From contig JBEWZL010000243.1 in assembly GCA_045837725.1 (NCBI GenBank), positions 1-64,000 on the forward strand: a stretch of DNA of 64,000 nucleotides, read 5' to 3'. This DNA comes from Vermamoeba vermiformis. Lineage: Eukaryota. The notes under the pieces are model-generated. The model did not search any database and was not told where the DNA came from. It saw nothing but the letters and a program-made list of their open reading frames with translations. The number at the start of each line of letters is the position of its first letter. Positions within the stretch are counted from its first letter, which is position 1. Below, piece after piece: positions 1 to 64,000 of this stretch. The translations under genes and the position numbers were made by a program.

Positions 1-1201
1 AGCATCCAAACAGTATACTTACACCACTGCTGGTATTTCACAGTGCTTTCAATCATTCCTTTTAGAAACATTAACTTGACGTCGTTTGGAATTCCTTGAA
101 GGGCAACTCCTAGCATGTTCTTCACTGTGAAGGGTTGCTTTTTACTATAGTAAAATATAACGGATTAACATGGATTCATTTGATTAGTGGAATACTTACA
201 CATTTGAGAAGATTTTCGTCAGAGTGAAATGCGTCGTGAGGATGGAGGAAAGATCCTTGAAAGTTTCTCTAGGCAAATTTTTAAACAAAATAGTGCAATC
301 CCCTGTTCACAAGCTGTGTTAGTGTTGCTCCTTGCATCAAAGTCAAAATTCTTACCAAGCTTGTGAACAGCAAGCAGTTGGGATGCCTCCTTGGAAAAAG
401 CAGCCTTTTGTTCTTCTGAAGCTGTTTCATAAGTCACGTTGGCAGCTTTGGCTAGCAAGTCGCACATTTGATCAATCAAAATAACCTTGTCCATTAGGTT
501 AAGCTCCAGAAAGTTCTCTGTGTCGTTTTTCTGCAAGTCCATGCCAACACGAAACAAATCCTGAATCAAAAGTTTAGATCAAGCGGATCAAAACTATTTC
601 TACTTACTGGTTCATCCTTGGGAACTAGCACTTTAACTTGAAATGCTTGCAGCAGCTCCCACAACATGAAGTAGTGCACTACAACAGCACGGTGCTGCCC
701 TAAAAGTTCAAAGGTTAATCAACATAAAACAAGGTTGTGATCGCATACCAATGCAAACAGCATAGCTGATTTCCCCTGTTTGCTTGTGCTGAACAGGCAC
801 AATTGTTGGTGCTCCTTGGCTAGTACTCCACGGAGTGCAGTTCACCATCAAATTTCGCACATGATCTAAGGACAGGGCACGGATGTTGAGACTGCATCCA
901 GAAAGTTAGTTAATACAAACAAATTGAATTAGCAACTTACGCTCGTCCTTTGACAATACTATCAGCAGCAAAGATTGGCTTTGACATTGTGACTGTTGTT
1001 GCACCGTTTTGCAAGTCCTCCTGACAAAATGCAACATTGAAGTGCGGCAACCTAAACAGATATTAATAATTAATTAAAGTTTTTCAATTTCACTTACTTG
1101 AAGCGATTAGGCCGGTTGCAACAAGGATTTGCACAGGGCTCTGTTGTTGGAGTAGTCAAAGTCGTCACTACAGAATAGTTCTCCATGTCCAGCTCAAAAG
1201 T
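1..1201 (-). CDS. Multi-exon orphan protein with a ParB/sulfiredoxin-like motif (runs off window start)
   Basis: Manual splicing at GT-AG sites gives a continuous frame: ...SIVKGRALNIRALSLDHVRNLMVNCTPWSTSQGAPTIVPVQHKQTGEISYAVCIGQHRAVVVHYFML..., then joins ORF 219..569 (DLFRVGMDLQKND...). N-x-R, P-x-I-V and GQHR spacing resembles ParB-N. Confidence 0.5.
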
Positions 1202-1253
1202 CTGCAAAAAAAAAAAATGATTATCCGTGCATGGAATAAAATGACTATAGGTC

Positions 1254-1720
1254 GAGGCAGGACTCTATGGCCGGCCATAAAAGAAAAATTAAAAAAAAAA
1301 CTGCCCACACCTGGATTCGAACCTGCTCCAAGCACTGTAGCAGGCAGGACTCTATGGCCAGCCATAGAGGAAAAATAAAAAAAACTGCCCGCACCTGGAT
1401 TCGAACCTGCTCCAGTGCTTTGGAAGGTGGGCCTCTATGGCCGGCCATAAAGAAAATAAAAAAAATTGCCTGCAGCTGGATTCGAACCTGCGCCTTTGAG
1501 GCAAATAGCAGAACTCTATGGCCGGCCATAAAGAAAATAAAAAAAAAACTGCCTGCACCTGGATTCGAACCTGCTCCAAGAACTGCAGCAGCAGGACTCT
1601 ATGGCCGGCCATAGAGGAAAAATAAAAAAAACTGCCCGCAGCTGGATTCGAACCACAATGACAGGTTCGAGTCCCACTGTGGCAATTGATTTTTTTTATT
1701 TTTGTTATGGCCGGCCATAA
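1254..1720 (-). repeat. Tandem array (~84 bp unit) of tRNA B-box-containing units with TATGGCCGGCCATA palindrome
   Basis: Palindrome at 1266, 1353 (one mismatch), 1436, 1517, 1600, 1706. GGATTCGAACC (B-box GGTTCGAATCC on minus strand) at 1313, 1397, 1478, 1561, 1644. One inverted B-box GGTTCGAGTCC at ~1664. A-tracts read as oligo-T on the minus strand. Confidence 0.9.
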
Positions 1721-2329
1721 ATTTTGGTCTAAAAGTTGGTTCTCTGATCCGGACTTTTACGCAAGAAAGGCAAAAATTATAATTGATAGGCCATTTATCT
1801 TTATGATTAGATGTAAAATAAGTTAAAATTGCTGCATTTATTAAAAATAAATGTGCGTGATTTTTTCCGGACCAGATTTGATTTTAAAAAACCTTTTAAT
1901 TTTATGCAGCAGGCAAAAATATCTTTAAAAAAACATTGCATAATATAATTAAGATATTTTAATATTATTTAAGCGCTTTGTTATAAAAATTACTTACATC
2001 CGTTGGTAAGTCTGGCAGCTTCTTTTGCACCAAAGTCTGTTGGTGTCGTGTTGCGGATTCTTCAGCCATGATGTGAGAGTTGTGGTTGCGAGAGTAAACA
2101 AGCTTAAAAAAAGAAAGAAATTTTTACCGTTACAAGTCGCGCAGATCAAAATTGAACAGCTGTAGAAACACAACAACACCTGCCTTTTACCCTAATTTTG
2201 GTAAGTAATATTAAATGTAAATGTTTTTTATTGATTGCTGGTGTCAGTTCACCAGCAGTTCGTTGTACATGCTTAAATCCGATCCAAAAACTAATTTTTA
2301 TTTTCAAAATTCAGGACTGAGCCAAAAAT

Positions 2330-3550
2330 ATGAACTTTGCTGACAAAATAATTATGCTCTACGCAGGTGAGCATTATTATATTTTTGTTCTGTCATCTGT
2401 CTCGGTGAATCCTGACATCTGGCATTTTTCAGGCAAACCTCCAGGATATAAACCAACCGAGGAGGAGAGTATGTACTTATCTTGTTATTGACACCTGTTT
2501 TACTAATTCTACCTCCTGTAGTAAAGAGGGTGAATGCGCTTGCCCGTGCCAAGTCCAAATCAAAGAAGCAGTCTGAAGGTAATACTGTTGAAATCTTATC
2601 GTTCTTAGTCATTCTAACTGTTGATAATAGAAACTTCTTCTGAGAGTGACCTCAGTGACCGGTTTTCCCCACAAGGAGGTCCCACGAATGCTATTGATGT
2701 GGATGAGGTGCACGACACAGCTTCTATTCCCAACCCTCCAGCCTCCCCTGCGCAATCTCCTCCCCTCATTTTTACTGCAAATGTCAATAGCTCCAAATTA
2801 ATTGCGGAAATGCAGAAAAAATTCACCAACTTGGAAGTTATTGACTTGCAGTAAGTACAAATATTGTTAAATTGAATGTATGCTAATTGCTTGTTTTAGT
2901 GATCCAAATGGAATTTACCACGTACTGCAGCCATACGCTATGCAAAGCATTGTGCAAATTCCTGTAAGTATTTCTTTTAGTTTTTTAATGCAATGCAATA
3001 GACACAAGGCTAACCGCACAAATGACAGGTAATTAATTCTGCAAGGATTTCTGTTACTGTTCAAGGGCTTTATGAGTGCTTCAAGTTGTTTAAGCACAAT
3101 CCAAACATCGACGTGGTTATGTTGCAAAAACATCAAGAAAAGATCGTGCGCAAAGAGCCAGCAAAAGATTTACTTGGTTGGCAATTGGTAAGTAACTTTA
3201 TTTTTACTTCAAATATAAGCTTATATTTAAATTACATGACTTTACAGGGGGAAAAAAGCACAACCTTAGTTTCTGCCGAGATTGCGCACCATCTGTTCCA
3301 CATTTTGCCATACTTATGGGTGATGGAGAAATCAAAGCCAATTTGCTTGAAGTTTCTTCGTGATTTTCTTAAGGATGGAAAAAGGCTCCTGCTACTTGAC
3401 TCTGCCAACAATTTTGATATCAACGACTATTCCTCCCCTGTTTCCGTTGCGACTCTTGTTAAATTAATTCTTGAAGATCAGGCACAAGCAATAATAGAGG
3501 ATATCAAGAACACATATGACAATGTAGATCTGAGCATGTATTCTCTGTAA
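2330..3550 (+). CDS. Six-exon protein with divergent DUF6939-like C-terminal domain
   Basis: Spliced frame MNFADKIIMLYAGKPPGYKP...QIPVINSARISVTVQGLYECFKLFKHNP...ILPYLWVME...RLLLLDSANNFDINDYSSPVSVATLVKLILE. This resembles, from memory, the bacterial DUF6939 pattern (IPVP..SVEGIWQGLKVF..Y.WVLE..VLLDY.TN.D..D..PLSHA.LIK). Confidence 0.55.
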
Positions 3551-3776
3551 ATAAATGAAGTTCATGCAAATTTCTTTTTGTTGGATCAGGCCTTTTTGGA
3601 ACCTGTGGCAGTGCACAGGATAGAATAGAATATGATAGAATAGAATATACATGAAGGGATAGCAATATTTGGCATTAACATGGTGAGAGTTTGAGAATTT
3701 GGAAGAGGCGGGATCTGCTCAGCAGAAATGTTAAGTTCAAGTTGCAAGAAGACAACCAAACAGCAAATTTCGAATA

Positions 3777-4090
3777 TTATGGCTGGTCATAAAGATAGAC
3801 ATTATGCCATGATAAACTTGCAATTGAACCCAGGACTTTGGCAGGAGTCAATTTATGGCTGGCCATAAAGTAAAAATAAGATATTTGCCCACACCTGGAA
3901 TTGAACCTGCGCCAGTGTTGCAGCAACTCTATGGCTGGCCATAGAGGGAAAATAAAAAACTGCCCACACTTGGATTTGAACCTGCGCCTGGATTCAAACC
4001 ACGATGACAGGTTCGAGTCCCACTGTGGCCATAGATTTTTTTTATTTCTGTTATGGCTGGCCATAGACAAACAACGAAATTGCCCACACC
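3777..4090 (-). repeat. Second, decayed copy of the B-box/palindrome array
   Basis: Same unit and same terminal block (ccac.atgacaggttcgagtcccactgtggc) as 1254-1720, same orientation. Palindromes read TATGGCTGG(C/T)CATA and B-boxes read GGAATTGAACC, GGATTTGAACC, GGATTCAAACC. Confidence 0.85.
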
Positions 4091-4367
4091 ATGCTTCTCA
4101 GGCCTAATTTGTCACCACACCATTTACAAGCTTCATTTTAATGCAGCTTTTATTAGATGAAAATCAAACCAACTACACTAAGGCAATATTAAACACTTTG
4201 CCTGCAACGCAGTCAATGCATCACTTGCATAAGCCACAAAGCCATCTGCAAAAATCCATCAGCCCAATCACAGTATGTAAGTACTGTCAGAGCTCGCTTT
4301 GACACGGAATTCAAATTGGTCACTCCAGAACTACCCCAGTGCATCTGTGCCATGGTTGCAAAGTTAA

Positions 4368-4571
4368 CCCCCTTGTTGACCAAGTTTGACCAGACCCCGT
4401 CCGCGCCACGGGGACGCCCCCTTGTTGACCAAGTTTGACCAGACCCCCGTCCGCGCCACAGGGACGCCTCCTTGTTGACCAAGTTTGACCAGACCCCCGT
4501 CCGCGCCACGGGGACGCCTCCTTGTTGACCAAGTTTGACCAGACCCCCGTCCGCGCCACGGGGACGCCCCT
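4368..4571. repeat. ~50 bp GC-rich tandem repeat, 4 copies
   Basis: Unit ccttgttgaccaagtttgaccagacccccgtccgcgccac(g/a)gggacgcc; contains a CCCCGT/ACGGGG stem. Confidence 0.95.
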
Positions 4572-4630
4572 GTAAAAAAAGTTAAAAAGTTAAACCCTAA
4601 AGTGGAAGTTAGCCCTACATAGTATACTAA

Positions 4631-4912
4631 TATTACCTTGAACAATCTCGGTCACTGCACCGAGATTCAGATGACGTTAGATCGGCGCGCTGAGTCTCGC
4701 GCTGGAACGACGCTGAATGTCATTTGGCGCGTGTTGGTATGTTGCAAATAATGTTTCAAAAGAATAACTCGACCGTTGCGGTAGAAAATAGCTAAATCCA
4801 TAAGATGGTTCAAAATAACTCGCGCTGAAACGACTGAGTCGTGGCGCGTAACTATCAGCTGTTAATAGACGATAGTTAATAAATACTTCGACCCTTGTGG
4901 TCGATCTGTTTT
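4631..4912. repeat. Structured hairpin module, copy 1 (direct repeat of 15026-15455)
   Basis: tattacctt.aa..ATCTCGGTCACTGCACCGAGAT, then two CGCGCTG-stem-GGCGCG units and TCGACCCTTGTGGTCGATCTG, all found again at 15026-15455. Confidence 0.85.
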
Positions 4913-5676
4913 ACTCTGGAAAAAAACTGACACAGATCAAAACGCGCGCAATTATCTTGTCTTTCAATCGAATCCTTTATTAGTAAATAAACAATTAATG
5001 CTGTAAATATTCATTTTTGGCACGTATTCAGGAGAAAGCACGAGAAAGAAGAAAGATCCGTTCCGTACTTTTCTTAATCCGGACAATTATTGAGCGATAA
5101 TTAAAAACCCTAATACCAAAAACTTTCACCCTAACCTCTGACCCTTACCGAACACATTAAACCAATTCAAAGATCCGATGGCAATCTCTGGCTGGTTTTT
5201 TTTGGCCTAAATTTTTAGTTAGTTCGGTTTTTGTCAAACCAAAAATAAATCGTTCTTATTCATCTCATCCTTCAACAGGCAACACGTCGTTCAAGACGTT
5301 TGCCACCAAGTTTATATTTGTATTTTATTTTTTTTTCTCTCATCTAATCCCACCCACAATAAGGTAAGCAGCATTTTCGCTCGTTCTTAACGAGCAAAAC
5401 CGTGGTTCGGGGCCAATTTAATTTTATATTAAATCATTTTAAAATTCTTTGCCTCTCTTACCACGGGCTTCTGGGTGGTCTTACCTCCCTCGTGTGCGTC
5501 GCGGTCTTACCGCTTGTCTTACACAGTCCTTGACTGCACCCTTGCCCTACCAGTCCTTGACTGATAGACAGTCTAACCGTCAAATTGATTACAGGCGGTC
5601 TTACCGTCAAACAAACAAATCTTGTAATTTTTTTTTTATTCAAATAAAAGTTGTAATCAACAAAAAACCTGCGTTT

Positions 5677-6799
5677 CTATTCTATTTCTTTGTTTAAAGA
5701 AAAAATTGAATCTTCGAGGTCGACATCTAACTCTTCCTTGTACTCATCGAGGTCTTCAGGTAATATTATGCTCGTATCTATCGATTCTTTTCATTAGTAA
5801 ATTAGTAATTTGTTATTTATATTTTGTATTACTTACTATCACTTAGTAATTCTTTTATTGTTAGATCTGGTTCATCTAATACGAATTGCTCCAACAAAGG
5901 AATTCTCATCTCGCATCTCTTTCTTTGTTCACGACGCTCTTTAATTCCTTTTTCTAATTGGACTAAGTCTCTCAAAAGTTGGTGAATCTGGCGTTGTTTT
6001 TTAAGGTAAACGTCCTTGTAGAACTGCCGTTCTTGTTCTAACAGTTCTTTTGCAGCACGGTGAGCGGCTGAAACCACCAAAGGCAGCATCTCCTCGTCGT
6101 AAGTCACGAAGTGATTATTGTACTTGATTAGGTAAGTGAGTTCCTGGCTCATCTTCTTTTTGTCGGCAAGTACTACCGGGGCAACATCGTCGATGCAAAC
6201 CACGACGGGTATGGATAGAACAGAGAATTCCTCTCTCAATTCCGTGGCCAGATCGACAAAAGTTTGCCAGCCCTCGAGAAAAGTAAGTTGATCACCGTAA
6301 CAATTGAATTTTGTACGTACCTGATTAGTCCTAACCATTCGTAGCATCTCATTAACCGTCGATAACGCGAAGCCACGCCAGACAGGACTAATAGTGTCCA
6401 CGTCAAACCTAACCCTGAGGCGGTACATTGACTTGTGGACCTTGTGAACGATGAGGGCTCCGAACTTTGCAACAGCAAAAGAATCGGAAAAATATTGGTT
6501 ACCATCTTTGTCTACGGCCCAATAATAACCGTAAGTACTATTTTGTAACCCGTCGATTAAGCTAAAGAAAACAAATATTAATACCGATTCATAAGTATAT
6601 TAATATTACTTACTTGAAGGAATTTTTGGTCGGATTAAACCTAAACACACGTTAAAATTATCGTCTAATAGATTTTGTTATTACAGGGAGATTTGCACAT
6701 CCAAGAACACCGATGGATCTTTCGTCAAGTCAATAGTATTCCTTTTTTTAAAGCGAAATAAGAAAGGGCCATCGTAATTAACAGCACATACCCTGCCAT
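5677..6799 (-). CDS. Orphan protein (5 exons) with N-terminal repeated domain, coiled coil and acidic tail
   Basis: Spliced model MAGNTIDLTKDPSVFLDVQISLFNPTKNSFNLIDGLQNSTYGYYWAVDKDGNQYFSDSFAVAKF... joins ORF 5829..6428. Last exon KSIDTSIILPEDLDEYKEELDVDLEDSIFSLNKEIE*. Confidence 0.6.
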
Positions 6800-6902
6800 T
6801 ATGGTCTTTAACAATAAAACAAGTAGAAAGTGCTAGGTTTTGCAGAATTTGTCGGTAAAAACGATATTTTTGCAGCCTCTTTATTTTTACGATTACAATT
6901 AC

Positions 6903-8413
6903 TTAATTTGAACGACGTAACACCGGTTTACCATTTTCAAGGTTGATGGTAATACCAGGTGCGACGATGTGGAAGAATTCCTGCACCTTTTCGTCGATCC
7001 GATCCACCGTGAAATTCGAAAGCAAGACATTAGCATCGTGTAAACTCACCATTCCTGCGTTGTCGTTGGCAGAGTTATCGAGGTGATACACTGTCGAGAG
7101 GATAGGCTTGGGCTTCGGAACTCTGGCGCCTTGGCCATCCAATACTTGGTAAACGTAGTCCGAATCCAATTGAAGGATCCACCACAACAAGTTTTTGGAC
7201 AAGTATATGGCTGCGTAAAATCTATCTGCCATATAATAGTGTCCTAATGTAGGATGGCAGCGACAAATAACCCTGATTAGTAAGGTGAGTTAAGTTATAT
7301 AACCGAGATAACGTACGTGGCATTAACCAGCGATTTCAGGTATCGTTGTTCTTCTTCTTTCTCGTTTCCCAGCAAAGAAAAAGAGTCATCTTCGATTATC
7401 TCAGACTGCTGCTGATCCTTCTCAGCAACCTTGCTGAATTTGGAAGGTTCGTCTCCTTCTGGAGGAGATTCGGCCTTTCTTTTGCTTTGGATCGAAGTCA
7501 AGCTTGCTCGAACTCCCAATGTCTTCTTCTTCGCGGTCGAAGAAGCACCTTCCTTCGAGTCTTGTTCGAAGGTCAGTTCGGTTAGCTTCCTCTGGACTTT
7601 CTTTTTTTGCTCCAAAGGAGGACTCGTCGGATCTTCTACGTCTATGGGACGAGAACACGATCTGTCCTTCTGAGGAGTAGAGTCTGAAGAGGAAGTAACC
7701 TTGCTTATGCTCACGTAAAAAGATCTGCCGGGAGAATGGTACGGTTGGGTAAGTGCCGAGGCCTTCAATTCCTCATCGGACACTTGAGACAGAGCAGCTT
7801 GATAACTGGTATCTGGCAGGTTGTTTTCGAGAGATAGATCCAGTGCAGACGCTTCTTCGGCTCTGGGCTTAATGTCTTCTTCGGCCTCCTCTTCGATCGC
7901 ATCCACGCGTGTGTCGAAGTCCTCTTCGAAGCAGCTGTCTTCGTACTTTATCACCAGCTTCATTTCTTCGTTGTCGTAATCCAGCTCCAAGCCTTCGAGG
8001 TAATTGACGAATTCTTCTGCCGTGCTCACGTATTCATTGATTGTTTTTTTCCCGTTAGCTCTGCTGATCCATGCGTGCAAGATGGAGTTGACCTCTTCTA
8101 GTTAATTGGTCTTCAATATGGACTTGGCAGGTGAAGCGTCAGTAGTCCAGTGGTTGATTTGAAGACCTTTGGGTACCTTTGCAGGAGAAGGTTTGTCGGG
8201 TACGTACTTATTCACCCTGGAAAGTAACGAATTAACGCTTATTCCCAGCAATTCTGCTATTGCAAAGCTGTTAAGCCAATGCTTTTGCCCGTCAGAGGTT
8301 GCCAAGTGGAAGTGACCGTGCTGAGAGTCGCACCAGCAAGAGTAAGTTTCTTTTCTAGTTTAGAGTAAGAAAATAATGGTGTAATTCATTTACACTTACT
8401 TATCAAAGCTCAT
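6903..8413 (-). pseudogene. Orphan gene (3 exons) with two CxC..GH domains, BRO-N/HTH-like N-terminus, and one in-frame TAA
   Basis: ATG at 8413, intron, then KKETYSCWCDSQHGHFHLATSDGQKHWLNSFAIAELLG... ORFs 8102..8305 and 7295..8080 are in the same frame, separated by a single TAA at 8102-8104. An intron at ~7273-7316 joins ORF 6903..7232. Confidence 0.55.
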
Positions 8414-8708
8414 GTGTGTTATCGGTTCTTTTGTTAGTTAAATAAAGCGATTTTTCCAACCGACAATAAATGCAGAAGTTTGCAGTTTTTGGAAGATGAT
8501 TTTTTGTTTCGAACAATACGTGGTTAATACAGCATTTATTTCGTACGCTTGACAACATGAGTAAGTGATATAGCTTTTTTTTAACAATAGTTAATCAATG
8601 CTGTTTGTAGATGAAAAAAACCTGGCATCGCTGATCTGACAACAAGAAAAAGCTGAAGCTCGGAAAGATGATTATGGTGGAAAGTATAAAAAATTAGTGC
8701 AACGCCTG

Positions 8709-10116
8709 ATGCAACATGAAACAATATCCTTTCACGACTTCTATTTTCCTGAGGTAAGTGTTCGTAATTCTGCCAGTTATTTTTTACGTTTAATTTGTCA
8801 TTAAAGCAAGTCAAATGTTTAATTGGTAATTTACATTATTAGCATTTAGTAGTCAATATCGATCAAAACTACAGAATGCGATCAATTCGAGACTGCAAAT
8901 TTGCACACAATTATCGACTGTCAGTTTGATTGACTTCATTTTCGATCAGAAAGAAACCAACGAGATGGATGTAAAGCTCTGGACTCCTTACGAGGCGAAG
9001 CACATCATGGCCTCGCTGTACACCATGCGAAGACTCCCGTGCAGCAATCCGCTTTCTTTGAACGTGAACGAGTGGCGTTACCAAGTTGCCAAGTTCATGT
9101 TCTTGACCGAGTTCAGGCGAGTCATCGCAGACCGTGTCGTGGACAAGGAATCTGGTTGCAGGATTTTGATACGTAATGCCTGTCCCAACATTTGGTACGA
9201 CAAGGAGGGCTACGCGACCGCCAGCTTCACTTACTACAACCTGCGCTTTCGCCTTCGAGTGTCTCATTTGGTGATGTTTTGGCATCGACGAGATAGGCCA
9301 GGACCTTGGGCAGTCGACGAAAGCGGTAGATTCTTGTTGGAGCCGGACCAACCCAGAGCCAAGATTGACCTCAGCCACTTGTGCCACGTCAAACTCTGCA
9401 CCAACGAGGATCACCTCGAATGGGAGTTGACGGAAGTGAACGCCGAGCGAAACAAGTGCATCGTGAAAGGCCGTTGCATTGGTCACGTTCACCCCGTCAC
9501 AAAAAAGAGACTCAGGAGCTGCATCTTCCACCCTTCAATTAAGAACAATCAACTCGGAGAGTACGAAGATATGGACTCCCATTTCCAGCGTTTCCTCGCT
9601 TCAATTCGTCCTCTCGACTTGAACAGATACCGGCGCAATCTCAAAAACCAGATGGTTGCTCATTCCGAACAGTCGGCCAAGCGTTGGTACTCCAGTGCCA
9701 TGCAGCTCATTCGCCTGGTACCTCTTTCTCCGTACAAAATGTTCAATGACGACAAAACGGAGAAATTTTGGCTCAAGGAGCTGAAACTGAACGATCAACT
9801 GGAAGATCAATCAGTTGACTCTGACGACGATGATGGTTCTCAGCCTGATTCTTCCAAATCCAATTCTGCACTTCACTCTGATATGGGCACACTACCCTTG
9901 ATGCCTGACGACGATGATGGTGAATCTGAGCCTATGGATACCGAAGATATTGTGTACGATTCGGAAGCAACAGTAGATGGAGGAGATGATGACAGTGTAA
10001 TCTACTTGTACAGCGATGAAGAGCAGGATTCGAACGACTCTGATTCTGATTACTACTGCGACAGCGACGTTAGCTTTGACTCCGCTGATGAAAGAAGCGA
10101 CTCAAATGATTGTTGA
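8709..10116 (+). CDS. His-Cys box (His-Me finger, I-PpoI-like) homing-type endonuclease with long acidic tail
   Basis: SHLCHVKLCTNEDHLEWELTEVNAERNKC..C..H..C (9373-9522) matches the I-PpoI zinc-binding loop pattern SHLCH.x.C.N..HL.WE....N..RN.C. An upstream exon (..FHDFYFPE) splices in frame via intron 8753-8874. The true start may lie further 5' (~8557). Confidence 0.85.
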
Positions 10117-10258
10117 TTTCCAATTATTGGATTATTTGTATTCTTATTTTAGTAAAATATTTTTTCTATCATGAACTTACATCGACATTCATGTACTTAG
10201 TTTAAAGTGCTCTCTTGGTCTCCATTCATGGATACTTAGTCGTCACCACTGAAATCAC

Positions 10259-10705
10259 GTGTTAATAACATTGTTGCAGATTAATGGCTTCTCGTACAAA
10301 GTTGTGGAAATGTTTTGCACTTCACCAAACGAGCTCAAGCATGCCCTCTCAAATATTCACAATACTGATGATGGGCTAGCTGCTGCAACCCAGCTGATGG
10401 ATCACCTTATCAATACTGTACGCAGAGTACATCCGACACATGAAGAAAGCAACATTGATATCGCGCGTAAAGAATTAGCTCGACTCAAGCAAAATCTTTA
10501 TAATTGTAATAGCTTTTACATTAATCTGAGGCAGTTCACACAATGCAGACCTGTGCAGTGCATGGATGGTAAATGCTGCTTGAGTCCTGTAAGTTGTAAT
10601 CAATCAATGTTGTACAAGGTCACTGTGAATGTGGGTCATCCAAGTGATGGCAGGCTGGTCATTAATGCCCAGCCTGAAACTGCTATGAGGTACACAAGTG
10701 CATAA
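10259..10705 (+). CDS. Hypothetical Cys-containing protein (main exon; 5' end uncertain)
   Basis: 148-codon open frame with a ttgcag acceptor near its start; no recognisable motif. Confidence 0.4.
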   Translation: MLITLLQINGFSYKVVEMFCTSPNELKHALSNIHNTDDGLAAATQLMDHLINTVRRVHPTHEESNIDIARKELARLKQNLYNCNSFYINLRQFTQCRPVQCMDGKCCLSPVSCNQSMLYKVTVNVGHPSDGRLVINAQPETAMRYTSA

Positions 10706-11025
10706 AATTGTTGCAGTGGTGACAGTGAATATTTCAATTCCCGTACATCGGGGGAGACCCCCCGCACCCCCCAACATCATTTTTTCCCCAAATCTTGGTA
10801 AAGTTAATTGACTTTACTTTCATGTCTGACATATCCCTGCCCAAAGTGATTTGCCTTGTGAACATTACATCATGATCTCTCAACTCTTTGAGCTTGCTTT
10901 ATCAACTTTGTAACCCTGTGGGGATGCATTTCACATTTGAATCTGTTCTTTTGTTCTGTACGTAATTCTTCAAATTTTACTCATCAATCACAACATGAAT
11001 GCAGAGCCCTTTTTGATTTATAATA

Positions 11026-13880
11026 CCCCTGCGGGGATTGAATTAATCCCCAGCTTAATGTGCGCAGAGCGCAATTTATCGGTCGGATTCTACGTTCATG
11101 CAAAATGCATCAAACTGACCTCGTTTTGATCGAATGAATCCCAAGACTAAGTGCTGTCAATTGTTTGGATCTATCTTGGCTTGTACAATGACCCCTGCGG
11201 GGATTGCATTAATCCCCAGCATAACGTGCACGAAGTGCAAAATCAATTAACGACACTCGAAGTTTTTGAGCAACGTATAATGTAAAGCACTTTTTAATTG
11301 GAATTACCCCCTGCAGGGATTGAACTAATCCCCAGCTTAATGTGCACGGAGCGCAACTATTCGGTCACATTCTACATTGGAGTGAAACTTTTGATTAATC
11401 CCTTACTACTTGCAACAAACAATAGTCAAAATCATAATCTTGAGGATCAGACCCCTGCGGGGAATGCAGCCCCGGAACTACACGTGCGCTCTTTTTTGTT
11501 CGGCCTTTTTTAGCTCCCAATTACTTTCTTAATGCTCTTCTTTGTTAGCTCCAACTACATTCTTTATGCTCTTTGTTTTTTGATTTTCATCCTCAATTCA
11601 CTGTTTTGTCATCAAGTCATTTGCAGCATCACATTGTCATGCCATCTTCAGGCTCAGTAAATTGTCATCATCATAATGATCCTCAATATCATCATCATCA
11701 CCATCATCCATAAAATTGACTCATTTTTCATCATTTCTCAGTGATCTAACCCCTGCGGGGAACACAGCCCCGGAACTGCACACGCGTTCTTTTTGTTTGG
11801 CCTTTACTTAGCACTCAATAGCGTTCTTAATGCTCTTTTTCATTAGCTCCAACTACTTTATTTATGCTCTTCTTATTTTAATAATCATCATCAATTCACT
11901 GTTTTGTCATTAATTGATTCGCACCATATCATCATTGTCATGATAATCATCTTCATCATTACATTTTCATCATCATCATCATTAAAACTACCCAGTTTTT
12001 GTCATTCCTCCATGAACTACCCCCTGCGGGGAAAGCAGCCCCGGACTACAAGCGCGTTCTTTTTGTTCGGCTTTACTTAGCTCCCAATTACCTTCTTAAT
12101 GCTCTTGTTTGTTAGCTCCAAGTACATCTTTATGCTCTTTGTTTTTTTATTTCCATCCTTGATTCGCTGTTTTGTTATCAAGTCACTCACACCATATCAT
12201 CATCAAATCATCATCTCATCATCATCATCACCATCATTGAATTATTTCAAGTATCATTGAATTTCTTGGTAACCTACCCCCTGCGGGGAAAGCAGCCCCG
12301 TTACTACAAGCGCGGTCTTTTTGTTCGGCGTTAACTTGCTCTCAGTACCGTTCTTTATGCTCTTCATTGTTAGCTCCAAGTACATTCTTTATGCTCTTTA
12401 TCCGTTGATTTTCATCATCAATTCACTATTTTGTCATTCGCATACCATCATCATAAGGGTCCATTGTCATCATCACCATGATCCTCATCCTTATCATCAT
12501 CATCATCCTCATCATCCTCATTGAATTAATTCAATTTTCATTCATTTTCATCTTAATTGACCCCCTGCGGGGAAAGCAGCCCCGGACTGCACGCGCGGTC
12601 TTTTTGTTCGGCATTTACTTGCTTTCAGTGCCATTCTTTATGCTCTTCGTTGTTAGCTCCAAGTACATTCTTTATGCTCTTGATTCGTTCAACCATATCA
12701 TCATCATTGCCATGATCATCATCTTGTCTTCATCATCATCATCATCATCATCCTCAGGATGATCATCATCACTGCATCATCATTACATCATCATCATCAT
12801 CATATCATCTAATTTCAATTTTCATTCATTTTCTTTAAAGTTACCCCCTGCGGGGATCAATCCCCGGAACTGCACTAGCGTTCTTTTTGTTTGGCTTTTA
12901 CTTTGCTCTCAATTCCGTTCTTAATGCTCTTTTTGCACGACATTGTCACATCATCATTATCATCCTTCTCATGATCATCATCATCATCATCATAATCATC
13001 ACCATCATTATCATCATTGTCATCATCATCAACTAATCTCAAATTTCACTGATTTTCTTCATAAGTTACCCCCTGCGGGGATTGATCCCCGGAAAAGAGT
13101 GCGCACGGAGCGCTATTAGATTCAAATACCGTTCTTTTTGCTCTTTTTCATGTGCGAAACTATGGGAATTACGCGCGTTAGCGCGATTATCCCATGCTTA
13201 AAGCACACGTGTACCAGTTAACCATCATTGATACCATTGCAATGATGATCATCATCAACATCATCGTCATCATCATCATTTAATTATCTCAATTTTCATC
13301 ACTTTTTTCAAAACTACCCCCTGCGGGGATTGATCCCCGGAAAAGAGCGCGCGCGGAGCGCTATTAGATCCAAATGACGTTCTTTTTGCTCTTTTTCATG
13401 TGCTAAATGATGGGAATTACGCGCGTTAGCGCGATTATCCCATGCTTAAAGCACACGTGTACCAGTTAACCATCATTGATACCATTGCAATGATGATCAT
13501 CATCGTCATCCTCATCATCATCATCATCATCTACTAATTTCACTTTTCATTGACTTTCTTCATAACTTACCCCCTGCGGGGATTGATCCCCAGAAAGAAC
13601 GCGCGCGGAGCGTGACTAGATCCAAATCGCGTTCTTTATGCTCTTTTTTACTTGAAAACGATGGGATTTACGCGCGTTAGCGCGACTATCCCGTATTTAA
13701 AGCACGCGTTGCTGTTACTTTACATTGATTACTATAGCAATGATGAAGAATGACATCCTTCATTCTTCTATTGATTTAAAGCATTCGTGTACCAATTAAC
13801 ATTCATTGATTAGAATTAACAATGAAATTTCATTCTCTTATCCTCATCATTTCATTCATTTTTATTTGGGCCCCGCGGGG
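11026..13880. repeat. Long-period (~115-300 bp) tandem array anchored by ACCCCTGCGGGG-loop-CCCC, with (CAT)n tails
   Basis: Anchors at 11026, 11192, 11307, 11452, 11750, 12020, 12277, 12561, 12844, 13069, 13317, 13570 and a remnant at 13871. Confidence 0.92.
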
Positions 13881-15025
13881 ATCTACGATGAACTCAATCA
13901 CGCATTAACACTAGTGATATTAAGGAGTTAATAATTGGTAATATTAATTGGAAAAGTGTAAATTAACTTACCTGTTAGCCGCATCCGTACTTTGTTCGAC
14001 ATCCAAGATCGCCAAGTCCTGGATCAACGCGTCGGGCCACCTAAACAATAAAAAGATATTAGATTAATTATTCGATGTGTTATAAAATGTAAATAACTTA
14101 CTCTTATGCGTTTAATGGTCCCGCCAAGTAAAATTTAGCGGATCGAGCCCGGTACTTCTCGATCAGCTTCATCGGGCTCGATCGTTCGTGTGAGTATTCC
14201 TATTAATATAACGCGTTAGTACTTGGCTTGTTAATCGTGATTATGTGCTTACCTTCGATATCTTTGACTTTAACCAGGATTTTTCAACGCGCGAAGTCGA
14301 CGATCTAGATCCGTGTTGAGTAACTTGTACCGCCTAAATAAAACGCTTTAGACTATTAAACAATAATAAAATAAACGATTTAAACTACTTACGGTTGCTT
14401 CATTATTGGGAATCGAGAGATCGGTTTCGCGCTCGATCTAAAACTCGCACCAAAGTTCTGATGTTCAAATTACTATTAAATAATGATTAATATATTATGT
14501 TAATAATAAAATAAACAGTAATTTATATTTTAAACGAGCACGAAGCTCGATTCGTATCTCGTAATTATTTAAGAGTAATTTTAAATTTTAAAATGACGCG
14601 TTCCCTGCGTCTAATTGAATGTTTTTATTATTGAAAAATAACTTACGGAATATTTCGATGCGTCCAACGCATCCGATCTTGGCATCAAGTTACCGAATCC
14701 GTCACCGAGCAGTGGCGACCATCCCTACAGTGGGACACGAACGGAAAAAGCCAGTATACCGTGAAACGACCATTGGTGGTCTGGATCTCGCGCATCGAAA
14801 GTGACTGGAACTTTCGATCGCGCTAAAAAACCGTAACAATAATCTAAATAAAAAATTACGCGTTAGAATATTGTATTTAGTATAATTTGATAAATATAAG
14901 TTAAAAATCCAGATAAAATCCGAGCACGAAGCTCGATCCGGATCTGATTGATTTTGGTTCCAAAATTTAGAAATTGAATTTACGATGTTAAAATAATATA
15001 CATGGTGAAAGGATATTAAAAAAAT

Positions 15026-15455
15026 TATTACCTTAAATTATCTCGGTCACTGCACCGAGATTTGATCGCGTTTTGATCGCGATCTTAAAGCCGCGCTGGA
15101 ACGACGCTGATTGTCGTTTGGCGCGTGTGTATGAATAAAAAATAAGCCATCTAAATAAACAAATCGACCCTTGTGGCCGATCTGTTGCGAATCCGAGATT
15201 CGCTACTGTCAATCTTCGAAATAACTCGCGCTGAACGGCCGTGTTGACCGTGGCGCGGCACTATCTGCTGTTATTAATCATTAAATAATAAATATATCGA
15301 CCCTTGTGGTCGATCTGTTGAATTGTTGATGCGAAATAGCCCGTGTGCCATTTTCGCATCAGCTCAGATCCGAAATATCTCGCGCTGAAACGGCTCTGGT
15401 GCCGCGGCGCGTTACTTTAAGCTGTAAAAATAAATAACCCTAGTGGTCGATCTGT
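15026..15455. repeat. Structured hairpin module, copy 2
   Basis: ATCTCGGTCACTGCACCGAGAT at 15040, three CGCGCTG-stem-GGCGCG units (~15092, 15226, 15380), each followed by an ACCCT(T/A)GTGG(C/T)CGATCTG element. Confidence 0.85.
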
Positions 15456-16375
15456 CCAAGTATTTAAACAATGCTTAATCTGCGTAACGGTCACTTCCTG
15501 ATTTAGAAAACCGACGTGTGTCGACTGCACGTGCTGCCAAAAAATTGTTCTGTGCTGGGATAAATCCTGGCACGGCTGACAATTTTAGCTCCGCACTGCT
15601 TTCATAACTAACCCACTAACTACGAGCACCACACCACAATGGTCGTGGAATTAATTTTATTATTTTCTTGGTCCAACGAAAGCAGCTGTGTTGCGTTTTG
15701 AATTAATATTAACAACACCAAGGTTCCGGGAGCTGATCGGCTGTCTGCTCCACTAACTTATGCTCGTACAGTGCGTAGTGCACTGCGGTGAGTTTTCCCT
15801 CATTAATAACTCGGAGCAGAATTTATCTTAATAATATTTAATTTAGATTTTCATCAGATCGTGGTCACGCGTTGTTGTTCTCCGCGCTCACTGCTGCGTA
15901 GGACTTAATTCAAAATGTCTCTGCGGCACAATGCAAAGACACATGCTTATAGGGTGCTAGCCAACAAGTACCTGACATTTGGTAAGTAAAAGAATTTTTA
16001 AATCTGGAACTTTAGATGCGCGGCATCTAATTTTTATCGTTTGTGTAGTGTAGCTTGCCTCCTTATAAGTGCCACACGTTCTGCGAGCTTCAACAGGACT
16101 GCTGGATAGTGAGCAACCTGCGTGAGGTAAGTCAGGTAGATTTTAACCTCGATCACGAATCTGACCCGTTGTGTGCAGCGTTTCATGACACGTCAAGTCC
16201 AACACAACCTCATCACTTTGATGCCAGTGCACGCACTGCTGCAGCTGGCCTCTTTATAAACACCACACGTCCCATGGGCTTATATTGGTCTGCCTAAGGT
16301 AAGTCAGGTTCGGTGTGCTTTTTTTAACTCGATCTAACACTCACCTGCCCAGTGTCCAGGAGTCATGCTCTCCCT

Positions 16376-17083
16376 GTGACCAGTCACACTCTCTGTCTGT
16401 GACCGGCCGGTCACGCGCTCTCCCTGTGACCGGTCACGCTCTTGCCTGTGACCAGCAGCCGGTCACGTGCTCTCCCTGTGACCAGCTGGTCACACTCTCT
16501 TGCCTGTGACCAGCCGGTCACGCTCTCTTGCCTGTGACCAGCCGGTCACACTCTCTCCCTGTGACCAGCCGGTCACACGCTCTCCCTGTCTCCCTGTGAC
16601 CAGCCGGTCACGCTCTTTCCCTGTGACCAGCCGGTCACACTCTCTGTCCGCAACCAGCTGATCACACTGCCTGCCCCTTGTGACCAGCCGGTCACGCTCT
16701 CTGTCTGCGACCAGCTGGTCACACTCTTTCCCTGTGACCAGCTGGTCACACTCTTTCTCCTATGACCAGCTGGTCACGCTCTCTGTCCCAGCTGGTCACA
16801 CTGTCTGCCCCTTGTGACCAGCCACGCTCTCTGTCCCAGCTGGTCACGTTCTCTGTCCCGCAACCAGCTGGTCACGCTCTTCCCTGTGACCAGCCGATCA
16901 CGCTCTTTCTCCTGTGACCAGCTGGTCACACTTCTGTCTATGGCCCCTGTGACTCAGTCTCTGCGCCTATGACCCTCTGGTCACGCTCCATGTCCTAGTG
17001 ACCAGCTGGTCACACCTAGTCTCTACCCCTGTGACCTGCTGGTCACGCTTCTGCCTATGGCCCACTGTAACCTATTGGTCATG
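16376..17083. repeat. Palindromic minisatellite GTGACC(A/G)GC(C/T)GGTCAC, ~26 units, ~27 bp period
   Basis: Repeated gtgaccagccggtcac/gtgaccagctggtcac separated by pyrimidine-rich linkers; decays to the right. Confidence 0.95.
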
Positions 17084-17288
17084 CCTAGCAGCTGGGTTGT
17101 AGCTGCATAAATAAAGCAAAATCTAAGGGTATCTGGATTTTTTTATTTGCCCTAAGACCCCTAAGCCCTAAAAGGCTATATAATAAATGTTTATTTACTT
17201 TTTTCACTATTCTTTGGGTTAGTGAACGTTGACAGGCTTTTTGAATATGGTTCGATTGCCTTGTAACTAGGTTTGACCACCTCAGAAA

Positions 17289-17450
17289 GCCTCGGAACTT
17301 GGTTCGACAGCCTCGGAACTTGGTTCGACAGCCTCGGAACTTGGTTCGACAGCCTCGGAACTTGGTTCGACAGCCTCGGAACTTGGTTCGACAGCCTCAG
17401 AACGTAGTTCGACTGCCTCAGAACTTGCTTGGAACTTGGTTTGCTGCCTC
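17289..17450. repeat. 21-bp tandem repeat (5 perfect + ~2 degenerate)
   Basis: Unit gcctcggaacttggttcgaca. Confidence 0.95.
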
Positions 17451-18185
17451 CCAACTTTGGCTAATCCTGACCCTGTGTTCAAGATGGTCATAACTGGGCT
17501 AGCCCCTATATGGCCAAGCCTTGTTATATATATAAATGGGATTACCTAAGCAAAATTTTGCTTAAGTAAAATTCAACACGGACTTTTGTTTATTTTAGTA
17601 ACTTTTCAAGGCTAGCCCTATATGGCCAGGCCCTTTTACATATATGAATTGGAGTTAGATTCGGTCGCTGCAACCTCCCACCACTCACTGTAGACGACAA
17701 GCCCACAGGTATAAATGAATATACATTTTACTATTTTGCATATTCAAATATTCTGACCCTTCATTATTAGGCTGGTACACATCAGGTCTTCAAGAATTCT
17801 TCGTTTGAGCGTAGTCCTTGGACTACGGTTGATCGAGAATTCTGCACTCTACAGGTTGGACGTGCATACAAATGAATAGACATTTTGTAAGTACGCATAT
17901 TCAAAATAGTTACCTGACGAAACTAAGTTCCTTAACTTTAGGCTCAGCCTTCATTGTAAACCTGCCAAGGCAAATAGATGAAAAAACAATGTTTGTGATT
18001 CAAAATTGGGAATACAAAGACAGTATACATTTTGGTATAATTGTATATTCAAAAATAAACAATATGTATTCAAATCATGGGGTTTTTTATTCAAAAATAT
18101 TACATTTTCTAGGCTTTAGGCCTATAAGCCTTAAATTAGCTAAGCCTAACTATATATTTAATTGCAGGATTCAGGTGTGTGCCCT

Positions 18186-18258
18186 GACCCCACGAAGGGG
18201 ATGCGTACCCCATCCCCATGAAGGAGATGCCTACCCTGTCCCCACAAAGGGGATGCCA
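18186..18258. repeat. ~27 bp tandem hairpin repeat, 3 copies
   Basis: ccccacgaagggggatgc / ccccatgaaggagatgc / ccccacaaaggggatgc. Confidence 0.75.
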
Positions 18259-18359
18259 TTGATATTTGGCGGGCCAAACCCTTTTTTTTTGTGTGGCCAG
18301 CCCTGTCAGCCAGCCTGGCCCTAAAGTATATATAATTCTCTTGCAAAAAAGTGAAACTT

Positions 18360-19607
18360 TTATTTGTATTCAGCCAACACATAAATTATGTTTTGATAAT
18401 CTTGCTTTTTTGCACTTTGTAAAGCCTTATGCTTTGCTCTGTTAGATATTTCTTCTTTGTAATTTTGTAGGGCAAATTTGACACTTTTCAGGTAGCCTTT
18501 CTTCGCAATGTAGATAAATGCATTATCTAGCCAATCAGAATCTATTTTTGGATGATGAATTAACACTTCAAGTACCTCCTTATGTCGATATTTGAGTGCT
18601 ACCACTACAGGATTTCTCTTTGATGGTTTTTTGGTTGGCATAATGCGTTGATCTTGTAGCAATAGTTCAACCATGGCAGGGCTTGAACATTTAGTTGTAA
18701 GGTACAACAAATAATTGTCAGCATAAAGATTTGGATTGATTTTCCCATCTTGAAGAATAAGTTGGAGGCTATCTTTGAAATTGTAGGTGATCACTTCTTT
18801 CCAAAGAGTGAATTGGTAATTGCTTGATTCCAATAGTCTTGCATTTGTAAGCAAAATTTTAATGCCTGATGAATGATGACTTAAAACTCTAACCACCACA
18901 TGGAAATCTGTCCTCTCTTCTTGCATCAATAGGCAAACAACTTCAATATTCCCTCCAGAAATGGCACTTTGTAATGCTCTTTCAAAGCTTGCTGCTGAAT
19001 AGAACCTTGGGTCTTGTCTAATCAGTTTGATAACTTCTACGGGGGCATATCTGTAAATTGCAGTTTTACGTGGCCAGCCTTCAAAGTTGTGTTCACTGAC
19101 AGCAAGAATATGCTGGACAATGTTGGTCCATCCTTTTATAATAGCTGTGAACAAGAGATTATCTGGTTGAATTGTTCTGGATAATTTATGACTTAAAAGA
19201 GTCTGAACGACTTGTTTATCTGCATCAGTAATCTCACTGTCTTCATTATTGACTACTGTGCCTATAGCCTCGTGTAGCGTGTGCTTAGAGGTATATCTGT
19301 CATCTTGAAGTAGTCGTTCAAGTAGCCTAAGGCTCCGTAACTCAGCAGCTTTTGCAAGCATCTCCTCAGATCTGGCAAGCACTCTAGTGTCATTGACTAT
19401 GTACTGAATAGCAACTCGATAAAACTCTTTGGATATTAATAACCAATCCAGTGATCCAAACGGCAAAATATTATATTTTATCACATCCATGGGAATGAAG
19501 GGATGTGAAGTGGGTCCAATTAGTATCGTCCTTGCTGCGTCTTCACTGTACTTTTTCCTCTTCGCATTGTGCTTGTAGGATGTGTCGTAGCTATTACTTC
19601 TCTTCAT
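18360..19607 (-). CDS. Intronless ankyrin-repeat protein with F-box-like N-terminal motif
   Basis: 415-aa ORF. Ankyrin-like repeats (ALQSAISGGNIEVVCLLM, MVELLLQDQRI, ALKYRHKEVLEVLI, AKKGYLKSVKFAL). IPMDVIKYNILPF...LLISKEFY is F-box-like; basic NLS-like AKRKK. Confidence 0.8.
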   Translation of the reverse strand: MKRSNSYDTSYKHNAKRKKYSEDAARTILIGPTSHPFIPMDVIKYNILPFGSLDWLLISKEFYRVAIQYIVNDTRVLARSEEMLAKAAELRSLRLLERLLQDDRYTSKHTLHEAIGTVVNNEDSEITDADKQVVQTLLSHKLSRTIQPDNLLFTAIIKGWTNIVQHILAVSEHNFEGWPRKTAIYRYAPVEVIKLIRQDPRFYSAASFERALQSAISGGNIEVVCLLMQEERTDFHVVVRVLSHHSSGIKILLTNARLLESSNYQFTLWKEVITYNFKDSLQLILQDGKINPNLYADNYLLYLTTKCSSPAMVELLLQDQRIMPTKKPSKRNPVVVALKYRHKEVLEVLIHHPKIDSDWLDNAFIYIAKKGYLKSVKFALQNYKEEISNRAKHKALQSAKKQDYQNIIYVLAEYK

Positions 19608-19799
19608 TCTACAATCGAGTTCATATTAATAAAATTATTTTAAATAATTTTGGGATACCGATAATTTACAGCAGATTTCAGAATACGAGTCCACTTACAG
19701 CTGATTTCATAAAACGTGTCATGGAAAATATTTCGTAAATTATTTACACCATTAAAATGATCGAAATAAATTAAATTGATTTTAAATTAATGGTTCATA

Positions 19800-22700
19800 A
19801 TTGATATTACCTTGTTTAGCCAGCAAAAACCGAATTTAACCGATCGCGATCTAATCCTGAGACGGATTTGCAACCCCCTTGCCTCGTTCTAATAAACAAA
19901 TTATTAGTAAAAGTGTTTATTATTATATGTAAATTAATTAAACTTACGTGCTGTTGTCTCTATCTCGGCGATACAAGGAAATTAAATCGTTGCTCGAGAT
20001 CTCAATTCGAGTGGAATTTCAATCATTGCACGCTGATTTTTCCGATTATAGGGCATTCTAAACTAAAATAAATAATAAAATTAGTCTTTACAACAAGTAT
20101 ATTAATAGTTCCGACTTACCGCTGGTTCAGATATCGCGCGCTCGAAGCCACATCCACGCGCCTCGACCTCAGGAATTATCCCTAACGCTCAAAAAGCTGC
20201 TCGTGTTCGAAAAAGATTCTCGCTTGGATAATGTGGTTACTTTTTTCACAATTGTGCTCTGATTAATGCACGTCCCTTTGTTTGTAACTGACCACCACAA
20301 GCTCATTGCTCGGCTGTTTCTTTTTTCTAAGTTGAATCTTGTAACAACCACGCCTGTACTTGACAGATATTTCCTTTGCGAGTATCTTAAAATCTGCTGG
20401 GATACTGCCAATTTCAAGCGTGAAAGGAGTCTTTTCCAACAACTCGCTGTGATAAATGGCATTTCGGTGTCCAGTCATGTGATGTCCAGTTATCAATACG
20501 CGGTTGCTTTTATCAACACGTACGTTGATTTCGGGTCTCTTTAGATACGGAACAGCGAGCAATATTGTGATACGATTGTTCTTTTGGTAGACGTCGTAGC
20601 GAGGTAGTGTCTGTGAAACGATTAATACAAGCTAAAGCTCCTCTAGTTATTATTACCATGAGTTTCGCTAGTTGTGCAACTCTATCGAACTTCTCCACAA
20701 TGTTGTGAGGGGTATGGTTCTGCGACTCAGTACGCACGCCACTCCGTTTGATGGGACTCGAAGTCGGTGTCTCTCGCTGTGACTGCAACTTCTCGTTCTG
20801 TTGATTGATGTAAGATTGGAATTTGTCCAGGTTCTCTTTTCGTTTCAAAATTAATGAGTCCCGCAGAGTGTTGGCTGGCTCTTGTGGTGCTTGATCAGAA
20901 GCGAACGGCGCCGTTACAGAGTCGCGCTTGTTGTCTGGCACTGTGACCGACGAACTGGCACGTACAGCAGGGCTTTCATGTTTGGTCGGCTCTGTTATCT
21001 GCTCAGTGATCTCTCGGTTATCCTTGTCCTCAGAGAGGCCCAAAACGGGACTGATTGTTGATTTTTGGGCGAGTCTCTCGCTGGTAGGAGATTTTGGCAC
21101 CAGGCCCTCAGAGCTGTCGCGTTTTTTTCTAGGTGTGAACGCTTCTGAATTTCAGAACAATTAGATAAGGTTTCACGATAAAGTGCACGTATTATTATGG
21201 CATACCTGGATCGTGTTTGGCGATGTGTGCTTGAAATAGCTGGTCAAACTTCATCGCGGTCTCACGCACACTTGACGGTCTCTTTGGTGCATTGGATTCG
21301 GACAAACTGCGCTTTACCCTCGTTTTGGATCGTTGTTTTGCAATGACGGAAAGATTCGGCGACAAATTTGCGGGATATTTCGGCTGAGACTCCGTGGTCT
21401 CGACACGCGGTGCCGCTGACTTCACGGGTGAATGCACGAGTATTTTCTTGAATGCCTTTGGTGGCGTTGCAATTTGAGGCTCGGGTGTACGCGGAGACTT
21501 TACTGGAGAGCTGGGTAACGATTGTGCAGACTTCGGAGTAATTGGTCGGGGTGACACGAGAATCATCTGCGGAGAAGGCGGAGGCTACAAGCCGACATTA
21601 GAACACAAAGCAATACTGATTTTGACACCGTACAGTAACTGTCCTGCCCAATTCACTCTCAAGCTTTTTAATATGGTCCTTAAGTAGCACTACTTGTTGC
21701 TCCAACTTCGCGACCAATGCTTCGAGCTCTTCGTTGCTGCGTCGCTGATTCACCTTCACTGTGTTCACGATTGTGCTTGCTCTAGCAATTGCAATAATGA
21801 GAACATGGGTGACAAATAATCTTATTAATACCTCTTGCCGAATCTTAAAGTTGAGAGCGTTTCTTCGATATTGAAGCGGTGCGGAGAGCACGTCAAAACT
21901 AGCGTAGTTTTAGCGTTACCACCAAGAGAATCCTGCGAAAGTGGATTAGATATGGTTTGGAAAGCTGATGCCCTTACTTTTAAAATAAAGGTCAATTTGC
22001 TGTCGCGATAAGGCACGTGCGTCTTCTTCGTTATGGCATTGATGCAATTGCCGAGAGTACTCAACGATTGATTAATTTTCTTGGCCTATAGAAAGTCTTA
22101 TTAGTCCTCATAGCTAATAGTCGTATGCTCGCTGACCTCTTCGAGAGATTCGCCCGTAGCACCAGTTTTGTTCACTTTTTCGTTTCCCGCAAGGTCCGCG
22201 AGATTGAGTTTACTTGTCTTTGTGCTCTTGTCTTTCATCAACTGGTGCACGCTGATAATAAATAAGCTGTGGGACCGCGAGCTGACTTGATTCATTTGCG
22301 TCTGTCCAATCGTTCTTGATTTCTCGCCAACACGCAATAAATTCAAGACTTCATGCTCGTCGCCAACAGTCTAGCACAATAAGTAATGTCATAACGATAT
22401 AAATGTACGTACAACTTCGCTCAAGTTTTCGATCCACACTCCTTTTGTTGCGTGCTCGCGGATCTTTAAGTTACTGTTTGCTGGGATCAACAAATCTTTT
22501 ACGACTTCTTTGTATATCTCTAATATAATGATGAGCTATGACTGTATATCCTATTAACGTACCTAAGAACGAGCACTTGACCGTCAATTCTTCGACTAGG
22601 TCACGCTGCTTGTTGATCTGGTCGAACAACAACTTGCACGCACGAGGTATAATTCCTGCATGAACAATAAGAGTGGTACATCGTACGACATGCTTTACCT

Positions 22701-23239
22701 TCTAAACCTTGATATGTGCCAGGTACTCCAAACATCGTGAAGCTTTTACCGGATCCAGTTTGACCGTAAGCAAAAATTGTCGCGTTGAACCCATTGACAA
22801 CATCCCTAAATCATTTTAGATTCGGTGCGATATTCCTTTCGAGCTTACTCTACTGCAGGCCGTGCAACGCACTCGAAGACATCATGTTGCGTTGTATCAG
22901 GGTTGAAAATCTTTACGTTAATGAATTAAGTAATTATTCATAATTAGTGAATGTTAATATTTAAGATTGAAGCGTATTAAATCAATCACTTAATTATTAA
23001 TAAATTATTACCCTATCAAATGTAAAATTTAATGCCGGTTTGTTTTCTTCTCTCACATCCACGCTTCGCTCATCTCTGAATTGGATCAAAGAATTTCCGC
23101 TGTCATTCTTTTCTTCGTTTTTTTCTCTTTCATTTATTGGCCTGAATCGACAGACTACGCGAACCTATTTTAAATGGTCCGTGATCTGTATTTTATCAGA
23201 TCACAATTAGTCTCTTACATTTACACCAGACATTTTCAT
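19800..23239 (-). CDS. Kinesin motor protein with Pro/Ser-rich stalk and Hsp20-like C-terminal domain (3' end uncertain)
   Basis: Exons give [68 protein letters not shown]. Confidence 0.92.
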
Positions 23240-23464
23240 CCATTTTTCAACATATTAGCTCGAGACAGCTAAATTGTTCGCGTTGTGCACTCACTTGAAA
23301 CAAATGAAAAATGGCGCGATCTATTTTCGAAACAAAATCTTCAATCGAAGCAACACACACTAGCAGACAATAAGACCCTTTATTACTATTTACAATTCAC
23401 CTCGAATTAGAAATATTACATTAGTTACAGTTGGTTGGGAATTTGACGCTGCGTAGGAATGCGC

Positions 23465-24063
23465 TTATTTGGTTCGTTGTTTCTTGTTTGGAAAATTATG
23501 CGCATTTACTAAGGCCGCTAATTTTTCCTTAATGTCGGTATTGTTTGGCTCGCGCGATAATATCTCTTCGTATTGCTTTTTTGCGAGTTGATAGAAGTGT
23601 TCTGAATGGTCAAAGTCCTCTTCCTCGCTGCTTTCATCGTCCTCTTCATCACCTTCGTTCATTTCATGGTCCTCTATTGTGCGATACGAAGCACCTGGCG
23701 GAGTAACTACGCTTTGTTAATAAATTTGAAATTCTGCTATAGAGACGTCGAATTAAATAATCCTTTTTACCTCTGAACACGCAAGATGCATTTGCTAATC
23801 GATTGGTTAGTGCGGGATCGTTTTTAGCCGCTCTGTCATACAGATCCGACGCTCGTTGCTGCAAAATGGCTTTCCTGTCGAACAGCAATTAGATTTTTTG
23901 ACTTCCAATACTACAATAATTGCTAACCGATGCAAGTCTTCCTCTATTTGAGACAAAGAGACTAAAGCGTTCGCGAGCTGCACGGTTACTGCAACCTTGT
24001 CACTCTGATCCTCTGTCAACTCTTGTTCTTTCTAAAATACAACATAAACATCTCCAATATCAT
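23465..24063 (-). CDS. Hypothetical helical/TPR-like protein
   Basis: Short exon-like ORFs (23807..24019, 23664..23888, 23465..23662) ending ...YEEILSREPNNTDIKEKL; start uncertain. Confidence 0.45.
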
Positions 24064-24324
24064 GATAAGTAGGCGGGATCGTCAGATTAGCGAATTGTTA
24101 TTTTCTAATGGAAGAAATAATATTTTTTTTAATTTAAAAGGAAATCCGAAGTATGACCATCCTCTAAAAAATATAACCGCCATCTTTCACCAATAAAATA
24201 TTAAAATTAACAATACCTTTGCAATAACATTTTCGAGCTCGATCTTCTGATCTTGAATGAGTTGTTTGTCCATAACAAGGTAATTTCAAATAAATCTTTA
24301 CTACAACAGTATGATGTTATCAAA

Positions 24325-27300
24325 TTACATGAGCATTTGTTGCAACTCCAATGGCAACATTTGTAAGAAAGGATTTGGTTCGTCATCAACAACGAAGTCC
24401 GTGTCAATTTCAACACACGTGGTAATTGCGTATAACAAACGATCACGTGTTACTTCGAGGCTTGAGTACTGTGGTAAATCCAAAGAGAAGAAACAAGTGT
24501 GCGCCTCTGGCAAGAATTGATCTGGATCTCCGTCCTTGAGGAAGCGACACAGAGCGAAGGGCATTGGCCACTCGTTATCAGCGGGCAAACGAGACCTACC
24601 CAACACGAAGCGAATCAACAATTGCTTTTGCTCTTCGGTGAATCCTTCGACTGCTTCCCAGAAGAACTTGACGTATTGAGCGGTAGGATCCACCATTTTG
24701 TACACGGTGTGGCTCTTTAGCACATTGACGTCAACGCTACGAGAACCGCAAACTCGCTGCTCGACCTCACGTGGCGTCAGTATGTTCAAGAATTGTTGCG
24801 GCAAGATTTGGTTGATGCCTGAAAAGATCTGTTAGCTTTCCGTTGCTGATCGAGTAAATTTCAAACACTTACCTCTAATCATCGCTTCAACTTGAGGAGC
24901 GAACTCGTGCAGTTTGTAATCTTGCAACAACTTGGCAAATTCTAGTCTGTTGTCGAAGGTAACCGTCTCTTCATCACCGCCAGATCGCAATTCAACGTCT
25001 CGGCCATCGGCTGACTTTGCAGTGAAATTTTGGAAAATGACGTCTTCGAAGGTTTCACGCGTCAGCGCACCATCACCTGCCAAGGCACCGCGAATGTTTT
25101 CCAAAAGGTGCGCAATGTTCATGTCAATATTCTTCAAGTCCTCGACGTCCACTTTGAGGCCTACAAGTGGTTTCCAAATGATAGACGGCCAGTCAAACTC
25201 AAGCGGATTGCGAGTACGGATTGCTATGCCAATCAGCTTGCCAATAAACTCGAAGTATTTGATGCTCGCGACAGTGCTCGCGGAAGGGTTTGGCACGAAC
25301 TTCTCTTGATCTGGACCAAGCTGGAATTGATTATTCGCAGTTGGGACGAATAACTCCTTCTCGCTTTGTATCTCCTTGCAAACTTGAGAACTGCAAACAA
25401 CGTTAGATCCTATACTACAAAAGTAATTAATCTTCTTACATTGTCTCGCGGTAAGGTCCACCAATGTCCGTGGCACCTTCTTTCTCGAAGATCACTTCAA
25501 ACGCACGATCCTCTTGTCGCAGTCGCTGGCTTTGTATTTTCTGGAATTGCTTGAAGACTTGACGCCAAAGAGCTCCAGCATGACGATTCAGCTTCATCTT
25601 GGGTCTAATCAAGTTCGTTGAGGTCTCGTGCAATGCTGCTGTGAGCCACTCGGTCTTCATTCCCCAGAACAAAAGTCCTCGGAGATGACTTAACGAAGCC
25701 GTAATACTCCACTGATCGACGATCTTTCGAAGGTCCAAGAAAGGCAATAACTTGCCTACTCGATAATTGAAGTACTTGAGGAGTTCAAATCGTGCTTCAA
25801 TAGCCTCCATTGTGAAATTCTGTAAAAGAGGAGCCAGCTGAGAAGTGTCGCAGTCCGCTAAGCTGAACTGAACGGACTCGTGAATGCCATACGGCGTTGA
25901 GTCTTGAGTGTGCAAGCGCTTGAACTTGGCGATGGCGTTGATGATAGCGACAAGCTGCTGGTCCTTGTGCACAGTCCAGTCATCAAGCGTGTCCAAACAA
26001 ACCTTCATCATCCTCTCGCTCTTTGATTGTTGTTCTGCAGCCGTTTGCTGATTGAATATGGGCGTGACGGTGAAGCGGAAGCCCCAATCGGGGAAGTTCC
26101 TGTTTGACATAAAGCGCCATACAAAGGAGTTCCCCTTGATCTTCAGCTGAGCAGGGAAGGTCTGGCTGAATCGTTCGATTAATTCACCTTGCTCGTCTTC
26201 AAAAACCAAGAATGCGTGGTTAGGAACAAGTGAAGTACGTGGATCGAACTCGATGAGCAGATCAGTAGCGTTCTTGATGCTGATAGAACTGTCAAGATTG
26301 CTTTGAGGTCTGTATGGGTGCGTTGACTCTTCAACCCAAACTTGACCTTGGTGTTGCCTGAATTTGCCAGTGAACGCCTTCTTTATGAAATCCTTCGAGA
26401 AATTCTGCCCCTTGAGCAACTTGTCCATCACATCGGCGAGTTCTTGACCGTTCTTGAAGAAGCCGTAGCTCTTCTTGAATCCCAACTTCTGCGAGTCAGG
26501 CAGAACTTGGCCCTTCTCTTCGCAATCCAATTGTTTCGCGTGATTGACTTTGATAAGCACCTCAATCATTCGTTGCAAGTACAAAGAGTGCGTGCTGGCA
26601 ATGGACTTTCGCTCATCTTCATACAACTGCTTGACTTCAGTCTCGAGCATTGCAAGCAGATTGACGTTTGGTCTGTCATCTTCATCAAATAAGCGCCATT
26701 GGTTGAAGAGTCTAGCGATTGCTGTAAGAATGCGAATGCGGTTTGGAACGGCAAACTCTCGCTTGTGGTAGTGCTTGATTAATGCCTCGAAGAGTTCATT
26801 GCAGTACAAAGGCTTCACCCAAACGGGTTCCATGTTGAGCAACCAATCAACCACGAACATTCCAAACTCGAAACTGGGCTTTGTGAGCATCTCTTCGTCT
26901 GTGAGCTTCGGAGCAAGAGGAACGACCCAGAATTTGTAGCCCCATTCGGGATTTTCCTTGTCAGTCTCGAACGTAAGCCAGAAGCTGTTCGAGTTGACGA
27001 TTGTTGTCGGCCATGCTTGGTGACCCTTGCCATGGAAGATACCAATCAGCTTACTAAGACTGGCGTCTTCAAAGAATGAGCAAAAGTCGAAGCCAGCTTC
27101 AGTATGACAATCTTTGTCGAAAATGACGCAGCAACTTTCCGAGCCCTCCAGTTTGATCATGCGACGGAACTTCGCATTGTTTTGGTACGGATGGGATGAT
27201 TCTTCAACAAGATATGGGTACTCTTGATCCAAACTGCCAATCAAATTGCGAATGCACTCGGAGATAAGCATATCAGTGAACTTTGACTGGAAGCCAGACT

Positions 27301-30300
27301 CAGCGGCTGGCTGTTGTGTTGTGAGTTTGAGGCTTCTCCGCGACTGGTTGCAACTTGGGACTAGCAGGCTTTGGATTACCTGGCGTCGGTTGCATGTGAA
27401 TTGCAGCAATTGATTCCTTTCTCCGAACGCGCACAAGGTTAGACTCTTCCCTGCGCAATGGAGCAGAAGCATCGTTGATTGTCTTGATCCATGCCTGTTG
27501 ATCTTGCGCGTTCTCGCAACTGAAAATTAACGTGTTGTTCGGAATGGTGACCTCGAAACAGTTGTCTCGGTTTAATGTCTTGGGTGCTGCCTTGACCGCG
27601 ATTATGTTCTTCAATTCTGTCTCGGACATTGGAGGCAAGGGCTTTGCCTTTTTGACATTCAAAGAGTTTTCAGTTAGCACAACAAATCTCTCCATCCATT
27701 GCTGTCTTCCAATCGACGGACCAGCTGAAAGCATTTGAAGCGAACCACTACAATAAAATTAGTACCTTCGCAAAATAATCAGAGTTAGAAATATACCTGA
27801 ACAGCACCTTCGCTGGTACTCTCGCCGGTTGGAAAGCTGCTGTTAGCTTGGCTACACCGCCGCTAACCGGCTGTTTTACAGGACCGACGGCTGTTTTCAC
27901 GGGGCTCGGACCACCAGGCGCAACAATACCAACCTTTGGTCCAAATTTGGCCGTTCCAATCTTTGGTGGTGCCGTGCCCGATGGAGGCATAGGCAACTTC
28001 GGGTTTGACTTAGCGAGCGGACCTTGCAAAGGTTGTTTGGGACCAACCATGCCCTTGACAAAACCCGGGCCTTTACCTTGGATAGGCATTTTAGGCAACG
28101 AACCCTGTTTGGGAATGGCAGGGCCGGTAGGATTTGTTACTGACGCAGCGGCTAGCTTCTTTCGCTCGTCAATTCTGGGTTTGGCTAGATTGAGCCAGTG
28201 AGCGGCGATTTTGCGAACTAGCTGATCGACACGGCTCTTGGCTCCCACACCATGAGGCAATGATCTAAAGACAGTCTCTTGCTTCAAGATCTGACGCACT
28301 CTTTCTTTAACCAGCTTTAGCTCGTTGTTCTCCTTGAGACTGAAATCGACGCTCTCTACCGAAGTAGCAGAAATATTCTCGAGGATCATCAACTTTAGCA
28401 ATTGAATCAAGCTGATCGCTCCTCCGATAACATGCAACGAGAGCGTTTCAGTGGCGGGCACGTTCTTTAGGAAACTGAATGTAGCTTGACGCGAGTATAG
28501 AACTGCCAATTGCTGCTCGAGTACTGCTCTTTGCTGTTGAATTTCGGCTTTGGACGCTCTTTGGAACTCTGTGTCAACGAGTTCCAGCGAGTTGACGTTA
28601 TACCAGAACAACTGTTCGCTCCTCTTCCTCATCTTCATCGTGTTCATCCTCGTCATCATGAGAATGATCATCGATATTGGTGATACGCAACAGGACGTAT
28701 TTGTCTTTGATATTAATGTTTTCCACAATGCCAATCTTGCCAATAGTTGAATTCATCTGCGAGACCCAGAATCCTTGCGTTGCTACGTCAGCTCGAGCAA
28801 CTGCCAGGCGCCAACCGATTTGAACGTTTTCGATGGCAATGTTGCCCTTTGAAGCCTCGCTGCCATAAAGATCCGGCAAGAGAGCAGAGCCCTTGGCGCT
28901 GAATGCATCGTTTGGAACAGGTGTTTCTATCACCAAGTAGATATTCTTCGGGTTATTCTTGGCCTCCTCTTTCTCGCACGAGGCACAGATATTGAAGTTG
29001 GGCTTACTCAAAGCCTTGTAGCGAACTCCAACAATCTGCGCCTTGTTACAAATGTCGCACTTGACATCTTTGTGAACGAGATCCGAAGCAGGCTTCTCCA
29101 GCTTGTCATTCTTGTACAAATTAGGCAACAAAGGAAGTACAGCGCTAGGAGGCGGGTAGATGACGGGGAATAAGCTCGAAGGACATTCCTTGAAACGTAT
29201 TAGAATTCGGCTGGTAGAGTATTAGAAAGCTTACTCTGCGAGAAGGCAAAGGAACATTGACTTTGTAATAAATCTGCCACGATAGTCTATCCTTTGTCGT
29301 GTAGCACTTTTCGCACAGATCGAAGTCGGGCAAATTCGCATTCTTGTAACGACAGCCCTTGATGGGGGAAGCACCGCAACCATCACACCGCCAGCCAACA
29401 TGAACATCAGTGGCACCAGAAACGGCTCCTTCTTCAAGCTGTTTCTTATTTGCGATGAATGATAAGAATTCCAAGAACTCGACTTCTCCGTCATTGTTCA
29501 CTGATAAACGGTTAGAGTACATTAGCAGTAGAAATTACTTACAATCCATTTGTTGGAATGTTTCAATATCAGCATCATCACCACCACGACCAAGAGCAGT
29601 CAGAGCTAAGATGAACTCCGCCAGTGAAATTCGGCCGTCTCCATCAAGGTCGAAAACGGAAAACTCTTCTTTGATCTCGCGGACATCTGCAAAGCTCAAG
29701 TTTCCTGCTTTCATAATCTTCAACAGCTTATCGTTGAATGATAAGTTGTCGTCATCTTCTTGCTCTTCGACTTTTTGTGCCTTCGCTGCAACTGCCTTCT
29801 TCTCGGCACTAGCGGTGAGATCTTGATCGGGCAAAAACGATAGATAGCGGCGAGCGTTGACAAGCTTCTGTTCTGTTGCTGAAAGCTTGACTCGATCCGT
29901 CGTGCTCAGCGGTGACAAAGCTAATTGCACCAAACTTGGCATGATCGTTTCTTGCAAAACAGGATCGAGGTTGTTTTGTGGGAACTTGACTAAAGCGTCC
30001 AGTGCCTTGATTGACGTCATCTTCACTCTCGCGAACAATGCTGCTACAGTCTGAGGTGCTGTCTTGACATCAATGTGGAATGGTATAATTGCTTGGAAGA
30101 CTTCACATAGCTCTTTAGTCAAAGGAACCATCTCTGGCTTCACGTCAATATCTTGACTGAAGTGAATGTCGTGTTCATTCTCGACAACGATGAAGTCGAA
30201 GCGATCTAACACGTGCTCTGACTCTTCGGCATGCGCATCACGAAGCATTACTTCGTATTTGCCGTAGTTATTCGTGGCCACGATGACACCATTCTGGGAG

Positions 30301-33300
30301 CCCAATGCTACTCTGGCACCAATCCTCGGATGGTCTTTGAATGCACCAATTATCTCTAAAGATTTGCAAGCCTTATCGATTCTGGGCTTCCAGTTTTGAG
30401 TGATTGAATTGACGTTCATCTTCGCCCCCTTGACAAATTCCGGAATGCTCTTCAAACTTTCCATAATCGCGTTGCGCAAGTGAGTCTCCCACTCTGCTCC
30501 TTGAGTCAGCAGATGACGTGCGAGCATTACAGACTCGTAATCGTGTGCTTCAATAACATCACGCTGATGTTTCAGTGGTCGTGTCAATGCAAGTAATTCT
30601 CCGAACTTGTTGTTCATGTCTGTTGTGCTTGGTTAGCGACGCTTCTAATAATGCCTATTCGATCTATCTTACCAAAAGCGAATGGCCTTTGGCCGAAGTT
30701 GACCGCCACCACGGCACTTGGGGAATTGAGACCAACAGCAGGGAAGAAGCTTCCAAATACGTTACGGAATGCAAGTCCAACCGTCGCTCCATTTCTTGTA
30801 AAAGCGACGGATCCCGTTTCACAGTCCCAGAAAAGTCCTGCAACGTCGCTTGGTTTTTCCCAAGTGGGGCCAAACTCCGCGCCGGAACCCTCTAATCGGT
30901 AGTTAAACGCATTACCTATCGATTGATTAGACTCGTTCCATAAGTGTGATAACCAACGTACCATCGTCAGCGTGGTAGCCGTAGCTGCCGTGTGACCAGC
31001 CTGGCATACCGTCCATCTGAGGAATCTGCTCAGCGGGATACAATCCAATGCTAACAGCTGCATCTTTGCCCGGATTAACGATGGTAACTTCGTAATAGAA
31101 AAACTTGGCAGCAGTTGGAACGGACCGATCTGAGTGAACCAAGCTGACAGTATCAGTTCTCATATTGCCGTTAATAAGAACGTATCTAAAGACAAAAATT
31201 GTTAGTTTAGACACCTTGCTCACGGAACAACATACCCGTCGTCAGACACCATAACAGGACCGCACGTGTGGCTGCCGTTCATTTTTGTCGGACCATGGCT
31301 AGCCAAAGCGAAAGGAGTAGCTGAGTCTGCTTTTTGTTTAAGTGACTTAAGCAAATGATGCGCGTTGGTAGGCACTGGTGAGCTTGCAGGAGTCACTTCC
31401 AGAGCGGGCGCTAACACGGCAGGGCCAAGGGAGCTCATAAATCGCAGGCTACGCAAAAGTAGCGAAGTTGTTGACGGCTCCGTGGAACGCGCAAGCAATT
31501 CGATAAAGACTTTGGCGAGTGTCTTGTTGCTTCGCAGTAAGGTAGAAACTGATGACTTGCCCAAAAGAGTGAAGAACAATGCTACAAAGCGTCGCACCCA
31601 CAAGCCAGTTGTTTTTGTGGATGTCAGCACGGGCTGCAATGCTTCCACAAATTCGTTCAGCAAGCCAACAACTCCTTGATCTGTTTCTGGTGCTGTTTTA
31701 AACACGCTGTGACCAACCGACCAGAACACAAGTAAGCCAAGGTCCGAATGATTGCCAGAGTACAGCGTGCCAGCCTTCTTCAAGATACCACTCTTGTGTA
31801 TTAACGTCGCGTCAGAAGGCAACCAAGCCACAGTAAGAAGTGACGTGGCGGCGTCAAAAGTAAGGTGATGTTGCGGGGTGCTGAGGAGCTTGCCTAATAG
31901 GCCCAAGTACAAGTCGGCAAATGCCTTGCTAAGCTTTTGCTTGGAGTCGACTGAAGCGCCCTGAAGCTGATCCAAATAGCTACTGACATCATTCTTACGA
32001 GAGGTGAACGCCTTTCCAACAGCCGCTAACACGTCGTTGATGACAAGTGGATAGTTGAGGGAATTGACCAAATCCAGCACGTGAACAAACGCCTCCTCGC
32101 GCTGCTTCGCTGCCAATTGCCCTTGCTTGATAGATGCGTACAGTACTTGAGCATCTAAATTGCTAAGCAAAAAGGATTGGACATGCTCGACTGCGACGTC
32201 CGCGTTTGCCACAACACAGTTCAATAGTAACTTGGCGCGTGCAACAATGCTTGATGCAATCTCTTGGTAAAGATTGGTTTTCTTGGCCAACAGTCCTTTG
32301 GCGTCGAGCCCCTTAGAGAAGTCATCAGATGCACTTGCTGCTTGCACTCTCATCATAATCTGCTGTCTAATCGCTCTAGCGATACTCCACACAGATGAAA
32401 CCGCGGGTGGAACAACAGCAGGAAGGGGCGCGCTTTGTGCTAACTTCTTCACTTCGTCAACAAGACTAGGACGGAAGTGCAATACAGCCGCGATAGCGTA
32501 TCTTTCGGCAACTGTAACACTTCTTCTGAGGGTGTTATTACGGTGTAATTGAATTATTGAAATCAGCATACGTACCCTTGGTGTGAAGGTCCTCCAAGCA
32601 GTCTAGTCTCCAACCACTTTGCAAGCTTGGCAACAGGCTTAGTGGCATTTGCGATATCCAATAAATCCTCGACCACCTCGTCATTCTTCTGACTTTCGTC
32701 AATGCCGGCATCAAATAGCTTGGGATCCATCTTAGTGTCTTGATGTAGGGCGGACATGCCAGTCATGCCCTTCAACAAAGCGCCAATGAGAGAGGCAAGT
32801 CTAGTTTCGAGTTCAACTGTCCAAGGCACCTGAGGATCTTCTTTTGGTTGAGAATCTTCGTCCTCATCCTCTTCTTCATCCTCATCGTGCGGAACAGCTA
32901 CACCAGTGATGTAACACTTATAACCCCACGCATCGGAGGACATCTCTTCAGGGGTATGGAAAACAAGTGCCAACGCATCACCAGGCACAAGTAGTCGTAC
33001 AGGAAAGACGGACTTGTCCGTAAGTGGAGGGCACACTCGGACGGTTCTCTCGGGATTCATGATATGCAAGTAAGTCCCCGGGCCAAGTGCCGTTTTGGCA
33101 TCGAACTCAACAATCATGTAATCAGCCCTGCTAGCGTTAGTACTATTAACTGTATGTCCCTTAAGCTTACTTTGGGAATCCAAATATATCCACGGTGTCA
33201 GTGTCAGGTTGACAAGGATGCTGCGACTCTCGGACTTCTTGAGAAGGCAATTGTACTTGCGACATTCGATGCAAAGCCTCTATGTCATCAGCAGGACCAT

Positions 33301-36011
33301 AGAACAACTGGACGTTGGTGGCATCGACTTTCTTGGCAAGTTGAATCAAAGGCAGTAAAAGTGGCGAGATCGCTTCGTAATGCTCAGTAGCATTAAACTG
33401 TAGCAAATCGACGGCAGAGCGTAAGAGTGTTTTCAAAAAAGTCTGCTTTTCGAGGTCTTGGTATATATAAACGCTGGAAGCCATCGATAAAGTTGTTGTT
33501 GCCTCAGTGATAAGTTGTCTTGCAACGAGTCCAAACAGCTGAATGTTGGATGCGTCGATGGCCAATGAGTTAAGAACGGCACTGAACAAATCAAGAGCCT
33601 CAATAGACTTCATCATAGCCGTGATGGCGGCAGCAGTGCCATCTGCGTTCTCAGTAGACAATCCAAGTAAGTTGGCCAAATGGGCGTGATGGCGGTGACG
33701 AGCATAAAAATGACGGTAGAATAATGATGCGTTCGGCCCGTTCAGACTAACCACGAACTGCGTCTTCTCCTTCTGGGTCATAAATGAATCCCAGCCAATA
33801 ACAAGCGACTCCATAGCCAGTTGGAGCAAGCTCTCCTGCTTCTCGCCCTGCAGCTTAACCAAGATGGCCTTCAGCTCTGGCTCCGAGCTTTGACCAAGGC
33901 GACTCTGTCGAGAGACGTAAAACAAAGTAGTCGCTAAAATCTCGAGCAAATATTCCGTCGATTTGGGGTCCTTGTTGATTGCCAATAAAGTCTTCACCTC
34001 TTCGACGACGAGCATAGTTGCCTCTACGAAGAAAGGGCGAGTAGGAGTACGAGAGCCAATCTGACAATCGGATTAAATACTAGGCCTCTACGCAATAAAT
34101 TATACTTACGTGTTGATGAAGAGTTGGACGCTGAGATCTCGCGAGAGAGGCCAAATAAGGTAAAAGATCTTTGACACTGGCGACACGAGCGATGTCTTCT
34201 GAGTTAATAGGCAACTCTTCGTTGACAAAATAACCAACCGAGCCAGTCAAAGCGCCGTAGTTCCATACCAAATTAGTAGTTCTATCGTAACTGCATGGAG
34301 TACCAAGAACTTTGTTGAGCTTTTTTGAAGAAACCACGTGACCGTCTGTAAGGTCGTAGATGATTGAGTAGTGTTGGGAAGTATTTTCTTCGAGGATGGT
34401 TGCAACAGCGCCCATGAAGTGCCCGTTTGTATAGTATTGCGCACTGATGTCCACGGCTAAAGAGAATTAGTATTGACATCACATCGCTTGGAATACTTAC
34501 TTGTTATGCTCGCGCCAAACACTGAAGTTGTTTGTTGACTATTCAGTACCACAGTTCTTTCATATACTGGCAAATTGTCCTCGATACGATAGATTTTAAC
34601 GGTGAAGAAGTCACGGCAAACAGCAAATAAACGTCTGCCGTCCGAGGTAATATAACCTGGATCCGGTGAGCTCTCACTAGGTTCATCTTCTTCGGGCAAG
34701 GCTCCGACATCTAAGGCTTGCAAAGTGCCAAGATCTAATCTGTGCAGCTCATCGTCGATGAAAGCATACAAACTTCCATTGATGACTGCCAAACCATCAA
34801 CCGTGGAGGTCTGTTCCACTGGTTGAGTGAGGTTCACTTCGCCTTGCTTGGTGTTGTTGAAACCAGTGCCTACTTTCATTAAACCAACGGCCTTATCGTA
34901 CACATAAATATATGTGCCATCGCTAGCTACGCAGTGTGAGGACTGGAATTCCGCGTCACGAACATCACCGTACGCAGCTTGAATGGGTTGATTGAACATC
35001 ACAGGGAAGCGAGCTGATATTCAAACGTTAAGCACCCCATTACTAGACTTATTAGAAGCACTTACTAGTTAACTCATCGGGGAAAACGCTAAGAGCGCTT
35101 CGTTTGTTGACATTATTTAGAAGCTCTACGTGACGTTCAATATTGATTGCCTGCAGCTCAGCTGATGATTGAGAGACGCGCAAAGCTGCCAATAAGCCCC
35201 TTACGGATCCTAATCGCAACAATTAAGCAGCTAATTTTCGGTATACGAAGTACGCTTACCTCGAGATCCGGCTAACAGGAACAAAGTCTCCAAAGCCGAT
35301 TTCTTCATTTGCAAATCAATTGATGGCGTACTTAATACGGAAATAATCCATTGTTGGATGGAATCGAAAGAATCTTGCGAAGCATTTCGAAGTTCTTCGG
35401 CGACAGCGGGATCCTGTTCCAAAAAAATCAGATAAAATTAATAATTATTTTCTTGTACATTACCTCAAGAAAGCTTTGTAATTCTGTTAAAGTTTCTTTC
35501 AGATCTTCCACCCGAAAAGTTTTGACAGCTCTAGTAATTAAACGCAGCTGCACTGATAATAGCGATTTTGCTCCGATAACCTTCTTGTCCGACTCCTATT
35601 GGATATTTTAGATTAGTTATGGCACTATTTTTGGTTTCTGAAAAAATTCAATTCGCTTGAACTCACCAACTCATGTTGACGCTGCTGCTCGTCTTTAAGT
35701 GCCTTGATTACTTTGCTTAAAATAATACCGCGCTTTTGAGCGTTTTGTTGGCCAAAGGTCTGGCCAGATGAGCTGACCAAATTGGAACGGAAATAGGCGA
35801 CAGATTCAGAAAGATTCTTCCACAAGAATTCGCTGTCGTCAATGTCGTAATAAAAATAATGGTCATCTCCATTATATTGTTCTGTTTCCAACCGTTCCTG
35901 AGCGACAAGTTGCTGAATCTCTGCACCTTTAAGTGAGGTTGCCAGCTTGTTCGTCACGAACTTAGGATCAAGCAGAGAGGCGCTATCAACGTCCAACCAC
36001 GATCCTTCCAT
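24325..36011 (-). CDS. Very large HECT E3 ubiquitin ligase with SPRY, EF-hand, two ZZ zinc fingers and PH domain
   Basis: HECT: EGATDIGGPYRE, FEFIGKLIGIAIR, LPEAHTCFFSLDLPQY. SPRY: FYYEVTI..GYHADDG..AFTRNG..FPAVG. EF-hand: FDLDGDGRISLAEF. ZZ: CDGCGASPIKGCRYK, CDICNKAQIVGVRYK. PH: WMERFVVL..WIKTI. Confidence 0.92.
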
Positions 36012-36265
36012 GATAAAAGAAGTGGTTGTGTTGTCACCTACGCATAAAGATAAAATTAGGAAAAAAAAACAAAAAGCAAGATACTCAAAGGACCACGAAA
36101 CCACAACTGTCAAACAGCAATCAATAGAATATAATTGGGTGAACTCATCCGATAATTGTAATTTTCATAGCTCTAGATCTTCACTTGCCCGATCAAATTT
36201 CTTGTGCAACAAGGTCCACGACTCTTTGCAATCACGCTGAAACATTAGACACTAATATATGCATT

Positions 36266-36956
36266 ATGGAAGAAACTAAAGCTGGTTTGATCAGTCTACA
36301 AGCGGAATCCAAAGCCGCAGTTTCAAGTAAGCAATTTAATTTATCCGCAGGAGCAAGTAATTAATATAATTATATCCGTTAACGTAGTAAATATTAAATG
36401 CAAAAAAAATATTAATATACAATATTTTTTAAATTGGCGTACAAGATTTTGTTGCGATTTATGTTAGATTCCGTCTGAGAACAAGTTCTTCGAGCAATAT
36501 TTCATAATGCTAACTATATATTATTTTTCGCTAGATTTTATGAGCCAAATTGAAACAAATAACAGAGAACGTCAAAAACTCGAAATGGTTATGCGTGACA
36601 TGAAATCTGGAGTACAAGACGTCGTAAAACAACGTCTGGAAACTCAAAAATTTGTAGAGATGTTAAATAAGCAATCTGAGGTACCGTACTGACTAAAAAC
36701 ATTTTAACTCGATCCCATCTAACCCTCGTCGCGCATGCAGGTCCCAGCCCCAGCAAATGAAGATTTTCTCCGCGCAAACTTGTCTAAGTATTCTCGTGAT
36801 CAGCTTATTCAACACATAGCCCTGCTTAAAGCCAAGATTAACAGCGAGTTCACTACAAGACAGCAGCTGGAAACGCTCGTCGCCAACTTACAGTCGGCCG
36901 TTACAACACTATCACGGAGAGTTCAACAACTCGAAGAAAAGAGAGCAAAAAAGTAA
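36266..36956 (+). CDS. Small coiled-coil protein
   Basis: ATG 36266 exon with gtaagc donor, then exons in ORFs 36507..36692 and 36735..36956 with heptad character. Confidence 0.55.
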
Positions 36957-37022
36957 CTCGTTACTTACTTCACTTTCATCATGTAATAAATGTACATATT
37001 TTGGATCTATAACAGGGTTCCT

Positions 37023-40000
37023 TTATTCTACAACCTCTGGCTCGGCATCATGTCCAAGGGTCGCAAAGTCCAGCAAGTTCTCGTGCTCGTCAGACAAACT
37101 CACAAGTTTGACTTTGTATTTCATTGCGTAATACGTGTGCAGACCAAGTACCACTAACGCCAAGCCAACAACAACAGGAGCAATATGTACAATTACAGAG
37201 AAGGAGCCTGATGAGCACGTTAATACGCAATAAAGTGTAGCAAAGTCAGAGTACTTACTTCGGCTACAATCCTCACCGAACCAACCTTTAGAGCAGACAC
37301 ACGAGCCTGCAACGCATTGCCCTCGATTGGAACAATTTCTGGGACAGTAACCTAAACAGAATTTGTTAATTCTACTCTATTCATTAGCCCTCCAAGCCAA
37401 TAAACTTACATGCAAAGGGTGAGGCACAACCGTGTGGGCAAACTTGTTCGTTGATTGTCTTCCGCTTGAAGCAGGTGGTTATGGTACCCGTACCATCGGT
37501 TGTGCTGTTCGTACAAAACTTGCCACCAGATTCTCTTATTGCGCACACGTCCAATAACTACGGGTACGTATCATTAGTATTGGAAAGAAGGAACTAAAGA
37601 CCCTTACCTCCGAGCAATCTTGACCGCCCCAGCCCGCTTCACACTTGCACTGTCCAAGTAGTGAACAAGTACCTTTGCCGTGGCAGTCATTTGGACAAGC
37701 ACAAGAGTCGCCACCGTCATGACACCCGTTGGCACACGCGATCGCTGACACATTCAGGCCTCGCTCGCATCTACAATACATCAGTTACATCCCCTACAAT
37801 GGATAACTAGTTACCTTAATAGGGAACCATTGTGGCAAATTCTTCCTTCTTTACCTCCACACGGATTATCAGGCACGGTACATTCTGGCCCCGACAGTCC
37901 AGGAGGACAACTCGAATATCCAGCGGCACAATTGCAATCTCCAAATGGGGAATTGCAACCAACTGAGTTGTTGCCGCAATTACAGTTACACCTAGCAGGG
38001 TTAGTGGTCATATCTTATGTCATTATAGAATAGAACTCATACCGGTCAAATCCAAATGAAGACCCTTTCGTGCATCCGTAAGGACAATAGACCAAATTAT
38101 ACATTTTGCGAGAGCTTGAAAGAGTTAGAATAACGGATTACGCATGGCATACGTACTTGCACACTGCTATCTTGTTGCCGTCACAAAGGTGATATGTTCT
38201 CGTCGGATTAAAATCCGGAGGTATATCAGAACACTCATCCGAGTGGCTGCAATCCTCGCCAAAATACCCTATGAATCATTATTAGCAAGATGTACCTGAA
38301 TTCATCCATATCTCGACCGCGTTCGTACCTTTATTACAGGAGCATGTCCCTGTATCCATGCACACTCCTCTTCCACTGCACGGAAGTCCGTTATCTCCCA
38401 GTGTGCACTCGCACGCAGCATTACTTCCTAGCGGAGTACTCACGCAACTAATGCCCAAATTAGCACATATTCACGATCAGTTTACATGTGCACTTACCCT
38501 CGAGCGCATTTTACACCAGAGTACTGAGTGCCCATTCTACACATAATTAACGTTTGATTGTCTTCGGCACAAAAAGTACCGTCAACTAATCCTGTACAAA
38601 ATCCCGGTGCCCTTCGTTTTGGCTGCACGATGTACAAGATTAGCGCCGATGACAACATAATCCCAAGCTTACAATAACATTCGTCCAGCACTCAGGCCCG
38701 CTCCACCCTTCTTTGCATACACAACTACCGTCCTCAGCACATGATAATGAGTGTTGATAATGCCATGAATAGCAATGACATCGACATTTCGCCATATAAG
38801 TACTGTTGGATTACATTAACGAATAATTAACCAAGGAATAATTTATCACTTACCCGATAGTAGCACAACTAAATTTACATGAAATCATTTTTGGATCTTC
38901 TCCCGCCGTTCCGCAACGCGTCAATGTGTCACTGATTTAAATTCGGGATTAATTAAACTCAAATTAAATCAGTATTTCATGGACTTACTTATTAGTGCAA
39001 AACGTTGTGTGTGTAGTTGTTGCGCACGGATTGTTCAGCGAGCAATCTGCTCCGTAGAATTCTTCAAAACACGAGCACGTAGTGTTGCCACTGAGCCCGT
39101 CAAATATACACCTGCCGTTGCTTGAACAATCGTTGAGGCACTTGCACGACCCAGTCATGTCCTTCAATAACAGATTAATTTCGACCAGTGATATAATATC
39201 TTGTGGAGCGTACGTCACATCCGTTAGGACAGGAGAATGATTTAACAGCATCATCATTAAAGCATAATACAGAAGTCGAACCACCCATGCAAATCCATCC
39301 ATTCACGCCAAAACAAGGATTAATCTCGCTGCAATCTGTGCCTGATTTATTGGGAGGACAAACGCATTTCCCGTCAGTGCACGCGTCCAAAATTCCTATA
39401 AAATACTTAGAATCGCTTGAATTAGACATTTAAAAGTACCTGAGCAATTGTTCGGGCATGCACAGCTAGCCGCCGAAGGAGTTGATTCCAAACATTTGTA
39501 AGGACATTCTGTCTTCTGAATACTGAAAGCAAATTATCGTTAATTTCTCCGTCTAAAATGAAATCAACCGAAAAAAAATCGAATATTACTCGAGTAATCA
39601 AAGCTGATATGAGTTAAAACAATCTTTTAGACTAAAAGATTTCGAGCGAAATTTCTCCGTTGAGAATTGGGCAAATGGTATCACTGTATTCGACTTACGT
39701 TACGCCATCACGGCATTGAATTAAGTTATTTTCGTTGCAGTAAAGGCCATCTGATTTATTTACACAATAGTCCACAAATTCGCAGTGGGATCCATAAAAA
39801 CCTGCCGTAAATCAAGTTAATTAACTTACTTGAACGAGTCAACGCTATCTAAAAATCGTAATATAATACCATTTGATTTTATTACCTTTATAACACGCGC
39901 AAGTTTGATAATCGGACTGGCAGACTCCGCGATCCGAGCAATTATAAGGACATAAGCAATCAGCCTTACCCAAAACGTGCTGGACGCATAAGTTTGATTT

Positions 40001-40315
40001 ACCTGTAATAAACGGATTACATAAGCCTTATATGGAGATTTTGAATTAATTTTGAATTTCAATTTTTGGATCGGGTCCAAAATTTATAGCTGTGAACGAC
40101 AAATTAACCGTGACCTTATACTTACATGGAGTTACTTTCTCTTGCCAATTTGAGCAAATGATTAAACTTGTTCCGTCTGCAGAACAGGCTGCACCATCTG
40201 AAAGTCCGATCTGTCGACAAACACTTTCTTTATAACAATTATAGGTTGACTGCGCGATATAACTATTTACATGACAAATAATAAATATATATATTACAAG
40301 TCCGAGCTTCGACAT
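37023..40315 (-). CDS. EGF/tenascin-like repeat single-pass membrane protein (many exons)
   Basis: Signal peptide MSKLGLVIYIFIICHVNS; repeats such as CPNDCHGKGTC..CKCEAGWGGQDCS and CLNDCSSNGRC..YGADCS; hydrophobic segment near 37140-37200 before a short tail. Confidence 0.85.
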
Positions 40316-40699
40316 TATGTTGTCGACATTATTAAACAAAATTAATTAATGAGCCCAGACGAACAACAGAAAATATTTGCGCTCGATACAAACTCATTAC
40401 CTTAAGGTTTTACTATCGTAGGGACCCGTGGTTATCACTCTTGCTACGAAAGCGAAATAAAAGATTGCCAGGACAAAAAAAGTGCCCGCGCATTTTTAAA
40501 TATCTCAGACGAAGATTACAACGGCTAGTCGAGTAACAAAACCAGATTTTTGTGTTCAGTAAAACTTTCATTAGTCGTTTGTCCTTGGAAAGAAGGCCAG
40601 TCAAGTCCTTATTTATTTTTTGATCGAGGGATCTTTAGCTTCAGGCGTTCTTTGAGCTTCTAGGGGGTCGCCCTTATTCGTTAAAATATTTTTAAAAAA

Positions 40700-42076
40700 A
40701 TGGAAGACGTAGAAATGATGGATGCCCAACCGGCTAGCTTCACTAGCTTCTCAATCCCGTTCCACATCACATCTCCGACCTCTAAAGACTCGAAGTTCGT
40801 CAAGCCCTTATTCCCTGCCACTAAAGGCAAGGTAGTAAAGCTCAAACGCTCGGAAACCAGCGCCAATGTCCTGTCAAGAAGCACATCTTCTCTGCCTGAG
40901 GTCTGCATTCAGAGCGCCCTGAACTCTGCTCGCGAGCTACAAATCAAGCCTATTCCCATGGCTCTGATCAACAAGCTTCGCCAAGTTGAAGAAGAAGAAG
41001 CCGACAAGGAAAATATCAGCCCTCGATCAGCGACACGCAGCCATAATGTCTATGGAAATGCAACAGTTAGACAAGACCAAGTTCACTTCGTCATGAACCC
41101 AGCCTCGCCTGAATCCATTGTTAAATGCAGACAAGGTACTGAAGGCACCGTGTCGAACTTGCCTATCATGGATGCACCCTCCGTCCCAGATTTGAATTGC
41201 ATTACTCCTCAAACGGTATGTACAGCCTCTTATCTAATTTTGGGACCTCAGACTCGGTTCGAAATTTGCATCTTTTATGCGATTTTTCTCATCTTATTCT
41301 GTTGCTCAGCTTGCTGCCCTTATTAATGGCCATGCTTATCAAAACTTATACCACCGCTTCTACATTGTTGACTGCCGTTTCGACTACGAGTTCGAAGGTG
41401 GTCACATCCGAGGAGCAGTGAACGTTGTTACGCCGGAACAAATTGAAGATCTCTTCCTTCGTGACCCTGAAATGCAACGTAATGGCCATAAGATCTGCAT
41501 CATATTCCACTGCGAGTTTTCTTCTCATCGTGGCCCTAAAATGTAAGCGTGTGTGAATTGAAAAATCTATTGAATCTGATCGCGTAACGGTAACTTTATT
41601 TAAAGTTAATTCATTACCTACCCAGCAATAATTTGCTTCATTTACTGTATTATTCTAACATATTTGGTTCAGGTACCGCTACTTAAGAAGCATGGATAGA
41701 AGTTTGAATGCGGATGCGTATCCGAAACTTCATTACCCTGAGATGTATCTCCTTGATGGCGGCTACAAGAACTTCTACAATCAATTTTCAGTAAGTCTCA
41801 TGCGGCTCTCGAACTATTCTTTGCGCACCATCTAAGGATCAATTCTTCCAGCATCTCTGTGATCCTCAGAACTACGTGCCCATGTCCGACCCCAAGTACA
41901 ACGCCCAGTGCAAGAGAGCGATGAATGTTCACTTGCACAAGTTGCGAAAGGTCCGCTCGCGTTCCTGCAGTTCTTTGGATTTGAGCTCAAAGCGTCCCAA
42001 CCTTCTCTCGCACTCACAACCCGTCTTCTCTATGAACGATATCAATGTTGATTTGACTGCTTCAACGGAGCTGTGA
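40700..42076 (+). CDS. cdc25: Cdc25 M-phase inducer phosphatase
   Basis: IVDCRFDYEFEGGHIRGA, IFHCEFSSHRGPKM (HCX5R), YPEMYLLDGGYKNFY. Confidence 0.95.
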
Positions 42077-42350
42077 TACGAGTAACAGGGAATAAGAGCA
42101 CTTGTTTCATTTTGCATCTTGGTTGATCTGCTTAATCGTCAGAACAATCTTGATATAGAAACATATTTGTAGAATCTACAACCATGTAATATAGGTCTTT
42201 TTGTTGTTTCTTTGCTCGACAAGGAGATAAATGTACAAAGTTTCTATTCATCAAGCTTGTCGGAACTTAATTTATTTACATTTCTCACTCGCAGTTAGTT
42301 AGGCAATTGAATGTTTGTCATATTAACATGCATATATGCGAGCTAGTACC

Positions 42351-43488
42351 TTATTGTTGAGTTTGCTTCGAGTCGTTGCCTCCTCCGAACATTTTCTTCA
42401 GTGCCATTTTGACACGATCCACACCAGCCTCAACTGAATCCAAAGCCGGTCTAATATCTAAGTAAATAGATGCAGGGACACCATCCTTCTCAGGACCTAT
42501 AAAATAATTAGTAATGAGGCATACTAAAATAAGGAAATGATCTGAAACCGAGGGTTCGGCACGTACCTTGGTAATAATCGAGCACGTAACGCACATCTTT
42601 GCCACATCGATCAACGACCCAATCGTGTCGGTCAAAAGGCAACTTGTAGCCCAAGAAGGCCCAGAACCGAGCCTTTGGACTGAAATCACGTGGTCTTCCT
42701 TGGAAGTGCTTTAGCTTGGGTGCAATGCAGTCGCTGAATTCATACACGTTAATATTAACAGTATCATATATTTGTCGCAACTGAATTCACGAGCTCAAGA
42801 TTTTAATTCTCGATATCGGCGCTGAACTCAACCTGAGATCGCGAGACGATCCGCCTTGAAATCGTAGAATTCACGCAATGGACCGAAAAATAACAAGTTT
42901 TTCTCTACGTACCCATGCATTTTTTCAAATTGCATCACTTCTCGCCAGCATTGCTCGTTAACGCTGTTGTGGATCTTCAACACATAAGGCACGTCTTCAG
43001 CTTGGGGATTATAGCCTGAAAAAATACAAATAAATTATTTTCGAATTATCACTTATTTCTGACGCAGCAGGTGTCATGTTAATGTAATTATTTTCGCCGG
43101 CGGTAAATGTTTGTTTAAAAATTCAATACAAATTTAAATAAATGCCATAATGATTATGCTTACCTTTTTTCTTCATCGCGTTATAAAATCTTTGTTGTGA
43201 GGGATAATTCCACGTTGCATCTGAATTGGCACGAGGGATCGTGGATGGAAGAGAAACTGTTGACAACCCTTCTTGACCAGGTTGTGTGTCGTGCTTTACT
43301 GGTTTGGTTGGGTCTTGGACTTGATCTCCTGGTCCGTATTGGTGCGATCCGCTGCTAGTTGGGACGCCACCAAAGATGGTTCCATGATGCGGATTTGGCA
43401 TTCCTGCTGGCATGCCCTTGCCATGATGGACCGGACAACCTTGGACATCGCCTGCCTTAGATGAATTTGGATCCACTTGTGACGCCAT
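42351..43488 (-). CDS. HCCS: Holocytochrome c synthase (cytochrome c heme lyase)
   Basis: CPV heme motif, [62 protein letters not shown]. Confidence 0.95.
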
Positions 43489-43562
43489 GTCGAGTACTCG
43501 TGCAAAAATGATTTTGTTTCCACGCAACCGAAAGGATCGAACACAAAAGAGCTTGAGACCCG

Positions 43563-45156
43563 ATGGGAAATCAAGCTTCAATTCATGCAGAGGCATTAAA
43601 AGCAATCGAGAAGGTTAAGAAATCAAAGGAAACAAGTTTATCACTGCGAAAACTTGGATTGACAGACATCCCGATCGCAGTTTACGAATCAAAGTGGATC
43701 CAATCGCTTGATCTCTCGTCAAATAAATTAACTCAGTTGCCAGAAGGATTATTTCGTAAGTTGATTTTGGTTTTGGATTCACCGAATTCAAATTACTCTC
43801 GTTGCGGAATAGTAAATATTTTTAGCATTGATCAAGGCATAGATTAACTGCTCCAAATTACATGTTATTATTCCCATTAATTTAATTTCAAAATTTCTAG
43901 GTGAATTACCATTACTGAAAGAGCTATACCTCGAAAGAAATGGCCTTTCAAATCTACCAAATGATATTGGTGAATTAACGCAGCTGGAATTGCTTGATTT
44001 ATCAATGAATAGATTTAATAGTATTCCCGAAGTCGTGGGCGGCCTGCAAAAGCTTCGAACTTTGGCATTAATGGAGAATAGCATCACGAAAATACCGGCA
44101 TTTGTTTCAAACTTAACAGCGCTAAAAGCATTCAGAGCAGATCAGAATTCCATCGACGAGATCTCCGAAGATTTATTAAATAATTGCTTCTCATTGCGCG
44201 AGATTAGTTTAGAAGGCAACAAAATTACCACAGTACCCAAATCAATAAGCAAATTAACAGGTCTTCAAATGATTTCGCTGGCCAATAATTTGCTCATTGA
44301 ATTCCCGGCCGTTTTATTTAAAAATGGTGCCATGTCCTATGCCAAATTGGGTAATAATCAGGTAAGTGACAATCAACAAGAAGTAACGTAGCTAATGTAA
44401 ATATATAGATCAAAGAGCTGCCTGTAGATGCAAAACTGCCGAAGAGTTTCGATCAAATAGATCTACGGAACAATCACATCGACGATATTCCTTATGAAGT
44501 TCGATGGTCGAGTGAGTGGGAGGGACAGTTAATGACCGACATCCCCGATGAAATATTAGATAATTTGTATTTGGGGCCGATCACTGCTTCTCAAAACCGA
44601 CGCGTGCTAGAAAAGGTACGAGTGGATCTGTCCCGCTTTAAAGCTAACTATCTTTGCAGAGAAAAATAACGCACATACTTCGTGTCGTAGTAGGAGCTCC
44701 TCCCGAGTTCCCAGATGACTTTAAATACAAAGTGATCGAGGTCTACGATACTCATGTTGATATCAAGAGCCACTTCGTAGATGCCCTGCGGTTCATAGAG
44801 GAGGGAAGAAAAGACGGGGCAGTCTTAGTTCATTGGTAGGCCTTAATCATTCTACGATTTAATGATATCTCTTTAATCAATGTTTTTCTAACTTTTGTGC
44901 GTAGCGAGCAAGGCAAGTCCAGAAGTGCCTCATTTGTCATTGGTGCGTAGTTCTTAATAGAATTAACCGATTTATAACATACTGTTGTACAGCCTATTTG
45001 ATGTATCACATGAACATATCCGCAGACGAGGCCCTGGAGATGGTCAAAAAGAGGCGGCCAATCGCACGACCAAACACGCACTTCAAAGTCCAGTTGGCGA
45101 GCTGGGGTAGTACGTGCGCGACGGAGATGGACGGCGCAAAGAAGACCGAACTGTAG
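43563..45156 (+). CDS. Leucine-rich-repeat dual-specificity phosphatase
   Basis: MGNQAS (myristoylation-like) start, LRRs (LDLSSNKL, LDLSMNRF, ISLEGNKI), spliced active site VHCEQGKSRS, AYLM...RPIARPN. Confidence 0.88.
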
Positions 45157-45219
45157 CACGTGAGTACTCCTCAAAAATGTATTATAGCAAGTGTAAATTA
45201 ATGCCTCAGTTTGGAACAT

Positions 45220-48200
45220 TTATCTGAAATTAGACGTTACTGTTTCTTGTTTTGCTTTTTCAGCCCTCTTCGTTGGTTGCTTCTCGGTTGGTTTTTGTTT
45301 TTTTTCGAGTTCTTCGATTTCACGGAGCAGCTGGGCGTCACAAACGAGTTCTATTTTACGCCCGTAGTTGACTTCGTAACTATTCTTCATTGAATGGAGG
45401 GCGGAGGCTGAAATTTCAGTGCATTTTTCAGACAGCTTCAGTGATTCCAAATTAGGGCAATTTGAAACCAAATTGGACAGGAGATCTTTTGGTACGCCAA
45501 AGGCGTTGTTGGCCTTGATCTCCAAATGTCGCAGGCGGGTAAGATTTGCAGTTAGATTTTGAGCTGCCGGCTCGAAGACGATTAGGTCGTGCAATCTGTG
45601 ATTGTATAGTTAGTATTACTACTACTACGATTGAAGTGCCACAACTAAGCTTACTTTGGGATCGACAACGCGATCTTGCGGACTTTAGGCGTCGTGATTT
45701 CAAGATCACGCATAATCTGTCGGTTGTTAGTAAGTTCCAACGGCTGTTAGAGTGCTTACCTTAGAGTCAATAATAAGCCGTTCTAGGTTTGCTAGCTCAT
45801 GGCAGATAACGAAAGATACTGGCGCCTTGACTCGTAGCAATTTCAAGCTGCTGCACGATCGAATATTTAGCTCGCCGAGGTTATCTGAGTCGATGTTGAT
45901 TGACTTGAAGTACGAAACTCCTACCAAGCGCAAATACTGAAGACTTGGTGGGACATTTGAGAGTTTCACTGTTGAGGTAGTTAGTATTATTCATTACGTA
46001 TACGAATGTGCGGTCTTACGCAACGATGTTGGTTGATGGTCGTCCTCATTATTCGCTTCATCCTCGTCCAGTTCGTAGATAATCTTGTCTTTCATTGCAA
46101 CTGCGTGAAATGTCAAAAGCTTCGGGCAAGAGTTTGTCTCGCTGTTAGTGTGAAGGTCAGAGATGTTGCTTTTTAAACAATATCGAGGGCGTACCTGATT
46201 CTTATTAGCGTTCTCTCACAAAAGCCAGAAGACGATGTATTAACCTACGTATCGAGGTAAGTAACAGCACTCGAAACCTCTACGTTAACGTACCAAACCA
46301 ACGAGGTATAATGTCAATGTTCGTAAACTAGGACAAACTATGTCGCTTTCTTCAATTGATTGGATTTTGTTCAAAAATAACAGCTCTAAACTCTCGCTGT
46401 GGACTTTTAGTAATGGCAAGGGTTGTTCTCGTTTGATGAGGCCGAAGGTTTTCAAGTTTTTCAAGCCTGCAACAAATGTTATGTCGTGACATAAGTTATG
46501 CTGTAATTCGCACCTGTCATTAATACATCGATATCTTCGGCGGTGATACTATCACAGCTCGCTAGGACGAGTTGTTCGAGCACTGGAAACTTCTCTGTGA
46601 AGGTGCGGTAAACAGTTAGTTTGTTGCCAAGAGGCGTGTTCATCTCTAACGATTTGGGTCTCGCAAATGGTTTGGATTCGACAAACGCGTGTGATTCTAG
46701 CGTTTTCCACTGCATCACAGCGAATTGCGGTATTAGCAAGGGTTTCTGAAAAGACGTTAAAAGACGTTAACAAGATCTTTAAGCGTACTTCTGTCACGCG
46801 GAATTTTGCATGCGATCCGTTAATGTAGGTGATTTTGGCGTCCGCAGGAACGAATTCGTTAATTAGGCACCAGTACGTCTTATTCTCCGAAGCCACCAGC
46901 TGTTTGATTTTGTACCAATCAACGTTCATAGCTCCAAATTGAACCGGGTCTGCTGTCCCCATGACGTACAGCGATGTCAAATTGCAGCTCTGAATGCTCA
47001 ACCTTTTCGGCTGCAAGAAAGCAGAGTTGGCTTTAGGTGTGTCAAGTGTCAGGCTTGGGACTGTCAAGCGCACTCCAGTCAAGTGCGAGTTTTTGATCAG
47101 CACTGGATGTTCGGTGGAAATGTCTGAAAAATTGAAAAAAGGTTGGTGAGAGTTATAACGAGAAAGCACGAAACGCAGCCATCATACCTAAATATAAGTC
47201 ATTTAACTTTGTAAGCTGTACGATGACATCTTGAAGGGCAGTCTCATAGTCTCTTTCTGCGCTCGTGATAGTGAGAGTTAAGTCCTCGAGGTTTGACGCG
47301 TAAAAGAGGACGGGCAGCTGTACGCACGAGAACCTCGTTAACTCCAATATATTCAATCGGTATCCAAAGCCTACACCATATGAATACAAACACTTATTCA
47401 TAAACAGCCTTACGTTTGAAAAATGATTGTTCGTGCTCGTAAAAGGGCTTGTGGACATTTTCATGGCTGAAATCTAATTCCTTGGGAAATGAAGGACATT
47501 GTTCAGCCATCTGAGAGAAATACTCGTAAATGTTCACGCGATCCACTTTTTCTCCAAACACAAACAATTTAATGGCTTCGAGCTGTCGACAATAGCGAGC
47601 CAGGTCCTACGTCACGAGTCAATTCAATTGAATATAAGCATGGGAAAACTTGCCTCTAAAAGATCTTTATCGATGCACCTCACATTCAATACTGAAAAGT
47701 ATGAGTATAAGTGGATTATTGAAGCAGAAAACGGAACGCACCTAGGCGTTGAAGGTTAGATCCAATTGAGTGGACTATTGGCGAGATTGATTTGTAAGGA
47801 GCAGTATCAAAATAAGAACTCGCGCCAACATTAAGTTTCCGTAGCTATAAAAATACATTATAATTAACGCAGAACATGTAAGCGGACCTTACTGAAGTCA
47901 TTTTGCTAATTACGACGGACTGTTCGATGATAGATTCATTTGCAAATTCGATATTTAACTCGCGAAGGGCGGTGTTCGTCCGGCGAATTAATTTCAATTC
48001 CTAAAAACAGGACGGTAAGGCTTCGAAGGAATAAAATATTTTAAGATTTTTATACCTCGGTGGTAATATCTTTGCAAGCTAGCGAATCGAGGTTTAATAA
48101 TCCATATAGCTTATTTAAGTGATCCACGACATCTTTTGCGTGCAGTGTCTTGAGCGTGGCCTTCTGATTTTCGAAAAGTTTGCGTAATTCTCCTCCGCTT

Positions 48201-48796
48201 GCTTTCGGACACTAATTGGCAAAAATAGATTAATATTTTGTAAATGGAATCTAGATTATTAAGCGTACAATTAATGTGACGACATTGCAAAATAATGCAA
48301 TGAAATTAAGCGAAAATCGATGAAAGGCAAAGTGACGCGCAAAACTGCTAGGTAGATCTCCGATTCTGATCGCAGTCGAGTCTCTACGTGATAATTCTTC
48401 TTCTAATATTCTTTCGATATCTATTGCGAATAGGGAAATTTAGAATCTATTCAGATCTTACTTCAATTAATTTTTTTAAAAAATTCAAAGCAATTATTCG
48501 AGCAACTTACATGCATGATCATTGATTTTCTTCGTAATGAAATTCTTTAAATTTGCTACACGACTTTTGGAGAGTCGATCAGGATCGGCTTTCAGAAAAA
48601 TTACTATTACGACTTCTTCAATCGTCAATCCACGCGATAAATTCGTAAATGTAAAATCAAGCCAAAAAGAGTCATGATATAATTGCGTTTGTATTGCTCG
48701 ACTCGTCAAGATCAAGGCGCACTTATCCAGAACAGACAAGTGTTTGCCTATCACTGACCACAGCTCCACGGGAAGCGGTAGTGGTGCATCCATCAA
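45220..48796 (-). CDS. F-box / leucine-rich-repeat protein (many exons)
   Basis: LPLPVELWSVIGKHLSVLDKCAL F-box; later LRR-like exons (LQYLRL, LNIRSCSSL, LVSNCPNLESLKL). Confidence 0.7.
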
Positions 48797-48960
48797 ATAA
48801 ATAATACATAAATTGTCGTCAGCGGCGGTAAAAACATCTTCTTCGAATGCACGTGCGTGTCAAACCGTGTTGACACTTTTGCGATTTTTTCGTCGCTCAG
48901 TTCTCCTTATCACTGTCATAGTAACAACACATTGTAATATAATAATTTGAAATTCTGTTC

Positions 48961-51292
48961 ATGCTTGCGGGACGTTCAATTGTTTTATTGGGTAAGTAAA
49001 GTTCTTGTTCAGCGCGAGCAGATCAACTGCATCTTTTAATATAAGTAACGCAGTCTATAATTAAAATAAATTAATTCTTTTCCCTTACATAATTTAATTG
49101 GTTGAACCAGATACTTAATTCTAAAATTCAGATTCGTCAACGGTTCTTCCCAACTCGTTCCTACAATTGAGTGACTGACTCTGATAAATTTAGCAGGTTT
49201 ATTTTGTGTAGCTATTGGCCAGCAAACCTTCTTTAATTTGCTCTCGGGCTCTTTTCCCTCAACGAGCTCGATGGGCGCAGCTGTCTCACGACCCAATGGT
49301 CATATTTATTTGTTGGGCGGCGAAGACCTTAATACTGGCACTATATTTTCGAATGCAACCTGGCTCTACACAGATCCGTTGGGCAGTCCCGTTTTGAAGG
49401 CTCCAATGACGTCCCCTCGCACTCAAGGCTGTGCTGTGCTAGTGGACGACAAGTATATATTCTACATTGGAGGAAAAAGTAAGAAAATCTTTTATTGTCT
49501 TCAATTCTAAAAATAACTTCAGTTTCGACAACAAGTGTCACCGGTCAGATCTTGCGCTACAACATCAGCGGTGATACGTGGGAAGTAATGACTGGTGTTG
49601 CACTTAATAAGCCACGCTTTCTGCCTGTTTGTGTCTTTGATTCAAGTACTCGCGAGATCGTCATCCTGTTCGGCTCTGACACATCTGGTGCTGGCGATAC
49701 GAGTTCATTTGTTTCCGAGAAGTACCACGTGGACGGCAACAACATCACTACTGTCGCCTATCTCGGATCAATGCCCAACCACGGCTCTGCTGCGAATGGT
49801 GTTTACGATCCAGTAACCAACTTGATTTTCATTATTGGAGGCAACGCAGATGCCACGACGATGACCATTCTCTCGCAATCACTCGGCTGGCTCAACAACA
49901 CTGCCATACCTGGTGGTACCCAGGTGTTCTTTTCCTCCGTGACGCTCGTTGACAACCAGATTTGGGTCTTCAAAGGCATGCCGCTGTTAATCTACAACAT
50001 CAACAACGGTACTTGGATTCAAGGTGGTGTTTCCACTTCGTTAGATTATTCAGGAAGCAACCTCGCACCAATCTCAGGACCGAATATTCACCTCTTTGCC
50101 AAGGCTCATTACGTGACAGCTTGCGTGTTCCCGTGCCCGACACCCTCTTCGCCGTGTCAAGTGAACAAGTGCGATTACAACTCAGGTCGCTGCATCATTT
50201 CGCCGACTGACAATGGAAAGTCTTGCGGCAATGCTGATGGCTGCACTGGTTCGAATTGTGTGTGCACTGATGGGCAATGCTTGCCGGATGTACTCAAGTA
50301 AGTTTAAGAGCTTGTGATTGATGTGCCATTCTGACGACTGTAGTGCCGATGTTCAACCGTACTTCGAGTGTTTCGAGAAAACTGGTCGCGGCGATACTGC
50401 ATATACGGCGTACATTTCTTGGAGCAATCGCGCGTCAAGCCGGGCCGCTATTCAAAAAGGCTCCTCGCGCAACCTCTTCATAGGCCTTGAACCATCTCCG
50501 CAGAATCAACCTGATCTTTTCTTGCCCGGTTACTCTCGTAAGTGCTTTCAAGCTCACTAATGATCAAACCAAACTAATGTCATTTAGGCTCGTATCCTCT
50601 GAACGACTTTCAACTCCAATGGAATGGCAGCGAGACTGCATGGAGATTGACAAATTACGATCTCACCATTGACGCCCTTACACCTTCGCTCGTATGCTCC
50701 CCAAGTGCGTTTACGTTAATATGCATTTGACGGTATTGCTAATCATCCTAGATATCACGATTTATATTACTGTGCGTGGCGATACTTTGAACAGTTCAGA
50801 TCTGCCAACAATTGCCTCTCGTCTGTCGAGATTATTTGGTATATCTGAGACCCGTATCAAGCTCAATTTTTATACAGGAACCAAGCGACAATCTGATCAA
50901 ACTCTCGAGCTTGAAATTCAAGGTACGTTGGTCTCGTAGTCACTCATTGGCTTTCGCTGACATTTGCAATTTCAGAAGCTCCTCCTCAGACCTCTGAACC
51001 TTCAGCACAGCAAGTGGTCGTGGACTTTGTTACATCAGTCGACAACAACTCAACTGACCCCGACACGGCAGTGAGTGTCAACGGCAAGACAGTAGTTGTG
51101 GAGTCAGTCAGCACGAAACCGCCTAGCAATGCACGACCTGGTGTGGCTGTCACAACTCCTGGCACAGATGCTCCACCGACGAGCGAGCAACCCAGTCCCG
51201 TTACAAAGACGCCAAGCGTAGTCAGTTCAAGCACCTTATTCGGTGCATCTTTAGTGTTAACCGTAGCTGTGTCACTTTTGCATTTTGTATAA
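48961..51292 (+). CDS. Secreted/surface Kelch-repeat protein with Cys-rich repeat, S/T/P stalk and hydrophobic (GPI-like) C-terminus
   Basis: Spliced signal peptide MLAGRSIVLLGLFCVAIG; Kelch motifs IYLLGG, IFYIGG, IFIIGG; PCQVNKCDYNSGRC repeat; C-terminal LFGASLVLTVAVSLLHFV. Confidence 0.78.
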
Positions 51293-51357
51293 ACGTTTAG
51301 TGTTCGGACAGATGTACAAAAAAATTGTTAACACTTTGTCTTTCAATTCATTTCGTT

Positions 51358-54300
51358 TCACTTCTTAGCACTGTTTTTGCTGTTCTTGTTGTCTCTATAA
51401 TTCCTAATATATTGTTTCCAATGTTGCGTCTGCGGATGCCTTTCGAAGCAGTCTTCCAATGTTTGGTCATATGGATACCGCTCAACTAAAATATTATAAT
51501 CAAGCAATAGATCAATTGCTGGCTTGTTATTTGCTATAATGGCTGCAAAACCTGCTGCCATGTAGTGAGCTTGAGAGGTGGGATCTAGATCTATAGACAT
51601 ATATGCAAATCCGAAGTTATTGATCTTCTTCTCTATTATTTGCTTCAGTATCAATAATGTCCAATTATCTTCCTTCACTAGGCAGTATTGAGTCAATAAA
51701 ATCGGTAAATTCTTTGCTTCACTGAATGGTTCTGTTCGTTGCAAAAATTTTAATGACCAATTTAGGAAAGTCTCCAAAAGAGGTGATTTGTCGTGTTGGA
51801 GTTGGAAGTAATTTCGTCCAAACAAAGAGTCCATCACTATCTTCTTGAACGCAGAATAACTCGGTAACTCCCAGTGCTTCCAAACCAGCGGAAGAATTCT
51901 TGCGAGATCGTTGTCTGCTTCAATTTTGCCTTGTACTTCAAGATTTTCAATGGTAAAATGCAAAAAGTCCCAATAAGGAGGTTCGTCAATACCGTCATAA
52001 CTTAATATCTCCATTATAATCTCCTTTGGTAGTTGCCTAAAAAGGCAATTCTTGTCATATCTCCATGCCAGCATGATCAGTAGTTTAACTTTGTGCGTGA
52101 CAGAGCTGTAAATCCCTTTGTCGATGCATCGCATGAAAGTGTTCAGTGGTGCTACTGGTACAAAATTTTTGCTATTATAATTCGTGCAGCACGCTTTCAA
52201 TGTGTCATATGAAACTCCTCGTTCGATAATTGACTTTAAAATTTGATCGTTGATTGTCTGCCCGTTTTCAGCCAATAACTTTATCACTCTGTCATCACAG
52301 ACTGCAATAGCCTGTTGAATCGTAATGTCGCGTAAATATCCCTTCTGACTAAATCCAATTTTAAAGTTAGAAACGTTGTTCGAATAATAATTAGAATGTC
52401 GTACGGTTTTTCTAAAGGAGCGCCATTTTCAATTAACCATATCAGCATATCATTGTTTACTAGCTCTTTTTTCGTATTGGATATGTAGGACTTGATCATA
52501 TTGTCGGGGTACGAGAAATACTTGGCAGTTTTTAGATCCAGATCTGTAAACCGAATCTTGAGTCTAATTGCCAATAAATTACTATTCACTTACTGTATTT
52601 ATCCAATGCCTGTTTGACTTTATCGAGATTTCCTTCATGCACAGCTCTTCGTACAAAGTGCTCAGCAAGTCCAGCGATTTGACCGCCGTTATCAAGCCCA
52701 AGAATGAACTTGTCACGGGGGAAGTGCATTGAAATATCCTCGCCGTGAAGTGCAACGGCGTTAGGACTGCATGAATTGCCGGTTCCTGCCAAAGTAACGT
52801 TGCTGACAAGCCAAACCTCGTTTTGCCATACGCAAGTGAAAAAAATATATGTGCCGGGCTCTAGTGAACGAATTATTATTAGCACATAATGCGTTCATGC
52901 ATCAAATCAAATTTTAGACAGTACCTGAAATAAAGGCAGACCTGGCTTGGAGAGAAAGATGTCCTCGAAACCAGGGCTGTTGTTCGTAAGGAAGTGCGAG
53001 CAATTCTTTTGTCACTGCAACAAACTGCTGTCGCGGCGACGTGTAGCTGCGGAACAATTTCTCTCTCAAACTCGTGTGCAAGATCAGCGCGTTGATATTT
53101 TGCGTTGAGAACCCCTCGTAGCAGTACGTGACTGGCTTGCTTGCATCTGATTGGTCAGATTTGACATCTATTTCAATCTCGTGATTCGTGCCGTTCTTTT
53201 CTCGGTAAAACAACGTCACTTGATTGCTGTCCATTGAGCCTTTTTTGGGTCTAATACAAAAATTTGTCCATTTACGCTTGAATCCCTTATTTTGGACCAA
53301 GTTTTCTAAATCGAGTAATTCTCCTATGTTAAAGTTTAGCGGTAGTCCCGTTGTATGATCGGGGGAATGGTAACTAGGACGGCCTCTTGAATACGTGCTT
53401 GCTTCTTTTCTTCACCTACAAATGAAAACAAAAACGTAATTAATCGAATTACCCAGTAGCATTAATTGAGCGTACTGAACAACTCGTCGATCCGCTCGGT
53501 GAGCTCAGGCTCTTCGAAATCGATCATCAATAATTCTGCCAGTTTGTCGCCTGCTTCAAAATTCATTCGTTTGCCTTCGTCGATTTTATTAAGGATCTTA
53601 ATGCAATTTTAGTTAATATTCACCCTGTAACGAAAAACGCAATTTCCTTGCCTTTTGGATGTTGGGCTTAGAAGGGTCGCCACTATAGAGTCCTACTCTC
53701 ATTGTATACAACTCCATCAGGTACCCGAGTAGCTCTTGATTATGGTGTTTGTAAGCGAGTTTTATTCCGACCGTCATCCTATAGCCGGAGAGCGTATTGT
53801 ATTGAACGATTTTGAAGAAATCCGCTACCAAACGCAGATCTAATCGCTCAATAATAGCGGGTAGTTGCTGACTAATTTGTTCGTAGACGCAGATTCGATT
53901 TTTATTCGCCAATTGCATAACTATTTTGAAGTCAGGAATTAATTGCAGAACTAATTTAGACTTACCTTGGTGAAGTTGCGCAAAATCACTGATTGTTGCC
54001 AGACTTTTTATCCGTAGCTTTAGGTAAACCTTTCTTAAACGCCCTGCAATTAAAAGTCAATAATCCTCATTTCACAAGCCGTAATTTTCAACGCAGCATT
54101 ATTAAAAGGATAAAGATTGTATTTATTTATATTTAGTTAATTAATATGATATTACAGGATATTGCTGAAAACCGCTTAAAAGAATAATAAATTATTTTTT
54201 TTAATTTCACGGTATTAATTACTTACGATATGCAGCACCGCCGATAGATTTCAATAAGAAATCGTCATTCAACAGGTAGATTTAAATTATTGGAAGTCAT

Positions 54301-54438
54301 TTTGCATTTGAAGATCGGCTTTAATATTGTTTTATAGGAGGGGCTCTTCTTTCGAGCACCTGCCACGCAAAGCTGTATTATCACCATCCATACTGCCTCC
54401 GGCAGTGATGCCATTGACGGCGATCCTTGGTGATCCAT
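51358..54438 (-). CDS. Hypothetical multi-exon protein(s) with F-box-like motifs and ankyrin-like helices
   Basis: Run of minus-strand ORFs 51358..53918; motifs SLPEAVWMVII (near 54400) and FRQLPKEIIMEILSY. Could be more than one gene. Confidence 0.45.
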
Positions 54439-54671
54439 CTGTCACGTTTGACATAATTCTGATATTTTTCCAAAGCAAACTTCATGTTTTTTAGTTTGAT
54501 TTCCGTTATTATACACGGCAATACTATAGCAGCGGACAGCTTAAACCAGCCGAGCCGCACAAGGCCTTGTGTTACGGTAAAACGAACCGGCTAATTACTA
54601 TGCGCGCTTACATGATTTTAATTGGATTTATTTACGATATTGTTATATATTATATACTGAGCATAAGCACC

Positions 54672-57600
54672 TTATTTCTGTTCTAAGTACTTAGCCATGA
54701 ACATGTAGAACGAGAACTCGTTGGGGTTCAAACCAGCTTGGTAGATGTAACGCGAAGCCAAGTGAGCGCTCAACAAAGCTTCCAAATAGCTAGTAATAGT
54801 AATATTAGAATATGGTCATATAAGACGTATTAGTGAAGATCGTGACTTACTTAGTGGGAACACGCTCGACAATCTTGTCGATGCTGATCTTGCTCAACAA
54901 AGTCTGAGGCAAAGCTTCCAACAAGATCTTCTTGCGCATCTTTTCGTCCTTCCACAAGCCAGAGTTCTTGACTTCTTGGGTCAAAGTGTTGATCTTAATG
55001 CTCAACTGGTCGGTCAACAAGCAGCGGTAAGTGCCAGTTCGCTCGTGCTCGTTCCAGATGCATTCGCTAAAAGTGACTTGTTAGCGTCTTTCGGATAATA
55101 GAACGAGTCATAATAGACTTACAATTCTTGACGAGCATTGTCAGCAATCTTGTTTTGGACTTCAACGACGTATTTCCTAATAAGGAAAGCAATTAGTTCG
55201 ATGTTTAATGACTTGTTTGTTATTTGCAAACTTACTCGTAGAATTCAGGGGTCTTGCCGTCCTTGACGCACATGTGTTGAATGTACTCTTCTTCGCTCAA
55301 GGCCAAAGCAGCCAAGACTTCCATCGAGGATGAAGTGACACCACCCTTGTTGGCAGAGGCATCCTTGTACACAACGACACCAGCTTCTTCGAGCTTCAAA
55401 CGGGCCTCTTGGGTGAAGAACAAGTTGGCACCTTCGACTACATACTTGAACATAGGAGTGCCGTCAGGGAAGAACAATCTAAACAGTGTGTCATTAGCTC
55501 GATTGCGGCGGTAAGTTAGTTTGATTGCACGTACTTGTCAACATTATTAAGGTTAACAGCTTCAGGGCGACCACCGCAAGGCACGAACAACTCGCAGCTG
55601 GCCAAGGGGTTCAAATGGAACAAGTTGCGGACTAAGAATGGCGATTAGAACAAGCTCGTAGACAATTGTGATTCAAAATTTTGAAGTATACTTACACATC
55701 ATGCCGTTCTCGACAACAGTACCGTTGGGCAACTTGACGTCCTTGTCCTTGATCAAGACCAAGAAACCGTCCTTGCTCAACTTGGAAGTATCGAACTCTT
55801 GCACCATGGCACGCTTGTTGGCCAAGCGCAACAACTCGGTGCGGTCAATGCCGTTAGGATCGTACAAGACACCGCTGCCGTCAATAACAGCCTAACAACA
55901 GCCGATTAACAAATTTGCTACTTGCTGAAGCCGTAAGATCGTCTTACCTTAGTCTTGTCTTTGCTAATCTTAATTTCGTTAGAACCCAAGTCACCGTCAG
56001 GGCCACCAGTCTGTAACTTGAAGACGGACTCTTCTTTAATGTTCAACTTCTTCATGATGCCCAACACGTATTCGTGAACACCACGAGTGGTCATGCCGTA
56101 GAGATCGTGAGGAATGCCACCGAGACTAACTGACTTGCCAGTAGTGAAACCGGTCCAGTATCTGTAGCCACGGGACTTGGCGTGCAAGCAAGCCCAGTCC
56201 ATAACATCTACGAGAACACGTTAGATCACGGGTGGGCGATAAAATCACGCGTGCTACTTACCAGCAGTACCCTCATCAGGACCGCAGAAAATGTATTCGG
56301 GTTGACCGTAGTGATCAACAATGTCGGGGTTAGGCAACAGCAAGTCCAACATGGCGTCGATGTACTTCTTGAAGGCAATGAAGGCCTTGTTTTGGTGATC
56401 CTATAGCAGATATTAGTTCGCAGTGTCACCAGAAAAAAGTCAAGTTTGACACTTACAATTGACAACAAGATGGTACCCTTGGAGCCAGACTCGGGAATGT
56501 CCTTGTTCTTCTTTTCTTGAGTCCAAGCCAGGTTGTAGTTCTCGTCGAACAAAGTCTCGGCGTTTCTCAAGTACGCTTGCTTGTTGGCAGATCTGATCAT
56601 TCTCAAACCACCACGGGCAATGTCATCGAAGCGAACGTGGAAACCACGGAATTCAGCACCGACAAACATGAGAATGGCGTAGGGGAGTTGAGGGTAGTCG
56701 CTACCGCGCAAGAAGCCAGTGTCGAATCTGAATGACAAGGCGGTCTTGTTCTTAATGTAGAAGTTGGTCTTGACGACGGAGGCGTTGAATTGCAAGAAGG
56801 CTCTGAGGACGTCGTAGTCAATGTCAGCAACGGCCTTCTTGATCTTGGCTTCCAATTCGGCGTTGATGCCAGCGGGTCTGCTAGGCTTGGGAGTGGCGGG
56901 CTTGTGGTGAGCTTCGAAGTCTTTGTACAAGTCCTTGACCAATTGCCAGTTGTCGAAGATGGAGTCGGAGATACGTTGCTGCACAAACTCAGTTAGAACG
57001 TGCAAAATTATAGTGACCGCCGAGTACTTACTTCAGTCAAAACGTCGTTTCTCATACGCTTCTTAAGTTGCAATAAGCGGGCTTGTGATTCAGGGTCCTT
57101 GGCCAAAGCCTTCCACAACAAGTTGAACTCGTCGACAGAAGAGCGGGCCATGAAGTGGTAAGCAAACTTCCAGCAAGCATAAGCATAGACCATTTCGTTC
57201 AAAGTGAGCTTGCCTTCGGCGAACAAAGGAGTCAAAGTAGTACGAGGCAACATGTACAACAACTTGGCTTGTTCAGCGAAGAGAGTGGCCTCCTCCAAAC
57301 CAGTGCGCAAGTGAATGCTGTGGATCACGTAGCCGTTGGAGAATTGTTCGATGTATTTGCGAGGGCAAGGATATTTGTTGTTGGCAATCAATTGAGTCAA
57401 AGTAGACAAGAAGCTATAAAAAGAACTCGTTAGAATCGTCTACGCGAAGAAATTAAATCGTCGACGTACCTGTGAGTGGAACCCTTCTTGTAGGCGACGA
57501 CAACGACGCAGTTAGAGGGCTCTAAGGGGTCTTCTTCAACGAGGACGGCAGGAGCCAATTGACCAACAGCGAGGGTCAAAGCCTTTTGGTAGCGGAGCTT

Positions 57601-60389
57601 GGCAGACGAGGATTTGTCGCGCAAGAAAACACCGGTGGCGACCTTCCACAAGTCGTTCTCGTTCTCGTTAGCCTTGGGGTTGACGAAAGGATAGTTGTCG
57701 ACCAAGTACAAGGCAATGCGTTGAGATGAGGTGGGCGAGGCAGTTCCTTCAGACAAGAAGTGTTTCTAAAACACGCATTAGAACCGCATTAACCATATAT
57801 ATCTCGAAAGGGCTACGTACCAAGGCAAAGCTAGAAGTGGTGCCAGTCTCAATGGAGGCAGAAGTGCCCAAGTAACCTTCACCAAAGTACTTCTCTTCAA
57901 TCATGCGCTCGATCATGAGGGACTCTTCGACGGGGCAAATGTACAAACCGAACGAAGGCTCTTCGTCGATAAATCTGATCTTCTCGGAGGTGCCAGTAGT
58001 TTGAGCGTATTTCTTGGCAGCAATGTAAGACAAAATGTGCTTGGCAATCAAGTGCGGGGAGTGGTGTTGGAAGTAGTATTCGTTCAAGCCCAAGCCGTTG
58101 TAGTACCAGTCCAATTCGGACAAAATAACAGCTTCACTGAACATTCTATAATCACAGAAAATTAGTATGAAAATGTCAAAAAATTGTTAAAAATCGTAAA
58201 AAAAGATCTTTCGCTAGATTTTACCCTTCTTGCAGCAATAATCTGTAGACGACGTTCATCTGTTCGGCATAGACACCCTTAAGTTTGACTTGCAGGTTCT
58301 TCTTTTCTTGGCCCGGCTAAAAAAAATAACTTCAGTTAGATCTCGTTACCAAAAATCGCGTGAATATTTTTCTTACTGAATCAGAGATAGCGCTCGAGAC
58401 GACGGCACGAGTAGCAACATTAGAGAAGAAAGCAATAACGTCTTGGTTGATTTCGCGAGCGATGGTAGATCTAAACTCGAGAATAGCGACCAAAGTGTCA
58501 TTGTAAATAACGGGAATACCAACAGCTGATTTGAAGCCGATTTCTTTGGGGATTTGACCCTTTTGTTCGCCCATAAACTCAAACTCCTATTTTTAAAATA
58601 TTTTTTAGTTCCGAGATCCCAAGGTATTAAATTATCAATAATAAGTTTGTTAATTAAATGGTTGCGTAAAATAACTAAGTAAGCTATTTACCTTGTAGTT
58701 GTCAGCAGAGGTATCGCGGATCCAAATAGGTTTCTTAGTTTCGTAAACTTGACCGACGAGACCTTGACCAGGGGCCAAAATAACAGTCTCGCAAGCACGG
58801 CGGTATTGAGCGAACAAATTAACGCCGGAGGTTTGGCCGTACCAAGCATCGGTAGGCTTGATCTCGTTCTTTTCGAGATGAGGAACCCAAGTCATAGCGT
58901 ACTCCCTAGTTAATGATCGTTAATATCGCATAATAGCATTTTCATATGTAACGATATTACGCACCATTTTTCCTTGTCGCAAAGCAAGTTGATAGCCTTT
59001 TGCAAAGCAGAGTAGAAGTGAGCGTTGTCCTAATGAAAAGTTGGGCGTTAGTATTGGAAGGAGTTAATAATATATCACAACGATGCGGCAAAGTTAATTG
59101 AATTCACCGTTGAAAATTAGAAGATTCCAGAAGAGCTAAATTTGAAATTACTCTGATCTTGTGGATGTCCTTCTCGACGCGAGCTCCGTACTTCATCAAG
59201 AGCTCAGAGATCTTGTCGTGACCATGGCTGATAGCGTCTTGCAAAGGAGTAGAGCCCCAACTAAAATAAAATAAGATCAGATTCGGATCGGAGCAATCGA
59301 ATGAAATTCCGGTGTATTATCTGCTTTTGGGTGTCCCTTTATTGAATAGCAATCAAAAGAAACGCTTGATTTCGGTCATGTAATCAATATCCAGTAAATG
59401 GGACTAATAGTGTCGCAAGGTGTGCTTCTAGAAGCGGAATCTAGCCTTCTTTCACGAAGGGACACCGCTTAGATCACACTTGGATGGTAAAAGGTTCGCG
59501 TAAAAGTATCATGATTAATCATTGCGTAATTGTTTAGAATTTTTAACTGTGCGACGTGGACTTTTCTGTTGCAAATCCGTTTGTGATTGCGAAAATGGTT
59601 GGTAAACTTACCGGTCGATGATGTTGACGCTAGCCTTCATAGAGATTAAGAGCTCAGCGGCTTCATAGTGACCCTCGCTAGCGGCCAAGTGCAAGGCTAA
59701 ACAGAAACGTCAATTAAAATTTTCAACGAATCTAGTCGTTGCGGGCGTGAGATAAAACATAAAAATTATAGGAATCGCTTATTGTGGTTTAGTTCATGAT
59801 ATGCCACGACATATTCTTATGATTCAAGCTTACCGGTTCTTCCGTCGTAGTCGGCACTATTAACATCCGCTCCTTCTTCCAAAAGGGCTTTAATTCGCTC
59901 GACATCATTTTTGCTAGCTGCGCGGCACAAGCTAACAACCAAATCGTCGTATTGTTTTGACACAGCACCTATTTAGTAAATTAAAAGATTTTTTAATGGA
60001 TCTTTCGGAACGAAATTCAATACAGAAAGTCTCAAATTACCTTTGTCACGCAAGTATTGAGCGACCAAGAAGTATCTGCTGTTGATAGCATCTTGCAAGG
60101 GAGTGTTTCCGAATCTTTGAATGAATACCGGTTAAATAATCGCGGATGCAGTGATTGCAAGTTAAAAATTTTTCCTTTCTTACCTATCGGTAGCGTTGAT
60201 GTCGACCTTCTTCTCTTCGACGAGGTACTTGACAGTTTCCAAGTGACCTTCCGCGGCAGCTAAGTGCAAAGGAGTGCGGCGATCGTAATCCATGATGTTC
60301 GCGGAGAGATCGGATGCGAAGGCTTTCTTCAGGTCCTCAAGAGAACCCTTCGAAGCGGCAGTAATTACTTGAAATACCTTGTCGCTCAT
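54672..60389 (-). CDS. gdh2: Large NAD-specific glutamate dehydrogenase with N-terminal ankyrin repeats and GAF domain
   Basis: FRGFHVRFDDIARGGLRMIRS, KNKDIPESGSKG, GPDEGTA, QTGGPDGDLGSNEI, VEGANLFFTQEAR, KDASANKGGVTSSS. Strongly biased codon usage. Confidence 0.93.
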
Positions 60390-61258
60390 GTTGTGGCTGT
60401 CAAGATGAAATACAAACTGAACTCCACTATTTTCCTCAACTGCCAAATTAAGGATTGAAATTTGACCGTCAAAAATAGCTGGGCAACCCAAATTTTTTCA
60501 GGCCAAATCTCTCTGTCGTTCGTGCCCTAGCTTTTTCATTCTACTTCTCTCGAACCCTTTTCATCAACACAAATGTAAGGATCGTAACAACTTAGTTACT
60601 GATTGTACTTTTGTAACCGTTGCGCGATGCGATCGAGTGCCGCTCTAGAGCTTCTGCGTGGTATGTATATATTCTTATTATCAAGCTTTGGCATGTTAAA
60701 ATCAATCAATTTAAACGTGCTAATAACTATCTTCTTGTAATCGATTGCGTTCTCGATGAGTATAAAACTTTTACGTGATGGGGTAGAAGATCCTTCAACG
60801 AGAAGGACTCTACTTAAGATGAATCTATTTCACCTCTTATGAGGGAACACCAATATTTACAATATTTTTAAAATTTTTTGAAATATTTTGCCCAATCTGA
60901 TCGTTTGATTTAGATGCATGTCGAGCCGAGTTCAGCCAGCCCTCTCTAGACGCCTAATCACGAGCTGTTGGCCTACAGTAAACGGTCGTTAACGTGTGCC
61001 ATCCTATTAGCTGCTCTCACTGTTGCATCTTTGGATGGATGTTTCTGCAACAGATCTGGTCGCGTCTGTTTGTTGTAGCTTTGAAACCGAGATGCTATTG
61101 TTACTAGCTTATAATATAGAATTGTAATAAACACATCTTTCATTGACATACTTGTTTGCCTCCTTGGGCTTCTTTTGTTACCAATTTTTATTTCGTTTGA
61201 TTTTCGTTTCGTGAGGCCACAGCAGAATCATAGTTGTATTATATAATATTAGAGTATC

Positions 61259-62896
61259 ATGGCGACTAGTATGATTGTAGACTACGATCAGGAGATCGAA
61301 AAATATAAGAAAAAGTTTGCCGCTGCTGGCAAGCCTAAAGAATATGTTGGACATAAAAAAAAGGTAAATAATAAATAAGGATTGGTATTTTATTAGCAGG
61401 TGCTAGTGATACTGAGACACGTATTAAAATAAAATATTCAAAATTATCTAGCGCCTTTCTTTGCGGTTCTAATTCCTTATAAAATGCTTTAAAAAATACT
61501 AAAATTATTGCATATTTTTTCAGGGCCTTTCTGTAGCATGGAGCCCGAATGGAGAAAAAGTAGCGACCAGTTCTCAAGATCACACAATTAGAATTTGGCC
61601 CATAGAAAAGCGACAGGTACTGAACAAATATTAATATTAACATTATAATAACTAATATATTTTAAGCGAGAATACGAATTGAAAGGCCACACTGACGCAG
61701 TTATGCAAATTAATTGGAATCCAGCAACAACAGATGTGCTTGCTTCTGCTTCATACGATAAATCAGTACGAATATGGGACGTAAGATGTACGTATATTAT
61801 TATAATACTCTTATTGTAGCATTGCAAATACTTAATTTTTTGCAGCGGCCAAGATGACCAAGAACATAACTACGGGAGCTCAGAACACTTCAGTCGCGTG
61901 GTACAGCGATGGAAATTACATTGCAGTAACATCAAAGGCAAGTACATTACTGCTCTATAATATGAGCGAGATCTAATTATTAGGTGCTTATAGGAAGACG
62001 TCAAGTTCTACGACTTGCGCACGGGAAAATCAATTAAAGTTTTGAAAACTTCGCGATCAGGAGTACGTTCATGAATGAAAATAGACCTAAAATAGAGCTA
62101 CAAGGAGCTAATTACGTCATTAATAGAATACGCGCTGCACGTGGAGCAAAGACGGCAAATTATTTTTGTTCGTGTCAACTTCAGGTCACGTGATCGCGAC
62201 ACCGTTCAATCCAAACAACACAGAGCCCGTGCCTTCAATGTCGTATTCAGCCACTGCTTCACCGATCTATGCCGTGGAGACTGACCCTAGTTCAAAGTAC
62301 GTAACGCTTGCTGCCGTCTTACTGCTGAAAATTAACTTATTTACTTCAGATATTTTGCTTTGGGCTGCGGAGATTCATTAGCGAGCTTGTGGGAGATGCG
62401 TGAAATGACTTGTTTGAGGACATTTGGCACCGGAGAGTACGTACTAGACACGATAAGTTTTAAGAAAAAAACGCTATCATATCAGACCTTGGCAATATGG
62501 AAGCCAATGATATTCTTCGTGTTACTGACCTGCTTTGCAGCACTGAAGTTCGATGCACGAGTTTCAGCGGTGACGGACAAGTACTGGCTGTAGGATATGA
62601 AGACGGTTTGATTGAATTGGTACGTCCCTAATATTATGAGCGCGTCCTGAAGTTAATGAAATTAACCATCGATGAATTTTTTTAGCACCACGTTGAGAGC
62701 GGTGAAAAATTACACGAGTTTAAGAGTGACGTTGATTTGTGCGACTTGGCGTGGCACCCGAAGAACTTGCAATTAGCTTTTATTGGTGAGGACCGCGAGG
62801 GACGACGAGACGTAAGCACTTAGTTCATTAGTATATCTATATTCATACCGTTGTTAATCTTTGGTATTCTAGGGCACACTGAGAATTTGGAGCTAA
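61259..62896 (+). CDS. THOC3: WD40 protein, THO complex subunit 3 (Tex1)-like
   Basis: EYVGHKKK..SVAWSPNG, ELKGHTDAVMQINWNP, ASASYDKSVRIWDVR, YFALGCGDSLASLWEM..CLRTF, LAWHPK. Confidence 0.82.
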
Positions 62897-63046
62897 GATG
62901 TAAAGTAGCAGATAAACAGTGATTTAATTAGATAAGTTTGCATCAGCGATGATGTACACGTTGTGAAATTTTACCAATTATGATATGGGCTTAGCCGGTC
63001 GTGAACACTGTGTGCCTTTTCACTGAAGATTTTGGGGTGACAAGTT

Positions 63047-64000
63047 TCAATCCTTCTCTTCTTTTTCGACGTCCATTTGATCGTCACCATTTTCATCCTC
63101 GTCATTGTTATTGTTGGATTTCTTCTTTGTACTTTTCTTCGGTGCTTTTTTCTTCGGTGCGGGCTTCTTTTTCTTAGTGCCATTCGCATTAGTTGGGTCA
63201 TTTGTAGTATTGTCATTTTCTGCTCCGTTTTCAGCATTGTCTTCTTTACGCTCATTCGTGTTGTTTTGGATCTCAAGCGATTGTTTCAGATCCGCTGCTG
63301 ATATTCCTGAGAAGCTGCTCGACTTGCCTAATTTGGCAATTCTGTTGGTACTCGCTCGCACTTCGTTCTCGTCACGAGGTTTCCACGTTTCAGGATTGTA
63401 CTCGATCAGTCCATCCAATGGCATGTTGTTTCTCTTCAAATAGTTTGCGTGTTCGAATGTGTCTTTGAAAAGAATTCGCACCACTGTGATTTGTTTTGTT
63501 TGACCTTGACGGTATGCACGACCAATCGCTTGAGTCTCGAAGCTTTCTTGGTTATGTGCAGGAGGATCTAAGAGGGACTAGCGTTAGTTTGAATTTTAAG
63601 ATCGTAGTGTCCTGATTGACTATTTTCGTAGAAAAATTATCGTTGCATTGGCTTTTGTGGACTGTTGTCTGAAACGTACCTAATAACAATACGTGCGTCG
63701 CTTCAATCATGTTCGTGCCTGCTGAGTTTTCTTGACTGTCCATCATGATCACTTTGAACGCTGCCATTTCTTTCTTGAAGTCTTCGATGGCTTGGACTTT
63801 GGTATTGGCGTTGCTAAACAATAAAATCAGTACTTGTTGGTGAAAAATTTTGATTGACTTGTTTTACCCGCGAACTGAAGTCGTCATGATGCCGTACTCG
63901 TTCAGTAACATTTCCAAGTACAAGTAGCGCGTCTTAGAAAGAAAGAGTTAAGTAAGGACCAGTAAAGATGTAGATTTAGATCGCATTTTTACCATTGAAA
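63047..64000 (-). CDS. SNF2-family (Rad5/Rad16-like) helicase C-terminal part (runs off window end)
   Basis: SAGTNMIEATHVLLL, QAIGRAYRQGQTKQITVVRILFKDTFE helicase C-terminal motifs. Confidence 0.8.

Follow-up and report, generated by a model that had tools for sequence, protein, structure and literature searches.

What kind of element is the array of short, B-box-bearing units at positions 1255..1722 on the minus strand of the window, by which we mean the whole stretch of 64,000 nucleotides analysed here? An earlier note had described at 1254..1720 an array in which a constant scaffold alternates with a variable segment, and had named guide-like small RNA genes, a tRNA-Leu/Ser-derived SINE or satellite, and clustered TFIIIC sites as its possible identities. 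The array is real: TRF calls it at 1255-1654 with a period of 83, 4.8 copies and 78% matches, and TRF, an nhmmer unit profile and the sequence itself together give a rearranged unit (U0), four complete units (U1-U4) and a truncated unit (U5), with motifs that recur beyond chance. Read on the minus strand, U1-U4 are 81-87 bp each and follow one another head to tail, with 81-84 bp between unit starts, as in a minisatellite or short satellite-like array.

Each complete unit runs from a 20-bp palindrome through a variable block of 22-23 nt and a 26-nt T-arm/acceptor-like block to a T-rich spacer. The palindrome is CTCTATGGCCGGCCATAGAG or a variant differing at one base; pattern match and coordinate check place the perfect copy of U1 at 1597..1616, and its equivalents lie at 1514-1533 (U2), 1433-1452 (U3), 1350-1369 (U4), 1263-1282 and 1703-1722. 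The 14-nt palindrome core TATGGCCGGCCATA, with up to two mismatches, has 10 matches against 0.11 expected. The variable blocks, all read on the minus strand, occupy 1575..1596 (U1), 1492..1513 (U2), 1411..1432 (U3) and 1327..1349 (U4); the four segments quoted in the earlier note are exact. The T-arm/B-box and 3'-acceptor-like block of U1, GCAGGTTCGAATCCAGGTGCAGGCAG, was located on the minus strand at 1549..1574 by pattern match and coordinate check, and equivalent blocks stand at 1466-1491, 1385-1410, 1301-1326 and 1632-1654. Its consensus is GCAGGTTCGAATCCAG(G/C)TG(C/T)(A/G)GGCA(G/A), with 22 of the 26 columns invariant among U1-U4. A T-rich spacer of 13-18 nt, containing a T8-10 run, follows every unit; the one 3' of U1 (1534..1548, minus strand) reads T10ATTTT, resembling a Pol III terminator, and its counterparts lie at 1453-1465, 1370-1384, 1283-1300 and 1617-1631. 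On the same strand, U5 (1255-1282) breaks off at 1255, 8 nt into its variable block, and U0 extends over 1617-1722.

How close are these units to tRNA genes? The A-box consensus is TRGCNNAGTGG, and the units resemble it in TGGCCG only, that is, in the first 6 of its 11 positions; to that extent the A-box likeness noted earlier stands. Against the general B-box consensus the agreement is complete, as had been claimed: each unit carries an internal B box, GGTTCGAATCC being exact at five of five forward positions of the array, and with up to one mismatch it has 10 matches, against 0.87 expected and a count that 0 of 100 shuffles reach. In geometry, too, the units match a tRNA gene: the T-run sets in 12 nt past the B box, where a tRNA 3' end and terminator would place it, and TGGCCG stands about 40 nt upstream of the B box, compared with 44 nt in tRNA. 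Human tRNA-Ser sequences quoted in PMC10359600 contain ATGGCCG and GCGCAGGTTCGAATCC, and the latter is found in U2; this comparison was made by eye and against the human sequences rather than the organism's own tRNAs. We infer from these motifs and their geometry that the ancestor of the units may be a tRNA gene of class II and Ser type, terminator included.

No tRNA survives. ARAGORN finds no tRNA gene in the 64 kb; Rfam gives no match at gathering score in the window, no tRNA match at E<=10 in the 3.2 kb from 1100 to 4300, and no match of any family at E<=10 to a single unit. The best scores of hammerhead and other known RNA families at the arrays (E 0.13-0.33) fall far below gathering scores and are not credible. 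By eye, the T stem of the unit has an A-A mismatch and the 5' acceptor strand is absent. A split or permuted tRNA was likewise rejected by eye, as neither order offers a 5' acceptor strand able to pair with the 3' block. The units do not fold as cloverleaves, as the earlier note had said. Tandem tRNA-related units are known from other eukaryotes, for example in Entamoeba and in the Ser-Tyr-Tyr clusters of Arabidopsis; in the reports on them (PMC2652664; bioRxiv 2020.02.26.962373), however, those units are 0.5-1.8 kb long and hold intact, foldable tRNA genes, whereas the present ones are 83 bp long and hold no detectable tRNA. With tRNA-derived SINEs and satellites the units share an internal Pol III B box of tRNA type, a tRNA-sized head, and a location in introns and gene flanks. 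Unlike SINEs, they end in oligo-T on the promoter strand with no LINE-related or A-rich 3' tail, match the A box in its first six bases only, carry a 20-bp palindrome in place of the D arm, and stand strictly head to tail at only two known loci. Neither the units nor the array edges show the LINE-like, A-rich or simple-repeat tail and the target-site duplications of a SINE.

The second locus, which the earlier note overlooked, is a decayed copy at 3775..4098 on the minus strand, recovered by pattern, profile and alignment searches and confirmed by coordinate check. Positions 1436-1719 align with 3778-4065 in identical orientation, at 71% identity over 306 nt. Alignment finds no similarity between the arrays in either flank, which means that the element was copied in one piece and its surroundings were left behind; a segmental duplication is rejected. 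A unit-profile search finds no further copies in the 64-kb window beyond these two arrays. Array 2 (all minus strand) consists of a barely recognisable unit at 3775-3794, two units identified by local alignment at ~3795-3870 and 3871-3946, an inverted module described below, and a partial unit at 4069-4098 (coordinate check).

The right end of array 1 is also more than the earlier note allowed. Rather than a plain unit, DNA folding reveals a 126-nt imperfect inverted repeat at 1597..1722, composed of the palindrome, an A/T-rich spacer, a B-box/acceptor-like arm, a 9-nt centre at 1655-1663 and a mirror arm. Its DNA fold has an energy of -38.9 kcal/mol (z -10.2), equalled by 0 of 200 shuffles. 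Both arrays carry this module past their last ordinary unit, and it is the part best conserved between them, 1635-1719 matching 3981-4065 at 89% identity over 85 nt. Since the partial unit of array 2 lies beyond it, the module is internal and not simply a terminus.

Sequence difference is distributed very unevenly along the unit. Among U1-U4 the mean pairwise difference is 0.058 in the palindrome, 0.478 in the variable block, 0.083 in the T-arm/acceptor block and 0.26 in the T-rich spacer, and none of 100,000 column permutations places as much difference in 23 columns as the variable block holds. The earlier claims that the variable segments diverge more than their flanks and keep their length are thus both upheld, and the heterogeneity along the unit is genuine. 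A comparison by eye of U1 with the array-2 unit at 3930 gives the same picture: palindrome and T-arm together agree at about 42 of 46 positions, the variable block at roughly half. The scaffold is thus more uniform than the variable block both within array 1 and between the arrays, and because plain neutral decay does not predict so strong a contrast, either constraint or a local mutational bias is needed to explain it.

The variable blocks are not independent sequences. Local alignment gives U1 and U4 a score of 16, where shuffles reach 8 at the 99th percentile and 10 at most; the relatedness of units 1 and 4 that had been noted before is therefore secure, and we call their blocks subtype a. 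The U3 block (subtype b) scores 10 against the array-2 unit at 3854, and the array-2 unit at 3930 scores 7 against the U1 and U4 blocks. The U2 block (subtype c) stands alone, with no significant likeness to the others. On these local alignment scores the blocks form three subtypes, a, b and c. Both arrays carry an a-type unit followed by a b-type unit (3871-3946 and ~3795-3870 in array 2), and since both subtypes are present with their order kept, a and b predate the duplication. In addition, when the U4 block is reverse-complemented the U3 block aligns with it at a score of 9, a likeness that suggests a small inversion.

These properties bear directly on whether the array is a set of guides. 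As in CRISPR-like repeat-spacer arrays, a constant scaffold of about 60 bp alternates with a 22-23-nt block of conserved length. Unlike CRISPR spacers, however, the blocks are homologous to one another, common to both arrays and matchless elsewhere, and the host is a eukaryote with spliceosomal introns. Across the rest of the window the four 22-23-mers find no match with up to four substitutions and no common 12-mer, and against 2.9 million viral contigs they find no exact match; the unrelated segments with matching targets that a guide-RNA array would have are not what these blocks are.

Array 2 shows which parts of the unit can be lost. There the central CpG of the palindrome is gone in four of four cases, the forward B-box consensus in four of four (mostly through CpG transitions), and most of the T-runs have disappeared; at least array 2 is therefore unconstrained. 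Relative to the array-1 consensus, its differences at the palindrome core and B box are nearly all CpG-to-TpG/CpA transitions, and cytosine methylation targeted at repeats is one possible cause of this form of decay. Across the entire window CpG is not depleted (observed/expected 1.02). In array 1 the CpG is kept in six of six B boxes, five of six palindromes and two of five acceptor blocks; the difference between B box and acceptor block (Fisher ~0.06) is suggestive only, the units not being independent. This asymmetry and the contrast between scaffold and variable block are the main evidence for constraint or homogenisation acting on array 1, and the evidence is weak because the units share ancestry.

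We propose, giving it about an even chance, that the element is a low-copy, palindrome-rich tandem repeat derived from a rearranged class-II, Ser-type tRNA gene and copied once as a block. Of the three identities suggested earlier, the tRNA-Leu/Ser-derived repeat or satellite is thus the one we favour, for its Ser-type motifs, T-run geometry and tandem structure, its decaying second copy and its lack of a foldable tRNA. On this proposal the founder unit would have retained ATGGCCG from the start of the D arm, today one half of the perfect 20-bp palindrome, along with the T arm and B box, the 3' acceptor strand and the oligo-T terminator, while losing the cloverleaf. Head-to-tail amplification would have followed, with gain of the 126-nt inverted repeat, and the whole block would then have been copied to a site 2.1 kb away, where it is decaying. 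Change in the arrays would come from slippage or unequal exchange, from template switching driven by the palindromes and from small inversions. The variable block may be what remains of the anticodon/extra-arm region, surviving as three old subtypes, and its position between inverted repeats would make it prone to rearrangement. The element would then be neutral or selfish DNA and not a set of genes; as an incidental by-product, its five perfect B boxes might plausibly bind TFIIIC or support weak transcription by Pol III.

If this reading is true, the element itself matters little. It would nevertheless mean that a palindrome-rich mini-satellite can start from the 3' half of a tRNA gene, B box and terminator included, and that palindromes may concentrate rearrangement in one block of a repeat unit and so mimic a repeat-spacer design. 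For genome scans it would carry a caution, in that a constant scaffold with a variable block of fixed length can arise without guide function.

The first alternative is that the element is a non-autonomous DNA transposon, foldback-like, MITE-like or rolling-circle, with internal tandem repeats, whose palindrome or inverted-repeat end would be recognised by a transposase encoded elsewhere and so mobilise it. The duplication of the block without its flanks would be expected of such an element, as would the insertion of both copies in non-coding DNA beside genes, and the hairpin-forming inverted-repeat module, with its 89% identity and fold z of -10.2, is just the part that has been conserved best. 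Unit number differs between the copies, as it does in the bivalve tandem-repeat MITEs and Helentron derivatives (DTC84, pearl, Cg_HINE), which, in the reports on them (PMC3879986, PMC7492417), likewise move up to about five satellite-like units as a block to genic sites and contain palindromic or hairpin motifs. As described there, however, those elements are high-copy and have defined flanking modules, whereas the present arrays have no termini, target-site duplication or family, and the host is no mollusc. Foldback elements have long inverted repeats of tandem subrepeats with unequal arms. Here the likeness ends with the arms, which are extremely lopsided (five units against one half-unit), and with the internal position of the module in array 2, where a partial unit follows it. 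The inverted repeat stands at one side only of array 1 (1597-1722), and by eye no target-site duplication is seen at either copy, as a MITE or foldback element would require. Helitrons and Helentrons end in a 3' hairpin about 10 nt before CTRR and begin with TC; inspection by eye finds no CTRR at either edge, the palindrome abutting the flank directly at 1719/1720. No transposase gene adjoins either copy, and the element is known from two loci only, with no copy in metagenome, viral or prokaryote contigs nor in ORF calls. Taken together, these observations make a transposon rather unlikely. The two arrays yielded neither terminal inverted repeats at both ends nor target-site duplications nor further copies, so that the term repeat family, too, rests on two loci.

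Relatives were sought in contig, genome, phage and protein collections. The combined palindrome and B-box pattern has no match in viral contigs and 16 in metagenome contigs; none of the 16 loci has the palindrome and none is tandem, and we rejected them as relatives, regarding them as chance matches or real tRNAs. The T-arm/acceptor pattern is absent from prokaryote genomes and viral contigs alike, and the unit has no match in phage records. A single match to the palindrome plus GCAGGTT in prokaryote genomes, in a Clostridiales MAG, has no B box and was set aside as chance. At the protein level, the minus-frame ORF of the array gave 58 candidates among ORF calls in 5.8 billion protein clusters, none of them significant, and the plus-frame ORF gave two marginal matches among 1.84 billion representative proteins, both translated from other tandem repeats. 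The first of these, rebuilt as a 74-nt unit, is unrelated (local score <=12). The second, P0125, was judged unrelated by eye, sharing a T-arm-like peptide motif and nothing more; for this protein an assumed 59-nt period gave contradictions. We found no published description of the unit, and no paper mentions its exact 14-nt motifs in a setting related to this one.

Could array 1 instead be a battery of Pol III mini-genes? In such a battery TFIIIC would bind at each B box, transcription would stop at each T-run, RNAs of 50-75 nt would result, and the 22-23-nt block would give each RNA its own specificity. The five perfect B boxes, the T8-10 run after every unit, the near-tRNA spacing from TGGCCG to the B box, and a conserved scaffold around a variable block of constant length are all what one would look for. 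Against this, the A box is matched at its first six bases only, the variable blocks are related subtypes without a match in the rest of the window or in the viral contigs, and array 2 has decayed in exactly the promoter and terminator elements.

Folding does not help the case for mini-genes. The U2 variable block keeps a short hairpin (4 bp, 3-nt loop) directly against the T-arm, resembling the extra arm of a class-II tRNA. In the RNAalifold structure the variable block pairs with the constant 3' block; 91% of cells are paired, a share that drops to about 40% once the partners are shifted along, the structure having been derived from the same five sequences on which the pairing was scored. Covariation is weak: a double change is seen in 2 of the 21 pairs, and 17 of 500 shuffles reach the observed score. 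Variable block and T-arm together fold no better than dinucleotide shuffles (z -0.57, +0.15, -0.69, -1.29 and +0.73) and only slightly better when compared with mononucleotide shuffles (-0.44 to -2.01). Beyond the palindrome, which is a DNA palindrome anyway, the units have no convincing selected RNA fold. A scan for bacterial-type terminators found no site in array 1 (5 sites against 5.1 expected).

Expression data are silent on transcription of the units. Two cDNA runs with the same species label, X22 and X24, were read to about 1.85 billion letters each. The cDNA reads that reach array 1 fall on its A-rich spacers (1279-1300 and 1528-1548). Of these reads, 625 of 631 (X22) and 227 of 227 (X24) overlap the stretch only in part, their loose ends being poly(A); they are a mapping artefact of mRNA tails. 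The exons of the host gene are essentially uncovered in both runs. Because such libraries would not contain a Pol III RNA of 70 nt, the reads speak neither for nor against Pol III transcription and lend the mini-genes no support. We regard a battery of mini-genes as improbable. The earlier suggestion of guide-like small RNA genes is not supported, given homologous subtypes in both arrays, no targets in the window or viral contigs, and a hairpin no different from shuffles.

A further possibility is that the arrays are clusters of TFIIIC sites that are not transcribed, akin to ETC sites, and act as putative chromatin boundaries bracketing a divergent gene pair. TFIIIC sites consisting of a B box alone are established in yeasts and mammals. 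Array 1 offers five tandem consensus B boxes, and the two arrays flank a domain of about 2 kb that includes a divergent promoter region, with gene starts at ~2069 and ~2334. As at ETC sites and tDNA boundary elements, a B-box consensus stands here without a functional tRNA; known ETC sites are single, however, while these are 83-bp tandem units with terminators. The clustered TFIIIC sites suggested earlier may exist in array 1; in array 2 none of four forward positions keeps the consensus B box, so that one of the two supposed boundaries is dead. Nor is there any sign that the organism uses such sites, and the model gives the palindrome and the T-runs no role. We consider a boundary function quite improbable. 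Should the five B boxes recruit TFIIIC inside a Pol II intron, the locus would gain in importance, as a natural test case for Pol III/Pol II interference or boundary activity in a eukaryote that has been little studied. Least probable is the most elaborate reading, in which array 1 would comprise five working tRNA-Ser-derived Pol III mini-genes making tRNA-tail-bearing RNAs of about 50-70 nt, their variable blocks different by design, as a targeting small-RNA family that uses tRNA processing (RNase P/Z or external-guide-like), with array 2 as its dead paralogue.

In favour of the tandem repeat that we propose, the array is stable between the window and an aquifer population. DNA of this organism is present in sequencing runs from aquifers, soil, sludge and wastewater. 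One aquifer metagenome spans 1000-4200 with an identity of about 99.7%, and its contigs over 1436-1546, 1517-1620 and 1591-1712 show 0, 0 and 1 differences, with the array intact. One aquifer SNP falls in a variable block (1338), and one, at 3936, restores the CCGG core of a palindrome. The variable blocks show no hypervariability between the window and this population. At 1543 there is a loose end with a depth of 12.7, compared with about 5.5 in the unique flanks, a hint of either a further near-identical copy or a structural variant. Structural variation is also seen next to array 2: one aquifer contig departs from the window at 3701 and continues with 255 unrelated letters, and another has a 7-nt insertion behind 4093.

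Both arrays lie in gene-associated DNA, according to gene models read from the sequence by eye. Array 1 lies inside intron 1 of a minus-strand gene with its ATG at ~2069, a donor at 2000/1999 and an acceptor before 1213. GT-AG introns in the window are about 55 nt long by the same reading, and this one, containing the array, is inflated to 786 nt. Array 2 follows a plus-strand gene with a DUF6939 domain match, at a distance of about 230 bp from its stop codon. Other domain matches in the window include ankyrin, EF-hand, Kelch, HECT, PH, ZZ, SPRY and EGF.

Finally, we note several other features of the window. Its first 20 kb hold many repeats and few recognisable genes. A 50-bp tandem repeat at 4368-4570, 270 bp from array 2, has 4.1 copies with 96% matches, and a GC-rich hairpin motif, CCCCGT...ACGGGG, recurs in each of its units. 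In 11505-13709 tandem arrays whose periods are 248-283 bp overlap one another, with long (ATC/CAT)n tracts, a recurring CCCCCTGCGGGG hairpin motif and a strongly negative GC skew. The region 16368-17427 holds a minisatellite whose periods are 27 and 84 bp (about 20 copies, 71% matches) and, behind it, a 21-bp repeat (6.7 copies, 94%). A 428-aa ORF at 8830-10113 on the plus strand has a His-Me finger/HNH endonuclease motif (PF05551, E 3.5e-7; PHROG 826, E 1.8e-4) and is a candidate for a eukaryotic gene of homing-endonuclease-like or mobile-element type. On the minus strand, 24328-36164 holds a very large gene for a HECT E3 ligase; its introns are short, and it has PH, two ZZ, SPRY, EF-hand and weak CUB matches. 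The best public relative of one 696-aa exon is 38% identical, and Atlas gave generic HECT clusters only. At 55235-60497, also on the minus strand, an NAD-specific glutamate dehydrogenase has ankyrin repeats just upstream on the same strand, and the two are probably fused, the ankyrin-glutamate dehydrogenase architecture being common to many environmental proteins of about 1,300 aa. One environmental protein is 93% identical to the glutamate dehydrogenase exon, the next are at most 61% identical, and the nearest named relatives, dictyostelids and others, reach 50-54%.

Follow-up and report, generated by a model that had tools for sequence, protein, structure and literature searches.

In textbooks, His-Cys box nucleases are the selfish enzymes that rDNA introns carry, and one of them, I-PpoI, is routinely used to introduce defined breaks into eukaryotic genomes. 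I-PpoI and other His-Cys box homing endonucleases are encoded within group I introns of the nuclear rDNA. The 2017 classification of the His-Me finger nucleases places the I-PpoI-type endonucleases in group 12 and lists only 62 eukaryotic (fungal) members there (PMC5714182). The roles of His98, His110 and Asn119 of I-PpoI have been described: His98 is the general base that activates water and Asn119 is a ligand of the single Mg2+ ion. Moreover, Ser97 and Glu114 are conserved (PMC9587614, PMC3384342). For the His-Cys box genes of myxomycete rDNA introns, of the I-DsqI and I-DirI type, spliceosomal introns have been described (PMC9548176).

I-PpoI-like nucleases are also found outside introns. 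In the KolobokP transposons of animals, such a nuclease accompanies a DDD/E transposase, and long terminal direct repeats enclose the two (PMC9587614). Clusters with the PF05551 domain in the ESM Atlas, mostly from Ascomycota, consist of nuclear, free-standing and uncharacterised proteins. Finally, the MH1 domain is held to stem from the His-Cys box fold (PMC3384342). Free-standing or transposon-borne I-PpoI-like genes are present in many eukaryotes, and the gene described here is less singular than was implied by an initial sequence-only reading, which had presented it as a homing-type endonuclease with no host group I intron.

The gene lies in a stretch of 64,000 nucleotides from Vermamoeba vermiformis (contig JBEWZL010000243.1, positions 1 to 64,000), which we refer to as the window. 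The window is eukaryotic in character, as seen from its G+C content (~40-48%), from split ORFs of ordinary eukaryotic genes, and from an excess of the donor hexamer GTAAGT, which occurs 32 times on one strand and 46 times on the other (~18.5 expected per strand). Pfam domains detected in the ORFs of the window are those of a HECT ligase, ankyrin, LRR, Kelch, NAD-glutamate dehydrogenase and Hsp20. On the plus strand, a frame of 428 codons is open at the nuclease locus (8830-10116, with the stop codon at 10114-10116), and its first in-frame ATG, at 8965, yields a protein of 383 amino acids, termed P0001 (Table 1). The codon-usage score of the nuclease core is 0.215 in this frame and negative in both others, while that of the acidic tail is 0.276 compared to -0.069 and -1.141. 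The codon usage of core and tail alike resembles that of other long ORFs in the window. For the segment 8854-8964, which precedes the ATG, the score is weakly positive in frame (0.171 vs -0.112 and -0.067), and the BLASTP comparison with the relative P0002 gave no homologue coverage of 8830-8964. The nuclease gene is flanked by a divergent gene on the minus strand (5829-8359) and by an ORF on the plus strand (10253-10705), neither of which has a Pfam match. An antisense ORF at 8911-9534, also without a Pfam match, is regarded as a side effect of the sense frame. An ARAGORN search found no tRNA. A second copy of the nuclease was not found in the window by either tblastn or blastn. We are fairly confident that 8965-10116 on the plus strand is a real, free-standing gene for an I-PpoI / His-Cys box endonuclease, that it is eukaryotic and nuclear, and that it is single-copy within the window.

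Table 1. Features of the nuclease locus, given as positions in the 64,000-nucleotide window.
Feature	Position	Strand	Basis or remark
A7 run pointed out in the sequence-only reading	8614..8620	+	not a frameshift site opening an upstream exon
Candidate first exon up to the GTAAGT consensus donor at 8754, with its start at ATG 8709 or ATG 8716	8709..8753	+	in-frame models
Open stretch that precedes ATG 8965 in the same frame	8830..8964	+	may be coding, given splicing to an upstream exon
Minimal CDS of the free-standing His-Cys box nuclease gene	8965..10116	+	383 codons plus stop, product P0001
I-PpoI-like fold, residues 36-193: N-terminal beta-sheet and beta-beta-alpha-Me core with zinc loops	9070..9543	+	AlphaFold2, VIA-align, Foldseek
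His-Cys box, residues 137-186	9373..9522	+	Pfam PF05551, I-PpoI alignment, 40-sequence conservation
Post-core helical region, ~residues 190-250, starting with the conserved CIFHxSI	9532..9714	+	common to P0002 and P0003
Acidic Asp/Ser-rich tail, residues 278-383	9796..10113	+	composition, charge, pLDDT, codon usage

P0001 matches the Pfam family PF05551 (zf-His_Me_endon) over residues 131-170 with 31.1 bits, above the cut-off of 27 (E 3e-7). In phmmer searches against the PDB it matches I-PpoI chains at E 4.6e-5, and a profile of five sequences did no better than the single sequence (E 8.6e-4 vs 4.6e-5). The motif FLLEPD...SHLCH...N..RN.C aligns residue for residue with I-PpoI, and its stretch FLLEPD...SHLCH is nearly identical in the two proteins. 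SHLCH corresponds to residues 137-141 (nt 9373-9387), and the Asn of EVNAER to residue 159 (nt 9439-9441). The catalytic positions pair as Ser137/Ser97, His138/His98, Glu154/Glu114 and Asn159/Asn119 (P0001/I-PpoI), and the ligand positions as Cys140/Cys100, Cys145/Cys105, His150/His110, Cys165/Cys125, Cys171/Cys132 and His174/His134. Together, the members of the His-Cys box are S137, H138, C140, H141, C145, H150, E154, N159, R162, C165, C171, H174 and C186. Nine of them (H138, C140, C145, H150, E154, N159, R162, C165 and C186) are invariant in an alignment of 40 sequences, in which the conservation of S137, H141, C171 and H174 is 90% or higher. As judged from these alignments, the zinc ligands are kept in two sets, C140/C145/H150 and C165/C171/H174/C186. 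Cys65 is likely the eighth zinc ligand, an assignment made solely by its invariance in the three-sequence alignment of P0001, P0002 and P0003. The sequence-only reading had called the protein an I-PpoI-type endonuclease with its catalytic His, metal-binding Asn and zinc ligands retained, and had proposed an HMM search with zf-His_Me_endon; the domain match, the I-PpoI alignment and the conservation across 40 sequences bear it out. In every property tested, P0001 is a member of the His-Cys box / I-PpoI protein family. On balance, the protein is probably catalytically active; conserved catalytic residues are by themselves no proof of activity.

We then compared the predicted structure of P0001 with known structures. 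AlphaFold2, with the 40-sequence alignment as input, models ~residues 50-190 with a pLDDT of 83-97, whereas the overall mean is just 64.3, because the tail is disordered. VIA-align superposes residues 36..193 of the model on residues 2..143 of the I-PpoI chain 1evw_A with a Z score of 9.9 and an rmsd of 3.8 A (124 aligned of 162 residues). The best structural matches are four I-PpoI entries (Z 9.4-9.9), and Foldseek matches I-PpoI at E 1e-4 with a probability of 1.00. These matches indicate that P0001 has the complete I-PpoI fold, together with the N-terminal sheet which reads DNA in I-PpoI. The fold comparison with I-PpoI, on which the sequence-only reading had made its assignment depend, thus came out in its favour. 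In its fold, its catalytic His and Asn and its His/Cys zinc ligands, P0001 agrees with I-PpoI (PDB 1a73, 1a74, 1evw; PF05551). It is, however, much longer, with 383 instead of 162-163 amino acids, and the extra parts are N-terminal helices, a helical region after the core and an acidic tail of 106 residues. In the post-core region, helices are predicted at residues 190-197, 201-213, 219-230 and 235-250 with a pLDDT of just 48-66, and C186, I187, F188, H189 and I192 are invariant in the three-sequence alignment. A homodimer prediction with two copies of residues 30-252 scored 0.00 in a run performed without controls, which speaks neither for nor against a dimer.

By analogy to I-PpoI, the N-terminal beta-sheet of P0001 would bind double-stranded DNA and read its major groove. 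Cleavage would follow the one-metal beta-beta-alpha-Me mechanism, in which His138 would activate the water and Asn159 would hold one Mg2+ ion, and two zinc ions would brace the fold (PMC3384342). The target would probably be a long, partly symmetric site, as is the case for I-PpoI.

Does the gene extend further upstream? The sequence-only reading had assigned it an exon starting at ATG 8709 and a spliceosomal intron of its own. A splice model of this kind is indeed in frame (intron 8754-8874), but it is one of 87 formally open in-frame combinations of ATG, GT and AG which a script found, and it was not confirmed. The consensus donor at 8754 is used by three of the 87 combinations; with ATG 8716 as the start, the intron spans 8754-8852 or 8754-8849. 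In a BLASTP comparison, the similarity between P0001 and P0002 starts at Met1/Asp2 of the protein that begins at ATG 8965, and P0002 has 11 residues before this point. In three RNA runs labelled as coming from the same species, 0 reads fell on 7200-11000, a region that includes the neighbouring genes. Since these neighbours are at 0 reads as well, the three runs are no test of either expression or the intron. An upstream exon followed by a spliceosomal intron is therefore a possible candidate. The I-DsqI and I-DirI type genes are known to give a message of the polymerase II type in which a small spliceosomal intron is present, like the one proposed here. Those genes, however, reside inside rDNA group I introns, whereas the gene for P0001 is chromosomal, lies among ordinary genes, and its intron is a candidate (PMC9548176).

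The same reading had suggested that one more A in the run at 8614-8620 would open an exon from a further upstream ATG, at 8557. The run is present and has seven A, but the suggested exon does not open, as a stop is met within 7-16 codons. The same holds true for all the changes to the run that were tried (0, ±1 and ±2), whether translation starts at ATG 8557 (with 8561-8610 spliced) or at ATG 8611. Moreover, between 8612 and 8660 there are stops in all three frames. A contig from the DNA run X1 (word depth ~280) is identical over 8331-10403, including the A-run; this identity is not independent, since the assembly may have been built from X1.

To place P0001 among its relatives, we searched 1.84 billion representative proteins with HMMER. 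There were 95 matches at E<=1e-3, two at E<=1e-10 and none at 1e-30, which makes for a very sparse family, and P0001 itself was not found among the representatives. The best two matches are P0002 (341 aa, E 7e-20) and P0003 (337 aa, E 4e-13). They are the only proteins among the 1.84 billion representatives that have the full plan, in which an N-terminal helical region precedes the core and the CIFHxSI continuation leads on to a helical stretch and an acidic C-terminal region. They share this architecture with P0001 at 25-30% identity, and the BLASTP alignment of P0001 with P0002 (E 1e-27) runs from residue 1 up to residue 256. Both relatives are singletons on short contigs. Acidic tails, defined as at least 10 Asp/Glu after the core, are present in six of the 95 matches (P0002, P0003, P0007, P0008, P0019 and P0096). 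A quick maximum-likelihood tree was inferred from 92 rows and 134 columns, leaving out the duplicate P0097 and the three matches to which the motif pattern failed to align. The seven proteins with an acidic tail, among them P0001, all belong to one group of 25 rows. The remaining 67 rows make up a second group, composed mostly of short proteins, and the split between the two is weak (SH-aLRT 85). In this core-only tree, P0001 is not resolved as sister to P0002 and P0003.

The neighbours of P0001 in the ESM Atlas are eukaryotic clusters of 'hypothetical proteins' with PF05551, mostly from Ascomycota. These proteins have the same domain as P0001; however, the fungal type is distant by sequence, P0002 and P0003 are closer to P0001 than any of them, and the acidic-tail architecture has not been reported for the fungal free-standing PF05551 genes. 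A word-based protein search with P0001 gave no match, and with the three-sequence profile it recovered only P0003. In a phage collection, tblastn with the nuclease gave no match; of three pattern matches in viral contigs none was confirmed; and metagenome contigs yielded a single locus (L001, 1531 bp), which codes for the short core type alone. In the literature covered, no title or opening of an abstract describes a His-Cys box nuclease that is free-standing and bears an acidic tail.

As to the genomic context, Rfam at its gathering thresholds has no match to rRNA, a group I intron or any other family in the whole 64 kb. At the relaxed threshold of E<=1, no Intron_gpI or rRNA model matches within 5000-14000; the only two matches there are weak ones to enterobacterial sRNA and C/D snoRNA models, far below their thresholds. 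The covariance models thus agree with the sequence-only reading, which had seen neither rRNA nor a group I core around the gene. The nuclease gene lies outside any group I intron, rDNA or recognisable transposon within the 64 kb. As a genetic element it lacks the feature that defines homing endonuclease genes, which is residence in a group I intron or an intein. It also lacks those of the KolobokP type, an adjacent DDD/E transposase and long terminal direct repeats with short inverted ends.

The last point bears on the possibility that P0001 serves a DNA transposon of the KolobokP or the Mutator-associated type as its accessory nuclease, the rest of the element being unrecognised or decayed. 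The domain itself is compatible with this, since KolobokP nucleases, P0001 and P0056, one of the 95 matches, in which a Mutator-like transposase is fused to the nuclease domain, all are eukaryotic nuclear, lie outside introns and have the S-H-L-C-H...N core (PMC9587614). Furthermore, many of the relatives are short: the median length of the 95 matches is 142 aa, and 62 of them end at most five residues from the last Cys of the core. P0001, in contrast, is long and has extra N- and C-terminal regions, and it is set apart in the quick tree, with weak support, from the 67 mostly short proteins. The surroundings of the gene do not resemble such an element either. In 41 ORF translations (13 + 28), which include every ORF of at least 90 aa within 1-24000, Pfam detects no transposase, integrase or reverse transcriptase domain. 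The nuclease gene (8300-10300) is not enclosed by long repeats, either direct or inverted, and the window holds a single copy. Thus KolobokP nucleases are small and accompanied by a transposase and terminal repeats, whereas neither was found around the gene for P0001, and we consider it improbable that P0001 is such an accessory nuclease, although a transposon partner or further copies may lie beyond the 64 kb.

Alternatively, P0001 might be a catalytically silent DNA-binding protein, in which the fold has been recruited for a transcription or chromatin factor, as in the SMAD MH1 domain and in NFI, and in which the tail serves as an activation or histone-binding region. Acidic tails are common among transcription and chromatin factors. 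Below I-PpoI and I-HmuI (Z 5.9), the structural matches do include the MH1 domain of SMAD5 (Z 4.3) and NFI (Z 3.3-3.5), and MH1 is thought to have arisen from the His-Cys box fold, as mentioned above. The I-PpoI match is far stronger than either, however, and the catalytic and metal-binding residues, which MH1 has lost (PMC3384342), are all retained in P0001 and invariant across the family. We therefore regard a silent binder as a similarly improbable reading. A third reading is that a homing endonuclease gene, acquired horizontally or escaped, is decaying here as a relic and is no longer expressed. In its favour, 0 RNA reads were recovered (in runs that are no valid test), and the ATGs further upstream either lie in another frame or run into stops. 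We consider this reading very unlikely, for the 428-codon frame is open, every conserved residue is intact, the codon usage of core and tail resembles that of the other long ORFs, and the architecture shared with P0002 and P0003 at 25-30% identity argues for selection on the whole protein.

Returning to the free-standing endonuclease, an unusual part of it is the tail, which the sequence-only reading had described as acidic, D/S-rich and ~100 aa long. This description was accurate. The last 106 residues contain 28% Asp, 8% Glu (36% Asp+Glu) and 19% Ser but just two basic residues, which results in a net charge of -36, compared to +14 for residues 1-277. The tail is predicted by AlphaFold2 to be disordered (pLDDT <50). 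It has one hydrophobic VIYL patch with acidic flanks and an SFD motif near its end. A scan for SUMO-interaction-like motifs gave one acid-flanked match in P0001 (VIYL at 345) and one in P0003, which we treat as leads only. The same applies to an [S/M]D..FD end motif, seen by eye in P0001, P0002, P0003 and P0019. The suggestion made in the same reading that the tail acts as a DNA mimic, an autoinhibitor or a histone binder is at this stage conjecture from charge and predicted disorder.

With this in mind, the following scenario can be drawn for the free-standing nuclease. Its gene may have descended from an intron-borne or transposon-borne homing-type nuclease and now stand alone, maintained either as a nuclease used by the host or as a free-standing selfish gene. 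The tail, with its charge of -36, would most likely fold back on the DNA-binding surface of the +14 core or recruit partners. In this way it might restrain or target a nuclease that would otherwise be harmful to its own genome. A more specific version of this scenario is that P0001 is a domesticated homing-type nuclease with an inhibitor in cis, in which the tail would mimic DNA on the core. There is a precedent for acidic inhibition, as separate acidic immunity proteins silence the colicin His-Me DNases. The inhibition would be released only when the tail is bound through an aromatic/acidic SFD-type end motif or a VIYL-type patch, is phosphorylated or is cleaved. We give this version a small chance of being correct.

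What is rare about P0001 is its long, acidic-tailed architecture; the nuclease domain itself and free-standing copies of it were already known. Free-standing nuclear His-Cys box copies are present in the databases but are almost unstudied, and P0001 provides an intact example. Should the protein turn out to be inactive or merely selfish, it would be a routine addition to a known family. If it is active and site-specific, on the other hand, it would be a new rare-cutting enzyme. Finally, if its tail is an inhibitor in cis, P0001 would be a switchable enzyme for programmed DNA breaks in the cell, and together with P0002 and P0003 it would represent a new class of regulated eukaryotic nucleases. 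P0001 and its two distant relatives of the same design thus pose a testable question, namely whether a homing nuclease has been tamed, with the tail in control.

The two ORFs that flank the gene for the nuclease P0001 have no match in Pfam, and the upstream one, which is divergently transcribed, contains a segment rich in Glu, Asp and Ser. About 1.3 kb 3' of the nuclease gene lie arrays of tandem units, each containing (ATC)n runs, G+C-rich palindromes of the type CCCCTGCGGGG...CCCCGG and a second hairpin-like motif. These arrays may represent a satellite or an element resembling a MITE, or they may encode an Asp-rich repeat on the opposite, minus strand; related shorter copies are found next to them. 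Elsewhere in the window, tandem units carrying a GGATTCGAACC-type motif, which is similar to the 3' half of a tRNA, are possibly copies of a tRNA-derived SINE or satellite; ARAGORN called no tRNA across the whole window. Furthermore, there are three other minisatellites and one very large multi-exon gene, composed of numerous long ORF segments separated by short gaps, at whose end Pfam identifies a ubiquitin-ligase domain of the HECT type (PF00632, E 2e-35).

Features of the window surrounding the nuclease gene
Feature	Position	Strand	Details
Minisatellite, 50-bp repeat	4395-4568		x3
Minisatellite, 27/84-bp repeat	16383-17013		~20 copies, palindrome GTGACCAGCCGGTCAC
Minisatellite, 21-bp repeat	17288-17427		x6.7, 94% identity
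Tandem repeats with a motif similar to a tRNA 3' half	1260-1661, 3844-3989		unit ~83 bp
Upstream neighbour ORF	5829-8359	-	Glu/Asp/Ser-rich segment 7295-8101
Downstream neighbour ORF	10253-10705	+	
Copies related to array units	11026-11378		71 bp
Tandem-unit arrays	11445-13709		unit ~248-298 bp
HECT gene	24325-36164	-	

Among the database matches, the 368-aa protein P0056 combines a Mutator-like transposase (PF20700, E 5e-44) with a C-terminally fused zf-His_Me_endon domain (E 3e-11). As a transposase-nuclease fusion, it contrasts with the two-gene arrangement of KolobokP transposons.

Visual inspection, together with a simple pattern search, pointed to a similar short candidate motif (variants SDVSFD, SMDLFFD, SMDEDFD and NMDFD) at or near the end of the acidic tails of P0001 (tail at 9796-10113 of the window), its two best database relatives, P0002 and P0003, and a further acidic-tailed match, P0019. 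In the same way, these tails were seen to carry acid-flanked hydrophobic patches (VIYL, IIDL, IDLN and VVDL), whose sequences resemble SUMO-interaction or histone-anchor motifs.
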